DNA of 64,000 bases from Eledone cirrhosa (taxonomy: Eukaryota). The DNA lies in assembly GCA_964016885.1 (NCBI GenBank), contig OZ024743.1:2604001-2668000 (forward strand), written 5' to 3'. The position numbers were made by a program, and so were the translations under genes. The first letter of the stretch is position 1; each line of letters opens with the position of its first letter. The notes under the pieces are model-generated. The model had not been told where the DNA came from. It made no database searches and was given only the letters and a program-made list of their open reading frames with translations. This document shows, piece after piece, positions 1 to 64,000 of the stretch.

Positions 1-863
1 GCCAATACTATATATCATTTCACACCTTTTATTATTAAGGTTTTTGATGTTCTATTGAGAGAATCGATTTTACTGAAAATATCGAATAATGTACACCGTT
101 TCACCAGTACCACAAAAATAATTACTGGTCCACCCACACACACACATGTATGCGCACACACGCACATATATATACACACGCGTACATTAACATTCAAAGA
201 GACACACACACACACTTCTCCGTATAAGACAAGAGCTGAAAAATATCTTTTAACATGTTAAAATATCCCCTGCACACTTACAGACACATTCCTACTGACC
301 ATCCCTCTACCACGAATTACTCTGCTACACACACACACACACACACACTTGTCTTAATAGGCATTTCAACTATCAACAGGCTGTGGTTCGCACACACATC
401 CCTGCTGACCATTATCACAACAACGAACCTCTTTACTACTACTACTACACACACACACATTTGTTCTGAAAGACTTATTTTTCAGTGACTTCTCAATCAG
501 CCGACACAAACCTACATTTGGTGCAAAATCAATTTTTAACATTCACATGATCTCTACCGACCAATCAAAATTGTTTTGACCACAAGAATTTTTGCAACAC
601 GAATTGGCGCAAAACTTATTTTAATACCGCTGGAGCCACTTTTTTAACATAAAAACAGGTAGAATTCCCAAAACTAATCAGATCAGAGCAAACATCACGG
701 ACGCTCTATCTCAAAATTATTTTTGAAAAGCATTAGAAATGCGCAACCGGTAAAACTTAAAACCAAAACTGAATACTAACCAATACTATTACTAATTCTC
801 ACTTATTCCTAATTAAACTATTTTTCACTGTGAACAATTTGTCAGCATTTTCTTTTCCGTTTA

Positions 864-865
<2 letters not shown>

Positions 866-910
<45 letters not shown>

Positions 911-963
911 GTATATATATATGTATATGTATATATATATATGTATATGTATATATATATATG

Positions 964-994
<31 letters not shown>

Positions 995-1341
995 GTATGT
1001 ATATATATATATGTATATATATATATGTATATGTATATATATATATGTATATGTATATGTATATATATATATGTATATATATATGTATATGTATATATAT
1101 ATATATGTATATGTATATATATATGTATATGTATATATATATGTATATGTATATATGTATATGTATATGTATATATATATATGTATATGTATATGTATAT
1201 ATATATGTATATGTATATATATATGTATATATGTATTTGTATATGTATATATATATATGTATGTATATATATATATATGTATATATATATATGTATGTAT
1301 ATATATATATATGTATATATATATATGTATATATATATGTA
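866..1341. repeat. Irregular (TA)n microsatellite with TATG interruptions
   Basis: Directly visible; source of the spurious I/Y-rich ORFs. Confidence 0.97.
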
Positions 1342-4300
1342 TACTCTTTTACCTGTTTCAGCCATCCGGCTGAGGCCATGCTGGGGCACTGCCCTTGTTG
1401 CTACACATTTTATCTCCAGCCTGTATAGGTTGGCCACTGGTGTAAGAGGGAGTTTGTTGCTGCTGCCCTTAGGTTTCCCTCGTGTCTTGCTGTGGGCTCA
1501 TCCGGGATCCTGGATAACAAGGTGTCGAGATGTTTCTTAAAGACATCCACCTCCACGTCATTCAAGTCTCTCAGATGCCTCGGCAGCCTGTTGAAGAGTT
1601 GAGGGCCCTTGAATCCCAGGCTATTGCAATACCTGCTCCTTATTCTAGATGTGGAAGACGGGACCTTTGGCACCACACAGTGACGTCCTGTTCGACGGTT
1701 GGTCCAGCTCCCAATGCCAATGTTTGGTGCTAGTCCCTCCAGGATTTTCCACATGTAGATCACTGCATATCTCTCCCGTCTTCGCTCCAAGGAGTAGAGG
1801 TTCAGTTCCTTTAGCCTCTCCCAGTAGCTTGTCTCCCTCATCTTGGCAATCCTCTTGGTGTAGCTTTGCTGGATTGCCTCAAGCTCCGTGGTTAGTTTGA
1901 CACTATGGGGTGACCACAACTGGGAGCAGTAGTCCAGGCGGCTTAGGATAAATGTCCTCCATAGTGTCAACATGGTGTCTCGATCTCTTGTCCAGAAAGT
2001 CCTCAAGATCCAGCCAGCGAGTCGTCTGCACATTGTCGCCACTTTCATGATGTGTGAAGAAAAAGATGCATCATCGCTCATGTCTATGCCCAGGTCTCGT
2101 ATCGATTTTGACACGGCGATATCGGTCCCTCCTGTTCCTGTGTAGTTGTGTTCCACTATATTTGTGTTAGCAGGTTTGTATTGTAGGGCTTGGAATTTGC
2201 CAGCATTAAACTGCATGTTGTTTTCTTCCGCCCATTTGTATATGGCATCCAGATCCTGCTGTAAAAGGGCAGCGTCAGCCGGGTTTTTGATTGCTTGTGC
2301 TACCTTAGTGTCATCAGCATAGCTAGTGAGGGATGTTGTTGTATGCACTACAGAGGGCATGTCTGAGAGAGCCACCAAAAACAGTAGTGGTCCCAGGACT
2401 GTCCCCTGGGGCACCCCACTTGTTATTGGTGTTTACCTCGAGAGGGCCCCATTTGCTGCGACTGCCTGGCTTCTGTCCCTTAGGAAGCCATGCAGCCACC
2501 CACCTACTTTTCCAGTTATGCCGAGTCCGTGTAGTTTGTGACATATCATTCCGTGGTCGACCTTGTCAAAGGTCTTCGCAAAGTCAAGATATATCACGTC
2601 CACATGTGAGCTGTCTAGTAGTTGTCTCAGTACCCAGTTGTAGTGATGTAGCAGCTGTGTAAGGCAGCTTCTTCCTGGGCGGAAGCCATGTTGCGTGCTA
2701 GTCAGGCGGTCATTTTCCTCGAGGAAAGTGATCAGATTCTTTCTGACGACTCGCTCCATGACCTTACTGATATGCGACGTCAGGGAGATTGGCCTATAGT
2801 TCTTGGCCTCCGCTCTGCTACCTCCTTTATGGATAGGGCATATTGTGCTTTCTTTCAGCTCCCTGGGTAGTACACTGCTAGCCAAGGAGCTTCTGAAGAG
2901 CATTTTCAGTGGAGTTGCTAAGGCCTGCTTACATATTTTTAAGAGAACTGCTGGGAATCCATCAGGTCCAGCAGCCGAGTCTGTTCTAATTTCATCAATG
3001 GCGTACACCACATCCTCCTCCGTTATGTCTATGTGGTTGATGGTTGCCATTTCTTGATGTAGTGTTGTGGCATCAAAGAACTCCTCTGGTTTCGTTATTT
3101 GCATGTGCTTCAGTGGACATGTGAACACACTTTTGTACTGTTCGTTCAGTATTTCACATATCTCTTGGGCGTTTTCGGTTAATGAACCGTCCGTGTGGAA
3201 GAGCGGTCCAATCTTGCAGTGTACTGAGGCAGTTTCTTTTGCAAATTTAAAGAAGGCCTTAGGGTTTGTTTTAATGTTTTCTATGGCCCTGTTCTCTTTC
3301 TTTGCCCTCTCATTCTCATGGGAAAGTTTGAGTGCAATCTCGGTGTCAAGTAGTGCACGTTTCAAATAGGATTCCTTCTTGTTTTTGTTTTGTTGACTAT
3401 TCAACTGGTTTGAGAGTTTAGTTCTACGTCTCATAAGGATTTTCCTATCTCTGGGAATAAGATTTTTGTGCCTGTTTGTCTTTTTCTCCGGGACAAACTT
3501 TTTGCATATAGTGTGTATCGTTGTCATGAAGTGTTGAAATTGTGTGTTAGTGTCTTGTGTGACGGTGTTTTCACTCCATGTTTGCTTCCGGATTTCTCTC
3601 TTAATATTTTTCCAGTTGGCCTTGTAGAAGTTAAGGCTGGATAGCGTCCTGGAGCTTCTTGGTGGTTTCGTCTCTGTTGGTTCTCTTGGACCACATATCA
3701 TTAGCTCTACTAAGTTATGATCTGAGAGAATTGTTGGTGTCACCTTTACATTGTGGATGAGCACTTCGTTGTTTGTAAAACAAAGGTCCAGGACATTTTC
3801 GCCTCTTGTTGGGAGGAGTATTGCTTGCTCCATGAACAGCCTGTGTGTGAGGGCCAGCAGGGATTCCGTCTGTCTCTGTTCTATTGACGTCATTCCAGGG
3901 AGGAGGTGGCCCTCAGGCCATTTGACCTTTGGTAGGTTGAAGTCTCCCAGCAGTAGGATGTTGAGACCCTGGTCCAGTTTGTCAAGGACCTCTTCTATCC
4001 TACTTAGGCTATCCTCAAATTTACCCTCATGACTGGGGGCATCGGGCGGCCGAGATGTGACACATATTACTGTCTGTAGTTGCTTCATATGTATTATCAG
4101 TGTGTCACAGACTGAGTTTGAATGTGTCAACAGTACAATTGGTGTGACATCTTCACGGATATACAGAGCAACCCCACCATGAGTTCTCTCCTTCCTGTCC
4201 GAACGAAATACAGTATATTTCGGTATATGTATTTCTGCATCTGCTATACTGCTTGTCAGGTGCGTTTCGGTTAGTGCCATGCATAGTGCTTGATTGCTTA

Positions 4301-5049
4301 TGGCTAAGTCTCCCAGGTAGGAAATTTTACTCATGTTACTGAGTTTCACCAGGCCTCTGACATTCAGCAGCAGCACTGGTGTGACTTTTGGGGTGCCAGT
4401 AATGGTTGTCGGTATGACACCTGGTCTAGTGTCAGCGGCGGCCACTCTGGGTCCCTTAACTGTGGTGGTCTCGAGTGTTGGTGTGGATGACCCTGGCTCT
4501 GGAGACGATGCAGCCAGGTCAGCTGTCCCACAATCTTCTCTGCCATCACTAAAAAATTTTTCTGCTCTGCTGCTGCCATCTGTATCTCGTCGGCATGTGC
4601 GTGCCTTCTCCTTGTTGCTACGGCACGCGCGACATCGGCATACTTCTGGAGCGGCTTATTTTTGGCTTTGGCTGGGGTATGTTGTGCGAGTAGGATGGGC
4701 ATAGTTCGTTTGAGACCTAGGGTGGGCGAATCTGCATCCCATCCCTGTCTCTCCATGCCAGCATGTCCCGTTCTTGAAAAACTTGCACATTACTTGGGTT
4801 TTTTTGCTCCCAGTGTCTCGGTGCTTTCTGTTCTTCCTTTGAACAGTTGTCCACTGGTCCCTCTGCACTTGGTTCTCCTTCAGAAGATGATTTCGCTTTT
4901 CACCTTTGCCTTTTGCTTGTTGGTTGCCTGGCCTGCCCTCCCTGTCTGTGGCGGAGGGTATATAATTTTCTTTTAGGTCCGTGCTTGTGCTCTCCTCCTT
5001 TTTCTTTTTCCTTTTCTTTCTCTTTCTCCTCATCCCTCTCTTCGGTTTT
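1342..5049 (-). mobile_element. CR1-group non-LTR retrotransposon, family 1, 5'-truncated and frameshifted copy
   Basis: ORFs 2433-4445 and 1410-2414 encode APE (LLNVRGL, ETHL, GDFNLP, SDHN) and RT ([15 protein letters not shown]); ORF1 remnant with CCCH finger at 4364-5049; 3' tail GAAACAGGTAAAAGAG; highly similar to the copy at 49.1-53.1 kb. Confidence 0.93.
1410..4445 (-). pseudogene. ORF2 (APE endonuclease + reverse transcriptase) split by a frameshift near 2415-2435
   Basis: 670-aa and 334-aa ORFs are colinear with the 993-aa ORF at 49943. Confidence 0.9.
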
Positions 5050-7066
<2,017 letters not shown>

Positions 7067-7448
7067 CGTTTCTGAATTTGTTTAGCAAGATTCTTTCTCT
7101 GAAAACGTGTGTTGAAACCGATATTGTTATGCTTTGGTAGGGTCATGTTGCCAATAAGAAACACACACACCAGTTGCTTTCACTCAAATTTTTTATAAAT
7201 TTAAGAATTTATAAATTTCCCGTTGGTTGGTTCCAAAACCGGACGGTTGTTCATATATTGTCAAAGTTCTTTCGTCACACATTCTGTGACCTCTTCAGAA
7301 TGTGTGACAATATATGAAAAACCCTGCGGTTGTGGAACCAACCAGCCAACCGGAAATTTATAAATTTAATTTATAATAAATTGGATTGAAAGCAACTGGT
7401 GCGTGTGTTTCTTATTGGCAACATGACCCTCCCAAAGCATAAAAATAT
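7067..7448 (-). mobile_element. Penelope-like terminal-repeat remnant forming an imperfect palindrome (7121-7448) centred on a hammerhead-like motif
   Basis: Arms ATATTGTTATGCTTTGGTAGGGTCATGTTGCC / GGCAACATGACCCTCCCAAAGCATAAAAATAT; minus strand at the centre reads CTGAAGAG-GTCAC-AGAATGT-GTGAC-GAAA. Confidence 0.65.
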
Positions 7449-7458
7449 ATATATATAT

Positions 7459-8574
7459 CATCATCATTATCATCACCGTTTTACGTCCGTTCTTCCACGC
7501 TAGCATGGGTTAGACGGGTTGTCCTGTTGTGGGCAGTGTCTGGTCGGCTGACCATGCCTTGCTCATACAGGAACTGATCTGGCTTGATTTCTACAGCTGG
7601 ATGCCCTTCCTAACACCAACCTCATTTACAGTGAGTGCTGGGTGCTTTTTCGTGGCGCCTACACGTCCACTTTACAGTGTTGGCTGGGTGCTTTTTTGCC
7701 GTGGCACCTCCACGACCACCTTGCGGTGGGGGGTGTGGGGGCATATTGTTTATATGCTTCAGCATGTACCCATGGTAGGTCGGGTACTCTGTATTACTGC
7801 GTGACGCCAGAAGTCACGGTCGTGTGTCATTGTCTTTGAGAGGTGTAATTGGGTAAGGTCGGCTTTTATCACCTCATCCCAGGTCATCTTGGGTCTCCCC
7901 ACACCGCGGTTTCCATCAACTTCTAGTGCTCTGCACCTTTTTATGCAGCTGTCATCCTTCATACGCATCACATGTCCATACCAGCGCAACCGCCTTTCCT
8001 GCACACAGCATTTGATTCCTCTTATGCTCAGTCTCTCTCTCAATTCATTTATGCTTTGTCGTTCACGTATATTACTGTTACACATCCATCGGAGCATGCA
8101 GGCTTCGTTTCTCTCTAATCTACATAAGTCTTCCACCTTCAGCGCCCAGGTCTCACTACCATGCAACATCGCCGTTCGGATACACGCATCATACAGTCTG
8201 CCTTTCATTCTGACGGAGAATCCTTTTGTAGCTAGCAGTGGTAGTAGATCCCTAAACTTCTTCCATCCCTTTCTTACCCTAGTTATTGTACTTTCTGAGC
8301 ACCCACCTCCGTTGCAAATTCGGTCACCTAGGTAGCAGAAGCTGTCTACTGTTTCTACAGGGCCCTCCCAGAGATTGGTGGTACTTGTTTCCTGTGGCTG
8401 TTTGCTGCTTGCTGTTTCAGTACAGCTGCTGCATGTGAATCCTACATTCTTAATTAAGCTTCCTGAGATCCCGCTACATCTCTTGTGTACCCATTGTTTG
8501 CATTTGGGGCAGAGAATGGAGTTCCTACCTACACCTTTCCTACATACTGAGCAAGGCCATTTCCCTGAGGGGAT
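7459..8574 (-). mobile_element. RTE-clade LINE family A, 5'-truncated
   Basis: ORF 7759-8574: PHD-like finger, [33 protein letters not shown]; 3' UTR and (GAT)n tail. Confidence 0.92.
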
Positions 8575-8694
8575 ATATAAATGTATATATGTATATATAA
8601 ATGTATATATATATATGTATATATATATGTATATATGTATATGTATATATATATATATGTATATGTATGTATATGTATATATATATATATATGT

Positions 8695-8728
<34 letters not shown>

Positions 8729-8782
8729 GTATATATATGTATATGTATAGATATATATGTATGTATATATATGTATATATAT

Positions 8783-8837
<55 letters not shown>

Positions 8838-8858
8838 TATATATATGTATGTATATAC

Positions 8859-8914
<56 letters not shown>

Positions 8915-8937
8915 GTATATATATATATGTATGTATA

Positions 8938-8976
<39 letters not shown>

Positions 8977-8990
8977 ATGTATATATATAT
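8575..8990. repeat. (TA)n/TATG array
   Basis: Directly visible. Confidence 0.95.
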
Positions 8991-9321
8991 CATCATCATT
9001 TCATTTTATGTCCGCTTTTTCTCTGCTTGCAAGGGTGGGACAGGAACTGATTCTGGCTTGATTTCTACAGCTGGATGCCCTTCCTAACACCAACCTCATT
9101 TACAGCGGGTGCTTTTTTGCCGTGGCACCTCCACGACCACTTTGCAGTGGAATGATATGGACCCCAGTCCCTATCATCTCATTGCTACAGCTGAGTAAAC
9201 TGGAGCAATGTGAAATAAAGTGTCTTGCTCAAGGAAACAACACATCACCCGGTCTGAGAATTGAACTCACAACCTTTCGATTGCAAGGCCAATGCTCTAA
9301 CCACTAAGCCATGTGCCTTCA
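8991..9321 (-). mobile_element. tRNA-derived SINE with RTE-type 3' end
   Basis: Minus strand: A box TGGCTTAGTGG (9301-9311), B box GAGTTCAATTC (9258-9268), CORE-like TCCTTGAGCAAGACACTT, 3' end matching RTE-C, (GAT)n tail; four copies in the window. Confidence 0.9.
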
Positions 9322-9347
9322 TATGTATGTATATATATATGTATATG

Positions 9348-9404
<57 letters not shown>

Positions 9405-9405
9405 G

Positions 9406-9436
<31 letters not shown>

Positions 9437-9627
9437 GTATATATATATATGTATATGTATATATATGTATATGTATATATATATATATGTATATGTATAT
9501 ATGTATATGTATATATATATATATGTATATGTATATATGTATATGTATATATATATGTGTATATATGTATATGTATGTATATATGTATATGTATATATAT
9601 ATGTATATATATATATGTATATATATA

Positions 9628-9658
<31 letters not shown>

Positions 9659-10004
9659 GTATATACATATATATGTATATATATATATGTATGTATATAT
9701 ATGTATATATATATATGTATATATATGTATATATATATATATATGTATATATATATGTATATATATGTATATATATATATATATGTATATATATATGTAT
9801 ATATATATGTATATATATATATGTATATATATATATGTATATATATATATGTATATATATATATGTATATATATATATGTATATATATATATGTATATAT
9901 ATATATGTATATATGTATATATATGTATATATGTATATATATTTCTGTATATATGTACATGTATATATATATATATGTATGTATATATATATATATGTAT
10001 ATAT
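9322..10004. repeat. (TA)n/TATG array
   Basis: Directly visible. Confidence 0.95.
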
Positions 10005-11358
10005 CATCATCATCATCATCATCATCATCACCGTTTTACGTCCGTTCTTCCACGCTAGCATGGGTTAGACGGGTTGTCCTGTTGTGGGCAGTGTCTGGTC
10101 GGCTGACCATGCCTTGCTCATACAGGAACTGATCTGGCTTGATTTCTACAGCTGGATGCCCTTCCTAACACCAACCTCATTTACAGTGAGTGCTGGGTGC
10201 TTTTTCGTGGCGCCTACACGTCCACTTTACAGTGTGGGCTGGGTGCTTTTTTGCCGTGGCACCTCCACGACCACCTTGCGGTGGGGGGGGGGGGGGCATA
10301 TTGTTTATATGCTTCAGCATGTACCCATGGGAGGTCGGGTACCCTGTATTACTGCGTGACGCCAGAAGTCACGGTCGTGTGTCATTGACTTTGAGAGGTG
10401 TAGTTGGGTAAGGTCGGCTTTTATCACCTCATCCCAAGTCATCTTGGGTCTCCCCACTCCGCGGTTTCCATCAACTTCTAGTGCTCTGCACCTTTTTATG
10501 CAGCTGTCATCCTTCATACGCATCACATGTCCATACCAGCGTAACCGCCTCTCCTGCACGCAGCATTTGATTCCTCTTATGCTCAGTCTCTCTCTCAATT
10601 CCTTTATGCTTTGTCGTTCACGTATATTACTGTTACACATCCATCGGAGCATGCAGGCTTCGTTTCTCTCTAATCTACGTAAGTCTTCCACCTTCAGCGC
10701 CCAGGTCTCACTACCATGCAACATCGCTGTTCGGATACACGCATCATACAGTCTGCCTTTCATTCTGAGGGAGAAGCCTTTTGCAGCTAGCAGTGGTAGT
10801 AGTTCCCTAAACTTCTTCCATCCCGTTCTTACCCTAGTTATTGTACTTTCTGAGCACCCACCTCCGTTGCTAATTCGGTCACCTAGGTAGCAGAAGCTGT
10901 CTACTGTTTCTACAGGGCCCTCCCAGAGATTGGTGGTACTTGTTTCCTGTGGCTGTTTGCTTGCTGTTTCAGCACAGCTGCTGCATGTGAATCCTACATT
11001 CTTAATTAAGCTTCCTGAGATCCCGCTACATCTCTTGTGTACCCATTGTTTGCATTTGGGGCAGAGAATGGAGTTTCTACCTACACCTTTCCTACATACT
11101 GAGCAAGGCCATTTCCCTGAGGGGATCTGGGTTCTGTTTTCTCGTCTACTTACAAGGACCTTAGTCTTTGTCATGTTGACTTTGAGGCCCTTTCTCTCTA
11201 GTCCCTGCTTCCAGGTTTGGAATTTATTCTCTAGTTCTACCATAGATTCAGCTATGAGTGCGAGGTCATCAGCATACAGGAGTTCCCATGGGCATCCGGT
11301 CTTAAACTCCTCCGTTATTGCCTGCAGGACTATGATGAACAGGAGAGGGCTAAGAACA
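10005..11358 (-). mobile_element. RTE family A, 5'-truncated, open frame from LSPLLF to the stop codon
   Basis: [20 protein letters not shown]-like finger, RTE C-terminal motifs; near-identical to 39082-40213. Confidence 0.93.
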
Positions 11359-11749
<391 letters not shown>

Positions 11750-13550
11750 GACATCCAGACAAAAGATTTACAACAGCTCTGGCTAGCAGAATATGGGATT
11801 TGAAAGATCAAGGTATCCAATATAAATTGGATTGGTCCATTTTGAACCAATCTAAAGAATATGCAAGAGGAACAAGAAAATGCACGCTCTGCATAAACAA
11901 AAAATATTGGATTTTGCAAAACCTTAAATCACAAAAGACCTGCCTAAACACAAAGACAGAAATTTTCACCAGTTGCCCACACATGAAATCACACCTGCTT
12001 TCCAGCTCATATAAACTTAACACACTTTCAGATACTTATCCTCGATAAGCTCTTATTATTCTCTTTAAGACTACCTATTCTGATTTACTTTCATTTTTAA
12101 CCTTATTATTAATTTCATTTTTTTTTAATTTTATTTTATTTATTTTTTTTTTATTTTTATTTTTATTTTTTTTTTATTTTTATTTTTATTTTTATTTTTA
12201 TTTTTATTTTTTTTTTTACTTTACATCCACCACTAAACTCCCCTCCTCCTTTAATCTCCGATTCACTTACCTAATATCTTCACTTTCCACTTTTTACTTC
12301 CCTATTTTCTTCACTTGCGTTTTCCACTCCAGATATTTTCTGTTATTTCACAGCCAATTTTATATTTTTATATTAGTACTCACTTATTCACAAGGCTGTT
12401 TTTACACCCTGTATCTATGTGTCTGAGCGTCTTTATGTGTGTATACTTTCTGTATATGTACACGAACGCCTCCGTATTGGCGCGCGTGTGCGTGTATATA
12501 TATATGTGTATGTATGTGTGTTTTTATATGTGTTTTTACATCTAAGTTTTTTTACATTCTTATTTTTATGTGTGTGCATGTAAGCGGGTCAACGTGCGTG
12601 AGTATGTATGTGTGTGTGTGTATACAGTATGGGGCAAGGTGTATGTATATATATATGTGCATCCTGTGTGTGTATGTATACTTGCATACGCTTTTGTCTG
12701 CACGTTTTGCGTGTATATATATTTTTTTATAAATATATGTGTGTATGTACACGTGTGCCTTGTTTTCTTTTCTTTGAAATTTTTTCTTTCTAAATTATTG
12801 TTCCATTTTTATAAATATATCGAGAATGATACTTTCTTTTTACTATTACACTCCCTTACCTCTTTTTCTTCCGCATATCAGTGTACGCGCGTGTTTATAC
12901 GCGTGCCTTCATATTCTTATAATGTATCTAATACCCTGTTTTTCTGTATACCTGTCAACCGGACACTCATATCATGTCTGTGTCTGTAGTTACATATACA
13001 CAGATATACTTCCCCTCACACATATATTTACGCACGCATTTTCACTATACACACACATTTGTACATACATACATATGTACATCTGTGAGTGTATATACAT
13101 ACATATACACACACCTAACTATATTTCTTAAAAATTTTTTTTATATATTTTACATGTCTATTGTATTACCTTTATCTATATTTATGTAATTTTTTTTGCA
13201 TTTCTTGAGGAGACTTTCCAAATATTTAGCTATGTTTTATATTGCCTCGTCCGACGAACGAATGAAGACGTTTCTTTCGTATTCGCCTTATTCGGGAAAC
13301 CTCTGGTAATGAGGTAATTATATTGTATTGTTTTTTATACATTAAATTTTGCTCTGGTACTTACATAGAGCACTCTTCACTCCTATGACTTTTTCTGTTT
13401 TCAACGGAAACTTCAATACTTATACAACTCCCAAGGAAATGATCGCAGCATATTCTACATCTTTATGAGATTGGCACCTTCCAGCCCTTTTAAAGTCGAG
13501 CACTCTTCAGTCAATAGGATTTTAAACCAATACTGAACATGGATAAATAC
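11750..13550 (+). mobile_element. Penelope-like element 3' remnant (end of GIY-YIG domain, low-complexity 3' region, terminal repeat with hammerhead)
   Basis: Frame ending 12048 reads [12 protein letters not shown]...WSIL...KCTLC...LNTKTEIFTSCPH, typical of PLE endonuclease C-termini; hammerhead at 13241-13318. Confidence 0.75.
13241..13318 (+). ncRNA. Type I hammerhead ribozyme motif (CCGACGA core variant)
   Basis: Stem I ATTGCCTCGT/ATGAGGTAAT; core CCGACGA; stem II CGAATGA/TTATTCG; GAAA; stem III CC-TCT-GG; predicted cleavage after GUA at 13308. Confidence 0.7.
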
Positions 13551-13553
13551 ACT

Positions 13554-13669
13554 AGAGTTTTCAAGTCGCTGGCTGGACTAAAAAGTCACACACGTTCAAC
13601 ACATCGGTAGGGGTTCTCCTACATGGATATAAAGTAGTGGCCGTACTCGAAAACGAGTTGGCAGCCACC
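13554..13669 (+). mobile_element. 3' fragment of non-autonomous RTE-derived family D
   Basis: Matches the 3' end of 41007-41614 (GTACTCGAAAACGAGTTGGCAGCCACC). Confidence 0.88.
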
Positions 13670-13763
13670 ATGTATATATATATGTATATGTATATGTGTA
13701 TATATATATATGTGTATATATATATGTGTATATATATATGTATATATATATATACACATATAT

Positions 13764-14009
13764 ATCGTGTAGGTGTCACGACAAAAAAACATACAGTCCA
13801 CGCTGTAATGTGGCCATGTAGGCAACACGGTAAAAACCTCCCAGACCCACACTGTAAATGTGGTTGGTGTTAGGAAGGGCATCCAACTGTAGAAAACCTG
13901 CCAGACAGTCCTATGCGAGCAAGACAATCACTCTTGCCTCAAGTGGGACTACCCCCGTCCAAACCCATGAAAGCGTGGAACACGGACGTTAAACGTTGAT
14001 GATGATGAT
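13764..14009 (+). mobile_element. RTE family B, 3' UTR-only insertion
   Basis: Reverse complement of about 14020-14272; ends GGACGTTAAACGTT(GAT)n. Confidence 0.9.
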
Positions 14010-14019
14010 ATATGTATAT

Positions 14020-16161
14020 CATCATCATCATCATCATCAACGTTTAACGTCCGTGTTCCACGCTTGCATGGGTTTGGACGGGGGTAGTCCCACTTGAGGC
14101 AAGAGTGATTGTCTTGCTCGCATAGGACTGTCTGGCAGGTTTTCTACAGTTGGATGCCCTTCCTAACACCAACCACATTTACAGTGTTGGTCTGGGAGGT
14201 TTTTACCGTGTTGCCTACACGGCCACATTACAGCGTGGACTGTGTGTTTTTTTGTCGTGACACCTACACGATCTCATTTGTTTCGGCCTATGGCGCGGCA
14301 CCAACATAACTTTACATGGGAGGTGGTGGTGTGGATGGGGTGGGGGTGGTGGTGGTGGTGGGACGGGGTGTATTTTGTTAGAGATGCCTACTGGTTGGAG
14401 TAGGTTTTACTATATATTTAGGTAAGGCGGGTCTTCTCTGTTACTGAGTACCGCCAAAGGTCTCGGTCCAGTGACATTGTCTTGGAGAGGTGTAAGTGTG
14501 TGATGTCGGAGTTTATCAGCTCGTCCCAGGTTTTTCTAGGTCTGCCTATTCCGTGACTACCGTCTATCTTTATTGCCCTGCACTTTGTTATACAGCTATC
14601 GACTTTCATGCGCATCACGTGTCCATACCAACGTAGCCTTCTCTCGAGTAAACAACATCTGATCCCTCTTATCTCTAATTTTTTCCTTAGTTCGTTTATG
14701 CTTTGCCGTTCACGTATATTACTGTTACACATCCAGCGGAGCATGCAAGCTTCGTTCCTCTCTAGTCTGCGTATATCCTCTGCACACAATGCCCAGGTCT
14801 CACTGCCATGCAGCATTGCTGTTCGTATGCAGGCATCGTACAACCTGCCTTTCATTTTTAGGGAGAACCCTTTAGCAGCTAATAGTGGTATAAGCTCTCT
14901 GAACTTTTTCCAACCAGTTCTGACTCTAGCTACAGTACTTTCAGAGCACCCTCCCCCACTGCTGATTTTATCGCCCAGGTAACGGAAGCTGTCTACTATA
15001 TCTATAGAACCCTCTGCGCAATTGAAAGAGCTAGTATTTTGTGGGCACTTGCTGCTACTTATTGCACCAGAGCACTGGCCACATGTAAAATCTATGTTCT
15101 TAGTTAGCTTACCTGTGATCCCACTACATCTTTTATGCACCCATACTTTGCATTTAGGACATAAAATGGAGTTTCTACCTACGCCTTTCCTACACACCGA
15201 GCACGACCATTTCCCAGAAGGGACCGCCGCCTTGTTTTCTTTCCTACAAACTAGAACTTTAGTCTTAGCCATGTTAATTTTAAGTCCTTTTGATTCTAGG
15301 CGGTGCTTCCATGTTTGGAATTTCTTCTCTAGCTCGGCCATTGATTCCGCTATGAGTGTCAGGTCGTCTGCGTATAGGAGTTCCCATGGGCAGCCGGTCT
15401 TGAACTCCTCTGTTATAGCCTGAAGGGCAATAATAAATAGTAGGGGGCTCAGAACAGCGCCCTGATGGACGCCAACTTTTACGCTAAACTCTTCACTATA
15501 TTCGTTGTTAATTCTAACCTTGCTGACTGTTTCTTTATACATGGCTTGTATAGCTCTCACAAGCCATTCGTCAACGCCTAGTTTTCTAAGAGCCCACCAG
15601 ATAATGGAGCGGGGGAATCTGTTGAAGGCTTTCTCCAAGTCGACAAAAGCTAAGTAGAGGGGTTTACCTTTAGCTAGGTACTTCTCCTGTAGTTGTCGTA
15701 CAATGAAAAGAGCGTCTGTGGTACTTTTGCCTGACACAAACCCGAACTGCATTTCATCTAGGTCAATTCTCTCTCTGATTAGTTGCGCTATTACTTTTTC
15801 CGTGACCTTCATGACCTGGTCGATTAATTTAATGCCTCTATAGTTACTCCTATCTAGGGCGTCTCCTTTACCCTTATAACAGTTAACGATGATGCTGCTA
15901 TGCCAGTCCTTCGGAACAACCCCATTCTGTACGACTTGGTTAACTGTGCGGGTGACCATGGTGTGTCCCACCGTGCCAGATGCCTTCTGCATCTCAGCAA
16001 CTATTTCCGAAGGCCCAGCCGCCTTACCCGTCTTCATATCCTTGATTGCCGTACTTATTATACTCCCCTCGACTAACACTGCTGGTCCCTCTATTGGGTC
16101 GATATGGGGGAGACTGTCTTTCTCCCATTTATTCTCCTCATTTAGTAGCCTTTCATAGTGA
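14020..16161 (-). mobile_element. RTE-clade LINE family B, 5'-truncated, 553-aa open RT frame
   Basis: ORF 14418-16079: [35 protein letters not shown]-like finger; (GAT)n tail. Confidence 0.94.
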
Positions 16162-17331
<1,170 letters not shown>

Positions 17332-19686
17332 CATCATCATCATCATCATCATCATCATTTTACGTCCGCTTTTCCCTGCTTGCAAGGGTGGGACGGGTCT
17401 TATTCAGCACAGCATCTCTCCACTCGTCACGGTCCCTCGTCATCTCCACCGTGAGCTTCAATGATCTGAGGTCTGTTCTCACCACCTCCGCCCATGTTTT
17501 TCGTGGTCTACCTCTACCACGTCTTCCTTCAACTGGCATTTCCTGGCACTTCTTCACCCATCGGTCATCCTCCATGCGCATCACATGTCCATACCACCTC
17601 AGTCTCCTCTCCCGTACACTACATTCTATCCCTCTCAGACACAGTTTCTCTCTCAACACATTTATGCTGGGTCGTTCACGCACATTTACACTGCACATCC
17701 AACGGAGCATGCTTGCCTCATTTCTCTCCAGCCGTCGCATATCTTCTGCGGTAGCTGCCCATGTCTCACTACCATGCAGCATCGCGCTCCTCACACAGGC
17801 ATCATACTACCGGCCTTTCGTACGCAGGGAGAAACCCTTCTTCGTCAACAGAGGAAGCAGCTCCCTAAACTTCTTCCAACCCGTCCTTATTCTAGATACT
17901 ATGGCCTCGGAACACCCTCCTCCCATGCTAATCTGATCTCCTAGGTACCGGAAGCTATCCACCACTTCTATAGCGCCCTCTCGCATTTGAAAAATGTGTC
18001 TATCAGTGCGACTTCTACTGTCTAATTTCCCTGTACATCTACTGCATACATATTTCTCCCTACCTGTTAGTTTGCCTGCTATCCCGCTACATCTCTTGTG
18101 TACCCAGGACCTACATTGTGTGCATTTTATAGAATTTATGCCAGTTCCTTTTCTGCATATCGAACATGGCCATTTCCCTGACGGAATCAGGGTTTTGTCC
18201 TCTTTTCTACTCATCAACACTTTTGTCTTAGCTAGATTTACTCTCAGTCCTCTTGCTTCCAACTGCTGTTTCCATAGCCGGAATTTATTCTCTAGCTCCT
18301 CTACTGATTCTGCCATAAGAGCCAGATCGTCAGCATAGAGAAGTTCCCATGGACAGCCAGTCTTAAACTCCTCTGTTATGGCTTGGAGGACTATAATGAA
18401 CAAGAGCGGGCTGAGGACCGAACCCTGATGTACTCCTACTTGTATCTGGAATTCCTCACTAAACTCCATTCCTACCCTGACTTTACTGAGAGTACCTCTG
18501 TACAAAGTTTGCACTGTCCTTACAAGCCATTCCTCAACACCCAGCTTCCTTAGGGACCACCAGATGACAGATCGGGGTACCCTATCAAAGGCCTTCTCTA
18601 GGTCAACAAAGGCTAAGTATAGTGGCTTATTCTTCTCTAAGAACCTCTCTTGCATTTGTCTCACCAAGAAGAGGGCATCTGTTGTACTCTTCCCAGGCAC
18701 AAAACCAAACTGCATCTCATCTAGTTTGACCCTTTCTCTAATTAGTTGTGCTAGAATCCTTTCTGCCACTTTCATAACCTGATCTATCAGTTTTATACCC
18801 CTATAATTGCTCCTCTCCAAAGCATCCCCTTTACCTTTGTAGCAATTTATGAGAATACTGCTGCACCAGTCTTTGGGTATGACACCACCATATATAGCCT
18901 GATTGATTATGCGTGCAACCAGTTTAGTGCCTACGTCCCCTGATGCCTTCAGCATCTCAGCAACTATTCCCGATGGTCCGGCCGCCTTACCATTTTTCAT
19001 TTCCCTAATCGCCTCTTGGACCCTATATTCGTCAATCTCAATAGCTGGTCCCTCTGTCGGATCTACCAAGGGTAATTTCTCTCTCTCCCATTCGTTCTCC
19101 ACATTCATCAGTCTCTCATAATGACATTTCCAGGCCTCCTTTTTCTGGTCATTCGTGACACTAAGTACACCGGCATCATCCCGGACACATTTATCACCAA
19201 CAACATCCTGATTTGCATTGACACACTGCCTTGCAATGTGGAACACCGCACGCCTCTGATCTTCCCGTCGCAGAACATTGGCAAACCTCCTACTCTCTGC
19301 CTCCCTGCGTGCTAAGTACACCTGACGTCTAGCTTCTCTCTTAGTGGCTGTATATTCTTCCCTACTCCCACCCTTATTCCAAGCCTTCCATGCTAGTCTT
19401 TTGTCTCTAATAGCCTTATCTACACTGCTGTTCCACCACCAGGTCACTCTCTGTCTGGTTGGAGCTCTGCTCCAGCCACAGGTTTCATCAGTAGCCTTCA
19501 GCAAGTTGTCACGTAAGAACTTCCAGTTATTATCTATGTCATACGTCTCTAAATCGTCTTCTTTTTCGTCATATACATCTTGAAGGGCTTTCCTAAATTT
19601 GAATTTTAGTGAAAGGTCTTTTAGCTTCCAGACCTTTCTTCTCCACACCTTCCTATATGTCTCATTCCATCTCTTGCTTACTGAGA
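17332..19686 (-). mobile_element. RTE-clade LINE family C, 5'-truncated; ORF stop abuts the tail (no 3' UTR)
   Basis: ORFs 17807-19648 (613 aa, RT) and 17360-17794; ends [13 protein letters not shown]-stop then (ATG)n. Confidence 0.93.
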
Positions 19687-19864
19687 TATATACTTATATA
19701 TATACATATATATACATATACTTATATATATACTTATATATATACATATATATATATATGTATATATATGTATATATATGTATATATATATATATATATA
19801 CATGTATATATATATATACTTATATATATACATATATATATATGTATATATGTATATATATGTA

Positions 19865-19923
<59 letters not shown>

Positions 19924-19993
19924 ATATATATATACATATATACATACATATATATATATATACTTATATATATACATATATATATATATATAT
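19687..19993. repeat. (TA)n array
   Basis: Directly visible. Confidence 0.95.
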
Positions 19994-22900
19994 AACCTAC
20001 ATAAAAATAACCACTACCACAGTCACCAACAGTCTTCTAAACAGGAAACTTCTTACTCTTTTTTAGCCATAATGAATCTGGCATAAGAACTGGAAAAAAA
20101 CATTCAAGCTATCACCCAGCACCACCCTCCACTATCACCCCACTGCACAAACTCCCATTGCTGCCATTAACAAACAAACAAATTAACAACACACCAAAAC
20201 AATTAAAACCATCCACTCTCGCCTCTACATTTTTGCTTAACGCCCAAGGCATCAGCCCTTCCACCAATACTCAAAAATGGAAGATCAAATTCCTGGAGGA
20301 CTGGATTGATGTCCATCCAAACCACATCCCTTTCTTCGTCCTCACTGAAACCCATCTCAGTAACCTCCACTTGGAAGCCGAGGTGAAAGTGAAAAATTTC
20401 AAAGCCATCCGTGCTGATCGCGCTGGCAGAAGAAAGGGCGGAACTGCCATTTATGTCCATAATTCTTTCTCAACAGAGGCTATGAACATATTCACTAATG
20501 GATACTGTGAGGCAGTCACTGTATTCAGTCAAACCAACAACCTATTAGTAGTTGGGCTCTATAGGCCACCCCAAACGCCTGTACCATGCTTCAAGGAATG
20601 CCTCAACAGCATAGTGTTTCATCCAAGAGTGTCACCCTGACAACATCTTAATGATGGGGGACTTCAACCTCCCCGGAGTTGACTGGTCCACAAACAGCCT
20701 GCCACCAGGTTCTTCTACCTCAACCTCTGACAGGGAAGCTGTGGAATCGCTTCTTGACTTCATGGATGATTTCTTCCTATCCCAACTGGTGCTCGAACCA
20801 ACGAGGTGCCACAAAAACGTCCTAGACTTAATTTTCAGCAATAACACTGACAATATCCACAATATTGCAGTGGAGAAAACTCTACTCTCTGATCATGACA
20901 TGGTTCTCTGTGATCTGAGATTCCACCGTCCAATATACAAACCCAATGTCATCTCTCCTGTCCATCCGTTTGACGCTATGGATTTCCACAATGCAAACTG
21001 GGAAGCGATCAGTCATGATCTTGCACATGTCGACTGGTCCTTCACGCACACTCATACACCCACTAACATCAAAAAGTCCTGGCAGACATTTGTGGACACT
21101 GTTACAAACATATGTGCTAAACACACCCCATTAAGAACTATAAACAAATCTAAGAGCAGAATCCCTAGAAATAGAAAAACGCTCATCAGAAAAATTAAGA
21201 GAACGAACAAAAAAATCAACAAGCTGAAATACTGTCAGCAGCAACACATCAACTTGACTGCCATTTCATCACTAGAGATTAAAAAACATAACCTCCAAAA
21301 CAACATAATGTCCCTCATCAACAATCAGAGAAGAGCTGAAGAGGCCTGGGCCATTGAGAAGATCAAACTCAATCCCAAAGTGTTCTTTTCATTTGCAAAA
21401 AAACACAAAATCACTGGCTCTACTGTTGGCCCTCTAATTGATGAAAATGGCACTCTTCAAGACAATGCTAAAACCATGGGTGAGATACTGCAGAAACAAT
21501 ACTGCTCTGTTTTCAGCAATCCTGATATGGCCGATCTGGGCTGTATCGGCGATGTTACTCCCCATTACACCTTATCGGATATAACGTTTGGCGGCAATAA
21601 AGGAAATCAAGCATAATTCAGCAGTAGGTCCCGATAGGTTCCCTGCTTGTGTCTTGAAGGCGTGTCAACACCAACTTGCATCTCCTCTTGCCAATCTGTG
21701 GCGGAACTCACTGGATGCTGGATATGTGCCAGAAAACCTTCTATCCCAGTCTGTTGTCCCAGTTTTCAAAAAGGGAAACAAATCCCTTGCCGTGAATTAC
21801 CGTCCAATCTCACTCACCTCTCATATCATTAAGGTATTTGAGAGAGTGGTGAGATCGCGAATGACCCACTTCCTTGAGAGTAACACTATGCTGAACTCCA
21901 ACCAGCATGGATTCCGTAATGGAAGGGATTGCCTGACGCAGCTACTGCATCACTTTGATGACATTTTGAGAGCCTTGGGAGAGGGTTCCAACACTGATGT
22001 TATCTACCTTGATTTCAGCAAGGCCTTTGACAGGGTTGATCATAACATTCTACTGAGAAAGCTGTCCAATATTGGTGTCAGTGGAAAGCTGCGGCAGTGG
22101 ATCAAGAGCTTCCTGTCAAACAGAACCCAATATGTTGTAGTTGAGGGAGTCAAATCAAGCCCAGCCAAAGTCAGTAGTGGGGTCCCACAAGGCACTGTGT
22201 TGGGCCCACTTCTCTTCATCATCTGTATTAATGACATCACTGACATCATCAAACACAGCAACATTAAAATTTTCGCTGATGATTCCAAGCTCCAAAAGGT
22301 CATCAATGGCGTGGATGACCGGATAAGCCTTCAGTCAGACCTACTGGCTGTTACCCAATGGGCGGAAAAGAACAACATGTTACTGAACGAAGACAAATTC
22401 GAACTGATCCACTTTGGAAAAGAGGATGCTCTGAAACTCCCGTACTCCCTTCCTTCCGGGGAAACTCTCGTGGCATCTAACAACATCAGAGACTTGGGAG
22501 TAACCGTGGACAGCAACATAAGCTGGACCACGCATATAAGCAGCAAAGTTGACATGGCCCACAGAATGTGTTCCTGGATCCTCAGAACCTTCGAGTCGAG
22601 AGATTCCCGCACCATTATCCTTCTCTTCTCTACTTTTGCCCGACCACACCTTGAATACTGTTGTCCACTGTGGTCTCCCCACACGAAACAAAGTATCATG
22701 AAACTTGAAGCTCCTCAAAGGGCAATCACGAAAAAGATAGATGGCATGTCAGACCTTGACTACTGGGGTCGATTAGAAAACCTGAAACTTTACTCACTCC
22801 AACGTCGTCGTGAGCGTTATATTATCTGCATGATGTGGAAAATGTTCCATCATCACTGCCCAAATGATGTTGGCATCGCCTTCAAGATACACCCAAGGCT

Positions 22901-23248
22901 TGGGCCCCGTGCTATCCGTCCCATTCAAAAATCTAAATCGCAACTCATAACAACAATACGGCACAATTATTTCACCTCAATCGGCCCTGCTCTCTTCAAC
23001 ATCACACCAGGACACGTCAAAACAAAAACTGACCACACAAAATTCAAGAAGTCTTTGGACAAATTCCTCCAAGTAATCCCGGACAAACCACCCACACCCG
23101 GATATGTCTCCACAAACAGTAGTTCTCTTCTCGAATGGGCCATGGTGCCCAAATCCTTAATTGAAAGACTTCGCCAGGTGGTACTATTAAGTTAGACATG
23201 GCCTGGGCCAATACTGGCCAAAACATTTCAAAGTTATTCAAAGTTATT
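19994..23248 (+). mobile_element. CR1-group LINE family 2 (end of ORF1 plus complete but frameshifted ORF2)
   Basis: ORFs 20158-20640, 20651-21616, 21588-23195: [48 protein letters not shown]; tail (TTCAAAGTTA)2. Confidence 0.92.
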
Positions 23249-23478
23249 TATATATATACATATATACATATATATATATACATATATACACATATATATA
23301 TACATATATATATACTGATTTACTCGTTTTCTTTACAGTCCTTTAAAATTTATAATGGTATTATAATGAAATAGTATGATAGAATATTAAATTCTAAGTG
23401 TTAATTGAACAAGTACTTTCATGCTTTCGCAATCTTTAGGTTCATAAAATGTGGTGACAGTCAAGTTTGCAATTTTCA

Positions 23479-25430
<1,952 letters not shown>

Positions 25431-25901
25431 CATCATCATCATCATCATCATCATCACCGTTTTACGTCCGTTCTTCCACGCTAGCATGGGTTAGACGGGT
25501 TGTCCTGTTGTGGGCAGTGTCTGGTCGGCTGACCATGCCTTGCTCATACAGGAACTGATCTGGCTTGATTTCTACAGCTGGATGCCCTTCCTAACACCAA
25601 CCTCATTTACAGTGAGTGCTGGGTGCTTTTTTGCCGTGGCACCTCCACGGCCACCTTGCGGGGGGGGGGGGGGGCATATTGTTTATATGCTTCAGCATGT
25701 ACCCATGGGAGGTCGGGTACCCTGTATTACTGCGTGACGCCAGAAGTCACGGTCGTGTGTCATTGACTTTGAGAGGTGTAGTTGGGTAAGGTCGGCTTTT
25801 ATCACCTCATCCCAAGTCATCTTGGGTCTCCCCACTCCGCGGTTTCCATCAACTTCTAGTGCTCTGCACCTTTTTATGCAGCTGTCATCCTTCATACGCA
25901 T
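25431..25901 (-). mobile_element. RTE family A 3' fragment
   Basis: Tail, 3' UTR with one of the two internal repeat units missing, and ORF end. Confidence 0.9.
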
Positions 25902-26985
25902 ACATCCTTCATATATACATACATATATATATATACATACATACATGTATATATATATATAAATATATATATATACATACATATATATATAAAAACATAC
26001 ATATACATATATGTACATACATATACTTATATATATATACATATACTTATATATATACACTCTGGAGAGAAATGAGGCAAGCATGCTCCGTTGGATGTGC
26101 AGTGTAAATGTGCGTGAACGACCCAGCATAAATGTGTTGAGAGAGAAACTGTGTCTGAGAGGGATAGAATGTAGTGTACGGGAGAGGAGACTGAGGTGGT
26201 ATGGACATGTGATGCGCATGGAGGATGACCGATGGGTGAAGAAGTGCCAGGAAATGCCAGTTGAGGGAAGACGTGGTAGAGGTAGACCACGAAAAACATG
26301 GGCGGAGGTGGTGAGAACAGACCTCAGATCATATTGTTTATATGCTTCAGCATGTACCCATGGGAGGTCGGGTACCCTGTATTACTGCGTGACGCCAGAA
26401 GTCACGGTCGTGTGTCATTGACTTTGAGAGGTGTAGTTGGGTAAGGTCGGCTTTTATCACCTCATCCCAAGTCATCTTGGGTCTCCCCACTCCGCGGTTT
26501 CCATCAACTTCTAGTGCTCTGCACCTTTTTATGCAGCTGTCATCCTTCATACGCATACATCCTTCATATATACATACATATATATATATACATACATACA
26601 TGTATATATATATATAAATATATATATATACATACATATATATATAAAAACATACATATACATATATGTACATACATATACTTATATATATATACATATA
26701 CTTATATATATACACTCTGGAGAGAAATGAGGCAAGCATGCTCCGTTGGATGTGCAGTGTAAATGTGCGTGAACGACCCAGCATAAATGTGTTGAGAGAG
26801 AAACTGTGTCTGAGAGGGATAGAATGTAGTGTACGGGAGAGGAGACTGAGGTGGTATGGACATGTGATGCGCATGGAGGATGACCGATGGGTGAAGAAGT
26901 GCCAGGAAATGCCAGTTGAGGGAAGACGTGGTAGAGGTAGACCACGAAAAACATGGGCGGAGGTGGTGAGAACAGACCTCAGATC
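25676..26985. repeat. 655-bp tandem duplication (RTE-A piece + TA tract + RTE-C piece)
   Basis: Identical ORFs offset by 655 bp (25859/26514, 26011/26666, 26027/26682); junction CAGATCATATTG. Confidence 0.92.
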
Positions 26986-27109
26986 ATTGAAGCTCACAGT
27001 GGAGATGACGAGGGACCGTGACGAGTGGAGATATGCTGTGCTGAATAAGACCCGTCCCACCCTTGCAAGCAGGGAAAAGCGGACGTAAAATGATGATGAT
27101 GATGATGAT
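26714..27109 (+). mobile_element. RTE family C 3' fragment (partial duplicate at 26059-26331)
   Basis: [13 protein letters not shown]...REKRT-stop + (GAT)n; near-identical to 17332-17730 in the opposite orientation. Confidence 0.9.
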
Positions 27110-27119
27110 ATATACATAT

Positions 27120-27163
27120 CTCTTTTTTTTTTTTTTACCTGTTTCAGCCATCCGGCTGAGGCC
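27120..27163 (-). mobile_element. Extreme 3' tip of CR1-group family 1
   Basis: GGCCTCAGCCGGATGGCTGAAACAGGTAAAA identical to the LINE 3' ends near 1345-1378 and 53017-53046. Confidence 0.8.
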
Positions 27164-27166
27164 ATA

Positions 27167-27202
<36 letters not shown>

Positions 27203-27212
27203 CATACATATA

Positions 27213-27550
27213 TAATATAATGAAATGACAGGAGGCTGGATTTGTGTAAATCCTTGAAAGGTTTATTATACTATGATCATTTCAATGACCGTATGAATCC
27301 GGTGATATCATCGGATTCTTATGGAACCCGGTCATTGAAATGATCATAGTATAATAAACCTTTCAAGGATTTACACAAGTCCAGCCTCCTGTCATTTCAT
27401 TATATTATTTAACTCCGTAATAGCACCACCAACTACAAAAACAAAGATGGTTGAACTGCTTTACGTTGAGTACTCTCTATATTATTACATTGACATTGAC
27501 CATACAGAATTGACCAGCTCTATCCTGTGGTGAACCTCAAATCTGAATAA
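27213..27550 (+). mobile_element. Penelope-like terminal-repeat remnant with near-perfect fold-back palindrome 27213-27407
   Basis: ~79-bp arms with one mismatch; right arm holds a hammerhead 3' half GAAA-TGATCA-TA-GTAT followed by AATAAA. Confidence 0.6.
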
Positions 27551-27603
<53 letters not shown>

Positions 27604-27622
27604 CATATATATATGTATATAT

Positions 27623-27682
<60 letters not shown>

Positions 27683-27697
27683 TATATATATATCTAT

Positions 27698-27735
<38 letters not shown>

Positions 27736-27755
27736 CATTATATATATACATATAT

Positions 27756-28096
27756 CATCATCATCATTTCATTTTACGTCCGCTTTTTCCCTGCTTGCAA
27801 GGGTGGGACGGGAACTGATGCTGGCTTGATTTCTACAGCTGGATGCCCTTCCTAACACCAACCTCATTTACAGTGAGTGCTGGGTGCTTTTTTGCCGTGG
27901 CACCTTCACGACCACTTTGCAGTGGAATGATAGGGACTCCAGTCCCTATCATCTCATTTCTACAGCTGAGTAAACTGGAGCAATGTGAAATAAAGTGTCT
28001 TGCTCAAGGAAACAACACATCACCCGGTCTGAGAATTGAACTCACAACCTTTTGATTGCAAGGCCAATGCTCTAACCACTAAGCCATGCACCTTCA
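27756..28096 (-). mobile_element. tRNA-derived SINE (copy 2)
   Basis: A and B boxes, same body and tail as 8991-9321. Confidence 0.9.
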
Positions 28097-28307
28097 CTAT
28101 ATATATAAATGAAAGGTATAGAAAACATTGGCGCGAAAAGCCAACAGTATTCCATAATATATAAGTGACTATAGCGTCAAAATGGGAAAAATAGTTAACG
28201 TAAGATGTGGGAAAAATAATTCAAACTCATCTCAAAGAGAATCAGGAAATAGATTCATCCACAGAATTTAGTGAAATCCAGGGAAAAATCAATAGAGCCT
28301 TAACTCA

Positions 28308-29173
28308 TCTATATATATATATAAAACTGTGGTTGTCTGTCTGTCTATCGATTTTTGGCACACATCTCCTCTTAGAATCTCTCACGGAATTGCACCGAAA
28401 TTGCTATACTTGTACATTGAGCCCTAGCGAAGACATCGGAAAAAAAAATATTTCAAATTCACCCACCCTATGTGACGAAATCGAATATAATGTATCGATT
28501 TTTGAGCGTAAGTTATCAGTTATTTCCCTTTGTTCTGTTTACATTGAGCGTCTTACGTAAAAAATTACGCTGGCTTTAACAGTTGTCGAGCCAGCAAAAT
28601 ATTGACCTGCAAAATTCATCAGTTCGAACACTAAGCTTCCGTTTTGCTTCATTTCCATTTAAAAGCATTTTAAAACAATATTTTTACTTGAAAACAAGTC
28701 TATTTAAAGACTACGTAAAACAAGCAAATATTTCGTCGTTGGGCGTGCAGACAGGCAGTCGTGCAGAGAGGTGATATAGGCGTGCAGACAGACAGTCGTG
28801 CAGAGAGGTGATATAGGCGTGCAGACAGACAGTCGTGCAGAGAGGTGATATAGGCGTGCAGACAGACATAACTGATAATTTGGTTACGCTAATGTTTTTC
28901 TCTGCGTTGCAGTGTTTACATTTTCGATCTTTGTTAATAAATAACCAGTGCAGTTTCTATCCCCAGCATCCTCTTTTGTTATAACATTCGGGTTATCGTT
29001 ATGTTTTCTTAACTTCATAAGGCATATTGTTGGTTGAGGGAATATTAATCAAAAACACCACATGCAAGTCTGCACAGTAGACACTACAGTTTTTAAGCCA
29101 AGAAAGAAACTTAACATTGTAACTTTAACACAGCTACTGAGCGACCCCGAGCAACGCCGGGCTTTACTGCTAG
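28308..29173 (+). mobile_element. Non-autonomous Helitron
   Basis: A|TCTATATATATATAAAA 5' end; subterminal hairpin CCCGAGCAACGCCGGG and CTAG|T 3' end; sits in an AT dinucleotide with no TSD. Confidence 0.8.
28742..28868 (+). repeat. 37-bp minisatellite, ~3.4 copies, inside the Helitron
   Basis: Unit GGCGTGCAGACAGACAGTCGTGCAGAGAGGTGATATA. Confidence 0.93.
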
Positions 29174-29211
29174 TGATAAAATAAAGTTTAAAATACTCAT
29201 CCTTCAATTTG

Positions 29212-29311
29212 ATATATATATATATACATATATATACATACATATATATATATATACATACATATATATAAATACATACATACATATATATATATACATA
29301 TATATACATAA

Positions 29312-29343
<32 letters not shown>

Positions 29344-29410
29344 GTATATACATATATATATATATGTATGTATATATATATATGTATATATATATATGTA
29401 TATGTACATA

Positions 29411-29459
<49 letters not shown>

Positions 29460-29460
29460 G

Positions 29461-29498
<38 letters not shown>

Positions 29499-29580
29499 TG
29501 TGTATATGTATATATATATGTGTATATGTATATATATATATGTGTATATGTATATATATATATGTGTATATGTATATATA

Positions 29581-29611
<31 letters not shown>

Positions 29612-29626
29612 GTCTGTATATATATA

Positions 29627-29657
<31 letters not shown>

Positions 29658-29698
29658 GTCTGTATATATATATATGTCTGTATATATATATATGTCTG

Positions 29699-29747
<49 letters not shown>

Positions 29748-30066
29748 GTGTGTATATATATATATATGTGTGTGTATATATATATATGTGTGTATATATA
29801 TATATATATATGTGTATATATATATATATATATGTGTGTGTATATATATATATATATATGTGTGTATATATATATATATGTGTATATATATATGTGTATA
29901 TATATATATGTGTATATATATGTATATATATATATGTGTATATATATGTATATATATATATGTATATATGTATATTATATATATATATGTATATATATAT
30001 GTATATATGTATATTATATATGTATATGTATATATATATATGTATATATGTATATATATATATATA
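29212..30066. repeat. (TA)n array, TACA then TATG/TGTG polarity
   Basis: Directly visible. Confidence 0.95.
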
Positions 30067-30362
30067 GGAGGTGAATTTTATTGTAGTACAATAAAGCAAT
30101 GCAGATATCGGATAAGAAGCACTCTACAGTTTGTAGGACTGGGGTATACATAATATATAAGATATGTTGATTTAAAACTACTATCCACAAGTGTTTTTTA
30201 ACCTTCATATCATGTCCTCCCATTTTATCTGATTAAAACACAAATTTTATTGCATGATGATATTTGTTTTTGAAATGCGCATAATAAAATACATGGAACT
30301 CATTTAACCATCTTTTGATCTTATATATTATATATATATATGTATATATATATATATAAGTG

Positions 30363-30431
<69 letters not shown>

Positions 30432-30505
30432 GCATATATATATATATATGTATATAAAATAAAGTTAAATAAAAGTCAAATGATTAAAATTTAGCTTCGT
30501 TTATT

Positions 30506-30560
30506 ACTGCTATATATATTTCAGTGACAGCCATCTTTGGCTGTGACCTCTTCAGGCAGT
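30506..30560 (-). ncRNA. Type I hammerhead ribozyme motif (mirror copy)
   Basis: Exact reverse complement of 30767-30821. Confidence 0.8.
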
Positions 30561-30766
30561 TTGAATTAGTATGGTATAGACAAGTACATATGTTGTTTAG
30601 GTGTATAATATTGTCAATACTCTGATATGCCCAGTTCCTTGTTGGGTTGTTAATTCACTGGGGAACTGGAGTCATATGACGCCAGTTCCCCAGTGAATTA
30701 ACAACCCAACAAGGAACTGGGCATACCTAAACAACATATGTACTTGTCTATACCATACTAATTCAA

Positions 30767-30821
30767 ACTGCCTGAAGAGGTCACAGCCAAAGATGGCTGT
30801 CACTGAAATATATATAGCAGT
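30767..30821 (+). ncRNA. Type I hammerhead ribozyme motif with palindromic stem III
   Basis: ACTGC-CTGAAGA-GGTCACAGCCA(AAGA)TGGCTGTCACT-GAAA-TATATA-TA^GCAGT, then AATAAA. Confidence 0.82.
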
Positions 30822-30970
30822 AATAAACGAAGCTAAATTTTAATCATTTGACTTTTATTTAACTTTATTTTACACTACTCCGGAGTAACCAAACCAACCT
30901 GCGCACTTCGTCGAGTGCTCCAGCCTGCATACTGAGGTGTTGGTATACAACCAACATAAACTCAAAATTT

Positions 30971-36084
<5,114 letters not shown>

Positions 36085-36090
<6 letters not shown>

Positions 36091-37309
36091 CGACCTTGAG
36101 AAAGCCTTTGACAGAGTTCCACGTGCTGTAATCTGGTGGGCTCTTAGAAAACTAGGAGTAGATGAATGGCTTGTGAAAGCTGTACAAGCCATGTATAAGG
36201 GAGCAGTCAGCAAAGGTAGGATTAGCAATGAGTATAGCGAGGAATTTAGCGTACAGGTTGGGGTCCACCAATGATCTGTTCTTAGCCCCGTCCTGTTCAT
36301 CATAGTCCTGCAGGCAATAACGGAGGAGTTTAAGACCGGATGCCCATGGGAACTCCTGTATGCTGATGACATCGCACTCATAGCTGATTCTATGGTAGAA
36401 CTAGAGAAGAAATTCCAAACTTGGAAGCAGGGACTAGAAACAAAGGGTCTCAAAGTCAACATGACAAAGACTAAGGTCCTTGTAAGTAGACGAGGAAACA
36501 GAATCCAGATCCCCTCAGGGAAATGGCTTTGCTCAGTATGTAGGAAAGGTGTAGGTAGGAACTCCATTCTCTGCCCCCAATGCAAACAATGGGTACACAA
36601 GAGATGTAGCGGGATCTCAGGAAGCTTAATTAAGAATGTAGGCTTCACATGCAGCAGCTGTGCTGGGACAGCAAGCAGCAAACAGCCACAGGAAACAAGT
36701 ACCACCAATCTCTGGGAGGGCTCTGTAGAAACAGTAGACAGCTTCTGCTACCTAGGTGACCGAATTAGCAGCGGATGTTCAGATTGTTCAGAAAGTACAA
36801 TAACTAGGGTAAGAACGGGATGCAAGAAGTTTAGGGAACTACTACCACTGTCAGCTGCAAAAGGCTTCTCCCTCAAAATGAAAGGCAGACTGTATGATGC
36901 GTGTATCCGAACAGCGATGTTGCATGGTAGTGAGACCTGGGCGCTGAAGGTTGAAGACTTACGTAGATTAGAGAAAAACGAAGCCTGCATGCTCCGATGG
37001 ATGTGTAACAGTAACATACGTGAACGACAAAGCATAAATGAATTGAGAGAGAGACTGAGCATAAGAGGAATCAAATGCTGTGTGCAGGAGAGGCGGTTGC
37101 GCTGGTATGGACATGTGATGCGTATGAAGGATGACAGCTGCATAAAAAGGTGCAGAGCACTAGAAGTTGATGGAAACCGCGGAGTGGGGAGACCCAAGAT
37201 GACCTGGGATGAGGTGATAAAAGCCGACCTTACCCAATTACACCTCTCAAAGGCAATGAAACACGACCGTCACCTCTGGCGTCACGCAGTAATACAGAGT
37301 ACCCGACCT
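36085..37309 (+). mobile_element. RTE family A, 5'-truncated, runs into the assembly gap
   Basis: FVDLEKAFD...YADD...PHD-like finger...VIQSTRP; one in-frame stop near 36272. Confidence 0.92.
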
Positions 37310-37509
37310 NNNNNNNNNNNNNNNNNNNNNNNNNNNNNNNNNNNNNNNNNNNNNNNNNNNNNNNNNNNNNNNNNNNNNNNNNNNNNNNNNNNNNNNNNNN
37401 NNNNNNNNNNNNNNNNNNNNNNNNNNNNNNNNNNNNNNNNNNNNNNNNNNNNNNNNNNNNNNNNNNNNNNNNNNNNNNNNNNNNNNNNNNNNNNNNNNNN
37501 NNNNNNNNN
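37310..37509. other. Assembly gap (~200 N)
   Basis: Run of N. Confidence 0.99.
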
Positions 37510-37642
37510 GGGGGCGAAAGAAAGTGTGAGCAACAGAGAGAACGGGGAAGCAGTAAGAGAGAAACAGACAAACACAGCCGAGGTAAATATATATAAAAAA
37601 CATGAGAAGAAAGAAGAATACTGCGTGGTTGCAAATGGGATA
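37510..37642. repeat. Fragment of an unclassified repeat also present at 55050-55590
   Basis: GGGGAAGCAGTAAGAGAGAAACAGA...CTGCGTGGTTGCAA shared with 55456-55590. Confidence 0.7.
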
Positions 37643-37684
37643 TGTATATATATATATATATAATGTATATATATATATATAATG

Positions 37685-37719
<35 letters not shown>

Positions 37720-37722
37720 GTG

Positions 37723-37807
<85 letters not shown>

Positions 37808-37896
37808 GTATATATATATGTATATATATATATATATGTATATATATATGTATATATATATATATGTATATATATATGTATATATATATATATGTG

Positions 37897-37929
<33 letters not shown>

Positions 37930-37980
37930 GTATATATATATGTATATATATATATGTATGTATATATGTATATATATATA

Positions 37981-38726
37981 TGTGTGCAGAGGATATACGC
38001 AGACTAGAGAGGAACGAAGCTTGCATGCTCCGCTGGATGTGTAACAGTAATATACGTGAACGGCAAAGCATAAACGAACTAAGGAAAAAATTAGAGATAA
38101 GAGGGATCAGATGTTGTTTACTCGAGAGAAGGCTGCGTTGGTATGGACACGTGATGCGCATGAAAGTCGATAGCTGTATTACAAAGTGCAGGGCAATAAA
38201 GATAGACGGTAGCCACGGAATAGGCAGACCTAGAAAAACATGGGATGAGCTGATAAACTCCGACCTCACACACTTACACCTCTCCAAGACAATGTCACTG
38301 GACCGTGACCTTTGGCGGTACTCAGTAACAGAGAAGACCCGCCTTGCCAGTAGGCATCTCTAACAAAATACACCCCGTCCCGCCACCACCCCCACCCCAT
38401 CCACACCACCCCGTTCTATGTAAAGTTATGTTGGTGCCGCGCCATCCAGGCCGAAACAAATGAGATCGTGTAGGTGTCACGAGAAAAAAAACACACAGTC
38501 CACGCTGTAATGTGGCCGTGTAGGCAACACGGTAAAAACCTCCCAGACCCACACTGTAAATGTGGTTGGTGTTAGGAAGGGCATCCAACTGTAGAAAACC
38601 TGCCAGACAGTCCTATGCGAGCAAGACAATCACTCTTGCCTCAAGTGGGACTACCCCCGTCCAAACCCATGCAAGCGTGGAACACGGACGTTAAACGTTG
38701 ATGATGATGATGATGATGATGATGAT
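37981..38726 (+). mobile_element. RTE family B 3' portion
   Basis: [20 protein letters not shown] to ORF end, 3' UTR, (GAT)n tail. Confidence 0.92.
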
Positions 38727-39030
38727 ATATATATGTATGTATATATATATATGTATGTATATATATATGTATATATATATATATCTATATATGTATATAT
38801 ATATATATGTATGTATATATATATGTATATATGTATGTATGTATATATATATGTATATATATATATATCTATATATGTATATATATATATATGTATATAT
38901 ATATATGTATATCGACGAAATGCCTACGACGGTTGGAAGGCCACTGATGAAGGACAAACTTTTTCATATGTAACCCATTTGCAACGCCGCAGCTCCATTA
39001 TTATCATATATATATATATGTCTATATATG

Positions 39031-39069
<39 letters not shown>

Positions 39070-39081
39070 GTATATATATAT

Positions 39082-40212
39082 CATCATCATCATCATCATC
39101 ACCGTTTTACGTCCGTTCTTCCACGCTAGCATGGGTTAGACGGGTTGTCCTGTTGTGGGCAGTGTCTGGTCGGCTGACCATGCCTTGCTCATACAGGAAC
39201 TGATCTGGCTTGATTTCTACAGCTGGATGCCCTTCCTAACACCAACCTCATTTACAGTGAGTGCTGGGTGCTTTTTCGTGGCGCCTACACGTCCACTTTA
39301 CAGTGTGGGCTGGGTGCTTTTTTGCCGTGGCACCTCCACGACCACCTTGCGGTGGGGGGGGGGGGGGCATATTGTTTATATGCTTCAGCATGTACCCATG
39401 GGAGGTCGGGTACCCTGTATTACTGCGTGACGCCAGAAGTCACGGTCGTGTGTCATTGACTTTGAGAGGTGTAGTTGGGTAAGGTCGGCTTTTATCACCT
39501 CATCCCAAGTCATCTTGGGTCTCCCCACCCCGCGGTTTCCATCAACTTCTAGTGCTCTGCACCTTTTTATGCAGCTGTCATCCTTCATACGCATCACATG
39601 TCCATACCAGCGTAACCGCCTCTCCTGCACGCAGCATTTGATTCCTCTTATGCTCAGTCTCTCTCTCAATTCATTTATGCTTTGTCGTTCACGTATATTA
39701 CTGTTACACATCCATCGGAGCATGCAGGCTTCGTTTCTCTCTAATCTACGTAAGTCTTCCACCTTCAGCGCCCAGGTCTCACTACCATGCAACATCGCTG
39801 TTCGGATACACGCATCATACAGTCTGCCTTTCATTCTGAGGGAGAAGCCTTTTGCAGCTAGCAGTGGTAGTAGTTCCCTAAACTTCTTCCATCCCGTTCT
39901 TACCCTAGTTATTGTACTTTCTGAGCACCCACCTCCGTTGCTAATTCGGTCACCTAGGTAGCAGAAGCTGTCTACTGTTTCTACAGGGCCCTCCCAGAGA
40001 TTGGTGGTACTTGTTTCCTGTGGCTGTTTGCTTGCTGTTTCAGCACAGCTGCTGCATGTGAATCCTACATTCTTAATTAAGCTTCCTGAGATCCCGCTAC
40101 ATCTCTTGTGTACCCATTGTTTGCATTTGGGGCAGAGAATGGAGTTCCTACCTACACCTTTCCTACATACTGAGCAAGGCCATTTCCCTGAGGGGATCTG
40201 GGTTCTGTTTTC

Positions 40213-40213
<1 letters not shown>
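39082..40213 (-). mobile_element. RTE family A, 5'-truncated
   Basis: ORF 39385-40213; near-identical to 10005-11140. Confidence 0.93.
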
Positions 40214-40246
<33 letters not shown>

Positions 40247-40295
40247 CATATATATACATACATATATATATACATACATATATATATATACATAC

Positions 40296-40348
<53 letters not shown>

Positions 40349-40374
40349 CACACCTATATATATATATACACATA

Positions 40375-40408
<34 letters not shown>

Positions 40409-40409
40409 C

Positions 40410-40476
<67 letters not shown>

Positions 40477-40534
40477 TATGTGTATATATATTATATATGT
40501 ATATATATATATATATGTATATATATTATATATG

Positions 40535-40568
<34 letters not shown>

Positions 40569-40648
40569 TATGTATACATATATAGGTGTGTTTATATATG
40601 TATATATATATATGTATATATATATGTATATATGTATATATATATATG

Positions 40649-40700
<52 letters not shown>

Positions 40701-40732
40701 TGTATATGTATATATGTATGTATATATGTATA

Positions 40733-40775
<43 letters not shown>

Positions 40776-40896
40776 GTATATATGTATGTATATATGTATA
40801 TATATGTATATATGTATATATATATGTATATATATGTATATATATATGTATATGTATATATGTATGTATATATGTATATATATGTATATATATATG

Positions 40897-40947
<51 letters not shown>

Positions 40948-41006
40948 GTATATATATATGTATGTATATATGTATGTATATATATATGTATATATATATG
41001 TTGTAT
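40214..41006. repeat. (TA)n array, TACA switching to TATG near 40450
   Basis: Directly visible. Confidence 0.95.
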
Positions 41007-41614
41007 GTCAGGTCACCAGTTGGTGCTACTGGTAACATGTATCCCAGTACAACCTGTCTCATGGTCGGGTCGTTGGCGACTAAACTGGCAACCCCACCAA
41101 GGTTTCTTGGTGAGGAGGGTGACTTTGGACATCCTGCAGGACTAAAAACAAAACCTGTCAAAGGGCAAAGGAGCTCTTAAAAGTCAATGGCCATCCAAAA
41201 TCACCGGGAGAGATGACCCCTTAGCCTTTGTCAAGGCAGAATTCTAGGAGAAGGAAAACTCTGATATAACACCTGCAACCCTGATGGTATCCAATGATGT
41301 TGACTTGTTCTTCTTTTTGGTAAATATCATCTTGGTTAAGAGAGTGGGACTGGCTTTGTGCAGTGCCTTTGCTCACTATAAAAGCTTCACGGCACAGGCA
41401 TTGCTTTGTATCTGGAGATCTCTCTGCACTTGTCCTCACATGGTACCATGGGCCCAGCACTATGTGTCAATAATTGTCACAGGTGTAGTGTTTGTACCAG
41501 AGTTTTCAAGTCGCTGGCTGGACTAAAAAGTCACACTCGTTCAGCGCTTCGGTAGGGGTTCTCCTACATGGATATAAAGTAGTGGCCGTACTCGAAAACG
41601 AGTTGGCAGCCACC
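41007..41614 (+). mobile_element. Family D: ~610-bp bipartite non-autonomous RTE-derived retroposon, full length
   Basis: Three full copies share both ends; RTE 5'UTR-like CTAGGAGAAGGAAAACTCTGA; 3' part translates to [20 protein letters not shown]; terminal hairpin CTCGAAAACGAG. Confidence 0.8.
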
Positions 41615-41815
41615 ATATGTATGTATATGTATATATGTATGTATATGTATATGTGTATGTATGTGTATGTATATATATGTATATGTGTATGTATATGTAT
41701 GTGTATGTATGTATATATGTGTGTATATGTATGTATGTATATGTATATGTATATGTATGTATGTATATGTATGTATGTATGTATGTGTATATGTATGTAT
41801 ATATATATGTATATG

Positions 41816-41846
<31 letters not shown>

Positions 41847-42048
41847 GTATATGTATGTATATGTATTTGTATGTATGTGTATGTGTATGTATGTGTATAT
41901 GTATGTATGTATGTATATATGTATGTATGTATATGTATATGTATGTGTGTATGTATGTATGTATATATGTATGTATGTATGTATATATGTATGTATGTGT
42001 ATATGTATGTATGTGTATATGTATGTATATGTATATGTATATATATAT
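41615..42048. repeat. (TATG)n-rich array directly after family D
   Basis: Directly visible. Confidence 0.95.
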
Positions 42049-42051
42049 GCT

Positions 42052-42313
42052 GCTTTGTGCAGTGCCTTTGCTCACTATAAAAGCTTCACAGCACAGGCAT
42101 TGCTTTATATCTGGAGATCTCTCTGCACTGGTCGTCACATGGTACCATGGGCCCAGCACTATGTGTCAATAATTGTCACAAGTGTAGTGTTTGTACCAGA
42201 GTTTTCAAGTCGCTGGCTGGACTAAAAAGTCACATTCGTTCAGCGCATTGGTAGGGGTTCTCCTACATGGATATAAAGTAGTGGCCGTACTCGAAAACGA
42301 GTTGGCAGCCCCC
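42052..42313 (+). mobile_element. Family D, 5'-truncated copy
   Basis: Matches 41352-41614. Confidence 0.88.
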
Positions 42314-42568
42314 ATATATATATATGTATGTATATATGTATGTATATATATATGTATATATATATGTATGTATATATGTATGTATATATATATGTATGTA
42401 TATATATATATATGTATGTATATATATATGTATGTATATATATATATATGTATGTATATATATGTATATATATATATATGTATATATATATGTATATATA
42501 TATATATGTATATATATATGTATATATATATGTATATATATATGTATATATATATGTATATATATATG

Positions 42569-42613
<45 letters not shown>

Positions 42614-42614
42614 G

Positions 42615-42645
<31 letters not shown>

Positions 42646-42694
42646 GTATATATATATATGTGTATATATATATATGTATATATATATATATGTG

Positions 42695-42725
<31 letters not shown>

Positions 42726-42776
42726 GTATATATATATGTATATATATATATATGTATATATATATGTATATATATG

Positions 42777-42807
<31 letters not shown>

Positions 42808-42808
42808 G

Positions 42809-42871
<63 letters not shown>

Positions 42872-42872
42872 G

Positions 42873-42919
<47 letters not shown>

Positions 42920-42971
42920 GTGTATATATATATATGTATATATATATTTTATATATGTATATATATATGTA

Positions 42972-43018
<47 letters not shown>

Positions 43019-43075
43019 GTATATATATATATATGTATATATGTATATATATATGTATATGTATATATGTATATA

Positions 43076-43151
<76 letters not shown>

Positions 43152-43180
43152 TATATGTGTATATATATATATATGTATAT
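42314..43180. repeat. (TA)n/TATG array
   Basis: Directly visible. Confidence 0.95.
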
Positions 43181-44800
43181 CCACACATACAGACAGACAA
43201 CAGGATTACCCATGGGATCCAGCCTTTCGAGCCTGCTGGCCATCACCTACATGAACCAGCTAGAATGCCGAGCCCTCAACACCTGCCATTCCCATGCCTT
43301 CTTCACCCGATATGTAGATGGCATACTCATCCTTACATCATCCCGTGAGGAGGCAGAGAAAATATACACAACATTCTCCAGCATGGACGCCAGTATAAAG
43401 TTCAGCATGGAACACCCCGATGACCGTGGATCCCTATCCCTACTGGACCTCCAACTCAGGGTAACAGAGGAAGGCAACATCCACACCTGCTTCTATAAAA
43501 AATCCGCCAGCAGGGACCTGTTCGTACATTTCAGATCGGCCCTCCCACTCGGTGCCAAGTTCGGATACATAAAGAACGAACTGGCACGTATCAAGAACAA
43601 ATGCACCGACGCCAGAGACCGAGACACACACACCAAACATTTCCTGGAAGTACTCAAACTGAACGGATACACGACATCCACCACAAACCGTGCCAGAAAG
43701 AACAGAGGACACCACACCCGAGGCACTAACACTTGCTTCCTGAAGCTCCCACACTTCAGTGAAGAAACAACAACAGCCATCCGCAGAGCCATCAGACGAG
43801 AGGGACTGGATATCCAACTGGCCCACTCGGGTCCTTCTCTGCGTGGACGGCTGGCCAAGAGACACTCCACCAGACATGACAACTGCTGCAGACTAGCCAA
43901 CTGCCCCATCAACGACACAGACCTATGCCACCAGGCTTACGTAGTATACAGACTAGAGTGTGACAAATGCAACAACTTTTACGTAGGTAGCACCACCAGA
44001 CCACTCCACATAAGAATAAAAGAACACCTCAATACTAACGCTTCCTCATTTAAGAAACACCTAGTTAAATGCAAAAACACCGATAAAAACATAACAGTTA
44101 GGATAGAAACTAAGGAAAGAAACCTCGGCAATCTTAGAATTAAGGAAGCACTTATTATAGATAAAACACATCCACCAATCAATAATAGACTAGAGCTCAA
44201 CACCCAATTTATAACCTGATAGGGCCTCTAGCCCCATATTTACACACCCCACACACACGCATGCTTACACCTCCACTTATTCTCTCTCACACATACACAC
44301 ACAAAACCAGTTCTAACACCAGATAACACCTACCCCCCACTTTTACGATTAGACCTATCTTCCCACACTCACACACACACACATACCTACACCTTCATGC
44401 ATTCTCCCACACACATATACAGGCACGTATATAAAATTAAAATAAAGAAAAAAACCCTAAACAAACCCCTCTTAAAGGGAGACTACTCTTTATCCACCTA
44501 ATTTTAATTCTTTGATATTAGAGTTAGAACAGATACTCTATACTATTTCCGGTCAGCATGGCTTGGCTAGAGATTTAAGACGCTTGTTTGAGACCTTTAC
44601 TTCCCTCCGAAGAAGAGATATTATCTCGAAAATTAAGGACATTTAAATAAATTCAAGGTGAAAGACGAATTCTCATCAATATCTTTTACCATTGCTTTCT
44701 TTTTTCTATGTCCATACCTGCATTGTTTTGGCCTTATTACACATATTCAAACGTTTATACCTCATTACACAATGCTTCAAGTGAACTATAACCTCCCGCC
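43181..44800 (+). mobile_element. Penelope-like element, 5'-truncated (RT core/thumb + GIY-YIG + terminal repeat)
   Basis: [19 protein letters not shown] (degenerate YVDD), LSLLDL, Cys-rich linker, [29 protein letters not shown]; stop at 44219; hammerhead-like motif at 44601-44640. Confidence 0.9.
43188..44219 (+). pseudogene. PLE reverse transcriptase / GIY-YIG endonuclease, C-terminal ~340 aa
   Basis: Non-repetitive part of ORF 42324-44219. Confidence 0.87.
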
Positions 44801-44857
44801 ATATATATGTATGTATATATATATATATGTATGTATATATATATATATATATGTATG

Positions 44858-44890
<33 letters not shown>

Positions 44891-45138
44891 GTATATATAT
44901 GTATATATATATATATATGTATATATATATGTATATATGTATATATATATGTATATATATATATATGTATATATATATATCTGTATATATATATATATAT
45001 ATGTATGTATATATGTATATATATATATATATGTATATATATATGTATATATATTAATATGTATATATATATGTATATTATATATGTATATTATATATAT
45101 ATATATGTATATGTATATGTATATATATATGTATATAT

Positions 45139-46453
45139 CATCATCATCATCATCATCATCAACGTTTAACGTCCGTGTTCCACGCTTGCATGGGTTTGGA
45201 CGGGGGTAGTCCCACTTGAGGCAAGAGTGATTGTCTTGCTCGCATAGGACTGTCTGGCAGGTTTTCTACAGTTGGATGCCCTTCCTAACACCAACCACAT
45301 TTACAGTGTGGGTCTGGGAGGTTTTTACCGTGTTGCCTACACGGCCACATTACAGCGTGGACTGTGTGTTTTTTTGTCGTGACACCTACACGATCTCATT
45401 TGTTTCGGCCTGGATGGCGCGGCACCAATAACTTTACATAGAACGGGGTGGGGGTGGTGGTGGTGGGACGGGGTGTATTTTGTTAGAGATGCCTACTGGC
45501 TGGAGTAGGTTTTACTATATATTTAGGTAAGGCGGGTCTTCTCTGTTACTGAGTACCGCCAAAGGTCTCGGTCCAGTGACATTGTCTTGGAGAGGTGTAA
45601 GTGTGTGATGTCGGAGTTTATCAGCTCGTCCCAGGTTTTTCTAGGTCTGCCTATTCCGTGACTACCGTCTATCTTTATTGCCCTGCACTTTGTTATACAG
45701 CTATCGACTTTCATGCGCATCACGTGTCCATACCAACGTAGCCTTCTCTCGAGTAAACAACATCTGATCCCTCTTATCTCTAATTTTTTCCTTAGTTTGT
45801 TTATGCTTTGCCGTTCACGTATATTACTGTTACACATCCAGCGGAGCATGCAAGCTTCGTTCCTCTCTAGTCTGCGTATATCCTCTGCACACAATGCCCA
45901 GGTCTCACTGCCATGCAGCATTGCTGTTCGTATGCAGGCATCGTACAACCTGCCTTTCATTTTTAGGTAGAACCCTTTTGCAGCTAATAGTGGTATAAGC
46001 TCTCTGAACTTTTTCCAACCAGTTCTGACTCTAGCTACAGTACTTTCAGAGCACCCTCCCCCACTGCTGATTTTATCGCCCAGGTAACGGAAGCTGTCCA
46101 CTATTTCTATAGAACCCTCTGGGCAATTGAAAGAGCTAGTATTTTGTGGGCACTTGCTGCTACTTATTGCACCAGAACACCGGCCACATGTAAAATCTAT
46201 GTTCTTAGTTAGCTTACCTGTGATCCCACTACATCTTTTATGCACCCATACTTTGCATTTAGGACATAAAATGGAGTTTCTACCTACGCCTTTCCTACAC
46301 ACCGAGCATGACCATTTCCCAGAAGGGACCGCCGCCTTGTTTTCTTTCCTACAAACTAGAACTTTGGTCTTAGCCAGGTTAATTTTAAGTCCTTTTGACT
46401 CTAGGCCGTGCTTCCATGTTTGGAATTTCTTCTCTAGCTCGGCCATTGATTCC
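45139..46453 (-). mobile_element. RTE family B, 5'-truncated
   Basis: ORF 45523-46446, 3' UTR, (GAT)n tail. Confidence 0.93.
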
Positions 46454-46462
46454 TAGAGAAGA

Positions 46463-46653
46463 ATATATATATATGTATATATATATATGTATATGTATAT
46501 ATATATGTATATATATATGTATATGTATATGTATATATATATGTATATATATATATATGTATATATGTATATATGTATATATATATGTATATATATATAT
46601 ATGTATATATGTATATATCAATATATATATGTATATATATATATATGTATATA

Positions 46654-46696
<43 letters not shown>

Positions 46697-46697
46697 G

Positions 46698-46754
<57 letters not shown>

Positions 46755-46936
46755 GTATATATATATATGTATATATATGTGTATATATATGTGTATATAT
46801 ATATGTATATATATATATATATATATATGTATATGTGTATATATATATATGTGTATATATATGTGTATATATATGTATATATATGTGTATATATATATAT
46901 GTATATGTGTATATATATATATATATGTATATATGA

Positions 46937-46967
<31 letters not shown>

Positions 46968-47027
46968 TATGTATATGTGTATATATATATATGTGTATAT
47001 ATATATATATATGTATATATGAATATA

Positions 47028-47080
<53 letters not shown>

Positions 47081-47272
47081 GTATATATATATATATATGT
47101 ACATGTATATATGAATATATATATGTATATATATATATGTATGTATATGTATATATATATATATATATATGTACATGTATATATGAATATATATATATGT
47201 ATGTATATATATATAGGTGTGTATATATATATATGTATATATATAGGTGTGTATATATATATATGTATATAT
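46463..47272. repeat. (TA)n/TATG array
   Basis: Directly visible. Confidence 0.95.
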
Positions 47273-47822
47273 CATCATCATCACCGTTTTACGTCCGTTC
47301 TTCCACGCTAGTATGGGTTAGACGGGTTGTCCTGTTGTGGGCAGTGTCTGCTCGGCTGACCATGCCTTGCTCATACAGGAACTGATTTGGCTTGATTTCT
47401 ACAGCTGGATGCCCTTCCTAACACCAACCTCATTTACAGTGAGTGCTGGGTGCTTTTTTGTGGCGCCTACACGTCCACTATACAGTGTGGGCTGGGTGCT
47501 TTTTTGCCGTGGCACCTCCACGACCACCTTGCAGTGGGGGGTGTGGGGGCATATTGTCTATATGCTTCAGCTTGTACCCATGGGAGGTCGGGTACTCTGT
47601 ATTACTGCGTGACGCCAGAAGTCACGGTCGCGTGTCATTGTCTTTGAGAGTTGCAATTGGGTAACTTCGGCTTTTATCACCTCATCCCAGGTCATCTTGG
47701 GTCTCCCCACTCCGCGGTTTCCATCAACTTCTAGTGCTCTGCACCTTTTTATGCAGCTGTCATCCTTCATACGCATCACATGTCCATACCAGCGCAACCG
47801 CCTCTCCTGCACACAGCATTTG
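47273..47822 (-). mobile_element. RTE family A 3' fragment
   Basis: [17 protein letters not shown] to end, 3' UTR and tail. Confidence 0.91.
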
Positions 47823-47831
47823 TATATGTAT

Positions 47832-47863
<32 letters not shown>

Positions 47864-47895
47864 GTATATGTATATATATATGTATATGTATATAT

Positions 47896-47999
<104 letters not shown>

Positions 48000-48046
48000 G
48001 TGTATATATATATATATGTGTATATATATATATGTGTATATATATA

Positions 48047-48118
<72 letters not shown>

Positions 48119-48739
48119 TGTATATATATACATATATGTATATATATATATATATATATAGGCTTGGCACTTGTTGGTATAAGATGTGAATTGTCGTCTC
48201 TCCAGATTTGAAATTTTAATATTTTAAATCGACAGTAATCGGATTTATGTATGGTTTTAATTCTTCAGAGGACAAGGAAAACATACAAAAAAGATAAGTT
48301 TTTGTGCTTTGACGCAATTATTTTGAAGGATATTTTACATATATTACCGTTTTGAACATGTTTATTTTCACTGTATGATTCCTTCTTAGGAGACAACACA
48401 CACACGTGCTTTCTATTTTTCTTGACTATCATACAGAGCATTTTGGTTTAACTTAGGCAGATCTTGTATTAATTTTGATTTTTCTGAGTAACATAATTTA
48501 ATTTGATATAATCTTGTTTGATTTGGTATAATCTTATCTGTATTTGACCCGATTTCGTTGTTTCTTGTATGATATGCTGATATTACAATAACTTTGTATA
48601 TTTGTAAACAAACATTTACATTCAGCTTATATATACAACTTACATCGTGTTTCTATATCTCTGTTTCCGGTTTCTTCCATTCATTAATTTAAATTTAAAA
48701 ATTTATTTTTATATTTATGAACTGCTGTTGCTCACGCTG

Positions 48740-48758
48740 TCTCTATCTCTCTCCTTCC

Positions 48759-48805
<47 letters not shown>

Positions 48806-49075
48806 CAACGAGCTCTCTTTCTCCCTCTCTCTAGATCAACGAGCTCTCTCTCTCTCTCTCTCTCTATCTCTATCTCCTCTCTCTCCCTCTGACCTTCCCC
48901 CCCACTCTTCCCGCTATCTCTCTCGCTCCCCTCTTCTCTCTCCCCCTTTTCTTTTCTTTTCTTCTGTTTCTCTTTCTTTTTCTCGCTGGAGTTATATCTC
49001 TATCTCCCTCCCTCACTCTGTCCCTCTCTAACCCCTACCCTACACTTCCCACTGTCTCTCTTTCTCCCCTCCACA
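48740..49075 (+). repeat. (CT)n / polypyrimidine tract upstream of LINE ORF1
   Basis: Directly visible. Confidence 0.9.
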
Positions 49076-49080
49076 GCGAA

Positions 49081-50024
49081 ATGGACTGCATGCAGGAAAA
49101 ATGTGAAATCAGTAGTCAGCGAAACTGGTCAAAGATGGAACTAGCGGTTTTGATCAAGGGGTGGACCATGGCTGATGGGTCTCCACCAAGCAAAAATATG
49201 GCGGAGAACCTGAAGAGCCATGGGTTTCTGAGGACCCTGGCACAGATAGAGAGAAAGAGAAAAGAAATTGAGAAGGCGTATGTCCTCATAGCGCCTCATA
49301 TGGCGATGCTAAGCCGTGTCCTCAGGGAGGAGAAAACCGAAGGGAGGGATGAGGAGAAGGAGAGGAAAAAGAAGAAGAAAGGGAAAAAGAAAAGGAGAGC
49401 ACAAGCACGGACCTGAAAGAAAATGATATACCCTCCGCTACAGGCAGGGAGGGCAGGCCGGGCAACCAACAAGCTAAGGGCAAAGGTGAAAAGCGAAATC
49501 ACCTTCCGAAGGAGAACCAAGCGCAGAGGGACCAGTGGACAACTGTTCAAAGAAAGAACAGAAAGCACCGAGACACTGGGAGCAAAAAACCCCAAGTAAT
49601 GTGCAAGTTTTTCAAGAACGGGACATGCTGGCATGGAGAGACAGGGATGGGATGCAGATTCGCCCACCCTAGGTCTCAAACGAACTATGCCCATCATACT
49701 CGCGCAACATGCCCCAGCCAAAGCCGAAATAAGCCGCTCCAGAAGTATGCTGATGTCGCGCGTGCTGCACCAACAAGGAGAAGGCACGCACATGCCGACG
49801 AGATACAGATGACAGCAGCAGATCAGAAAAATTTTTTAGTGATGGCAGAGAAGATTGTGGGACAGCTGACCTGGCTGCATCGTCTCCAGAGCCAGGGTCA
49901 TCCACACCAGCACTCGAGACCACCGGAGTTAAGGGACCCAGAGTGGCCGCCGCTGACATCAGACCAGGTGTCATACCGACAGCCATTACTGGCACCCCAA
50001 AAGTCACACCAGTGTTGCTGCTGA
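49081..50024 (+). pseudogene. LINE ORF1: Myb/SANT(trihelix)-like N-terminus, charged linker, CCCH zinc finger; frameshift in the purine run near 49390
   Basis: WSKMELAVLIKGW...MAENLKSHGFLRTLAQIERKRKEIEKAY; [23 protein letters not shown]. Confidence 0.7.
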
Positions 50025-52924
50025 ATGTCAGGGGCCTGGTGAAACTCAGCAACATGAGTAAAATTTCCTACCTGGGAGACTTAGCCATAAGCAATCAAGC
50101 ACTATGCATGACAGTAACCGAAACGCACCTGACAAGCAGTATAGCAGATGCAGAAATACATATACCGAAATATACTGTATTTCGTTCGGACAGGAAGGAG
50201 AGAACTCATGGTGGGGTTGCTCTGTATATCCGTGAAGATGTCACACCAATTGTACTGTTGACACATTCAAACTCAGTCTGTGACACACTGATAATACTTA
50301 TGAAGCAACTACAGACGGTAATATGTGTCACATATCGGCCGCCCGATGCCCCCAGTCATGAGGGTAAATTTGAGGATAGCCTAAGTAGGATAGAAGAGGT
50401 CCTTGACAAACTGGACCAGGGTCTCAACATCCTACTGCTGGGAGACTTCAACCTACCAAAGGTCAAATGGCCTGAGGGCCACCTCCTCCCTGGAATGACG
50501 TCAATAGAACAGAGACAGACGGAATCCCTGCTGGCCCTCACACACAGGCTGTTCATGGAGCAAGCAATACTCCTCCCAACAAGAGGCGAAAATGTCCTGG
50601 ACCTCTGTTTTACAAACAATGAAGTGCTCATCCACAATGTAAAGGTGACACCAACAATTCTCTCGGATCATAACTTAGTAGAGCTAATGATATGTGGTCC
50701 AAGAGAACCAACAGAGACAAAACCACCAAGAAGCTCCGGGACGCTATCCAACCTTAACTTCTACAAGGCTAACTGGAAAAAGATGAAGAGTGAAATCCGG
50801 AAGCAAACATGGAGTGAAAACATCGCCACACAAGACACTAACACACAATTTCAACACTTCATGACAACGATACACACCATATGCAAAAAGTGTGTCCCGG
50901 AGAAAGAGGCAAACAGACACAAAAATCTTATTCCCAGAGATAGGAAAATCCTTATGAGACGTAGAACTAAACTCTCAAACCAGTTGAATAGTCAACAAAA
51001 CCAAAACAAGAAGGAATCCTATTTGAAACGTGCACTACTTGACACCGAGATTGCACTCAAACTTTCACATGAGAATGAGAGGGCAAAGAAAGAGAACAGG
51101 GCCATAGAAAACATTAAAACAAACCCTAAGGCCTTCTTTAAATTTACAAAAGAAACTGCCTCAGTAGACTGCAAGATTGGACCACTCTTCCACACGGACG
51201 GTTCATTAACCGAAAATCCCCAAGAGATATGTGAAATACTGAACGAACAGTACAAAAGTGTCTTCACATGTCCACTGAGGCACATGCAAATAACGAAGCC
51301 AGAGGAGTTCTTTGATGCCACAACACTACATCAAGAAATGGCAACCATCAACCACATAGACATAACGGAGGAGGATGTGGTGTACGCCATTGATGAAATT
51401 AGAACAGACTCGGCTGCTGGACCTGATGGATTCCCAGCAGTTCTCCTAAAAATATGTAAGCGGGCCTTAGCAACTCCACTGAAGATGCTCTTCAGAAGCT
51501 CCTTGCCTAGCGGTGTACTACCCAGGGAGCTGAAGGAAGGCACAATATGCCCTATCCATAAAGGAGGTAGTAGAGCGGAGGCCAAGAACAATAGGCCAGT
51601 CTCCCTGACGTCGCATATCAGTAAGGTCATGGAACGAGTCGTCAGAAAGAAACTAATCACTTTCCTCGAAGAAAATGACCGCCTGACTAGTACGCAACAT
51701 GGCTTCTGCCCAGGAAGAAGCTGCCTTACACAGCTGCTACATCACTACGACTGGGTAGTGAGACAACTACTAGACAGCTCACATGTAGACGTGATATATC
51801 TTGACTTTGCGAAGGCCTTTGACAAGGTCGACCACGGAATGATATGTCACAAACTACACGGACTCGGCATAACTGGAAAAGTAGGTGAGTGGCTGCATGG
51901 CTTCCTAAGGGACAGAAGCCAGGCAGTCGCAGCAAATGGGGCCCTCTCGAGGGAAACACCGATAACAAGTGGGGTGACCCAGGGGACAGTCCTGGGACCA
52001 CTACTGTTTTTGGTGGCTCTCTCGGACATGCCCTCTGTGGTGCATGCAACAACATCCCTCACTAGCTATGCTGATGACACTAAGGTAGCACAGGCAATCA
52101 AAAACCCGGCTGACGCTGCCCTCTTACAGCAGGATCTGGATGCCATATACAGATGGGCGGAAGAAAACAACATGCAGTTTAATGCTGGCAAATTCCAAGC
52201 CCTACAATACAAACCTGCAAACACAAACACAAATATAGCGGAACACAGCTACACAGGACCAGGAGGGACCGATATCCCCATGTCAAAATCGATACGAGAC
52301 CTGGGCATAGACATGAGCGATGATGCATCTTTTTCTTCACACATCATGAAGGTGGCGAGAACATGTAGACGATTCGCTGGCTGGATCTTGAGGACTTTCC
52401 TTACAAGAGATCGAGACACCATGTTGACACTGTGGAGGACTTTTGTCCTAAGCCGCCTGGACTACTGCTCCCAGCTGTGGTCACCCCGTAGTGTCAAACT
52501 AACCACGGAGCTTGAGGCAATCCAGCGAAGCTACACCAAGAGGATTGCCAAGATGAGGGAGACAAGCTACTGGGAGAGGCTAAAGGAACTGAACCTCTAC
52601 TCCTTGGAGCGAAGACGGGAGAGATACGCAGTGATCTACATGTGGAAAATCCTGGAGGGACTAGCACCAAACTTTGGCATTGGGAGCTGGACCAACCGTC
52701 GAACAGGACGTCACTGTGTGGTGCCAAAGGTCCCGTCTTCCACATCTAGAATAAGGAGCAGGTATTGCAATAGCCTGGGATTCAAGGGCCCTCAACTCTT
52801 CAACAGGCTGCCGAGTCATCTGAGAGACTTGCATGACGTGGAGGTGGATGTCTTTAAGAAACATCTCGACACCTTGTTATCCAGGATCCGGATGAGCCCA
52901 CAGCAAGACACGAGGGAAACCTAA
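49943..52924 (+). CDS. LINE ORF2: APE endonuclease + reverse transcriptase (frame open from 49733; 1-nt deletion near the C-terminus)
   Basis: 993-aa ORF with APE and RT motifs ([23 protein letters not shown]). Confidence 0.92.
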
Positions 52925-53077
52925 GGGCAGCAGCAACAAATTCCCTCCTACACCAGTGGCCAACCTATACAGGCTGGAGATAAAATGTGTAGCAACAAGA
53001 GCGGTGCCCCAGCATGGCCTCAGCCGGATGGCTGAAACAGGTAAAAGAGTAAAAGAGAATATACATATATGTATATA

Positions 53078-53180
<103 letters not shown>

Positions 53181-53209
53181 GTATATATATGTATATATAT
53201 ATATGTATG

Positions 53210-53261
<52 letters not shown>

Positions 53262-53277
53262 AGTATATATATGTATA

Positions 53278-53317
<40 letters not shown>

Positions 53318-53400
53318 TATATATATATATATGTATGTATATAGGTATATATATATATATATGTATGTATATATGTATATATGTATAGATATGTATATAT

Positions 53401-54009
53401 GGTCAGGTCACCAGTTGGTGCTACTGGTAACATGTATCCCAGTACAACCTGTCCCATGGTCGGGTCGTTGGCGACTAAACTGGCAACCCCGCCAAGGTTT
53501 CTTGGTGAGGAGGGTGACTTTGGACATCCTGCAGGACTAAAAACAAAACTTGTCAAAGGGCAAAGGAACTCTTAAGAGTCAATGGCCATCCAAAATCACC
53601 GGGAGAGATGACCCCTTAGCCTTTATCAAGGCAGAATTCTAGGAGAAGGAAAACTCTGATATAACACCTGCAACCCTGATGGTATCCAATGATGTTGACT
53701 TGTTCTTCTTTTTGGTAAATATCATCTTGGTTAAGAGAGTGGGACTGGCTTTGTGCAGTGCCTTTGCTCACTATAAAAGCTTCACGGCACAGGCATTGCT
53801 TTATATCTGGAGATCTCTCTGCACTTGTCATCACAGGGTACCATGGGCCCAGCACTATGTGTCAGTAATTGTCACAAGTGTAGTGTTTGTACCAAAGTTT
53901 TCAAGTCGCTGGCTGGACTAAAAAGTCACACTCGTTCAGCGCATCAGTAGGGGTTCTCCTACATGGATATAAAGTAGTGGCCGTACTCGAAAACGAGTTG
54001 GCAGCCACC
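53401..54009 (+). mobile_element. Family D, full-length copy
   Basis: Colinear with 41007-41614. Confidence 0.88.
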
Positions 54010-55049
<1,040 letters not shown>

Positions 55050-55583
55050 AAAAACATGAGAAGAATTGAGTGCTGGGTGGTTGCACATGGGTTACATATG
55101 AAAAAAATAGTCCTTCATCAGTGATTTTCCAACTTTCATTGGTATTTCATTGCTTTAAAAATCATATACCTCCAGTTGGTGCAAGCAATAGCTAAATAAA
55201 GCTATTGGGACAAGTAATGTAGCGTAAAGCGAGCGAGACAAGTAAACAAACATATAAGGTATAGCAACGGAAAGATAGGAGAAGAAACAAGCACATGATA
55301 TCTATTCAGCTTAAGCTGGGTGAATTTCATGGGCGAGAGAGACAACAGATCGTCCGACGTGAGTAAGGTGTGAGCGAGAAAGGACCCCACACAGGCCAAA
55401 GGAGAGAAGCAGAGAGTGAGTGAGTGGAAGTGCGAGAGAAAGTTTGACTGACAGAGGGGGTGAAAGAAGGTGAGAGATACAGAGAGAGGGGGGAAGCAGT
55501 AAGAGAGAAACAGAGAAACGCAGCTGGGGAAAATATATATAAAAACATAAGAAGAATTGAGAGCTGCGTGGTTGCAAGTGGGT

Positions 55584-55590
<7 letters not shown>
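55050..55590 (-). repeat. Unclassified ~540-bp repeat with ~50-bp terminal direct repeats
   Basis: AAAACATRAGAAGAATTGAG..GTGGTTGCA..GGGTTACATAT at both ends; related pieces at 37510 and 38912. Confidence 0.6.
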
Positions 55591-55644
<54 letters not shown>

Positions 55645-55646
55645 TT

Positions 55647-55962
55647 CATCATCATCATTTCATTTTACGTCTGCTTTTTCCCTGCTTGCAAGGGTGAGAC
55701 GGGAACTGATTCTGGCTTGATTTCTACAGCTGGATGCCCTTCCTAACACCAACCTCATTCAGAGTGAATGCTGGGTGCTTTTTTGCCGTGGCGCCTACAC
55801 GACCACTTTGCATTGGAATGATAGTCCCTATCATCCCATTTCTACAGCTGAGTAAACTGGAGCAATGTGAAATAGAGTGTCTTGCTCAAGGAAACAACAC
55901 ATCACCCGGTCTGAGAATTGAAATCACAACCTTTCGATTGCAGGGGCAATGCTCTAACCACT
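55647..55962 (-). mobile_element. tRNA-derived SINE (copy 3, 5' tip missing)
   Basis: Same body and tail as 8991-9321. Confidence 0.88.
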
Positions 55963-56001
55963 ATATATATATATATATATGTACATATATATATATATAT
56001 G

Positions 56002-56042
<41 letters not shown>

Positions 56043-56185
56043 GCATATGTATATATATATGTTTATGTATATATATATATGTTTATGTATATATATATGT
56101 TTATGTATATATATAAATGTGTGTATATATTATATATATATGTATATGTATATATGTATATGTATGTATATGTATATGTATGTAT

Positions 56186-56217
<32 letters not shown>

Positions 56218-56246
56218 GTATATGTATGTATATGTATATATATATG

Positions 56247-56286
<40 letters not shown>

Positions 56287-56321
56287 TAAATGTGTGTATA
56301 TATGTATATATATATATATAA

Positions 56322-56352
<31 letters not shown>

Positions 56353-56379
56353 GTGTGTATATATATATGTGTATATATT

Positions 56380-56749
56380 ACGGGGGTGTATTTTGTTAGA
56401 GATGCCTACTGACTGTAGTAGGGTTTACTATGTATTTAGGTAAGGCGGGTCTTCTCTATTATTAAGTACCGCCAAAGGTCTCGGTCCAGTGACATTGTCT
56501 TGGAGAGGTATAAGTGTGTGAGGTCGGAGTTTATCAGCTCGTCCCAGGTTTTTCTGGGTCTGCCTATTCCGTGGCTACCGTCTATCTTTATTGCCCTGCA
56601 CTTTGTTATACAGCTATCGACTTTCATGCGCATCACGTGTCCGTACCAACGTAGCCTTCTCTCGAGTAAACAACATCTGACCCCTCTTATTTCTAATTTT
56701 TTCCTTAGTTCGTTTATGCTTTGCCGTTCACGTATATTACTATTACACC
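56380..56749 (-). mobile_element. RTE family B internal fragment
   Basis: ORF end IIEKTRLT; both ends cut at TA repeat. Confidence 0.88.
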
Positions 56750-56752
56750 TCG

Positions 56753-56783
<31 letters not shown>

Positions 56784-56803
56784 GTGTATATGTATATATA
56801 TAT

Positions 56804-57144
56804 CATCATCATCATCATCATCACCGTTTTACGTCCGTTCTTCCACGCTAGCATGGGTTAGACGGGTTGTCCTGTTGTGGGCAGTGTCTGGTCGGCTGAC
56901 CATGCCTTGCTCATACAGGAACTGATCTGGCTTGATTTCTACAGCTGGATGCCCTATTTTTATGCAGCTGTCATCCTTCATACGCATCACATGTCCATAC
57001 CAGCGTAACCGCCTCTCCTGCACGCAGCATTTGATTCCTCTTATGCTCAGTCTCTCTCTCAATTCCTTTATGCTTTGTCGTTCACGTATATTACTGTTAC
57101 ACATCCATCGGAGCATGCAGGCTTCCTTTCTCTCTAATCTACGT
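56804..57144 (-). mobile_element. RTE family A 3' fragment with internal deletion near 56955
   Basis: Tail and UTR joined directly to ORF sequence (GGATGCCCT|ATTTTTATGCAG). Confidence 0.88.
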
Positions 57145-57179
57145 ATGTATATATATATATGTATATATATGTATATATG

Positions 57180-57210
<31 letters not shown>

Positions 57211-57338
57211 GTGTATATGTATATATATATGTGTATATATATATGTATATGTATGTATATATGTATATATATGTATGTATATGTATATATATATGTATGT
57301 ATATGTATATATATATGTATGTATATGTATATATATAT

Positions 57339-60300
57339 GTGTGGGCTGGGTGCTTTTTTGCCGTGGCACCTCCACGACCACCTTGCGGTGTGGGGGGCAT
57401 ATTGTTTATATGCTTCAGCATGTACCCATGGGAGGTCGGGTACTCTGTATTACTGCGTGACGCCAGAAGTCACGGTCGTGTGTCATTGTCTTTGAGAGGT
57501 GTAGTTGGGTAAGGTCGGCTTTTATCACCTCATCCCAGGTCATCTTGGGTCTCCCCACACCGCGGTTTCCATCAACTTCTAGTGCTCTGCACCTTTTTAT
57601 GCAGCTGTCATCCTTCATACGCATCACATGTCCATACCAGCGCAACCGCCTCTCCTGCACACAGCATTTGATTCCTCTTATGCTCAGTCTGTCTCTCAAT
57701 TCATTTATGCTTTGTCGTTCACGTATATTACTGTTACACATCCACCGGAGCATGCAGGCTTTGTTTCTCTCTAATCTACGTAAGTCTTCAACCTTCAGCG
57801 CCCAGGTCTCACTACCATGCAACGTCACTGTTCGGATACACGCATCATACAGTCTGCCTTTCATTCTGAGGGAGAAGCCTTTTGCTGCTAGCAGTGGTAG
57901 TAGTTCCCTAAACTTCTTCCATCCCGTTCTTACCCTAGTTATTGTACTTTCTGAACACCCACCTCCGTTGAAAATTCGGTCACCTAGGTAGCAGAAGCTG
58001 TCTACTGTTTCTACAGGGCCCTCCCAGAGATTGGTGGTACTTGTTTCCTGTGGCTGTTTGCTGCATGTGAATCCTACATTCTTAATTAAGCTTCCTGAGA
58101 TCCCGCTACATCTCTTGTGTACCCATTGTTTGCATTTGGGGCAGAGAATGGAGTTCCTACCTACACCTTTCCTACATACTGAGCAAGGCCATTTCCCTGG
58201 GGGGATCTGGGTTCTGTTTTCTCGTCTACTTACAAGGACCTGAGTCTTTGTCATGTTGACTTTGAGACCCTTTCTCTCTAGTCCCTGCTTCCAGGTTTGG
58301 AATTTATTCTCTAGTTCTATCATAGATTCAGCTATGAGTGCGAGGTCATCAGCATACAGGGTTCCCATGGGCATCCGGTCTTAAATTCCTCCGTTATTGC
58401 CTGCAGGACTATGATGAACAGGAGGGGTCTAAGAACAGAGCCCTGGTGGACCCCAACCTGTACGCTAAATTCCTCGCTATACTCATTGCTAATCCTAACT
58501 TTGCTGACTGCTCCCCTATACATGGCTTGTACCGCTTTCACAAGCCATTCATCTACCCTAGTTTTCTAAGAGCCCACCAGATTACAGCACGTGGAACTCT
58601 GTCAAAGGCTTTCACAAGGTCGACAAATGCCAAGTAGAATGGCTTACTTTTAGCTAGGTACTTTTCCTGTAATTGCCTCACAAGGAAGAGGGCATCAGTG
58701 GTGCCTCTTCCTGGTACAAACCCAAATTGCATCTCGTCTATATTCACCCGGTCCCTAATCAGCTGTGCTATAACTCTTTCTGTTACTTTCATGACCTGGT
58801 CCATCAACTTTATACCTCTATAGTTTCCTCTATCTAGTACGTCGCCTTTGCCTTTGTAGCAGTTGACAATGATGCTACTGCACCAATCTTTTGGTATGGC
58901 CCCTTCTAGTATTACCTGGTTAACGATACGTGTGGTTATAGTGTGACCTACAGACCCAGATGCCTTCAGCATCTCGGCAGCTATACCCGATGGACCGGTT
59001 GCCTTCCCTATCTTCATATCTCTGATTGCCTTACTTACTACGCTGCCGCTGACTTGTACTGCTGGTCCCTCTATAGGGTCTACTTGGGGTAGGGTCTCTT
59101 CTTCCCATGTTTCTCCTCATTTAGTAATCTATCATAATGACTCTTCCATGCATCTTTCTTCTCAGCACTTGTGAGGGCAAGCTCACCTTTATCATTCCGG
59201 ATACACTTCTCTCCAATGACATCACAACTATCTCTGACACACTGCCTCGCAATCTTGAATACCTCCTGCTTCTGGTCCTCACGTTGTAAAACATGCTTGA
59301 ATTTTCTATCCTCTGCTTCCCTCCTAGCTAAGTATACTTGTGGCCTAGCTTCCCTCTTGGTCTCTATGTAATGTACCCTGCTCCCCCCGTTCTTCCATTC
59401 TTTCCACGCCTGTCTCTTGGCCCTGACTGCTTCATCTACCTTATTGTTCCACCATCAAGTCACTCTCCTCCTGCTTGAGGTCTTACTCCAGCCACAGACC
59501 TCGTCCGTCGCCTCTAGTAAATTATTTTTTAGGAACTCCCAGTTCTCTTCTACATTAAATGTCTGTATCTGTTCTTCTTTACTGTCGTAGGTGTTGAGTA
59601 AAATATCTTTAAATCTGTTACTGGTTGAGGGGACTTTCAGCTTCCAGATCTTTCTTCTCCAGGTTGGCCTCTGTTTCAGGGCTCGTCTAGTTCTGACCGT
59701 GAGGTCGCTGTCAACTAAGCTATGTTGGGATGTACATTCCTCACTAGGGAAGGCTTTTGTGTTTACGACCGTCCATCTGTCACGTCCTCTGATGAGGATA
59801 AAATCTAACTGACTAGAGTGCTCCCCTGATCTATAGGTGATCAGGTGGTTGTCGGGTTTTTTAAAGTTTGTGTTACATATCGACATGTCATTGGCGTCGC
59901 AGAATTCTAGAAGTCTGAATCCTTCCTCATTCCTTGTGCCAACTCCATGGCCTCCATGTACTCTATTGAAGCCGTCGCAGTGTTTACCTACGTGTCCGTT
60001 AAAATCTCCCGCGATGATTAGGAAGTCCTTGTCGTCTGTTAGAGCAGTAGTGTGTATTAGGGACTCGTAAAACCTATCCTTAAGTTCGTCTGGCAGCCCC
60101 GATTGGGGTGCGTAAGCTGATATTATTGTGGTAATTGTCTTATTCAGGACTAGTCTGAGTTTAATGATTCTTGCATTTACCCTGTACACTGAGATTACTT
60201 TATCTACCCACTTGTCAGCTAATAGTATACCTACACCACCCATCCCATTGTCATTTCCCACCCAGAAAAATTTGTAGCACTGACTTTTTCCTACAAGGAC

Positions 60301-60779
60301 TCTAGCAGACTCTCCTCTCCATCTAGTCTCTTGCAAACAGCATACATCAACTTCCTTTCGCTCTAGCATTTCTACGATTTCTCCTCTCTTCCTTTCATTG
60401 AGCCTACAATGATGGTACCAACTCGGAGTTTTGGGCATTTGTCGACACTCGTAGGGGAGGGTCTCTGGGTTGGCGCTTCACGTGGGTGCTTGGTAGCTCG
60501 CAGATTCATATTTCATCTATTGATTCAGAGTTGCTCAAATGTATTCTCAGCTCATCCATCCATAACGGTGGGAAAATTGAGGGCTAGAAGAACAGTGGTG
60601 GTGGGGTAATGGCAGGGTGTGTTGGGTTGCGCCAGAGGAGGAGAAAGTTAGTTAGGTAGGTAGTAGCAGCAGCAGCAGCGGAAATGGCATGCTGAGGTTT
60701 GATTGGTCGAATAGGCTATGGTGGTGTGTGGGGGTGGGTGGGAGGGAAATTGTGAGGTGGGCACTGATGGCCGCATGGC
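57339..60779 (-). mobile_element. RTE family A, near full length (5' region + APE + RT), frameshifted, 3' tip missing
   Basis: ORFs 59455-60438 (APE: QETRW, SAYAPQ, GDFNGH), 58553-59017, 58332-58541, 57415-58374 (RT). Confidence 0.93.
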
Positions 60780-61022
60780 ATATATACATATATATATATA
60801 TGTATGCATATATGTATGTATATATATATATGTATGTATATGTATGTATATATATATATGTATATGTATGTATATATATATATATATGTATATGTATGTA
60901 TATATATATATATATGTATATGTATGTATATATATATATATATATATGTATATGTATGTATATATATATATATAAATATATATGTATATGTATGTAAATA
61001 TATATATATATATATATGTATG

Positions 61023-61056
<34 letters not shown>

Positions 61057-61193
61057 TGTATGTATATATATATATATGTATGTATATATATATATATGTA
61101 TGTATATATATATATATGTATGTATATATATATATATGTATGTATATATATATATGTATATATGTGTATATATATGTATGTATGTATATATAT

Positions 61194-61801
61194 GTCAGGT
61201 CACCAGTTGGTGCTACTGGTAACATGTATTCCAGTACAACCTGTCTCATGGTCGGGTCGTTGGCGACTAAACTGGCAACCCCACCAAGGTTTCTTGGTGA
61301 GGAGGGTGACTTTGGACATCCTGCAGGACTAAAAACAAAACCTGTCAAAGGGCAAAGGAGCTCTTAAGAGTCAATGGCCATCCAAAATCACCGGGAGAGA
61401 TGACCCCTTAGCCTTTGTCAAGGCAGAATTCTAGGAGAAGGAAAACTCTGATATAACACCTGCGACTCTGATGGTATCCAATGATGTTGACTTGTTCTTC
61501 TTTTTGGTAAATATCATCTTGGTTAAGAGAGTGGGACTGGCTTTGTGCAGTGCCTTTGCTCACTATAAAAGCTTCACAGCACAGGCATTGCTTTATATCT
61601 GGAGATCTCTCTGCACTTGTCGTCACATGGTACCATGGGCCCAGCACTATGTGTCAATAATTGTCACAAGTGTAGTGTTTGTTCCAGAGTTTTCAAGTCG
61701 CTGGCTGGACTAAAAAGTCACACCCGTTCGGCGCATCGGTAGGGGTTCTCCTATATGGATATAAAGTAGTGGCCGTACTCGAAAACGAGTTGGCAGCCAC
61801 C
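61194..61801 (+). mobile_element. Family D, full-length copy
   Basis: Colinear with 41007-41614; C2H2 remnant [22 protein letters not shown]. Confidence 0.88.
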
Positions 61802-62034
61802 ATGTATATATATATATATATATGTGTATATATGTATGTATGTATATATGTATATATATATATATGTATATATGTATATATATATATATGTATATATGTA
61901 TATATATATATATGTATATATATATGTATGTATATATATATATGTATGTATATATGTATGTATATATGTATATATATATATGTATGTATATATGTATATA
62001 TATGTATGTATATATGTATATATATATATGTATG

Positions 62035-62067
<33 letters not shown>

Positions 62068-62148
62068 ATATATATATATATATATAATGTATATATGTGT
62101 ATATATATGTATGTATATATATATAATGTATATATGTGTATATATATG

Positions 62149-62187
<39 letters not shown>

Positions 62188-62347
62188 GTGTATATATATG
62201 TATGTATATATATATATATATAATGTATATATGTGTATATATATGTATGTATATATATATATATATATATGTATATATGTGTATATATATGTATGTATAT
62301 ATATATATATGTGTATATATATGTATGTATATATATATATATATGTG

Positions 62348-62392
<45 letters not shown>

Positions 62393-62393
62393 G

Positions 62394-62424
<31 letters not shown>

Positions 62425-62431
62425 ATATGTG

Positions 62432-62466
<35 letters not shown>

Positions 62467-62490
62467 GTATGTATATATATATATATGTAT
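61802..62490. repeat. (TA)n/TATG array
   Basis: Directly visible. Confidence 0.95.
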
Positions 62491-62775
62491 GTTTGCTATA
62501 CAAAAATGGTTTTTAATGTCATTGCGGACATTAAAACGTTGTTTCTCAGCAGAGATTAAAAACCTTTTTTGTACAGCAAACCGTGTCACTCTTCTTTCCT
62601 GATTTATCATTACTCCAAGTGTTTACAACATAGGAATTACAGCGTACTCGCAACATAACTATAGAAACGCCTTGTTGAGTCAAACTTAGCCAAGCGTTGA
62701 TATCATCCACAACCCGGAGTACTATAACTGGACTACACTTAAGTGGACTACCTATAACAATAATTTATTTCCCTG
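62491..62775 (+). mobile_element. Probable Penelope-like terminal-repeat remnant starting with a short fold-back (62491-62581)
   Basis: GTTTGCTATACAAAAATGGTTTTTAAT / ATTAAAAACCTTTTTTGTACAGCAAAC; downstream GAGTACT motif like the other remnants. Confidence 0.4.
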
Positions 62776-62785
62776 TATATATATG

Positions 62786-62818
<33 letters not shown>

Positions 62819-63150
62819 CATCATCATCATTTCATTTTACGTCCGCTTTTTCCCTGCTTGCAAGGGTGGGACGGGAACTGATTCTGGCTTGATTTCTACA
62901 GCTGGATGCCCTTCCTAACACCAACCTCATTTACAGTGAGTGCTGGGTGCTTTTTTGCCGTGGCACTTCCACTACCACTTTACAGTGGAATGATAGTCCT
63001 TATCATCTCATTTCTACAGCTGAGTAAACTGGAGCAATGTGAAATAAAGGGTCTTGCTCAAGGAAACAACACATCACCCAGTCTGAGAATTGAACTCACA
63101 ACCTTTCGATTGCAGGGCCAATGCTCTAACCACTAAGCCATGTACCTCCA
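62819..63150 (-). mobile_element. tRNA-derived SINE (copy 4)
   Basis: A and B boxes, same body and tail. Confidence 0.9.

Positions 63151-64000: not shown

Follow-up and report, generated by a model that had tools for sequence, protein, structure and literature searches.

A conserved, probable −1 frameshift signal inside ORF1 of CR1-type LINEs from Eledone cirrhosa

Introduction

How does a LINE produce its endonuclease and reverse transcriptase (RT) when the second reading frame opens inside the first and has no AUG ahead of the enzyme? This question is raised by 64,000 nucleotides of the Eledone cirrhosa genome (assembly GCA_964016885.1, contig OZ024743.1, positions 2,604,001 to 2,668,000 of the forward strand), here called the window, which comes from a 3.0-Gb genome rich in (TA)n and LINE pieces. 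One review treats the route of LINE ORF2 translation as unsettled and names reinitiation or internal entry as candidates (PMC3894237). Reinitiation at an AUG has been shown for SART1 and is proposed for L1 (PMC5972666), and PMC5009743 describes a frameshift inside gag for HeT-A and unconventional initiation for L1. The window contains two LINE families, A and B, with the same U_UUU_UUA heptamer at the point where ORF2 opens, which a preliminary description had taken as independent support for a clade-wide recoding signal.

Results

The ORF1/ORF2 junction of family B

The family B copy (19992–23248, + strand) is 5′-truncated and decayed, lies between (TA)n arrays and is 98.1% identical from 19992 to an intact copy, L052, from which it differs by a 2-nt deletion at 20613 and a 17-nt deletion at 21588. 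The junction was found as first described: the ORF1 frame reads TCT TTT TTA GCC, with the slippery heptamer T_TTT_TTA in ORF1 phase (S-F-L, 20059–20065, +) followed by G at 20066, and the −1 frame of ORF2 is bounded by a TAA (20038–20040, +) located 18 nt 5′ of the heptamer and in the identical place in 30 of 30 loci. The 5′ part of ORF2 (20041–20640, +) consists of an AUG-less leader that runs open into the endonuclease motif FLLNAQG (20230–20250), and its first AUG (20482) falls inside the endonuclease. The remainder of ORF2 (20615–23195, +), comprising the end of the endonuclease, the RT and the C-terminal LYSLQRRRERY, is split over two frames in the window copy; in the intact copy, ORF2 is an APE endonuclease followed by an RT (Pfam PF03372, PF14529 and PF00078, no other family). 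At the 3′ end, a short tandem repeat consists of two units of TTCAAAGTTA (23226–23248, +). Such a repeat and 5′ truncation are features of the CR1 lineage and both are present here; we take the CR1 label from RT and C-terminal motifs, the 56 rows of the RT tree all being unnamed.

The ORF1 tail (AIMNLAKELEKNI...SHCCH*, 20066–20170, +) overlaps the 5′ part of ORF2 and ends at the family stop TAA (20168–20170), found in 29 of 29 other copies. The preliminary description had the ORF1 frame reaching SHCCH here. It does not, as a premature TAA (20084–20086, +) private to the window copy intervenes; the 29 other top-scoring copies, chosen by likeness to the query, all read AAA at this place, and in them ORF1 runs 108 nt beyond the heptamer to SHCCH*. 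The 7-nt site lies within a 130-nt overlap. Because the window copy is truncated at ~19992, the identity of the family B ORF1 is known from sister copies alone. The full protein of 387 aa has a weak Myb-like start, a polyQ tract and two CCCH-type fingers (Pfam on the intact copy: weak Myb, E 0.004; CCCH-type finger, E 0.05 and 0.84), and the Atlas leads for the homologue P0169 are zf-CCCH, at 0.85 and below.

Among the first 100 of 649 genome matches of family B, which were anchored after the AG and were thus unselected for upstream likeness, the heptamer was intact in 92; three had T5, three T7 and one T8, and one was a truncation point.

Family A and its sister family C

Family A has the same arrangement. 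Its ORF1 (CCCH finger, ...QKNFLVMAEK...SHQCCC*; 49081–50024, +) has a frame broken near 49353–49416 in the window copy. The heptamer (N-F-L, 49832–49838, +) is followed by G, and the −1 frame opens 78 nt upstream; 20 of the 20 top loci have the heptamer. ORF2 (49754–52924, +) spans 1056 codons from stop to stop and is AUG-less before the endonuclease motif, its first Met being residue 100, downstream of the LLLN motif at 87. A second copy carries the heptamer on the − strand (4550–4556). The heptamer, its phase, the following G (49832–49839) and the AUG-less start of ORF2 are therefore shared by the two families, as had been claimed. The T tract is kept, with scattered changes, in all of the first 100 of 345 genome matches of family A, and in ~19 of these 100 copies CAT TTT TTA replaces AAT TTT TTA, which alters the residue and leaves the T residues untouched. 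In sister family C, which shares about 70–85% ORF2 identity with family B in decayed copies, TTTTTTAG was present in 17 of 22 readable copies (29 loci); many of the B-to-C changes in the ORF1 tail are synonymous in the ORF1 frame, as judged by eye.

That both ORF1s end in a His/Cys-rich tail is correct, although for family B only by way of sister copies. The tail is weak evidence, since the family A tail comes from reading the endonuclease LLL codons in +1, and we rejected the tail as support for recoding.

The same families bear on two other explanations of the tract. The first, already raised in the preliminary description, is that the tract that ends in TTTTTTAG acts as a 3′ splice site, with splicing linking the beginning of ORF1 to ORF2. 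Families B and C do have a good pyrimidine tract with TAG, and a G follows all seven U6A sites. However, no upstream exon was seen in the first 100 family B and first 100 family A genome matches anchored after the AG (199 show the T tract and one a truncation point), leaving no spliced copy in 200 matches, and no GT-AG joint was present at the junction in four contig sets of unrecorded type. In-phase donors are weak (best 2.8 bits in B and 0.3 in A, scored with a weight matrix). One relative, L269, reads TTTTTTGG, and the heptamers of family D and of L242, L147 and L153, described below, lack the AG. We give splicing the smallest probability of the explanations considered, a very low one.

In the second explanation, F-L, where an ORF1 helix begins, is kept for the protein, and the T run arises by chance or slips under RNA polymerase or reverse transcriptase, rare extra-T copies supplying the fusion. 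An x-F-L-x-helix is conserved in ORF1, the T7 found in 3 of 100 family B matches would join the frames, and two family D copies are fused in frame. Against this, T5 is also found in 3 of 100 matches; T5 and T7 are equally rare and indels are therefore unbiased. Young intact families spread while keeping ORF1 and ORF2 in two frames, protein constraint leaves third codon positions free, and the G_GGA_AAC and U_UUA_AAC sites of other elements obey tRNA slippage rules without being long homopolymers. This account is very improbable, if slightly less so than splicing.

Kinship of the two families and codon choice at F-L

A quick RT tree of 56 rows groups families A and B in a single clade (support 100). 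The earlier statement that they share no other sequence in this region holds for DNA and fails for protein: the ORF1s are homologous, both with a weak Myb-like N-terminus and CCCH fingers, and their ends can be aligned from a CCCH finger through x-F-L into a helix-like stretch. Their ORF2s share 370 of 943 residues, and 26 of 96 four-fold codons agree, which amounts to synonymous saturation; descent alone therefore does not preserve slippery codons. Given F-L and the codon use of each family, the chance of T_TTT_TTA is P 0.003 (B) and 0.0045 (A). As controls, the 82 F-L pairs of ORF2 bodies are T_TTT_TTA in 6 cases (8 with TTA or TTG), whereas the F-L that leads into the helix of ORF1 reads T_TTT_TTA in A, B, C, L243 and L287 and T_TTT_TTG in L269. 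Non-slippery F-L codons in relatives had been proposed as a counter-observation; all six CCCH-type elements having F-L use slippery codons. By the codon-use and recoding tests, conservation of the heptamer exceeds protein constraint. Since the two families are homologous yet saturated and the codon-use P values are low, the U_UUU_UUA site was probably inherited by both and maintained by selection acting at the RNA level rather than invented twice. The reading of a conserved recoding signal stands, and the word 'independent' is too strong for A and B, which belong to one clade.

The other CCCH-type elements extend this picture. The RT tree puts L243, L269 and L287, whose CCCH-type ORF1 has the same x-F-L-helix, on a distinct branch (support 98). 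The −1 frame begins 9 nt (L243) or 18 nt (L269) upstream of the site, and both of these elements have an ORF1 stop that falls within the endonuclease, beyond motif I. L225, the sole other element of the clade with DNA available and also CCCH-type, lacks F-L and has only A_AAA_AAC, which is largely explained by its protein sequence; 'clade-wide' thus applies to an in-phase heptamer and not to U_UUU_UUA. FF[R/S/G], the −1 reading of the site, occurs in 3 of 11 ORF2 leaders within the clade (0.37 expected), as counted in protein sequences only. Across elements, the −1 frame is closed 9–78 nt upstream of the heptamer; its stops make up 5–10% of codons in ORF1 bodies and are absent from the heptamer onward, an openness with P 0.003–0.05 per element (A, B, L243 and L269) that is overstated where the last codons are endonuclease.

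ORF1 profile searches recovered proteins already in the survey and, beyond these, a single family-A-like fragment, P0171, which keeps S-F-L-D and has an odd tail that fits a 1-nt loss also seen in decayed family A copies. The motif pattern LYSL[EQ]RRRERY occurs at 4685 genome places, and a degenerate version, aimed at other LYSL-type families of the E. cirrhosa genome, returned mostly mutated A, B and C copies. Viral contigs yielded a single short RT piece.

Survey of ORF1/ORF2 overlaps

An alignment of 46 ORF2s was used as the survey query. The elements were the top 80 metagenome loci out of 475 and the top 80 out of 375 loci from prokaryote genome records, the latter apparently stray animal contigs, together with seven more elements and further families of the E. 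cirrhosa genome; the foreign elements are single contigs. Many prokaryote genome records (L223–L301) hold entire animal-type LINE contigs, apparently from host contamination. The endonuclease start was readable in 84 elements. A long ORF1 overlaps ORF2 in −1 in 25 of them and in +1 in nine, and is in frame with it in ten; 36 are without a qualifying ORF1, and in four the region runs off the contig.

Of the 24 −1 overlaps analysed, 16 contain a strict in-phase X_XXY_YYZ heptamer, where 3.5 would be expected from their own background rate and 5.7 from synonymous recoding of ORF1. Wrong-phase heptamers numbered 0 and 2 among the same overlaps. The excess persists without A, B and C (13 of 21) and when the elements are merged into 18 lineages (13 with a heptamer; P 9e-7 against the stricter null). 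Eight overlaps lack a strict heptamer (L158, L223, L236, L237, L250, L268, L347 and L269, the last with Z = G), protein sequence largely accounts for the heptamers of L142, L144, L206 and L225 (null 0.54–0.86), and an AUG precedes the endonuclease in 10 of the 24. The 24 leave aside L240 (a duplicate of L242), L287 (whose ORF2 frame leaves the contig), family E (broken copies) and L251, which has 65 upstream codons and would only add a further miss to a lineage that counts as one.

Beyond the CCCH-type elements, U_UUA_AAC was found in two esterase-type elements, L147 and L242. Two other esterase-type elements (L143:1447–1487 and L231:480–520) have T_TTT_TTA with a stop two codons on and a 9-bp hairpin, the best classical signal in the set. 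A third lineage of this genome, also of CR1 type (D1 and D2; L411, L412 and L420–L428), has G_GGA_AAC directly before the ORF1 stop TAA, with overlaps of 19 or 52 nt that are AUG-less before the endonuclease; two D copies (L361 and L389) have ORF1 and ORF2 in one frame of 1381 codons. Family E (L431–L434), of CR1 type and represented by broken copies only, has a long AUG-less −1 overlap with an in-phase C_CCA_AAA shortly 5′ of the ORF1 stop. In L158, L236, L237, L250 and L251, a −1 overlap without a canonical heptamer is accompanied by a conserved GGGGGAAT near the ORF2 opening, and four of the five have an AUG at codon 5–6.

Other frame relations exhibited motifs of their own. In six of the nine +1 elements (L151, L155, L244, L265, L274 and L295), TTT C stands in ORF1 phase, in three of them as CCC TTT C, a likeness to PA-X-type +1 shift motifs. 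In five of the ten in-frame elements (L148, L199, L241, L247 and L339) the ORF1 stop is TGA or TAG followed by CAA or CAG, and four of these five are AUG-less before the endonuclease. CAR-YYA is a stop-readthrough context, and L199, with TGA CAG CTA, resembles it.

The window also holds many RTE-type LINE fragments (7759–19693, 33103–40353 and 57415–60477), nearly all adjoining (TA)n arrays, and a GIY-YIG-like (Penelope-type) fragment at 42282–44219; both labels are tentative and based on motifs. The sequence TTTTTTA CCCACAATGAATCT at 33901–33930 resembles the family B junction. It was discarded as a chance likeness, being the antisense of an RTE-type endonuclease.

Separate initiation of ORF2

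ORF2 might instead be made as a separate protein, by termination-reinitiation at near-cognate UUG, CUG or GUG codons beside the ORF1 stop, with the heptamer a by-product or relic. Reinitiation is the known LINE route according to two reviews (PMC5972666, PMC3894237), and suitable codons exist: TTG CTG lies in the ORF2 frame 7–10 nt 5′ of the ORF1 stop in B (20158–20163, +) and in C, and GTG TTG CTG CTG overlaps the stop in A (50015–50023). In L287 an AUG immediately precedes the endonuclease motif, beside the ORF1 stop. In one CR1 group of the survey, the frame of ORF2 relative to ORF1 varies among close relatives, and frame-independent routes therefore exist. Reinitiation nevertheless leaves unexplained the slippery codons, the enrichment of heptamers across elements and a −1 frame that is open for 25–63 codons back to the heptamer. 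The ORF1 stop of L243 and L269 is situated within the endonuclease, past motif I, and the CTG codons of family A are the endonuclease LLL motif itself. TTG CTG at 20158–20163 also gives the Cys-Cys of the family B ORF1 tail. We consider it unlikely that ORF2 is initiated separately in these families.

A different set of elements (L223, L235, L244, L245, L258, L259, L265 and L274) has a common TGTAAATA in the ORF2 leader, just 3′ of the ORF1 stop, which we liken to a Pumilio element. The frame relation varies among close relatives bearing TGTAAATA, which suggests frame-independent initiation in that group.

Stimulatory structures

A stimulatory hairpin or pseudoknot would be expected 5–9 nt from the heptamer. 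For A, B, C, L269 and L287, local folding predicted no stimulatory structure downstream of the site (z −1.1 to +0.5 for A, B and C; B −0.72 and +0.10, A +0.46 and +0.35), nor was one predicted for D1 or D2. A search for simple H-type pseudoknots was negative in A, B and C and gave one weak candidate, in L243. A strong hairpin was predicted only in the esterase-type L143 and L231, where its 9 bp begin 11 nt downstream (z −3.05 and −1.97). A GCCA...TGGC hairpin immediately 3′ of the heptamer was rejected as a stimulator, as it would sit within the ribosome.

Discussion

Families A and B share a layout in which an in-phase heptamer lies inside ORF1, ORF2 is in the −1 frame and no AUG precedes endonuclease motif I. 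From this arrangement and its conservation, the heptamer most likely serves this LINE lineage as a functional signal for −1 frameshifting, and these CR1-type LINEs probably make their endonuclease and RT as an ORF1–ORF2 fusion by programmed −1 frameshifting at U_UUU_UUA. In family B, the majority of ribosomes would continue to the ORF1 stop and yield a product of 387 aa (44.5 kDa). On a minority, tRNA-Phe and tRNA-Leu would re-pair from UUU UUA to UUU UUU, giving a fusion of ~1390 aa (158 kDa) that would retain the Myb-like N-terminus and both CCCH fingers and have ORF2 in place of the C-terminal helix. Slippage would set a low and fixed ratio of ORF2 to ORF1, as in Gag-Pol. With no stimulator predicted, the rate in A and B is likely low, at a few percent or less. 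A low rate agrees with the small need for ORF2p argued in PMC3894237.

The closest parallel is HIV-1 gag-pol, which, as described in PMC3458567, has the same U_UUU_UUA, in phase, inside an upstream gene that continues in frame 0, with the polymerase in the −1 frame and a G following. HIV-1 differs in having a stem-loop stimulator, whereas A, B and C have no predicted one. The host element here is a non-LTR retrotransposon without a protease, in which a fusion would remain whole. Among non-LTR elements, TRE5-A and TRE3-A of Dictyostelium are also of APE type and are said to require a −1 frameshift for ORF2 (PMC5911963); they are amoebozoan, target tRNA genes and have a C-terminal zinc finger, and the available text names no slippery site. 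For Paramecium non-LTR groups 1–3, ORF2 expression via frameshifting, reinitiation or readthrough has likewise been suggested from sequence, in a ciliate clade with a +1 frame or an in-frame stop and, in the text at hand, no named heptamer (PMC5405496). SART1, through UAAUG coupling, and L1, through unconventional reinitiation, meet the same need for low ORF2 output from a two-ORF RNA (PMC5972666, PMC3894237 and PMC5009743), but produce a separate ORF2p from a stop-start or a spacer, unlike the AUG-less overlap of 130–271 nt in A and B.

The two families resemble the CR1-lineage LINEs of PMC4120745 in having an ORF1 and an APE-RT ORF2, a short tandem 3′ repeat and 5′ truncation, and differ in their ORF1, with its weak Myb-like N-terminus and CCCH fingers. 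The ORF1 types I–V in Table 1 of that paper include no CCCH-finger ORF1, and Pfam found none of the type I–IV domains (RRM, CCHC, PHD, Tnp22 and esterase) in the A and B ORF1s, whose type thus lies outside that classification as far as the available text gives it; the same text mentions neither CCCH or Myb domains nor an overlap or frameshift. Frameshift and overlap are also unmentioned in the portion of PMC3905857 at hand. Our literature search found no description of CR1 frameshifting, with subscription papers, Repbase reports and supplements mostly outside its reach.

A broader reading is that Gag-Pol-like ORF2 fusion by recoding extends across much of the CR1 lineage, the signal being swapped along with ORF1 modules: U_UUU_UUA in a CCCH-type ORF1, where slippage would cut off the C-terminal helix and no RNA stimulator is present, U_UUA_AAC or U_UUU_UUA where an esterase-type ORF1 ends, G_GGA_AAC ahead of the stop where ORF1 is of another type, and, for in-frame elements, readthrough at UGA/UAG-CAR. 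We regard the prospects of this wider scheme as evenly balanced.

If the frameshift occurs as proposed, the active enzyme of CR1-type LINEs would be an ORF1–ORF2 fusion. Annotated ORF2 starts within the endonuclease would be wrong, and in-frame 'repairs' in consensus libraries would delete a genuine signal. With its U6A tract kept and no predicted stimulator, the site may serve as a natural model of low-level frameshifting.
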